DNA from: Poriferisphaera corsica
GTDB lineage: Bacteria; Planctomycetota; Phycisphaerae; Phycisphaerales; Phycisphaeraceae
Assembly: GCF_007747445.1 (NCBI RefSeq)
Contig: NZ_CP036425.1
Coordinates: 1,084,175 to 1,100,174, forward strand
Direction: 5' to 3'
DNA length: 16,000 nt
Shown: piece after piece, positions 1-16,000 of the stretch
Position numbering within the stretch: the first letter of the stretch is position 1
How the letters are laid out: every line of letters starts with the position of its first letter
Made by a program: the position numbers and the translations under genes
The notes under the pieces: generated by a model
What the model saw: only the letters and a program-made list of their open reading frames with translations
Databases searched by the model: none
What the model was told of the DNA's origin: nothing

Positions 1-26
1 TGTGCGGTGTTGTTGACGATTGACAT
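1..26 (-). CDS. 5' end (MSIVNNTA...) of an unidentified CDS that continues beyond the left edge
   Basis: There is a minus-strand ATG at 26..24 with GGAGG (plus-strand cctcc 33..37) 6 nt upstream. The codons ATC GTC AAC AAC ACC GCA follow the C/A-ending usage of the other minus-strand genes in this window. The fragment is too short to identify. Confidence 0.3.
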
Positions 27-161
27 GGGATGCCTCCGGAATCGTACTGTTTCAGTTTTGTATAAATTGTTGCTGGGACGTGAGATATGTCCCGGAGACA
101 GGCTAATATGAGTATCGTTTGTGACGGGGATTTACTTAAGTGGAGTTTGATATAGACCTAT

Positions 162-193
162 AAAAAAAACGCGATCCGTGGATCGCGTTTTTT
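162..193 (-). terminator. Rho-independent terminator downstream of the 220..699 gene (looks bidirectional)
   Basis: A8 (162-169), a 7-bp GC-rich stem cgcgatc/gatcgcg (170-176 / 181-187) with 4-nt loop cgtg, then T6 (188-193). Read on the minus strand this is hairpin plus T8, lying 27 nt after the TAA at 220-222. Confidence 0.7.
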
Positions 194-219
194 GGGAACA
201 TTCAATGATAAATCGTAAC

Positions 220-699
220 TTAGTAGTGACCAGAACCACCATTAGTGGTTATTGCAGTATTTAGTTCAAAGAAGGTGTTGTTAAGAATTTCAATTATTAC
301 GCCTTCAGTTCCGTACCATTCTTCAGATTTACTCTTGTCTAAATGTATCGTGTCGTCTGAAAAATCAATCTTTGCACTTGCAAAGTACTGAATCAAAGTA
401 AAGGCGTCATTAAATGTGATTTCATGTCCAAGTATATGAGAGTAGTCATTCCGGAGGTTATTGAATTGAATGAGTGCATTCATGAAATCATCAGTCACAA
501 AATCATAATCCCTACACCTTTCAACCTTCTTCGGAAATGGCCATTTCCAAGGCGTTTCGCCATGATTTTTTATTTGTAGAAGTTCAACAAGCATTGCTTC
601 AATCGTTAGATGTCCCACTAATATCGTTACTATAAGATCACGTTGCGGGTTTTGATTAAGCCACATATCAAACTGAGGTTTAATTTTTGCTTTTCTCAT
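220..699 (-). CDS. Hypothetical 159-aa all-helical protein with an HEPN-type Rx4H motif (RNDYSH); possible orphan HEPN ribonuclease/toxin-like protein
   Basis: Clean ATG..TAA ORF with its own terminator on each side. The motif R83-N-D-Y-S-H88 (nt 436..453, verified by reverse complement cgg aat gac tac tct cat) sits in a predicted helix (FMNALIQFNNLRNDYSHILGH), preceded by a hydrophobic helix (LIVTILVGHLTIEAMLVELL), as in HEPN domains. GC is about 33% in a hand count of 241-340, against about 56% in fabH (901-1000). No SD is seen. Confidence 0.7.
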   Translation of the reverse strand: MRKAKIKPQFDMWLNQNPQRDLIVTILVGHLTIEAMLVELLQIKNHGETPWKWPFPKKVERCRDYDFVTDDFMNALIQFNNLRNDYSHILGHEITFNDAFTLIQYFASAKIDFSDDTIHLDKSKSEEWYGTEGVIIEILNNTFFELNTAITTNGGSGHY

Positions 700-752
700 T
701 GCAGCATTTTAAGTGAGGAGCAGCCTGTATAAAAGGGAGTCGATAGGCTAAT

Positions 753-780
753 AAAAAACGCGACCGGGAGGTCGCGTTTT
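753..780 (-). terminator. Rho-independent terminator of the rpmF-plsX-fabH operon
   Basis: A6 (753-758), stem cgcgacc/ggtcgcg (759-765 / 770-776) with loop ggga, then T4 (777-780). On the minus strand this is hairpin plus T6, about 50 nt after the fabH stop (825-827). Confidence 0.7.
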
Positions 781-786
781 GGGAGA

Positions 787-808
787 TTTGTTTTGTTTTG
801 TTTTGTTG
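787..808. repeat. Pentanucleotide microsatellite (TTTTG)3 with partial flanking units, in the fabH 3' UTR
   Basis: tttg ttttg ttttg ttttg ttg. The perfect units lie at 791-805, between the fabH stop and its terminator. Confidence 0.6.
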
Positions 809-824
809 TGATGTGGTCGGGAGC

Positions 825-1841
825 TTAGAGCTTCCAGAGGCTGGTGCCCCAGCTTAATCCGCCGCCTTGAGCGACGAAGATGACGTAGTCGCCTTCTTTG
901 ATTTTTTCCTGATCCATGAGTTCATGGAGGCAGAGGCCGACGGTGCCGGCGGAGGAGTTGCCGTAACGGTCGATGTTGACGTAGACCTTGTCGATGGGGA
1001 AGCCAAGCTTCTTCCATGCGGTTTGGAGCATACGCAGATTTGATTGGTGGGGGATGACCATCTTGACTTGGTCGGCGGTGATGCCGGCGCGGCTCATGGC
1101 TTCATCGACACAGTCTGCCAATGCGTTGACGGCAAACTTGTAGACGGCTTTGCCGTTCATCTGGATGGTGTTGTATGCCCCACTGAAGGCTTCTTTTTCG
1201 CTTTCAGGGATGTCTGCATCGGTGCGCGGTACGTAGAGGACTTCGCCTCGTTCACCGTCAGACCACATGCCTTGGTAGAGGCAACCGACTTCAGGGTCGT
1301 CACTTGCGGAGAGGACGGCGGCACCGGCGGCGTCTCCGAAGAGTACGCAAGTGCGACGGTCTTTCCAGTCGGTGATTTTGCTGAGTGCGTCAGCGCCACA
1401 TACGGCGATGTTTTTGTAGTGTCCGGACTCGATCATGCATGAAGCGGTGTTGATTGCTGCGACAAAGCCGGTACAGGCGATGTTCAGGTCGTAGGCTCCG
1501 CATGGGATGGCACCGAGTTTCTTGACGACGGTAGCCGCCATGGCAGGGCAGATGACATCCTGAGTCATCGAGGCAACGATGACCATGTCGAGATCTTTGG
1601 GGTCGATATTAGCGTTCTCACAGGCTTGCCTGATGGCACCGGTGGCTAGATCGCTGGTGTCTTGACCATCAGCGATGATATAGCGGGTTTTGATGCCGGT
1701 ACGCTGTGTGATCCACTCGTCATTGGTGTCGACCATCTTGGAGAGGTCTTCATTGGTGAGAGCTTTGTTTGGGATACACATGCCGGTGCCGGTGATTTTG
1801 ACACCCGCTGGACGCGAGAGACTGCGTCTTGTTCCTTGCAT
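825..1841 (-). CDS. fabH: 3-oxoacyl-[ACP] synthase III (KAS III, FabH)
   Basis: 338 aa. N-terminus I.GTG.C.PNKALTNEDLSKMVDTNDEWITQRTGIKTR. Catalytic triad contexts are NIACTGF (Cys), IPHQSN (His) and YGNSSAGT (Asn). Its ATG overlaps the plsX TAA by 1 nt (TAATG at 1839-1843). Confidence 0.95.
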   Translation of the reverse strand: MQGTRRSLSRPAGVKITGTGMCIPNKALTNEDLSKMVDTNDEWITQRTGIKTRYIIADGQDTSDLATGAIRQACENANIDPKDLDMVIVASMTQDVICPAMAATVVKKLGAIPCGAYDLNIACTGFVAAINTASCMIESGHYKNIAVCGADALSKITDWKDRRTCVLFGDAAGAAVLSASDDPEVGCLYQGMWSDGERGEVLYVPRTDADIPESEKEAFSGAYNTIQMNGKAVYKFAVNALADCVDEAMSRAGITADQVKMVIPHQSNLRMLQTAWKKLGFPIDKVYVNIDRYGNSSAGTVGLCLHELMDQEKIKEGDYVIFVAQGGGLSWGTSLWKL

Positions 1842-2878
1842 TAGGCTGATTCCTCTGCGACTACTTCGGAATTTGCGAACGCCTCCACGATGGCGTCATT
1901 CACATGATGCTCCGCATACGAGATCGCTTTGCGGATTGCATTTTTGATGGTTCTAGCCTGGCTTGAACCGTGGCAGATCATGCAGATGCTGTTCGCTCCG
2001 AGCAGTGGCGCGCCACCATACTCATGATAATCGTGTTTCTTCCAGACCCGTTTTGCGACAGGTTCGAACTGCATGGCAAGCCCGGGGTCTTCTTCGAGGA
2101 TTTCGTGGGCGATGATCTCGAAGAGTCCTTTTGAAAGGCCTTCGGAAAGTTTTAGCACGACATTGCCGGTAAAACCTTCACACACGACGACGTCCGCCAT
2201 CCCTTTAAAGAGAGAACGACCTTCGCAGTAACCAACATAGTTGATTGAAGAATCGCTCTTAATAATTTCGTTTGTTTCTTTAACAAGGGAGTTGCCCTTG
2301 TTTTCTTCGCCACCGATGGAGAGTAGTGCGACTCTGGGGTTGTCGACGCCGAGGACTTCGCGGGAATAGATCGCGGACATTTTGGCGTACTGGTAGAGGT
2401 GTGAGGGCCGTGGTTCGGGGTTTGCGCCGACATCACAGAGGACGACGGGGCCGTGGAACGTTGGCAGGATGATTGCGATTCCGGGGCGGTGAACGCCTGG
2501 GAGTCGGCGCAGTGACATTTGTGCGGCTGCGACACAAGCGCCGGTGTTGCCGGCACTGATGATCACGTCGACTTTTTTGTCGCCTGCTTTGCGTCCGGCC
2601 ATCTTACCCATGACAACGAGGGAGCTGTCAGGCTTATCACGGATCGCCTGTACGGGTGACTCGCCCATGCCGATGGACTGGGTGGTGCCGACAATTTCGA
2701 GGCGTTGCTTATCATCGTCACTCAGGGTGCGTTCGGCAATCGCTTCTTCAATCAGCTCCTGGTCACCGATAAGCACAAGCGTGTCATCGGAGGAGAGAAG
2801 TTCAATCGCGTCGAGGCACCCAGTGATGATGGCATCTGGGGCGTTATCGCCCCCCATCACGTCTACTGCAATGCGCAC
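1841..2878 (-). CDS. plsX: Phosphate:acyl-ACP acyltransferase PlsX
   Basis: 345 aa with the hallmark N-terminus (M)RIAVDVMGGDNAP plus SAGNTGA and ICHG motifs. It uses a GTG start at 2878, only 4 nt after the rpmF stop. The rpmF-plsX-fabH order is the classical one. Confidence 0.95.
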   Translation of the reverse strand: MRIAVDVMGGDNAPDAIITGCLDAIELLSSDDTLVLIGDQELIEEAIAERTLSDDDKQRLEIVGTTQSIGMGESPVQAIRDKPDSSLVVMGKMAGRKAGDKKVDVIISAGNTGACVAAAQMSLRRLPGVHRPGIAIILPTFHGPVVLCDVGANPEPRPSHLYQYAKMSAIYSREVLGVDNPRVALLSIGGEENKGNSLVKETNEIIKSDSSINYVGYCEGRSLFKGMADVVVCEGFTGNVVLKLSEGLSKGLFEIIAHEILEEDPGLAMQFEPVAKRVWKKHDYHEYGGAPLLGANSICMICHGSSQARTIKNAIRKAISYAEHHVNDAIVEAFANSEVVAEESA

Positions 2879-2882
2879 GGGA

Positions 2883-3068
2883 TTAGTCTTCCTTCGAGTT
2901 GAGTTGTAGTTTCAGGCCTGGGCGTACGTACCCGCAGTCACTGCATGCTGCGTGTGGCAATTTGATGCCGCCGCAGTTGGGGCAGCTGACGGAGACGCGC
3001 GCTTTAATTGCGTCGTGGCTACGACGGATGCGGCCTCTGGTACGACTCTGTCTCTGTTGTGGAACCAT
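2883..3068 (-). CDS. rpmF: 50S ribosomal protein L32 (zinc-ribbon, 4-Cys form)
   Basis: MVPQQRQSRTRGRIRRSHDAIK... followed by CPNCG...CSDCG (CxxC..CxxC). I place the start at the ATG 3068..3066; the track ORF begins 5 codons earlier at a TTG at 3083, which does not fit the usual L32 N-terminus. It sits immediately upstream of plsX. Confidence 0.9.
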   Translation of the reverse strand: MVPQQRQSRTRGRIRRSHDAIKARVSVSCPNCGGIKLPHAACSDCGYVRPGLKLQLNSKED

Positions 3069-3486
3069 GGTTCTACTTTCCAAATACTACTGTTCAAGTT
3101 GAAATAAATCTCACCATTGGTTGGGTCGGGATGTGTTCATGGCACAATCGGCCCAGAATGGTGTTCAGGAAACCGCAAAGGGTAGCTTTGCGGGGGTATT
3201 CCGTCAACCTGACCCCTAACGGGGCCCGGACAGAAAATAGGTTTTAAAAGGTGCGAAAATACGGTTGTGGGGCTGTGTCGCGGGGGGGGTGTAGCAGCAT
3301 GGGGGATAAATGAGGGTTGAGGGGCTGTAGGTGGGGGTCTGAAGAGTCTGTAGTTGTTTATGTGACTGTTTTTCGCGGATTTGAGGGGGATTGAGTATTT
3401 TTGAGGGATTCAGAAATCTTACACAATCTTAAGGCGTGAGTCATGTGGCGTCATGGTGAGATTGCGTGTTCTCTGGATATTGGGTG

Positions 3487-3517
3487 AAAAAAAATACCAC
3501 GGAGAAGGACTCCGTGG
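3487..3517 (-). terminator. Rho-independent terminator of the symporter operon
   Basis: A8 (3487-3494), 8-bp stem ccacggag/ctccgtgg (3497-3504 / 3510-3517), loop aagga. On the minus strand this is hairpin, then ta, then T8, lying 38 nt after the TAA at 3555-3557. Confidence 0.75.
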
Positions 3518-3554
3518 CAATTCCTATTTATCACAAGATTTTGAGGGCAATGGG

Positions 3555-5627
3555 TTAAGCGTTGATGAGATCGGCTGCGGTGCTGGCGGGCTCGTGTTCG
3601 AGATCGACGGCTGGTGGTTCGTATTCGGGTTCGCGGATGGATGCGATCATCTCTTGCACTTTCTCGTTGGGGCCTGTGGTGAACGGAACGAGTGAGAGTG
3701 TGAGTACGAAGTTGATGATCATGCCGACGACGCCGATGCCTTGGGGGCCGATGCCGAAGCACCAGTGTGGCATTTTGAAGTAGACGGCGGCGATGATGTA
3801 AAAGGCGGTAAAGGCGATGCCAGCAATCATGCCGGTGATGGCCGCGGTGGTGCCGACACGTTTTGAGAAGATGCCGAGGACGATGGCTGGGAAGAATGAG
3901 GCGGCGGCGAGGCCGAAGGCGAAGGCAACGACTTGTGAGACGAAGCCTGGGGGGTAGATGCCGAAGAGTCCGGCGATGACGACGGCGAAGCCAATGGTGA
4001 CGCGACCGACGGCGAGGCGTGAAGTTTCGGAGGCGTTGTTATTAAGGATGCGGAAGTAGAGGTCGTGTGCGACGGAAGATGAGATGACGAGTAGTAGACC
4101 TGAAGCGGTTGAGAGTGCGGCGGCGAGAGCGCCTGCGGCGATGAATGCGATGATCCAGTTGGAGAGTTCAGCCATTTCAGGTGTTGCGAGGACGATGATG
4201 TCACGGTCTGGGCCTGAGAGATTTTTGGCGGTGAGTATTTGCCGGGCATCAGCGCCTTGCTGGCCGTTTGAGTCGAGCCAGAGCTGATGGTTGGTGCGGA
4301 GTGTTCCGAGTTCTGCGGCGATGGCGCCGGAGCCTGTACGGAAGATTTCGTTGTCTTCGCGTCCGGTGTATTTGAGTTTGCCGTCGTTGTCGCCATCGAA
4401 GAATGCGATGAGTCCAGTGCGTTCCCAGTTAAAGAACCAGTGCGGAAGTTCGGAGAGGATGTCGCCTGTGGTTTTGTGGATGATGTAGCGTTTTTGTCCG
4501 GCGGCAGTGGTGAATGAGGTGAATTCAGGGGCGAATGAGCCATCGGTGCCGTGATCGACGGCGATGCGTGGGATGCTATCGGCATCGTTGATGAGTTTGA
4601 GCGTTTGGCCGGTGTCGGTTGTGATGCCTTGTGGCGGGAGTGGGACGTTGTAGGTTCGGTTGTTGAGTGTGGTGAGCATGTAGTATCGTGCGAATGCGGC
4701 TGTTGACGGCGCGGTGAGGTAGAGGCCGGCCATGAAGAAGAGTGCCCAGAAGGCTGACCATCGTGCGGCTTTGACGTTTTTAACGGTGTAGAAACGGACG
4801 ATGACGTGGGGTAGTCCTGCGGTGCCGACCATGAGAACGAGTGCTACGCAGAACATGTTGAGGAGTTTATTGAATCCGCCGCCGGATTCGCCGGAAGCGG
4901 CGGTGTAAGAGCCGAAGCCGAGGTCACTGCCGATGTCGTTGAGTTTATCGAGGAAGAATGCGGAGGATTGTGTGGTTGTGTCGGTGATGGTTGAGCCGAG
5001 TCCTAACTGTGGGATAGGGTTGCCAGTGAGCTTGATTGAGATGGCGATCGCGGGGATGAGGAATGCAGTGATGAGGATCCAGAATTGGGCGACTTGAGTC
5101 CATGTGATGCCTTTCATGCCGCCGAGTGTGGCGTAGATGAAGACGATGATCATGCCGATGATGACGCCGTAGGTGACGGGGACTTCGAGGAAGCGAGAAA
5201 AGACGATACCGACACCGCGCATTTGTCCAGCGACGTATGTGAAGGAGATAAAGATTGCACATATCACTGCGACGAGCCGGGCGAAGTCCGAGGAGTAGCG
5301 GTCGCCGATAAAATCGGGAACCGTAAAGTGTCCGAACTTTCGGAGGTATGGTGCGAGGAGTAGCGCGAGGAGTACGAACCCACCCGTCCATCCCATGAGG
5401 TATTGTCCACCGGCGTAGCCCATGGTTGCGATGAGTCCTGCCATGCCGATGAAAGATGCGGCTGACATCCAGTCGGCGGCGGTTGCCATACCGTTGGCGG
5501 AAGCAGGGATGCCTCGTCCGGCGACGTAGAAGCCTTTGGTGTCTTTGACACGAGCCCGCCATGCGATGAAGAGATAGAGCGTGAAGGTGATGCCGACGAA
5601 TATGTAAGTCCATGTCATGACGTTCAT
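3555..5627 (-). CDS. Sodium:solute symporter (SSF) large subunit, ActP / VC_2705-like, with a long hydrophilic insertion
   Basis: 690 aa and polytopic. SSF-like motifs are FYVAGRGIP..NGMATAADWMSAASFIGMAG, GLPHVIVRFYT and AAGALAAALSTASGLLLVISSSVAHDLY. Its start overlaps the stop of the DUF4212 gene (ATGA at 5624-5627), the pairing typical of the two-component symporter family. Substrate cannot be assigned from sequence. Confidence 0.9.
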   Translation of the reverse strand: MNVMTWTYIFVGITFTLYLFIAWRARVKDTKGFYVAGRGIPASANGMATAADWMSAASFIGMAGLIATMGYAGGQYLMGWTGGFVLLALLLAPYLRKFGHFTVPDFIGDRYSSDFARLVAVICAIFISFTYVAGQMRGVGIVFSRFLEVPVTYGVIIGMIIVFIYATLGGMKGITWTQVAQFWILITAFLIPAIAISIKLTGNPIPQLGLGSTITDTTTQSSAFFLDKLNDIGSDLGFGSYTAASGESGGGFNKLLNMFCVALVLMVGTAGLPHVIVRFYTVKNVKAARWSAFWALFFMAGLYLTAPSTAAFARYYMLTTLNNRTYNVPLPPQGITTDTGQTLKLINDADSIPRIAVDHGTDGSFAPEFTSFTTAAGQKRYIIHKTTGDILSELPHWFFNWERTGLIAFFDGDNDGKLKYTGREDNEIFRTGSGAIAAELGTLRTNHQLWLDSNGQQGADARQILTAKNLSGPDRDIIVLATPEMAELSNWIIAFIAAGALAAALSTASGLLLVISSSVAHDLYFRILNNNASETSRLAVGRVTIGFAVVIAGLFGIYPPGFVSQVVAFAFGLAAASFFPAIVLGIFSKRVGTTAAITGMIAGIAFTAFYIIAAVYFKMPHWCFGIGPQGIGVVGMIINFVLTLSLVPFTTGPNEKVQEMIASIREPEYEPPAVDLEHEPASTAADLINA

Positions 5628-5995
5628 ACGACACCTCCGTCATTGTTTTTGGATTTGGTATGAAGTTCGTCTAACTCGCGCTTATGGAGGTTGTCGATTT
5701 TATTCATTGTGAGCGCGTAGATGAGGATGATGATGACGAAGATGATGATGGCGCCTTGTTGGGCGAACCAGAAACCAAGTGGATAGCCTGTGCCGGGGAA
5801 GTTGAATTGGTTGAGCCAGTCGGCGAAAAGGATGCCGCAGCCGAGGCCTGCGGCGGCCCAGATGAGCAGGAGGATGCCCATGACGCGGATATTGCGTTCC
5901 CAGTATTTTTGAATCGATTTTACGATGATAGGATTCGAGTAATCTATCTTACGCTTAGGTTTTTGGTCAGGGGGTGCGGGTGGCTGATCGTGCAT
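5624..5995 (-). CDS. DUF4212-type small subunit of a solute:sodium symporter
   Basis: 123 aa with two TM helices. It matches the family pattern YWERNIRVMGILLLIWA...FPGTGYPLGFWFAQQGAIIIFVIIILIYALTMNKID. GGAG lies 7 nt upstream of the ATG, and the gene is translationally coupled to the large subunit. Confidence 0.85.
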   Translation of the reverse strand: MHDQPPAPPDQKPKRKIDYSNPIIVKSIQKYWERNIRVMGILLLIWAAAGLGCGILFADWLNQFNFPGTGYPLGFWFAQQGAIIIFVIIILIYALTMNKIDNLHKRELDELHTKSKNNDGGVV

Positions 5996-6028
5996 GTTTG
6001 GGCTCCTACAATGAAACAGGATAGCGAC

Positions 6029-6053
6029 ATCGCTTCATTATTTATGAAGCGAT
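6029..6053. promoter_or_regulatory. Perfect 10-bp inverted repeat (atcgcttcat N5 atgaagcgat) in the leader/promoter of the symporter operon
   Basis: Arms at 6029-6038 and 6044-6053 with a 5-nt AT loop, 34-58 nt upstream of the DUF4212 ATG (5995). No T-run follows on either strand, so it is a candidate operator or 5'-UTR hairpin rather than a terminator. Confidence 0.45.
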
Positions 6054-6222
6054 ACAGCGGATGATTAGATAAGAAATACTGAGTCTAAAAGATGATTCAG
6101 CTAGGGAACCAATCGGGATGAAGCAAGATCGTAAAGATAAATATGATAAAGGTGCAAATGGTTTTTTTAATATTGTGGGAAGAGTGGTATATGGGGTATG
6201 GCGAGTAAGTATTCAGGTGATT

Positions 6223-7137
6223 TTACCAGGTATAATGATCGATTCCGAAGACGAGAGCGCTGCCGAAGAAACCAACGCAGCAGATTAATGGAGCGATGAT
6301 GAAGAGTATGATACGTAGAGGAAGTCGAGAGCGAGATTCAGGTTTTACGGAGTGATATTCGAGAGAAATGAGTGCGAGGAAGGCGAGTATGGTGGTGGCG
6401 ATGCCGAGGAAGCGGTGGGTGTTGAGGATCCATTGTTTGTGGGGTGCGAGTATGAGGTAGGCGGCGTCGAAGAGACCGAGCGCGGTGGCGAGTAAGGCGG
6501 CGAAGGCGCCGAGCCAAAGGGTGAAGCGTGTGATGGATTTGAGTGAGTGTTGTTGGGTGGTGATGAGGAGGAATTCGGAAAGGGCGGCCACAAGAAGGAG
6601 TGAGATGGGGAAGTGTGAGGATGCGGGATGAAACTGGCCGAGGAACTGAATGATTTTGCGTGAAGCCGAGATGCGGGGTTGATCGATGGTGACGGTGCGT
6701 TCTGTGAGGGGGATGTCGTGGATGATGACGGTGGATTGATCGCGGGTGGCGGCGCCTGACTCGATCCACCATTTCACGGTTTCTTTTTGTTTCTCAGAGA
6801 GTGGGGGGATGTCGGAGTCAGGTGGCGGCATTTCGTCGGATTCGATGACTTCCCAGATGTAGGATTGATCGGGTTTTGTGGGGACGATGTAGTTGGGATC
6901 GGCGGCGAGCTGTTTGAGGTTGAGTATGAAGTCGAAGCCGCCTTCGGGGTCGTCGAGATCGGGGCCATGGCATTGTGCACAATGGTTGAGGAAGATGATG
7001 TGGACTTGTTCGGAGAGAATGAGTGAACGTTTGTGTTCGGTGTCATTGGTGTTGGAGGTTGGGGAGGTTTGCGCGTAAAGCAAAGCTGCGGTCATCAAAA
7101 GCATGAGCAGTGGTGGGAAGAGGTATTTCATGTGCAT
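6223..7137 (-). CDS. Secreted/membrane protein: N-terminal PSCyt1 (planctomycete cytochrome c, CxxCH) domain fused to a 4-TM DUF2231-like domain
   Basis: Signal peptide MKYLFPPLLMLLMTAALLYAQ. Heme-c motif CAQCH (nt 6967..6981, verified), followed by GPD..PEGGFDF, ..MPPP.. and ..WWIESGA as in PSCyt1. The C-terminal half has FHPASSHFPISLLL plus three further TM helices. The start may be the second ATG (7131), which has AGGA 7 nt upstream. Confidence 0.8.
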   Translation of the reverse strand: MHMKYLFPPLLMLLMTAALLYAQTSPTSNTNDTEHKRSLILSEQVHIIFLNHCAQCHGPDLDDPEGGFDFILNLKQLAADPNYIVPTKPDQSYIWEVIESDEMPPPDSDIPPLSEKQKETVKWWIESGAATRDQSTVIIHDIPLTERTVTIDQPRISASRKIIQFLGQFHPASSHFPISLLLVAALSEFLLITTQQHSLKSITRFTLWLGAFAALLATALGLFDAAYLILAPHKQWILNTHRFLGIATTILAFLALISLEYHSVKPESRSRLPLRIILFIIAPLICCVGFFGSALVFGIDHYTW

Positions 7138-7186
7138 GTCCTGATTTTTAGGGTTTTGTGAGATCAGGATTGGGAATCGCTACCTA

Positions 7187-7654
7187 CTAGTCTTTGAATT
7201 TTTTGTGGCTGGCTCGTTGGGTTTGCTTGACTTCGGAAAGGAATTGCGCGGCTTGCTTTTTGTTGCCGAGAAGGAGTGCGTTTTCGGCTTGAGCGAGGTT
7301 GATGATGACGTCGTTCATTTGGATGCGATACTCGGCGATGAGTTTGGGTTGCTCGGCGGGGGAGGCGTCTTCGATGATGTGGACGACGTGGGCTTGGTCT
7401 TTGGCGGTGAGTATGTGCTTGAGCATTTCAGCGGTGATATCGGCGGCTTGCTGTTCTTGGCCGTCTGCGCGAAGGGTTTTGTTCAGGTCACGGAAAAGGT
7501 CTTTGAGTTCTTCCATGGCGTGTTCGAGTGCTTCATCTTTATCGGCGGGTTCGGCGCGATCGTTGGCTGAGGAGGTCAGTGACCAAAAGCCAAGTGAGAG
7601 GGTGGCGAGTAGGATGAAAAGAGGAAGGCGGCGGCGCATTGTGGGCGTCGACAT
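7187..7654 (-). CDS. Periplasmic cytochrome b562-family four-helix-bundle protein
   Basis: 155 aa with a signal peptide (RRRLPLFILLATLSLGFWSLTSSA). The mature part aligns by eye with E. coli cytochrome b562 (recalled from memory). LEHAMEELKD matches LEDNMETLND, which carries the axial Met. QAAQFLSEVKQTQRASHKKFK matches QAAAEQLKTTRNAYHKKYR, which carries the axial His. GGAG lies 7 nt upstream of the ATG. Confidence 0.75.
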   Translation of the reverse strand: MSTPTMRRRLPLFILLATLSLGFWSLTSSANDRAEPADKDEALEHAMEELKDLFRDLNKTLRADGQEQQAADITAEMLKHILTAKDQAHVVHIIEDASPAEQPKLIAEYRIQMNDVIINLAQAENALLLGNKKQAAQFLSEVKQTQRASHKKFKD

Positions 7655-7882
7655 GGTGAATCTCCGTTATGAAAAGAATTTTCTCGTGTTTCCGCTGGTT
7701 ATGGTGATGGTTTATTAGGGACGCGTCAATAGTAATTTTGATGTGGTGCGATGGATATAAGGAGTAGAAGTGGGGATTGATCTTGCAGGTACAGGGGAAG
7801 TTGGTTGGCGGGGCACTCCATGAACTGCGGTCATCGGCTTGATGGGTGGAGCCCGTTATATCGTTTGGGAAGGGATGGTATG

Positions 7883-7911
7883 AAAAAAAGATGCAATGGT
7901 GTGATTGCATC
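7883..7911 (-). terminator. Rho-independent terminator of the Gfo/Idh/MocA gene
   Basis: A7 (7883-7889), 8-bp stem gatgcaat/attgcatc (7890-7897 / 7904-7911), 6-nt loop. On the minus strand this is hairpin plus T7, 35 nt after the TAA at 7946-7948. Confidence 0.75.
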
Positions 7912-7945
7912 CTTTGGGATTTGTTGGTTTTTTTAGGGGGGGAGG

Positions 7946-9022
7946 TTATTTGATTTTGACTTCTTTGCCGCCTTGGTCGGCGGATTTGTAGATGGCGTCG
8001 AGCATTTGCTGAACCATGAGGCCGTCTTCGATGGGTGCGATGGGCTTGGAGCCGTAGAGGATGTGGTCGATGAAGTTTCTAATCTTAAGATAGAAATTTT
8101 CAGCGAAGTCGGGTTGAGGGAGGTGGTGGGGTTTGGTGTCGACCATGTAGCCGTTTTCATCTTTAAAGATGCGTGAGTCATCCCAGGTTGCGCCGCCTTT
8201 GGTGCCCATGAGTTGGAAGTCGATTTTATTTTCTGGGATATGTGCGGCGAAGGATGATTCGACTTGGATGACGGCACCGTTGTCGAATCGGATGTGGCCG
8301 ACGGCGAGATCTTCGACGTCGTAGGTTTTGTAGTCCCAACCCTTCCAGATGGATTCGACTTGGTCGGAAGGTTTGTTGCCGAGGTAAGTCCATGTCATGC
8401 CTGATGCGGCGACGGGCTTGGGTGAACCCATGGCGTAGTGGCACATTTCGAGGGAGTGGACGCCGATGTCGATCATGGGACCGCCGCCTTGCAGGGCTTT
8501 TTGGCCGAAGACTCCCCAATTGGGGATGCCGCGGCGTCGTAGCGCGTGGACTTTGCCGTAGAGGACGTCGCCGATAACGCCTGAGTCGACTTGTTTTTTG
8601 ATGAATTGGGTGCGTGGGTCGAAACGCCATTGGTATGCGACGATGATTTTTTTGCGAGCTTTTTTAGCGGCATCGATCATGCGCTTGCCTTCACGAGCGT
8701 TCATCGCCATGGGTTTTTCGACCATGACGTGTGCGCCAGCGTTTGATGCGGCGATGGAGGCAGGAGCGTGGAGGCTGTTGGGTGTGCAGACGAAGACAAC
8801 GTCGGGTTTGGTTTCCCTGAGCATCTGTTTGTAATTGGTGTAGAGGATGTCGTGGGGCAGGTCATGCTTTTCGGCGCGGGCGAGCATGGTGTCCATGTTG
8901 ATGTCGGCGAGCGCGGCGACTTCGATTTCATCGATGCGTTTGAAGCAATCGTGATAGATGTCGGTGATGCCGCCTGAACCGATGAAGGCGGCTTTTAGTT
9001 TTTTAGTTTGTTTCGCACCCAT
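7946..9022 (-). CDS. Gfo/Idh/MocA family NAD(P)-dependent oxidoreductase
   Basis: 358 aa. N-terminal Rossmann motif KAAFIGSGGI, then VCTPNSLHA and the EKPMA motif typical of the family, followed by a C-terminal alpha/beta domain. GGAG lies 5 nt upstream of the ATG. No signal peptide. Confidence 0.9.
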   Translation of the reverse strand: MGAKQTKKLKAAFIGSGGITDIYHDCFKRIDEIEVAALADINMDTMLARAEKHDLPHDILYTNYKQMLRETKPDVVFVCTPNSLHAPASIAASNAGAHVMVEKPMAMNAREGKRMIDAAKKARKKIIVAYQWRFDPRTQFIKKQVDSGVIGDVLYGKVHALRRRGIPNWGVFGQKALQGGGPMIDIGVHSLEMCHYAMGSPKPVAASGMTWTYLGNKPSDQVESIWKGWDYKTYDVEDLAVGHIRFDNGAVIQVESSFAAHIPENKIDFQLMGTKGGATWDDSRIFKDENGYMVDTKPHHLPQPDFAENFYLKIRNFIDHILYGSKPIAPIEDGLMVQQMLDAIYKSADQGGKEVKIK

Positions 9023-9281
9023 GGTTACTCCATTGCAGCGTTTACGAGGTGAGGATGATCGGGTGTGATCGTTGTTTGGTCTTTGAACGTTGATCGCGCA
9101 TTATCGCGGATGGGATGTGGGACGCAATGCGAAATTGAAGAATGTCATAAAAAGAATGTGTGGAGGTGTGGATCGGGAGAAAAATGTATGAATGGGAGAG
9201 AATAGGGTGCAAGGACATGTATGGGGGCAGTATGATGTGATCGGATGATTTGTGAACGATCGAGGGCAGGCATTGAACGAT

Positions 9282-10334
9282 ATGAGTGAAACACAAAGAC
9301 AGGATGTGGCTGATGGTCAGGGCGCTGGCGGGGGTGTTGGGGGTGAGCAGGAGCCGGTGCATCCGTTGGCGGCGCTGCGGGCAGATTTGGCAGAGTTTGG
9401 GACGATTGAATGGCAGAAGAAAGATGAGCGGACGCTGTTAGAGCGTTATATGCCGTTCATTTTGTCGATGGGTATACATGTGGGTTTGGTTGTGGGTGCG
9501 ATCTTTGCGGTATGGACAACGATTGTGGTGGTGGCGGATCATGAGACGGTGGTGCCGAATATTGAGTTGGGACAGAGGCCGGGGGCGCCTTTGAAGCAGT
9601 CGAAGGCGAAGTCGGTTGAGTCTCAATCTTTGACGAGTAAGCGAACGATTACGGAGGTGGAAACGTCGCAGTCGACGTTGTCGCCGCAGCCGATTACGAA
9701 TTTACCTTTGGTGGGTATGGCGGGTGGGATGTCGAAGATGAATCCGTTTGCGGCGGATGTGGGTGGTGGTGCTGAATTTCGCGCGTCGTTTTTTGGGTCA
9801 GCGGGTAATGCGCGAACGGTTGTGTTTGTGGTTGATGCATCGGGATCGTTGATTGACACGTTGCCTACGGTGTTGAGGGAATTGCAAAAATCGATTCGCA
9901 AGTTATCTGATCGTCAGAATTTCACGGTGATTTTTTTTCAGGGCAAGCGGGCGTTTGAGGTGCCGCCTCGTGGTTTGAAGCAGGGGACGGCGGCGTTGAA
10001 GCAGCAAGTGATTGAATGGATAGATCCGGCGGCTCATCAAGTTGAACCGGGCGAGCAGACGAATCCGTTGCGGGCATTGGGGATGGCGCTTGGGTATAAG
10101 CCGGACTTGGTGTTTTTGCTGTCGGATAATATTACGGGGCAGGGGGTTTATGAGGTGGATCAGAAGCGATTGATCAATGAGATTGCGCGATCGAATCATC
10201 GTGGTACACGGATCAATACGATTCAGTTTTTGTATGCGGATCCATTAGAGGGCGAGGGGAGGCCGGGGACGATGCGGTTGATTGCGGAACAAACGGGTGG
10301 GCTATTTAAATTTGTGGAAGAAGGAGATCTTTAG
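9282..10334 (+). CDS. Single-pass membrane protein: cytoplasmic N-terminus, TonB/TolA-like TM anchor (SxxxH), Ser/Thr/Gln-rich linker, C-terminal von Willebrand factor A domain with a complete MIDAS motif
   Basis: vWA signature VVFVVDASGSL (DxSxS at nt 9834..9848, verified), with downstream Thr (EQTNPLRAL) and Asp (FLLSDN). TM helix YMPFILSMGIHVGLVVGAIFAVWTTIVVV. The start is ambiguous: ATG at 9282 (chosen) or in-frame GTG at 9252 (track). Neither has a clear SD. Confidence 0.85.
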   Translation: MSETQRQDVADGQGAGGGVGGEQEPVHPLAALRADLAEFGTIEWQKKDERTLLERYMPFILSMGIHVGLVVGAIFAVWTTIVVVADHETVVPNIELGQRPGAPLKQSKAKSVESQSLTSKRTITEVETSQSTLSPQPITNLPLVGMAGGMSKMNPFAADVGGGAEFRASFFGSAGNARTVVFVVDASGSLIDTLPTVLRELQKSIRKLSDRQNFTVIFFQGKRAFEVPPRGLKQGTAALKQQVIEWIDPAAHQVEPGEQTNPLRALGMALGYKPDLVFLLSDNITGQGVYEVDQKRLINEIARSNHRGTRINTIQFLYADPLEGEGRPGTMRLIAEQTGGLFKFVEEGDL

Positions 10335-10468
10335 TCCGTCTTATAGGGTAGAGGGGCGTAGGGGGCGGTGCGCGGGTGTGAGGGAGTCTGTATTGAAGGA
10401 TTGCTGCAAGATCTTGGGTTAGGGGAACTTGCGACAATCTATTGGTTGATGAAAAGGGTTTGAGAACC

Positions 10469-10497
10469 TTGGAATCTGGGCGCAAAAGAATTACAAT
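10469..10497 (+). promoter_or_regulatory. Candidate sigma70-like promoter for the exbB-exbD-exbD-repeat-protein operon
   Basis: TTGGAA (10469-10474), exactly 17 nt of spacer, then TACAAT (10492-10497), about 185 nt upstream of the exbB ATG. This is pattern match only; promoter consensus in this lineage is not established. Confidence 0.3.
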
Positions 10498-10681
10498 GAA
10501 AACCACGATCAAGGGAATTCAGGGTTAACTTGATGGGTATGAATCGGGGGAATGTTTGTTTGGGCTGGTCGATCGTTGATCAATGAAGATGATGCTGATG
10601 TTATGAGCTGCTGAGTTGTGAGATGAGGCGGCGAAGCGGGGGGATGTAGCAGAGGCAGTAGATAGAACAGAGGATGTACGT

Positions 10682-11848
10682 ATGCGGCGAATGGTCGTCA
10701 TCGTGACGGGAATATTGATGCTGATGTTGCCTATGAATGTGGCGTTTGCGCAGTCAGATGGCTCGGAGGTTTCTTGGTTTCGTCAGTTTATGTGGGCGGG
10801 AGATTTTTTGGGTTTGGTGATCATATGGACATTGCTAGCGATGTCTGCATTCTCGATTGGATTTTCTGTGAATCTGATGCTGGGTTATCGTCGTAAGAAG
10901 ATGATGCCAGAAGAGACGCTGAAGAAGATTGAGGTGCAGTTGGGTAATCGGCAATACCGCGAAGCGATTACTGAGGCGGATAATAATCCATCGTATTTGT
11001 GTAAGATCATTGGGGCGGCATTGCATGAAGCACCGAATGGTTTTGTGTCGATGGAGCGAGCGATTGAAGAGACGTCGGATAACGAGACGGTTAGGATACT
11101 GAGGCCGTTGGAGTACTTGAATGTGTTGGGGAATATTGCACCGATGGTCGGTTTGTTCGGGACGGTGTACGGGATGATTCGGGCGTTTCAGGAGTTGGTT
11201 GCTGCGGGAGGCAATGCAGAGCCGGGCAAGTTGGCGGCGGGTATTTCGACGGCATTGATAACGACGTTTTGGGGTTTGGTTGTTGCGGTTCCGGCGTTGA
11301 CGGCCTATGCACTGATTAGGAACAAGGTTGATGCGTATGCATCGGAGGCAGTGTTGGTCGCAGAGAGTCTAATAGCGCCGTTTAAGCCGACACAGGTGGC
11401 GATTCAGCAGGCGCGTATGCAACAAGCACAATTGCAGGCACAGATTCAGGCTCAGGCTCAGGCTCAGGTCTTAGCTAGAAATCAGGGGTCGGGGATGGGA
11501 CCATCACCGGTTCAGCAGGCGGGTGCGGTGCAACAGGAACAGGGACAAGGCCAGCAAGTTCAGTCGCAACAGCCCGTACCGCAGAATGTGCAGCAAGCTC
11601 CGGTGGTGGAGGATGTGCAACCGGTGAACGATGGGTCGCAGGGTGAGGTGATGGCAGAGGTGGAAGCGGAGCCGGCGCAAGGGCAGCCGAATGTGGATAC
11701 TGATCGTGCTCAGGCTGGATCGGGTGCGGGGTATTCGTTAGCGGATGCGGTGAATGATCAACCTTCGACTGAGCATCGAAAAATGAGTTCGCCGTTGTTG
11801 TCGGCGGCGGCGTCGCAGCAGCAGAAGATACAGGAACGTAAGCAGTAA
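10682..11848 (+). CDS. exbB: MotA/TolQ/ExbB-family proton channel protein with N-terminal signal-like segment and a ~150-aa low-complexity Gln/Ala-rich C-terminal extension
   Basis: Family motifs LGNIAPMVGLFGTVYGMIRAF and LAAGISTALITTFWGLVVAVPALTAYA. N-terminus MRRMVVIVTGILMLMLPMNVAFA-QS. The core ends near residue 235 and the rest is a QQARMQQAQLQAQIQAQAQAQ... tail. Followed by two exbD genes. Confidence 0.9.
   Translation: MRRMVVIVTGILMLMLPMNVAFAQSDGSEVSWFRQFMWAGDFLGLVIIWTLLAMSAFSIGFSVNLMLGYRRKKMMPEETLKKIEVQLGNRQYREAITEADNNPSYLCKIIGAALHEAPNGFVSMERAIEETSDNETVRILRPLEYLNVLGNIAPMVGLFGTVYGMIRAFQELVAAGGNAEPGKLAAGISTALITTFWGLVVAVPALTAYALIRNKVDAYASEAVLVAESLIAPFKPTQVAIQQARMQQAQLQAQIQAQAQAQVLARNQGSGMGPSPVQQAGAVQQEQGQGQQVQSQQPVPQNVQQAPVVEDVQPVNDGSQGEVMAEVEAEPAQGQPNVDTDRAQAGSGAGYSLADAVNDQPSTEHRKMSSPLLSAAASQQQKIQERKQ
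11447..11470 (+). repeat. In-frame hexanucleotide tandem repeat (CAGGCT)3 plus CAGGTC, encoding QAQAQAQV in the ExbB tail
   Basis: Perfect units at 11447-11452, 11453-11458 and 11459-11464. The repeat is codon-aligned: (11447-10682) is divisible by 3. Confidence 0.7.
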
Positions 11849-11877
11849 TTGGCTTGATTGTTTTTACTGTGTGCTAG

Positions 11878-12387
11878 ATGGGGTTTGAAGAGTTCTGTAT
11901 GAGATCATTTGTTCACAAAACTGGCCCGGCAACGCCGAGCATGAATTTGACGCCGCTGATTGACATCGTCTTTTTGCTGGTGGTTTTTTTTATGTTGGCG
12001 TCGACGATGGTGACGAAGCAATCAGTAAAAATGATTGTTCCAGATTTAGAGCAGCCTGAGACGCGAGAGATGCCGGAGAAGGATCGGATTGTTGTCAATA
12101 TCGCCCCGAAGACAGGTGATCGAGACAAGCGTGCTCCGTTGGATTATGACGGCAAGCCAGAATTTGTGCAGATTGGGGCTTACGGGACATTTAAGATTGA
12201 TGATCATGAGAAGATTGTTGAGGCGATTAAGTTGATGGCGGATCGTAATCCATCGGCGGAGGTTTATTTGCGTGCGGATGCTGCGATATTTTATGAGCAG
12301 ATCGAACCGATCATGGATGATATTACGAAGAGTGGCATTGCGAGGGTGAACCTCGTGGCGTACTTGCCAGAAGAAGCGGCTAACTGA
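11878..12387 (+). CDS. exbD: ExbD/TolR-family biopolymer transport protein (paralogue 1)
   Basis: Signature MNLTPLIDIVFLLVVFFML TM segment followed by a periplasmic domain (VYLRADAAIFYEQIEPIMDDITKSGIARVNLV). It begins 30 nt after the exbB stop. Alternative ATG at 11899. Confidence 0.85.
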   Translation: MGFEEFCMRSFVHKTGPATPSMNLTPLIDIVFLLVVFFMLASTMVTKQSVKMIVPDLEQPETREMPEKDRIVVNIAPKTGDRDKRAPLDYDGKPEFVQIGAYGTFKIDDHEKIVEAIKLMADRNPSAEVYLRADAAIFYEQIEPIMDDITKSGIARVNLVAYLPEEAAN

Positions 12388-12445
12388 TTGATAGAGGCGT
12401 GCTGACTTGAGTACGGATGAAGGACAACAAAATTCAGAGCAGTTT

Positions 12446-12958
12446 ATGGCGCAAGGCTGTGCTGTGGATGACGAATATGTGCCTGTGCGGAAACGGCGGT
12501 TGCTGCCTCCTGCGAAGATGCAGTTGCAGATTACCTCTTTGATTGATGTGATTTTTCAGTTGCTGATTTACTTTATCGTGACAGCATCTTTTGTGATGGG
12601 TGAGGGAGCGTTGCCGGCGAATTTGCCGCATGGTGGGGATCAGGCAACATCGGAAGCGGCACACCCGGAGCAGCCTTTGAATATTGTGTTGACGCCGGTG
12701 GGGAATTCATCTGTGCGTATTGAAGTGGAAGGTTTTCGTAAGCCAACAGAATCGTTTGTGCAGTTGCAGAGTTACTTGACGATGTTGCAGTACAACCCGA
12801 AGAAAAAACGATCGGGTTTTTACAAGCCCAGTAATCCTGTCATCATCAAGCCAGTGGGACAGGTCAGGTGGCAGCATGTGTTGAATGCATTTAATTCAGC
12901 TGTTTCGATTGGTTATGAGAATGTATCGTTTGCGAGAGTCGAGAGATTTGTTGAGTAG
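12446..12958 (+). CDS. exbD: ExbD/TolR-family biopolymer transport protein (paralogue 2, divergent)
   Basis: MQLQITSLIDVIFQLLIYFIVTASF TM segment plus a C-terminal domain (VIIKPVGQVRWQHVLNAFNSAVSIGYENVSF). Start is either the ATG at 12446 (chosen) or the TTG at 12407 (track), which has GAGG 9 nt upstream. Confidence 0.8.
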   Translation: MAQGCAVDDEYVPVRKRRLLPPAKMQLQITSLIDVIFQLLIYFIVTASFVMGEGALPANLPHGGDQATSEAAHPEQPLNIVLTPVGNSSVRIEVEGFRKPTESFVQLQSYLTMLQYNPKKKRSGFYKPSNPVIIKPVGQVRWQHVLNAFNSAVSIGYENVSFARVERFVE

Positions 12959-13003
12959 TTTGGGGTGGATGTTAATGGTTAGTAAATATGGGATTTTCGA
13001 TCT

Positions 13004-15856
13004 ATGAAGCGAAAAAATGGTCAGTTGGTGTCAAAGTTTTGGCGGTGCGTGCTGTGTGTTTTGATCGGTATGTTGTTAGGTGTGAAGGGTTGGTCGGCGG
13101 AGTTTGATGAGGGATTGGTCGAGCCGATGGCAATGAATGGGGAGGTGTTGGAAAGCTATACGCACGGGTTGGGAGATTATCATCTTGCGTACTTATTTTC
13201 ATCAGAGGCGGATCAATCAGAGGTTGTAAAAGAACGAAAGGCAGTTGAAGCTAGGATTCGGTTTGATGATTACATTCGACGCGCACGGCAGGCAGCTGAG
13301 ACTAATCAGGCGTTAGCGAATCGGTTGCAGGATTTGGGACTTGAAGCGTTGGATGAGGTACAGCGATCTTATCGTGAGATGGTTGAGGCGTTTGGGAATT
13401 CGCCACGGCGGCCGATATGGCTGACGAATATGGCGGAGTTGAAGTTACAGCAGATTTTGCAGATCAAGTATGGCTTTGCATCGGAGTCGTGCCGATATGG
13501 TGTGCCAACGCGTGTGCAGGAAATTGCATATGCAGAGGTGGTGCGTGAGGCGTTTTTTTTATTAGCAGAGGCAGATGCGAGTTTATATAAGCTGCAGACG
13601 CGATTGCCGCGATCGCCGGGTTTTGCAGCGTTGAAGACGCGAGGGTTGCCGGGGATGTTGTTTGATGAGTATGCGGCAAAACGTGTGCCGTTCTATCTTG
13701 GGATTGCGTCGATTTATGTAGCGACATTGCCGGCTGATGATATCTATTTTACAGGTGAATATGACAAGACGAATAGTTTGCTGATACGTAAGGAAACGAT
13801 TGAGGCAGAGCGGAAACGGTTGCTGGGAATTGGATTGGGGCGTTTGGATGGTTTTGTAACAGATCAGGGGGATGTGGCGGGTGTTCGATTTTCGGCGATG
13901 TTGCATGCATCTTATGCGCTATTTATGCGTGAAGAATATCAATCATCGATTCAGTTGTTGCAGCCACTGCTTAGATCGCAGCGACGTGATTTGACGACTT
14001 TGGGGGCGCAAATGTTATACGCACATGCGCTGGCAAAGAGTGATGTGCGGACGGCATTGGGTGAATTGAGGCGGTTGCAGGGATCACATCCGATTGTGAT
14101 TCAGTCGCCCATCTTTAAGTTGATGGTTGTTGATGCAATGTTTCGCGTGCAGGTTGATAATCTTGAACAGTTGCGTCGCGGACAGGATGGTGAATCTGCG
14201 CTTGGGCAAGCATTCAATGTGTATTATGAATTGATTGAAAGCCCGTCGTTGAGTGAGATGGAGCGGCAACAGATTAGTTACATGGTTGCGCAACGTTTTG
14301 AACGATTGGTGGCTTATGTTGATGATGTAAATCAGATGCCTGCACGCGTGCGGATGTTAATGACCGATTATGGTTTACAGCAGATGCAGGAAGCGATTGC
14401 GCGTGGTGAGCAAAATGTCGAGGGGAGTGAGCTGAACCGGTATTACCGATTGATACTGGATTTGGCGAAATCTTTGGATGAGGTTGATGTGGAGCCTGAG
14501 GTGAGGGCAAGAGTGGGATATAATGCGGCAATAGCGATGTATTTGCCAGATAAGCAATCGATGGAAAATTTGCAGGAGGTGGCAAATATTCTGGCGGAGC
14601 TAGCAAAGAAATTTCCGCAGCAATCAGTGTCTGTGAAGGCGATCACTTTTGCGACGGAAACGTTGCAACATCTTCATCAGAAATATCCGGATGTTGGTCG
14701 TATTGGTGATGATTATGCGGATGCGGCAGAGACGTTATTTAATGCATTTTCTGTCTCGAAAGCTGCAGACAATCAGCGTGTTTATTATGCGTTTTATCTG
14801 TTGCAGGGTAAAGGGCAATATGCTGCTGCGGCGGGGCATTACAAGCTTGTGCCGTTTGATCATCCTCAGTATTACGATGCCCAGCGTGAACTGATGTTTT
14901 GCTATGATGCACAGATTTCTCTGAAGCAGCAGGCAAATCAAAACTTTGATATTTTACTTGAGGCGATGAATGCGGATGCGAGGCGGATATTACGTGAGGT
15001 ATCGAAGGAAGATAAAAATATTGCGGAACGATCTGGGAAAGCGCAGATTGCTGAAGCGGTGACGGTGATGTTGCAAGCGGCAGGAATGGAGATGCGGGGA
15101 GCTTATGCGGATGCAGTCGCGTTGCTGGACGAGTCGGATGTAGATTTTGAGGCTTATTCAAACTTGTTACCCCGTGTACTGCAGGTGAGGATTAGCGCTT
15201 TGATTGGATTGCAGCAGTTGTCAGAGGCGGCGGCTTTATCGAAGACGTTTATGCAAGCGAGGCCGGAGCTGGCAGCGGCAACGATTGATCAGTTGCTGAA
15301 GCAGATCAATCGGCGATTTGATGTCGTGTTGAATCCATTGAATGAGTTGTTGCCACATGAGCGATTAAAGAAAGAAGCGCAGGCAGTTTTGACGTTGGCT
15401 GAAACGTTTCAGGTTGCGAATGAGGATGGTTTGATACAGCCGGGGTTGGATGATGAGTACTTGGCGAATATGGACATTATTAAATCGCGGGCGTATCGCG
15501 TTCTGGGGAGACCACAGGAGGCTGTGGATTTGCTTGGGCCTCAGACTGTGAAGTTTGGTGATGTGCTTGAATTGATTATGGCATATGGGGATGCTAATTA
15601 TGATTTAGGCACAAGTGAATCATTGGAAAGAGCACGTGTGCAGTATCGTATGGTGATGGGTTCTTATACTGAGAAACCATATCCCGAGGTGTATTACCAT
15701 GCATGGTTGAATTACTTGAAGGCGTGTATTGAGGGAGATGTGCAAGTTGAGGACGTGCCGTTGTATGTGGGGCAGCTGCGTATGCGTGATAGTGAGTTAG
15801 GTGGCGAGGTGTTTAAGAAAGCATTCGACGATTTGATTGAGCGGGTTAATCAATAG
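13004..15856 (+). CDS. Large (950 aa) secreted or membrane-anchored all-helical, TPR-like repeat protein of unknown function
   Basis: N-terminal signal/anchor KFWRCVLCVLIGMLLGVKGWSA-EF. The remainder is helical-repeat-like, with recurrent A/Y/L-spaced segments such as YAAAAGHYKLV, YADAVALLDES and EAVDLLGPQ...AYGDANYDLG. It begins 46 nt after exbD2 and shares the G/T-ending codon usage of the operon. No catalytic motif was recognised. Confidence 0.8.
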   Translation: MKRKNGQLVSKFWRCVLCVLIGMLLGVKGWSAEFDEGLVEPMAMNGEVLESYTHGLGDYHLAYLFSSEADQSEVVKERKAVEARIRFDDYIRRARQAAETNQALANRLQDLGLEALDEVQRSYREMVEAFGNSPRRPIWLTNMAELKLQQILQIKYGFASESCRYGVPTRVQEIAYAEVVREAFFLLAEADASLYKLQTRLPRSPGFAALKTRGLPGMLFDEYAAKRVPFYLGIASIYVATLPADDIYFTGEYDKTNSLLIRKETIEAERKRLLGIGLGRLDGFVTDQGDVAGVRFSAMLHASYALFMREEYQSSIQLLQPLLRSQRRDLTTLGAQMLYAHALAKSDVRTALGELRRLQGSHPIVIQSPIFKLMVVDAMFRVQVDNLEQLRRGQDGESALGQAFNVYYELIESPSLSEMERQQISYMVAQRFERLVAYVDDVNQMPARVRMLMTDYGLQQMQEAIARGEQNVEGSELNRYYRLILDLAKSLDEVDVEPEVRARVGYNAAIAMYLPDKQSMENLQEVANILAELAKKFPQQSVSVKAITFATETLQHLHQKYPDVGRIGDDYADAAETLFNAFSVSKAADNQRVYYAFYLLQGKGQYAAAAGHYKLVPFDHPQYYDAQRELMFCYDAQISLKQQANQNFDILLEAMNADARRILREVSKEDKNIAERSGKAQIAEAVTVMLQAAGMEMRGAYADAVALLDESDVDFEAYSNLLPRVLQVRISALIGLQQLSEAAALSKTFMQARPELAAATIDQLLKQINRRFDVVLNPLNELLPHERLKKEAQAVLTLAETFQVANEDGLIQPGLDDEYLANMDIIKSRAYRVLGRPQEAVDLLGPQTVKFGDVLELIMAYGDANYDLGTSESLERARVQYRMVMGSYTEKPYPEVYYHAWLNYLKACIEGDVQVEDVPLYVGQLRMRDSELGGEVFKKAFDDLIERVNQ

Positions 15857-15879
15857 GGCGATGTGTTTGTGGTGGTAAT

Positions 15880-16000
15880 TTAGAGAGTGATGGCCACTTT
15901 AACGTGGCCTGTACCGGAAATGGGGATCATGCCGAGATCAGCAGCTTCATCGTTGCCGGTAATGGTGATGCTAGGTTCGAGGGGAGTTGCGCGACGTATT
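15880..16000 (-). CDS. 3' end of an unidentified CDS entering from the right edge (...NDEAADLGMIPISGTGHVKVAITL*)
   Basis: Minus-strand frame is open for all 39 codons from the window edge to the TAA at 15882..15880 (checked triplet by triplet). Codons (CTC x3, ATC x3, GGC, ACC) fit the minus-strand C-ending pattern. It converges on the repeat-protein gene with a 23-nt gap. Confidence 0.35.
   Translation of the reverse strand, partial: IRRATPLEPSITITGNDEAADLGMIPISGTGHVKVAITL

Follow-up and report, generated by a model that had tools for sequence, protein, structure and literature searches.

Gene content and conservation of the locus

The 16,000-nt stretch of DNA that we analysed (the window) comes from Poriferisphaera corsica KS4 (Phycisphaerae) and carries five plus-strand ORFs exactly where the initial annotation had placed them, encoding a vWA protein, an ExbB-type protein, two ExbD-type proteins and a protein of 950 aa. 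Their spacing is likewise as described there, with intergenic gaps of 347, 29, 19 and 45 nt from the vWA gene through the 950-aa gene, the gap before the second exbD being 58 nt instead of 19 if an internal ATG is used. The locus comprises these features:

9282..10334, plus strand: vWA force-transducer gene KS4_09340 (100% match), coding for 350 aa from the ATG of the annotation
9426..9533, plus strand: TM helix of the vWA transducer, residues 49-84, with Ser62-x3-His66-x6-Ala73-x3-Val77
9534..9785, plus strand: disordered periplasmic linker, residues 85-168 (domain II equivalent), pLDDT 39-59, no secondary structure
9543..9593, plus strand: post-TM block, residues 88-104, consensus (I/V)(I/V)P-x-A-x-L-S-x-T-P-G-A-P-L
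9816..10331, plus strand: vWA domain, residues 179-350, by AF2 and Foldseek, MIDAS intact
10335..10681: intergenic gap of 347 nt, the place of a small TPR gene in most Phycisphaerae
10682..11848, plus strand: ExbB/TolQ-type proton-channel subunit, 388 aa (MotA_ExbB PF01618, E 6e-28)
11878..12387, plus strand: ExbD/TolR paralogue a, 169 aa (PF02472, E 1e-20)
12407..12958, plus strand: ExbD/TolR paralogue b, 183 aa from TTG, alternative ATG at 12446 (PF02472, E 1.5e-14)
13004..15856, plus strand: 950-aa periplasmic TPR-like solenoid KS4_09380, with a signal peptide of Sec type but without a lipobox

More than 60 species-level Phycisphaerae genomes share the gene order vWA(n)-smallTPR-exbB-exbD-a-exbD-b-~950aa, with one to three vWA genes per locus, and this adjacency is conserved across genomes at 35-70% protein identity. 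The co-occurrence of vWA and 950-aa relatives with the motor genes is seen when starting from vWA homologues and equally when starting from remote homologues of the 950-aa gene product, which bears out the earlier proposal of a functional unit. Judged by this conservation, the five genes are a real and conserved unit.

In most Phycisphaerae, a gene for a secreted, TPR-like protein of ca. 350-400 aa lies between vWA and exbB. An HMM built from 54 such proteins found no remnant in the window translated in all six frames, and the gene has apparently been lost from the P. corsica locus. No Rfam family was found in the 10335..10681 gap, and the promoter that had been proposed at 10469-10497 matches the consensus at only 9 of 12 positions; it carries no weight because the region holds no more such matches (8) than shuffled sequence does (8.3 +/- 2.9).

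The motor, the vWA transducer and the solenoid

ExbB begins with a signal-like segment, continues into a conserved core of TM2 and TM3 and ends in a Gln/Ala-rich, low-complexity tail (about residues 235-388). It aligns to the cryo-EM chains of TolQ (8odt) and ExbB (5sv0/6tyi), and both channel threonines, T161 and T195, are kept in 67/67 relatives. The long tail had been listed among the features of the module but is restricted to the Poriferisphaera clade (319-519 aa there versus about 240-300 aa elsewhere). The TM Asp29 of ExbD-a aligns with Asp25 of E. coli ExbD (alignment to 6tyi_Y) and is present in 66/66 relatives, as is the corresponding Asp47 of ExbD-b in 65/65. The two ExbDs fall into separate, conserved orthogroups, ExbD-a scoring 133 bits against its own group versus 18 bits against the other, and the a/b pairing is also recognisable in a Kiritimatiellota-like locus. 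Pfam matches and orthogroup separation confirm one ExbB with two different ExbD paralogues, a motor that retains all its catalytic residues.

The vWA gene begins at ATG 9282 in the NCBI annotation, while the initial annotation had used GTG 9252. Its product is predicted to cross the membrane once, with the N terminus inside and the vWA head in the periplasm, and the AF2 model divides it into a helix (residues 49-84), a disordered stretch (85-168) and the vWA domain (179-350). The marked residues of the helix are spaced as in the S-H-L-S motif of TonB and TolA. His66 (codon CAT, 9477-9479) is invariant in 54 sequences, and among 95 aligned ORFs from 79 genomes, the His is present in all 95 and the Ser in 88. 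Directly behind the helix, the post-TM block occupies the position of the motor/stator box in TolA, TonB and vWA transducers (PMC12204202) and is well conserved over the same 95 sequences (P92 in 88, L96 in 74, P100 in 85 and L104 in 75). It is coil in the monomer model (pLDDT 50-59) and is a candidate "motor box" that may dock on the periplasmic domains of ExbD. The linker is variable across relatives and has many indels. The view of the vWA protein as the TonB-like partner of the motor is supported because the TM His/Ser spacing and the post-TM block are both conserved.

At the sequence level, the head of this protein gives only sub-threshold vWA matches in Pfam (VWA_3 E 0.0017, under the gathering score). 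Residues 179-350 are modelled at a pLDDT of about 90, and Foldseek retrieves the vWA domains of ITIH1, CaV alpha2delta and CMG2 (E 5e-11 to 1e-6, TM up to 0.74); on this predicted structure, we assign the head of ORF 9252-10334 to the vWA fold. The MIDAS motif D185-A-S187-G-S189 lies at 9834-9848 and is joined by T260 and D282 as further MIDAS residues. Among 107 ORFs, D185 is kept in 104, S187 and S189 in 103 each, S/T260 in 79 and D282 in 106.

The 950-aa gene is always found directly 3' of exbD-b and completes the Phycisphaerae cluster as its constant sixth member. Its product is modelled as an all-alpha protein of 45 helices (pLDDT 89) and has 237 representative relatives at E<=1e-3, nearly all of 900-1050 aa, with N-termini that end in AxA|Q across the family. 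It has no match in Pfam or NCBIfam, and Foldseek retrieves only generic TPR scaffolds (TM 0.15-0.2), so that profile and structure searches agree with its earlier description as a member of no characterised family. Like the scaffold of the C. jejuni flagellar motor (PDB 9hmf chain K), it is a long periplasmic TPR solenoid accompanying a motor of the MotA/ExbB family. That chain ranks 15th among the Foldseek matches (E 1.6e-5, TM-score 0.15-0.18) and is outscored by the eukaryotic TPR scaffolds IFT-A, Ctr9, Ski3 and TTC7; the likeness is of a kind that TPR superhelices share in general.

A Phycisphaerae variant of the vWA force transducers

The module had been presented as undescribed, but its class was defined from PVC bacteria in 2025 as "vWA force transducers" whose genes adjoin tolQ, two tolR and a TPR gene (PMC12204202, Mol Biol Evol). 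That work is in silico only, takes Tichowtungia aerotolerans as its type example, gives an AF3 model of the transducer docking on the motor and has no deletion phenotype on record for vWA transducers. The P. corsica locus is a Phycisphaerae variant of this class. With hhalign, its vWA family matches the Tichowtungia transducer at 97% probability (E 1e-10), and the family HMM matches a Kiritimatiellota-like transducer from the TM helix onward (E 1e-8). Shared with the PVC vWA-transducer loci are an N-in helix with Ser-x3-His-x6-Ala-x3-Val (S31, H35, A42 and V46 of Tichowtungia transducer 2 have the identical spacing), a short post-helix box and, after a disordered linker of ca. 85-100 residues, a vWA fold at the C terminus. 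The tolQ-like gene with two heterologous tolR-like genes is likewise common to them, the a/b identities matching between two phyla, and tandem transducers occur both in the published Tichowtungia locus, which has two, and as paralogues in many Phycisphaerae loci.

Four marks set the variant apart. The MIDAS is complete in the Phycisphaerae head, whereas the Tichowtungia proteins (474 aa) have DANKL instead of DxSxS and an insertion of more than 100 residues; with no MIDAS motif in the type example, metal-dependent binding is therefore not class-wide. Gene order differs, since a Kiritimatiellota-like contig reads TPR-exbB-exbD-exbD-vWA and ends just past vWA, while Phycisphaerae have vWA-TPR-exbB-exbD-exbD-950aa. 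The ~950-aa solenoid, constant in Phycisphaerae loci, is absent from the description in PMC12204202, and the small TPR gene is missing from the P. corsica window.

With the Ton system, the locus shares a 5:2 core with channel Thr and rotor Asp as well as a transducer of TonB topology with a critical TM His. As had been noted from the sequence, no window ORF has a TonB_C, TolA, TolB, Pal or TonB-dependent-receptor domain; beyond the window, no TonB or TonB-dependent receptor was found among 112 immediate neighbours of the cluster, and a canonical TonB encoded farther away in the genome might share this motor. Further differences from Ton are the two distinct ExbDs in place of a homodimer and the MIDAS/vWA head, which would imply binding through a metal in place of beta-strand augmentation of a TonB box. 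As for TolQRA-TolB-Pal-CpoB, TolQ models and structures give the best scores for the P. corsica ExbB, and the periplasmic TPR protein alongside a lineage-wide, single-copy and housekeeping-looking motor recalls CpoB. However, the locus has no TolA domain III, TolB or Pal, and its TPR partner exceeds CpoB tenfold in size, any homology of the partners being hypothetical.

Proposed machine and alternative readings

We favour, at a probability of roughly three in four, a Ton/Tol-type proton-motive 5:2 motor coupled to a vWA force transducer, with a large periplasmic TPR-like scaffold and most likely a housekeeping role. Five ExbB subunits would form the channel and enclose the two ExbDs as a heterodimer, each ExbD with a proton-carrying TM Asp. 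We infer that the vWA TM helix docks outside this pentamer via His66 (and Ser62), like TonB through His20 and TolA through His22, and that the conserved post-helix block engages the periplasmic domains of ExbD. Proton flow would then pull on the ~85-residue disordered linker and load the C-terminal vWA head, which may hold its target via a metal ion at the MIDAS. The 950-aa solenoid could be the target itself; more likely, it would act in the periplasm as an adaptor or scaffold to position the target. Planctomycetes lack pal according to the supplement of PMC12204202, which cites Witwinowski et al. The cluster is single, occurs across the recovered Phycisphaerae genomes and lacks cargo-type neighbours, in a phylum reported to be without Pal; as far as distribution and context suggest, it therefore most probably has a housekeeping task in the envelope, namely inner-outer membrane coupling (envelope integrity or constriction) rather than nutrient import.

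The same machine might instead serve uptake, its vWA arm energising the import of large substrates such as polysaccharides across the outer membrane in a complex-carbohydrate-feeding lineage, as TonB does for TonB-dependent transporters. The Ton-like motor and TM motif would suit such a role, as would the two to three tandem vWA paralogues and the orphans away from the motor in some genomes, which resemble multi-TonB genomes. We nevertheless consider it unlikely: the conserved neighbourhood of the cluster contains no outer-membrane barrel, SusC/D-like gene or CAZyme, the orphan paralogues adjoin housekeeping genes (AlaRS, PFK and PhoH), and each recovered locus has one cluster in constant context.

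The initial annotation had also drawn an analogy to the Agl-Glt apparatus of Myxococcus, by which gliding or force-dependent attachment would result from a vWA adhesin and a TPR scaffold driven by the motor. The parallel inventory of TolQ-like, TolR-like, TPR-rich periplasmic and vWA proteins in one system stands, motility has been reported for P. corsica, and gliding is raised as a possibility in PMC12204202. However, CglB is an outer-surface lipoprotein adhesin, whereas the P. corsica vWA protein is predicted to be an inner-membrane arm anchored by a TonB-type helix; no GltD/E-specific sequence or fold match was obtained, and the window and conserved flanks have no Glt-type barrels, GltG/J-type TonB-like proteins or cytoplasmic platform genes. 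The cells, moreover, are 0.6-um spheres, and such a function seems distinctly improbable, the comparison being one of analogy only.

Clusters of exbB and exbD without an adjacent tonB are common, and the Bat operon of Bacteroides brings vWA and TPR membrane proteins together without a motor. The locus might accordingly hold an ordinary Ton/Tol motor whose true TonB or TolA is encoded elsewhere, with the vWA and 950-aa proteins as unrelated neighbours or as a Bat-like vWA/TPR complex without force coupling, and the 347-nt gap would permit a separate vWA transcript. This is very improbable given an adjacency that both search directions show to be kept, at 35-70% protein identity, in more than 60 species-level genomes, a motor-binding TM His in every aligned vWA relative and the recurrence of the vWA-motor pairing in Kiritimatiellota in another gene order. 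Bat/MoxR-vWA systems typically include MoxR and DUF58 genes, and neither is present in the window or among the conserved neighbours.

An anti-phage system like Zorya, with its MotAB-type 5:2 motor and long-tailed A subunit, was suggested by the ~150-residue C-terminal tail of ExbB and a marginal ZorA match (E 0.0066) but is effectively refuted, since this match is confined to the common MotA/ExbB core, no other protein matches PADLOC, ZorC/D-like genes are missing, the tail is low-complexity and absent beyond the Poriferisphaera clade, and the distribution of the cluster is lineage-wide and syntenic, not patchy.

The gene cluster and its conservation

All five consecutive plus-strand ORFs proposed in the initial annotation were recovered as it had described them and at the spacing it had claimed (intergenic gaps of 347, 29, 19 or 58, and 45 nt), with the vWA ORF 100% identical to KS4_09340 and the 950-aa ORF 100% identical to KS4_09380. 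Their positions and Pfam results are as follows:

9252-10334 (+): vWA protein; vWA matches below threshold only
10682-11848 (+): ExbB; MotA_ExbB, E 6e-28
11878-12387 (+): ExbD-a; ExbD, E 1e-20
12407-12958 (+): ExbD-b; ExbD, E 1.5e-14
13004-15856 (+): 950-aa protein; no Pfam match

NCBIfam results for these ORFs are consistent with Pfam, the best scores going to TolQ/TolR models. The other window ORFs comprise rpmF-plsX-fabH, a DUF4212 gene with a sodium:solute symporter, a PSCyt1/DUF2231 protein, a cytochrome-b562-like protein and a GFO/IDH/MocA oxidoreductase, with no TonB-, Tol- or receptor-like product among them, and no RNA family was found in the window. The candidate promoter previously placed at 10469-10497 did not hold up, being a 9/12 match of a kind no commoner in the region than in shuffles; promoter and terminator scans as a whole gave counts not above shuffles and are therefore uninformative on operon structure.

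A word-indexed search with the vWA protein found 441 relatives, and a genome scan with the same query across one genome per GTDB species gave 196 matching stretches, of which the best 79, all Phycisphaerae-type, were used for calling ORFs and labelling them with HMMs built from the window families. More than 60 loci share a common order of vWA genes (one to three, in tandem), a secreted TPR-like gene of ca. 350 to 400 aa (hereafter small TPR), exbB, exbD, exbD and a homologue of the 950-aa protein of 900 to 1050 aa. The reverse search, started from the 950-aa protein, met the same arrangement at two of its most distant homologues (E ~1e-23 to 1e-25). The proposed co-occurrence of vWA and 950-aa orthologues with an exbB/exbD/exbD set is hence syntenic from both search directions, and judging by gene order the five-gene cluster is a conserved unit.

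The immediate neighbours vary (n = 112), the most frequent being aldo/keto reductase (17/112), GFO/IDH/MocA (7/112) and NUDIX (6/112) genes. The GFO/IDH/MocA oxidoreductase of the window (7946-9022, minus strand) is the divergent upstream neighbour of the vWA gene, as it is in several distant loci including L002, L003, L004 and L087. In 17 loci, the aldo/keto reductase comes immediately after the 950-aa gene, often with NUDIX, rhomboid, TGT, YajC and SecDF genes behind it (L003, L087, L088). These flanking oxidoreductase and reductase genes look like conserved chromosomal context outside the system.

A proposed vWA-headed transducer arm for an ExbB/ExbD motor

A 54-sequence alignment served to build the AF2 model of the vWA protein, in which a confident helix (residues 49-84) is followed by an unstructured stretch (85-168) and a confident alpha/beta domain (179-350; pLDDT ~90). 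Basic residues before the helix and acidic ones after it indicate an N-in topology. Within the helix, the motif S62-x3-H66-x6-A73-x3-V77 is spaced like the TonB/TolA SHLS motif; in the 54-sequence alignment His66 never varies and Ser62 hardly does, and among 107 ORFs from genome loci the His is kept in 95/95 and the Ser in 88/95 aligned sequences. Just past the helix, the sequence is conserved over residues 88-104 as (I/V)(I/V)P-x-A-x-L-S-x-T-P-G-A-P-L; this block is coil in the monomer model (pLDDT 50-59) and occupies the place of the "motor box" in TonB, TolA and published vWA transducers, making it a candidate box. Residues 85-168 correspond to domain II of such arms (pLDDT 39-59, no secondary structure). 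Foldseek matched the C-terminal domain to solved vWA domains (E 5e-11, TM-score up to 0.74), among them ITIH1, CaV alpha2delta, CMG2 and integrin I domains; Pfam vWA matches, sub-threshold in the window protein, are stronger in its homologues, and the family profile gave no match in the PDB at E<=10. The MIDAS residues of the head are conserved over the 107 ORFs (D185 in 104, S187 and S189 each in 103, S/T260 in 79 and D282 in 106). Its motif and predicted fold mark the vWA protein as an arm of the TonB/TolA type.

In many genomes, the motor is preceded by two or three vWA-transducer paralogues in tandem, some of ~500 aa (L022, L024, L028, L036, L038, L041, L043, L044, L048, L054, L055, L057, L062, L066, L069, L083-L085, L087 and L088), and orphan paralogues far from any exbB occur in L034, L035, L040, L047 and L052, L047 sharing a MAG with L021. 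The TM His is retained in tandem and orphan copies wherever the helix aligns. Orphan neighbours were considered as a source of the target of the vWA head and rejected, as they are housekeeping genes only.

A class of vWA force transducers with these features was defined in silico in 2025 (PMC12204202) by an SHLS-bearing TM helix, a motor (stator) box, described as a brief conserved stretch able to form a strand in the disorder that directly follows the TM helix, a domain II of ~100 residues and a C-terminal vWA domain, and was reported from Proteobacteria, Planctomycetes, Verrucomicrobia, Bacteroidetes and Rhodothermaeota. In that study's AF3 models of its own examples, the conserved His sits on the motor where TonB/TolA bind; no phenotype had been reported for the class, and gliding was offered as a guess. 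The window protein resembles it in the S-x3-H-x6-A-x3-V spacing, identical to S31/H35/A42/V46 of Tichowtungia transducer 2 (PMC12204202 supplement), in the disordered domain II and the vWA fold replacing the TonB/TolA C-terminal domain, and in its synteny with a tolQ-like and two heterologous tolR-like genes (in the window and >60 loci). hhalign matched 115 vWA-core columns of the window vWA family to the Tichowtungia transducer (probability 97%, E 1e-10), and the family HMM matches the transducer of a Kiritimatiellota-like metagenomic contig (L086) from the TM helix to mid-vWA (E 1.2e-8). By alignment and model, the window protein and the type example are homologues that share the helix motif, domain II and vWA fold of the class, so the locus belongs to this described, in-silico class.

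The TPR gene upstream of tolQ, which PMC12204202 gives as frequent and not defining, is missing in the window. Compared with the type example of Tichowtungia aerotolerans, the MIDAS is intact in the window protein and degenerate (DANKL) in Tichowtungia, the transducer gene lies upstream rather than downstream of the motor and, in Phycisphaerae, the 950-aa solenoid joins the set as a further constant member; the Poriferisphaera clade alone combines a missing small TPR with a Gln/Ala-rich tail on ExbB. The second vWA family of PMC12204202, TPH-vWA, has an ExbD-like trans-pore helix with an Asp and no tolR/exbD nearby, whereas the window helix has a His and no Asp and is accompanied by two exbD genes. 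Our literature search found only PMC12204202 describing the system, and Ton, Tol and Exb go unmentioned in a comparative-genomics paper on the Phycisphaerae. The initial annotation was thus largely right on the nature of the module and mistaken in calling it undescribed.

As in the Ton system, the motor combines ExbB/ExbD subunits with channel Thr and rotor Asp residues. ExbB aligns to TolQ and ExbB cryo-EM chains, Asp29 of ExbD-a falls on Asp25 of E. coli ExbD, and T161 and T195 of ExbB, like the TM Asp of each ExbD, never vary across 65-67 loci. ExbD-a and ExbD-b form separate orthogroups (~130 bits within a group vs ~18 between), and the motor appears from these residues and groupings to be intact and asymmetric. 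L086, whose transducer is a 62% relative of the Tichowtungia one and whose genes run TPR-like, exbB, exbD, exbD, vWA, has a first ExbD scoring better to the Phycisphaerae "a" group (72 vs 42 bits) and a second scoring better to the "b" group (65 vs 37 bits), which suggests that a heterodimeric rotor would be older than the split of both phyla. Two ancient and distinct ExbD paralogues would imply an asymmetric rotor. In L002 (9204-9647, minus strand), L036, L069, L083 and L085 there is a third ExbD homologue, which either lies divergently a short way ahead of the vWA gene or is an extra in-cluster copy.

The 950-aa protein and the small TPR gene

The 950-aa protein carries a Sec-type signal peptide, and N-termini across its family end in AxA|Q without a lipobox. 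Word-indexed searching, even with a 56-sequence profile, gave no more than a self-match and a single 66% relative; an exhaustive HMMER search revealed 237 cluster representatives, nearly all full-length. Its model has 45 helices (mean pLDDT 89), for which Foldseek offered long TPR scaffolds only (IFT-A, Ctr9, Ski3, TTC7; TM-score 0.15-0.2), with a periplasmic C. jejuni flagellar-motor scaffold at rank 15. Positions G166, Q172, D377, R431, G933 and G934 are invariant across the family, as is a loop of consensus D-P-x-L-G-G close to the C-terminus. Membership in a well-characterised unrelated family, which would have spoken against the proposed module, was not borne out; the family profile met only short generic consensus-TPR stretches in the PDB. 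The protein is best described as a predicted family-specific periplasmic TPR-like solenoid, and from linkage alone we infer that it is a partner or scaffold of the system.

The small TPR, different from the 950-aa TPR-like protein that is present in the window, is found in most Phycisphaerae loci and absent from all four Poriferisphaera-clade loci (the window, L001, L007 and L067); ~7 further loci also have no detectable copy. A remnant or relocated copy was sought within the window and none was found. ExbB of the Poriferisphaera clade is lengthened by a low-complexity Gln/Ala-rich tail to 319-519 aa in total; the initial annotation had counted this tail as part of the module, yet it is not conserved beyond the clade. 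In L086, a TPR-like ORF (16-687, plus strand) lies upstream of exbB and runs off the contig end. Its match to the Phycisphaerae small TPR is weak (hmmsearch E 2.7e-4 in a 5-sequence set, hhalign E 0.016) and confined to the C-terminal repeat of the latter, so the two are equivalent by position only.

Hyper-vesiculation is a classic tol-pal phenotype. Conspicuous outer-membrane vesicles and apparent budding are reported for P. corsica in its description paper, while characterised relatives divide by binary fission. That P. corsica also lacks the small TPR is a correlation that proves nothing and is worth testing.

Mechanism, possible roles and local sequence features

We put at roughly three in four the probability that the cluster would act by Ton/Tol-like force transduction with a metal-dependent head. 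To our knowledge, TonB and TolA were long the sole known carriers of inner-membrane proton-motive energy to the Gram-negative outer membrane, and a third arm type with an integrin-like metal-dependent adhesion head would make the ExbB/ExbD motor a general-purpose puller. The vWA transducer class itself is no longer new; what the present locus adds to the 2025 description is a host, P. corsica KS4, that is in culture and has a complete genome sequence, a head with an intact MIDAS allowing clean point mutants, an always-linked and previously unremarked 950-aa protein as putative periplasmic partner, and evidence pointing to ancient, distinct ExbD paralogues.

For its role, we favour envelope maintenance or division, given that the context is constant, that cargo-type neighbours are lacking and that Planctomycetes are reported to have no Pal (supplement of PMC12204202, after Witwinowski et al.). 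Of the Tol-Pal system, neither TolA domain III nor a TolB beta-propeller nor Pal is found in the window or flanks. FtsZ is, as far as we know, lacking in Planctomycetota, and the system could explain outer-membrane integrity and division there without Pal or FtsZ. A bolder version, which we regard as doubtful, is that the six-gene cluster of Phycisphaerae (MIDAS-competent vWA arm or arms, small TPR, ExbB, heterodimeric ExbD pair and 950-aa solenoid) replaces Tol-Pal, with a force-bearing metal-ion bond tethering or pulling in the outer membrane at division; if so, the Poriferisphaera clade, with its small TPR lost and its ExbB extended, would display the effect of altering the system.

A role in uptake, for which the Ton-like motor might speak, is less likely than envelope maintenance or division and in our view improbable. 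Unlike in the Ton system, the transducer is without PF03544 and no cognate TonB-dependent transporter lies in the window or conserved flanks. As had been claimed, a TonB C-terminal domain (PF03544) is absent from every window ORF; it is absent as well from the families of the 112 flanking genes, among which neither TonB_C nor Plug nor TonB_dep_Rec recurs. A canonical tonB with its receptor as conserved partner just outside the window, which would have spoken against the proposed module, was thus not borne out in these flanks. Still less probable, and again behind envelope maintenance or division, is gliding-type adhesion or motility. The analogy once drawn to the Agl-Glt gliding machinery of Myxococcus falls short: the vWA protein is predicted to be anchored in the inner membrane and is not a surface lipoprotein like CglB, and, judged from gene content, no Glt outer-membrane barrels, GltG/J TonB-like proteins or cytoplasmic platform are present in the window or conserved flanks. 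That the vWA and 950-aa genes are unrelated neighbours is very improbable given their shared synteny, and effectively excluded. A Zorya-type defence system was rejected as having next to no probability, as PADLOC gave one marginal ZorA core match (E 0.0066) and nothing else, and the ExbB tail is not conserved.

Apart from the cluster, the window carries on its minus strand (6223-7654) two adjacent genes, one for a membrane protein that combines PSCyt1 (Planctomycete cytochrome-c) with DUF2231, the other for a secreted protein resembling cytochrome b562, whose match stays under the Pfam threshold (27.3 vs 30 bits). The left-end segment (1-1000) is low in GC (42%) and may be foreign DNA; its ORF at 220-699 (minus strand, 159 aa), which adjoins fabH-plsX-rpmF, gave no match in Pfam and PADLOC searches. 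Composition is also strongly strand-asymmetric, with a GC skew of +0.30 over 1-16000 that is strongest at 3000-16000 and is not mentioned in the P. corsica description paper. At third codon positions, plus-strand genes have a skew between +0.55 and +0.86, and minus-strand genes, read along their coding strand, one between -0.43 and -0.75, so the plus strand has far more G than C at synonymous sites irrespective of gene orientation. The skew reaches 0.34 in L001, a close metagenomic relative, ~0.10 in other Poriferisphaera loci and ~0-0.05 in most Phycisphaerae loci.

Follow-up and report, generated by a model that had tools for sequence, protein, structure and literature searches.

The single membrane-spanning helix of a vWA protein from Poriferisphaera corsica probably docks this protein onto a motor; the protein would be a periplasmic force transducer like TonB and TolA, with a vWA/MIDAS domain as its head in place of a TonB C-terminal domain. 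This reading is drawn from comparative sequence analysis of protein P0001, encoded in the 16,000-nucleotide stretch of DNA analysed here (hereafter the window). An earlier note had proposed a TonB/TolA-type energy-coupling anchor; this proposal is supported by the conservation of a Ser-x3-His pair, by the conserved helical face which carries it, by synteny with motor genes, and by the conserved ExbB Ser55 and ExbD aspartates.

By its architecture, motif and synteny, P0001 very likely belongs to the class of vWA force transducers (Tichowtungia aerotolerans family), which was proposed from genome analysis (Mol Biol Evol 2025;42(6):msaf138; PMC12204202) and is reported from Planctomycetes and further PVC phyla. 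Published AF3 models have the same architecture, and a conserved histidine places their helix at the site used by TonB/TolA (PMC12204202). The idea of a TonB-like anchor on vWA proteins is therefore already published, and P0001 would be a new member of this class.

The locus and its conservation

The features of the locus are collected in Table 1. An in-frame GTG at 9252, reported in the list of open reading frames, is an alternative start of the vWA gene; the Ser-His pair is S72/H76 when counted from this codon and S62/H66 in the 350-aa protein, whose numbering is used below. At E<=1e-3 the protein has 441 homologues, and every named one belongs to the Phycisphaerae/Planctomycetota. For ten distant cluster representatives, the sole organism name obtained was 'Planctomycetes bacterium'. 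A promoter and terminator scan of 8950-10750 gave nothing beyond shuffled expectation.

Table 1. Features of the vWA–ExbB/ExbD locus (positions in the window)
Feature	Position	Strand	Evidence or remark
Membrane-anchored vWA protein gene (P0001, 350 aa)	9282..10334	+	database start = ATG 9282
N-tail, putative cytoplasmic, residues 1-55	9282..9446	+	mean conservation 0.93 bits (poor)
TM helix, residues 56-84, YMPFILSMGIHVGLVVGAIFAVWTTIVVV	9447..9533	+	translation; AF2 helix 49-85, pLDDT 85-96
Conserved juxtamembrane segment, residues 87-104, P92-x7-P100	9540..9593	+	3.22 bits
Disordered Ser/Thr/Gln/Ala-rich linker, residues 105-170, 'domain II' equivalent	9594..9791	+	AF2 pLDDT<50
Predicted vWA domain, residues 175-350	9804..10331	+	AF2 pLDDT ~90+; Foldseek; MIDAS
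ExbB/TolQ-type motor subunit, 388 aa	10682..11848	+	PF01618, 6e-28
ExbD/TolR paralogue 1, 169 aa	11878..12387	+	PF02472, 1e-20; essential TM Asp = D29
ExbD/TolR paralogue 2, 183 aa	12407..12958	+	PF02472, 1.5e-14; essential TM Asp = D47
All-helical protein, 950 aa, signal peptide	13004..15856	+	co-occurs with motor genes, 55/79 loci

Most Phycisphaerae loci have their genes arranged as vWA > ExbB > ExbD > ExbD > large helical protein (68/65/63/55 of 79); this arrangement recurs in a sister subfamily and holds across 36-72% identity. The large helical protein is probably a TPR-like solenoid: one homologue gave weak, faint matches to TPR_19/TPR_12, and a single-sequence AF2 model consists of helices throughout, at a pLDDT of 43 which is too poor for a fold search. 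In addition, a TPR-like periplasmic protein of ~366 aa is encoded in 57 of the 79 loci. No conserved gene for an outer-membrane partner was found in the cluster, either among these loci or in the sister subfamily.

The transmembrane helix

The extent of the helix and its His codon (cat, 9477-9479), as given in the earlier note, agree with the translation; the codon of S62 (tcg) occupies 9465-9467. The helix follows the signature P58-[W/F]59-x2-S62-x3-H66-x6-A73-x3-V77-W78 and is devoid of Asp and Glu. The pair singled out earlier proved near-invariant to invariant in a set of homologues with 42-83% identity, where H66 is found in 120/120 sequences and S62 in 115/120 (Ala in four, Thr in one). 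Among 147 further 50%-cluster representatives, which were collected by an N-terminal profile search, 139 have SxxxH, six AxxxH and one GxxxH, so that 146/147 conform to [S/A/G]-x3-H. Altogether, the histidine is invariant in more than 260 sequences. The sister subfamily retains MPWxISxxxH, and vWA paralogues which are not linked to the locus also keep the helix motif. As a background, S-x3-H occurs in 0 of 604 TM-like segments from the other open reading frames of the same 79 loci, and a histidine in 7.5% of these segments.

In terms of conservation, the helix (3.13 bits) equals the vWA core (3.07 bits). The conserved positions gather on one side of the helix, in the register of TonB 16/20/27/31, and the Ser and His lie on the most conserved face. 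The earlier note had found the SHLS motif's later Leu and Ser not clearly matched, and indeed these positions are occupied by Ala73 (115/120) and Val77 (96/120), which differ from the motif's residues, yet are conserved and sit on the same face of the helix.

Comparison with TonB and TolA

The E. coli TonB segment given in the earlier note matches the K-12 RefSeq entry exactly (FPWPTLLSVCIHGAVVAGLLYTSVH), and its ungapped alignment could be reproduced, with P, L, S, I, H, V and G identical (7/23). In composition-preserving shuffles this count has P=0.0014 in the fixed register, but P=0.023 once the best of 17 registers is chosen; with register choice, the identity count alone is thus just marginally past chance. 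The consensus of the vWA family shares four residues with TonB, and six with TolA when the histidines are aligned (I, S, H, V, L, I). The signal beyond chance is the conservation of S62 and H66.

At the profile level, a likeness of the N-terminal region to TonB/TolA was not detectable. A profile of the N-terminal module (residues 52-106) retrieved no TonB or TolA from all PDB chain sequences up to E=10; two unrelated proteins alone matched, at E about 0.65. NCBIfam (E<=1) gave no TonB, TolA or BatA model on the protein, and Pfam gave no match on residues 1-123 at E<=10, including none to TonB, TolA or BatA. Against 1.84 billion representatives the N-terminal profile returned 198 matches, which all seem to have this vWA architecture or to be fragments of it, and no link to TonB_C-type proteins. 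In Pfam and NCBIfam searches, the TonB C-terminal domain (TonB_C) was not found in P0001, whose C-terminus is the vWA domain, nor was a TonB_C or TolA gene found in the cluster.

Feature by feature, P0001 resembles TonB (E. coli b1252) in its lone N-terminal helix, which bears Ser-x3-His towards the cytoplasmic end, in the Pro-Trp ahead of this motif, and in a P-x7-P segment at almost the same distance from the histidine as the D-box. The likeness extends to the partners, since the ExbB has equivalents of Ser34, Pro190 and Thr148/181 and the ExbD an equivalent of Asp25. In contrast, P0001 has neither the C-terminal domain nor the Pro-rich rod of TonB, the positions of Leu27 and Ser31 are Ala and Val in the vWA family, the equivalent of ExbB Trp38 is aliphatic, and two distinct ExbD subunits are present. 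With TolA (E. coli b0739) the protein shares the same three-domain logic besides the six identities, but it lacks TolA domain III and the helical domain II, and the locus has no tolB or pal neighbours.

Juxtamembrane segment, linker and topology

Past the membrane lies a segment bracketed by prolines (family consensus EEEVIIP-IARLSxT-PGAPL; window HETVVP-NIELGQR-PGAPL). TonB's D-box, P44-ISVTMVT-P52, is likewise of the form P-x7-P (PMC10907165), and the distance from the histidine to the first proline is 26 in P0001 and 24 in TonB. In conservation this D-box- or motor-box-like segment is on a par with the TM helix; the AF2 monomer has no beta-strand in it (pLDDT 55-61). Some tandem vWA paralogues have kept the helix motif and lost the segment.

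The linker which follows is rich in Ser, Thr, Ala and Gly. It is not Pro-rich, as remarked earlier, with 5% Pro and 25% Ser+Thr; the TonB rod is a stiff polyproline structure, whereas this linker is predicted to be disordered. From W78 to D185, i.e. from the helix to the vWA domain, the family spacing has a median of 106 aa and a range of 99-118.

An N-in topology had been argued from the basic flank. The KKDERTLLER stretch is indeed present in the window, but it is not conserved: the N-tail is acidic across the vWA family and the KKDER patch is lineage-specific. Counted over 15 residues, K+R has a family mean of 0.54 before the helix vs 1.3 after it, and the positive-inside rule was therefore rejected as evidence for this family. 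Support for the N-in topology comes instead from the sister subfamily, in which a zinc ribbon with four Cys precedes the helix in 82/110 proteins.

The vWA head

The structural model gives the C-terminal domain of P0001 a vWA fold with confidence, and the MIDAS site is complete. The latter comprises D185-A-S187-G-S189 (nt 9834-9848), S/T260 and D282. A Foldseek search with the domain model returned vWA matches at E 3e-11 to 1e-6, which include ITIH1 (6fpy, 4e-10), alpha2delta, CMG2 and TRAP.

The motor subunits

The ExbB protein has an N-terminal signal-like segment and a Q-rich C-terminal tail. Its Ser55 (nt 10844-10846), aligned with E. coli ExbB S34/TolQ S28, is conserved in 69/69 sequences; T161 and T195 are invariant, as is P204 (= P190/P187), and the position equal to E. 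coli Trp38/Trp32 holds Ile, Val, Met or Leu. By cryo-EM, ExbB Ser34/TolQ Ser28 contacts TonB His20/TolA His22 within an S/H-Ser-Trp-Pro network (PMC12215075). In both ExbD paralogues the essential aspartate is invariant, and F175 of paralogue 2 aligns with E. coli ExbD L132, a residue of the D-box pocket. As a side observation, PADLOC reported no defence system; ExbB alone gave a marginal match to the ZorA/MotA family.

Proposed mechanism and alternatives

For the docking geometry, the capture by ExbD, the partner and the biological process, we infer the following scheme. An ExbB pentamer and an ExbD1/ExbD2 heterodimer would assemble in the inner membrane as a 5:2 motor driven by protons. The vWA protein would be inserted N-in/C-out, with its Ser62/His66 face bound to the exterior of the ExbB ring, near the cytoplasmic leaflet and against TM1 (Ser55). 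The proline-bracketed segment, ~12 residues past the membrane, may then be caught as a beta-strand by the periplasmic domains of ExbD, and the action of the motor would tug on the flexible linker of ~100 residues. Finally, the force would be passed on by the vWA head, which would depend on metal and hold an acidic residue of a partner at or near the outer membrane; this partner is perhaps organised by the co-encoded helical/TPR proteins.

A rather unlikely alternative retains the docking and changes the function. The helix would join ExbB/ExbD, but P0001 would be a regulatory, assembly or anchoring subunit and not a trans-envelope force transducer; for instance, it might tether the motor to periplasmic TPR scaffolds or gate it, the linker being a mere leash. 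The disordered, Pro-poor linker is in line with this role, as are the co-occurrence of two TPR-like periplasmic proteins (950 aa in 55/79 and ~366 aa in 57/79 loci), the failure to find a conserved outer-membrane partner gene in the cluster, and the tandem paralogues which have the helix motif without the D-box-like segment. However, the tight spacing between helix and vWA domain (99-118 aa) is what is expected of a fixed-length span, and the D-box-like segment is conserved to the same degree as the helix. The complete MIDAS site implies a specific ligand, and the architecture parallels TonB/TolA domain for domain (PMC12204202).

It is very improbable that the helix is a generic signal-anchor whose TonB resemblance and ExbB/ExbD adjacency are coincidental, or whose histidine serves some other end, for instance self-association or the sensing of a metal or of protons. 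The marginal identity to TonB (P=0.023 with register choice), the four residues in common with the family consensus and the lack of any profile match to TonB/TolA in the PDB search up to E=10 would all fit such an anchor. They are countered by a histidine invariant in more than 260 sequences, by a motif seen in 0/604 background helices, by conservation equal to that of an enzyme-like core, by synteny kept over 36-72% identity and by the invariant contact serine of ExbB.

Bat (aerotolerance) operons combine a vWA domain, a membrane anchor and TPR neighbours, and in this superficial respect the locus is Bat-like. Nevertheless, a motor-independent membrane vWA protein of the BatA/BatB type, acting with TPR proteins, is even harder to reconcile with the data: neither BatA_N nor any other Pfam family matches residues 1-123 with the cutoff relaxed to E<=10, the single helix has an invariant histidine, and the linkage to ExbB/ExbD is strict.

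Least credible is membership in the TPH-vWA class, a second family in which the helix sits inside a TolQ-like pentamer in place of TolR/ExbD: P0001 shares with it a membrane-tethered vWA domain adjoining a TolQ/ExbB-like gene, but that class has an ExbD-like, proton-binding Asp helix and neither SHLS residues nor tolR/exbD neighbours (PMC12204202), the reverse of what is found here, and the acid-free helix together with two conserved ExbD genes bearing the essential Asp refutes the assignment.

Relation to other vWA systems

With the published vWA force transducers (PMC12204202) P0001 shares an N-terminal helix with a conserved Ser/His (the Leu and Ser positions being Ala and Val in P0001), a domain II of ~100 residues (family median 106 in this case), and a C-terminal vWA domain. 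A disordered post-membrane region with a conserved segment is probably shared as well, although the AF2 monomer of P0001 has no strand in this segment (pLDDT 55-61). Both also have the same kind of neighbours, namely a single tolQ-like gene, a pair of dissimilar tolR-like genes and one or more TPR genes. The arrangement differs, since the vWA gene comes first and the large helical gene last here, while in the published loci the vWA gene is described as often lying downstream of those for the TPR and motor proteins. Furthermore, most Phycisphaerae loci contain a small TPR gene which is absent from the window; no remnant of it was found in the 347-bp spacer between the vWA and ExbB genes.

A functional link between a TolQR-type motor and a vWA/MIDAS protein is also known from CglB of the Myxococcus Agl-Glt gliding machinery (PMC9946355). 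CglB, however, is an outer-membrane lipoprotein without a TonB-like inner-membrane anchor, and the P0001 locus has no Glt genes.

Implications

To our knowledge, TonB and TolA were long the sole known routes by which proton-motive energy is turned into a pull reaching from the inner membrane to the outer one. If the transducer reading is true, vWA/MIDAS would be a third head group on the same kind of anchor, and ExbB/ExbD would be a versatile motor to which different tools can be fitted. The locus offers a clean test case, as it encodes a single transducer and a single ExbB, a pair of distinct ExbDs and just one large helical protein, and has conserved putative contact residues on both sides: S62 (115/120) and H66 (120/120) in the vWA protein and S55 (69/69) in ExbB.

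A broader reading, which we put forward tentatively and consider doubtful, is that the vWA transducer, ExbB/ExbD1/ExbD2 and the TPR partners together constitute a principal Ton/Tol-type trans-envelope force system in Phycisphaerae. In such a system, a metal-dependent hold by MIDAS on a partner in the outer membrane or cell wall would replace the coupling of TonB to its receptors or of TolA to Pal. The anchor may be a convergent or a very ancient SHLS helix, with Ser-His-Ala-Val facing an ExbB which lacks the canonical Trp. The system could drive a task new to 5:2 motors, for example tethering or constricting the outer membrane in planctomycetes without Pal, or else polymer uptake or surface motility.

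The transmembrane helix

Residues are numbered after the database copy of the membrane-anchored vWA protein (P0001, 350 aa), which starts at ATG 9282; the pair that the earlier note called S72/H76 is S62/H66 here. The helix reads YMPFILSMGIHVGLVVGAIFAVWTTIVVV and the corresponding E. coli K-12 TonB segment in RefSeq ...RRFPWPTLLSVCIHGAVVAGLLYTSVHQ... (see the table for coordinates). The TonB sequence given in the earlier note matches RefSeq exactly, so the seven identities in 23 ungapped positions are real. In composition-preserving shuffles, at least seven identities arise with P=0.0014 at a fixed register and P=0.023 for the best of 17 registers; taken alone, this count is weak evidence. The vWA family consensus has four residues in common with TonB (P, S, H, V) and six with TolA, while TonB and TolA have five in common. 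Helix positions 62/66/73/77 fall in the exact register of TonB 16/20/27/31, the SHLS motif of TonB and TolA helices, but the letters are S-H-A-V. The later L and S, already noted as lacking a clear match, are thus A73 and V77 in the family. These two residues are poorly conserved among TonBs too, and Ser-His is the structurally conserved part of the motif (Celia et al., PMC12215075).

Conservation of the Ser-x3-His pair is decisive that it is more than chance. Among the best 120 homologues (42-83% identity), H66 is kept in all 120 and S62 in 115. Conserved helix residues further include P58 (114/120), position 59 (W in 115, F in 5), A73 (115), F75 (116) and W78 (119). A profile of residues 52-106 matched only 198 proteins at E<=1e-3 among 1.84 billion cluster representatives; among the 147 new matches, SxxxH stands in 139, AxxxH in 6 and GxxxH in 1, and DxSxS is also present in 99 of the 111 new matches of at least 300 aa. 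As supposed earlier, a His within a transmembrane helix is uncommon by chance: it occurs in 7.5% of 604 transmembrane-like segments from the remaining ORFs (all those of 200 aa or more) of 79 related loci, and S-x3-H in none of them. On average the helix is as conserved as the vWA core (3.13 and 3.07 bits) and far more so than the N-tail (0.93 bits) or the linker (2.0). Its best-conserved residues (P58, S62, H66, V70, A73, V77) lie within one 120-degree arc.

Features of the window discussed in the text
Feature	Coordinates	Strand	Remark
PSCyt1 cytochrome c + DUF2231 membrane protein	6223-7654	-	adjoins cytochrome b562-like secreted protein
GFO/IDH/MocA oxidoreductase	7946-9022	-	divergent, directly upstream of vWA gene
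vWA gene ORF	GTG 9252 or ATG 9282 to 10334	+	ORF listing
TM helix of vWA protein	9447-9533	+	translation in text
S62 codon	9465-9467	+	tcg; sequence reading
H66 codon	9477-9479	+	cat; sequence reading
vWA-ExbB spacer	10335-10681		347 bp, non-coding
ExbB	10682-11848	+	PF01618, 6e-28
ExbB C-terminal (cytoplasmic) tail	11400-11848		~150 residues (~240-388), Gln/Ala-rich, low-complexity
ExbD1	11878-12387	+	ExbD, downstream of ExbB
ExbD2	12407-12958	+	second ExbD, differing from ExbD1
950-aa protein	13004-15856	+	signal-like N-terminus; no Pfam match

Partner residues in the motor

In the cryo-EM structure of E. coli TonB-ExbBD, TonB S16/H20 contact S34/W38 of ExbB TM1, and W38 touches P190 of TM3. 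In TolAQR, TolA S18/H22 contact TolQ S28/W32, and these in turn link up with a conserved TM3 proline (printed both as Pro138 and Pro187; PMC12215075). The window ExbB was aligned with 68 family ExbBs and E. coli ExbB and TolQ. Its S55 occupies the S34/S28 position and is Ser in 69/69 ExbBs; P204, at the P190/P187 position, is invariant, as are the pore threonines T161 and T195. The Trp position is Ile, Val, Met or Leu in this family, which leaves two of the network's three residues in place. One sister-subfamily locus shows the reverse, with D-V-A-S-W in ExbB TM1: Trp is kept and Asp stands at the Ser position. Since the essential Asp is invariant in both ExbD paralogues (D29 in ExbD1, D47 in ExbD2), a motor of ExbB5 with an ExbD1/ExbD2 heterodimer would be expected. 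The position of E. coli ExbD L132, a residue of the pocket for the D-box (the post-membrane segment captured by the motor), is F175 in ExbD2. Conservation, synteny and the ExbB/ExbD residues support in silico the proposal that the Ser-x3-His helix is a TonB-like motor-coupling anchor.

The low-complexity ExbB tail is seemingly present in the ZRK32 locus too; the ExbBs called in L083, L084 and L085 measure 245-286 aa and the L004 ORF 271 aa.

Juxtamembrane segment, linker and vWA head

The stretch that directly follows the helix ranks second in conservation within the protein (consensus EEEVIIP-IARLSxT-PGAPL; HETVVP-NIELGQR-PGAPL in the window), with P92 in 120, L96 in 115, S97 in 109 and P100 in 117 of the best 120 homologues. 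The TonB D-box, P44-ISVTMVT-P52, is a beta-strand captured by the ExbD dimer (PMC10907165). Both segments are seven residues bracketed by prolines, and the distance from His to the first Pro is 24 in TonB and 26 here. They are alike in form and position, not in sequence, and the AF2 monomer has no beta-strand in the segment (pLDDT 55-61); for these reasons the likeness to a D-box is suggestive only.

The linker is low-complexity and not Pro-rich, as first described: residues 105-170 are predicted to be disordered and are Ser/Thr/Ala/Gly-rich with 5% Pro. The spacing from helix to MIDAS, the metal site of the vWA domain, is tight (99-118 residues, median 106). Residues 175-350 form the vWA domain (AF2 pLDDT ~90+), whose best Foldseek matches are ITIH1, calcium-channel alpha2delta, CMG2 and TRAP. 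The MIDAS is complete among the best 120 homologues: D185 (120), S187 (116 S, 4 T), S189 (118 S, 2 T), S/T260 (108) and D282 (120).

Membrane topology

A sister subfamily (seed P0261; P0276-P0392) from Planctomycetota has the same neighbourhood (L084 8001-14990), the helix MPWxISxxxH and the MIDAS DRSGS. Of its 110 full-length members, 82 have a 4-Cys zinc ribbon on the N-terminal side of the helix. Because zinc ribbons are cytoplasmic, their place upstream of the helix supports the N-in, vWA-out orientation. This matters since the basic residues before the helix, from which the earlier note had argued for N-in, hold as an argument for the window's lineage but not for the family, where K+R averages 0.54 before the helix vs 1.3 after and the N-tail is acidic.

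Gene neighbourhood and relatives

Poriferisphaera corsica KS4T (CP036425) is a cultured, motile Phycisphaerae strain (PMC7783415). Of 196 relatives found in a genome scan, the best 80 all belong to Phycisphaerae or Planctomycetota; closest are strain ZRK32 at 72% and Poriferisphaera sp. WC338 at 62%. On the same strand and in the same order, the vWA gene is followed by ExbB, ExbD1, ExbD2 and the large protein in 68, 65, 63 and 55 of 79 loci, respectively, and many of the misses are contig ends. A ~366-aa signal-peptide/TPR gene separates vWA and ExbB in 57/79 loci (e.g. L004 10921-12021); it is absent from the window, and no remnant was detected in the 347-bp spacer.

Two or three tandem vWA paralogues occur in 23 loci (L018, L020, L024, L030, L031, L034, L040 and 16 others), and some genomes have a vWA copy away from any ExbB/ExbD cluster. 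PWxxSxxxH is kept in most of these copies, and the juxtamembrane IIPxARLSxTPGAPL is lost in several. Paralogues with the former yet without the latter hint at transducers that may dock on ExbB while engaging ExbD differently.

L085 (4827-15161) lines up a gene for a TolC-like OEP with two vWA genes, ExbB, three ExbD and a 1039-aa protein, an arrangement that might point to an outer-membrane partner. L083 has a third, stand-alone ExbD (9204-9647, minus strand), on the strand opposite to the vWA gene and a short way upstream of it. GFO/IDH/MocA homologues lie upstream of vWA, on the opposite strand and 0.3-3 kb away, in ~17 related loci. Conservation of the pair of PSCyt1/DUF2231 and cytochrome b562-like proteins is confined to the closest relatives (ZRK32, WC338).

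Proposed mechanism

The evidence best supports a TonB/TolA-style transducer that carries a MIDAS head. Through its S62/H66 face, the helix would dock on ExbB TM1 near the cytoplasmic leaflet, and ExbD's periplasmic domains would hold the proline-bracketed segment. The motor would then pull on a tether of ~100 residues while the vWA head grips an acidic ligand on a distal partner. Motif, conservation, synteny, partner residues, fold and MIDAS site are observed features; from them we infer the contacts of helix and motor, which way the force acts, the partner and the process.

That the protein is instead a motor-associated subunit which transduces nothing is plausible, though we consider it improbable. 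A generic anchor helix, a pore helix of the TPH type and a Bat-like protein are each disfavoured by specific tests.

Place among known systems

The transducer interpretation is already published for the recently proposed class of 'vWA force transducers' (PMC12204202). In this class, an inner-membrane helix that carries the SHLS motif and a conserved His is followed by a disordered region containing a 'motor box', by domain II (~100 residues) and by a C-terminal vWA domain; in AF3 models the helix occupies the TonB/TolA site. The class is reported from Proteobacteria, Planctomycetes, Verrucomicrobia, Bacteroidetes and Rhodothermaeota, and no deletion phenotypes are given (PMC12204202). Full-text searches found no other papers on the class, and a 2026 review of Ton and Tol motors is silent on vWA. 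The window protein shares the helix Ser/His, domain II, the vWA fold and the motor-gene synteny, which supports in silico its placement as a further member by the features described in PMC12204202. Its conserved proline-bracketed segment is a candidate motor box.

Membership of the TonB family was rejected: Pfam and NCBIfam searches found no TonB_C domain in the vWA protein, a Pro-rich rod is lacking, and a profile search with its N-terminal region, suggested earlier as a route to TonB/TolA, gave no similarity to either among PDB sequences up to E=10.

In silico evidence thus supports a protein that would work like TonB without being TonB. To the published description our analysis adds the S-H-A-V register, an ExbB with an invariant Ser but without the Trp, the TonB-like spacing of the P-x7-P segment, the zinc ribbon as evidence on topology, the narrow range of linker lengths, the completeness of the MIDAS site and the strict synteny in Phycisphaerae.
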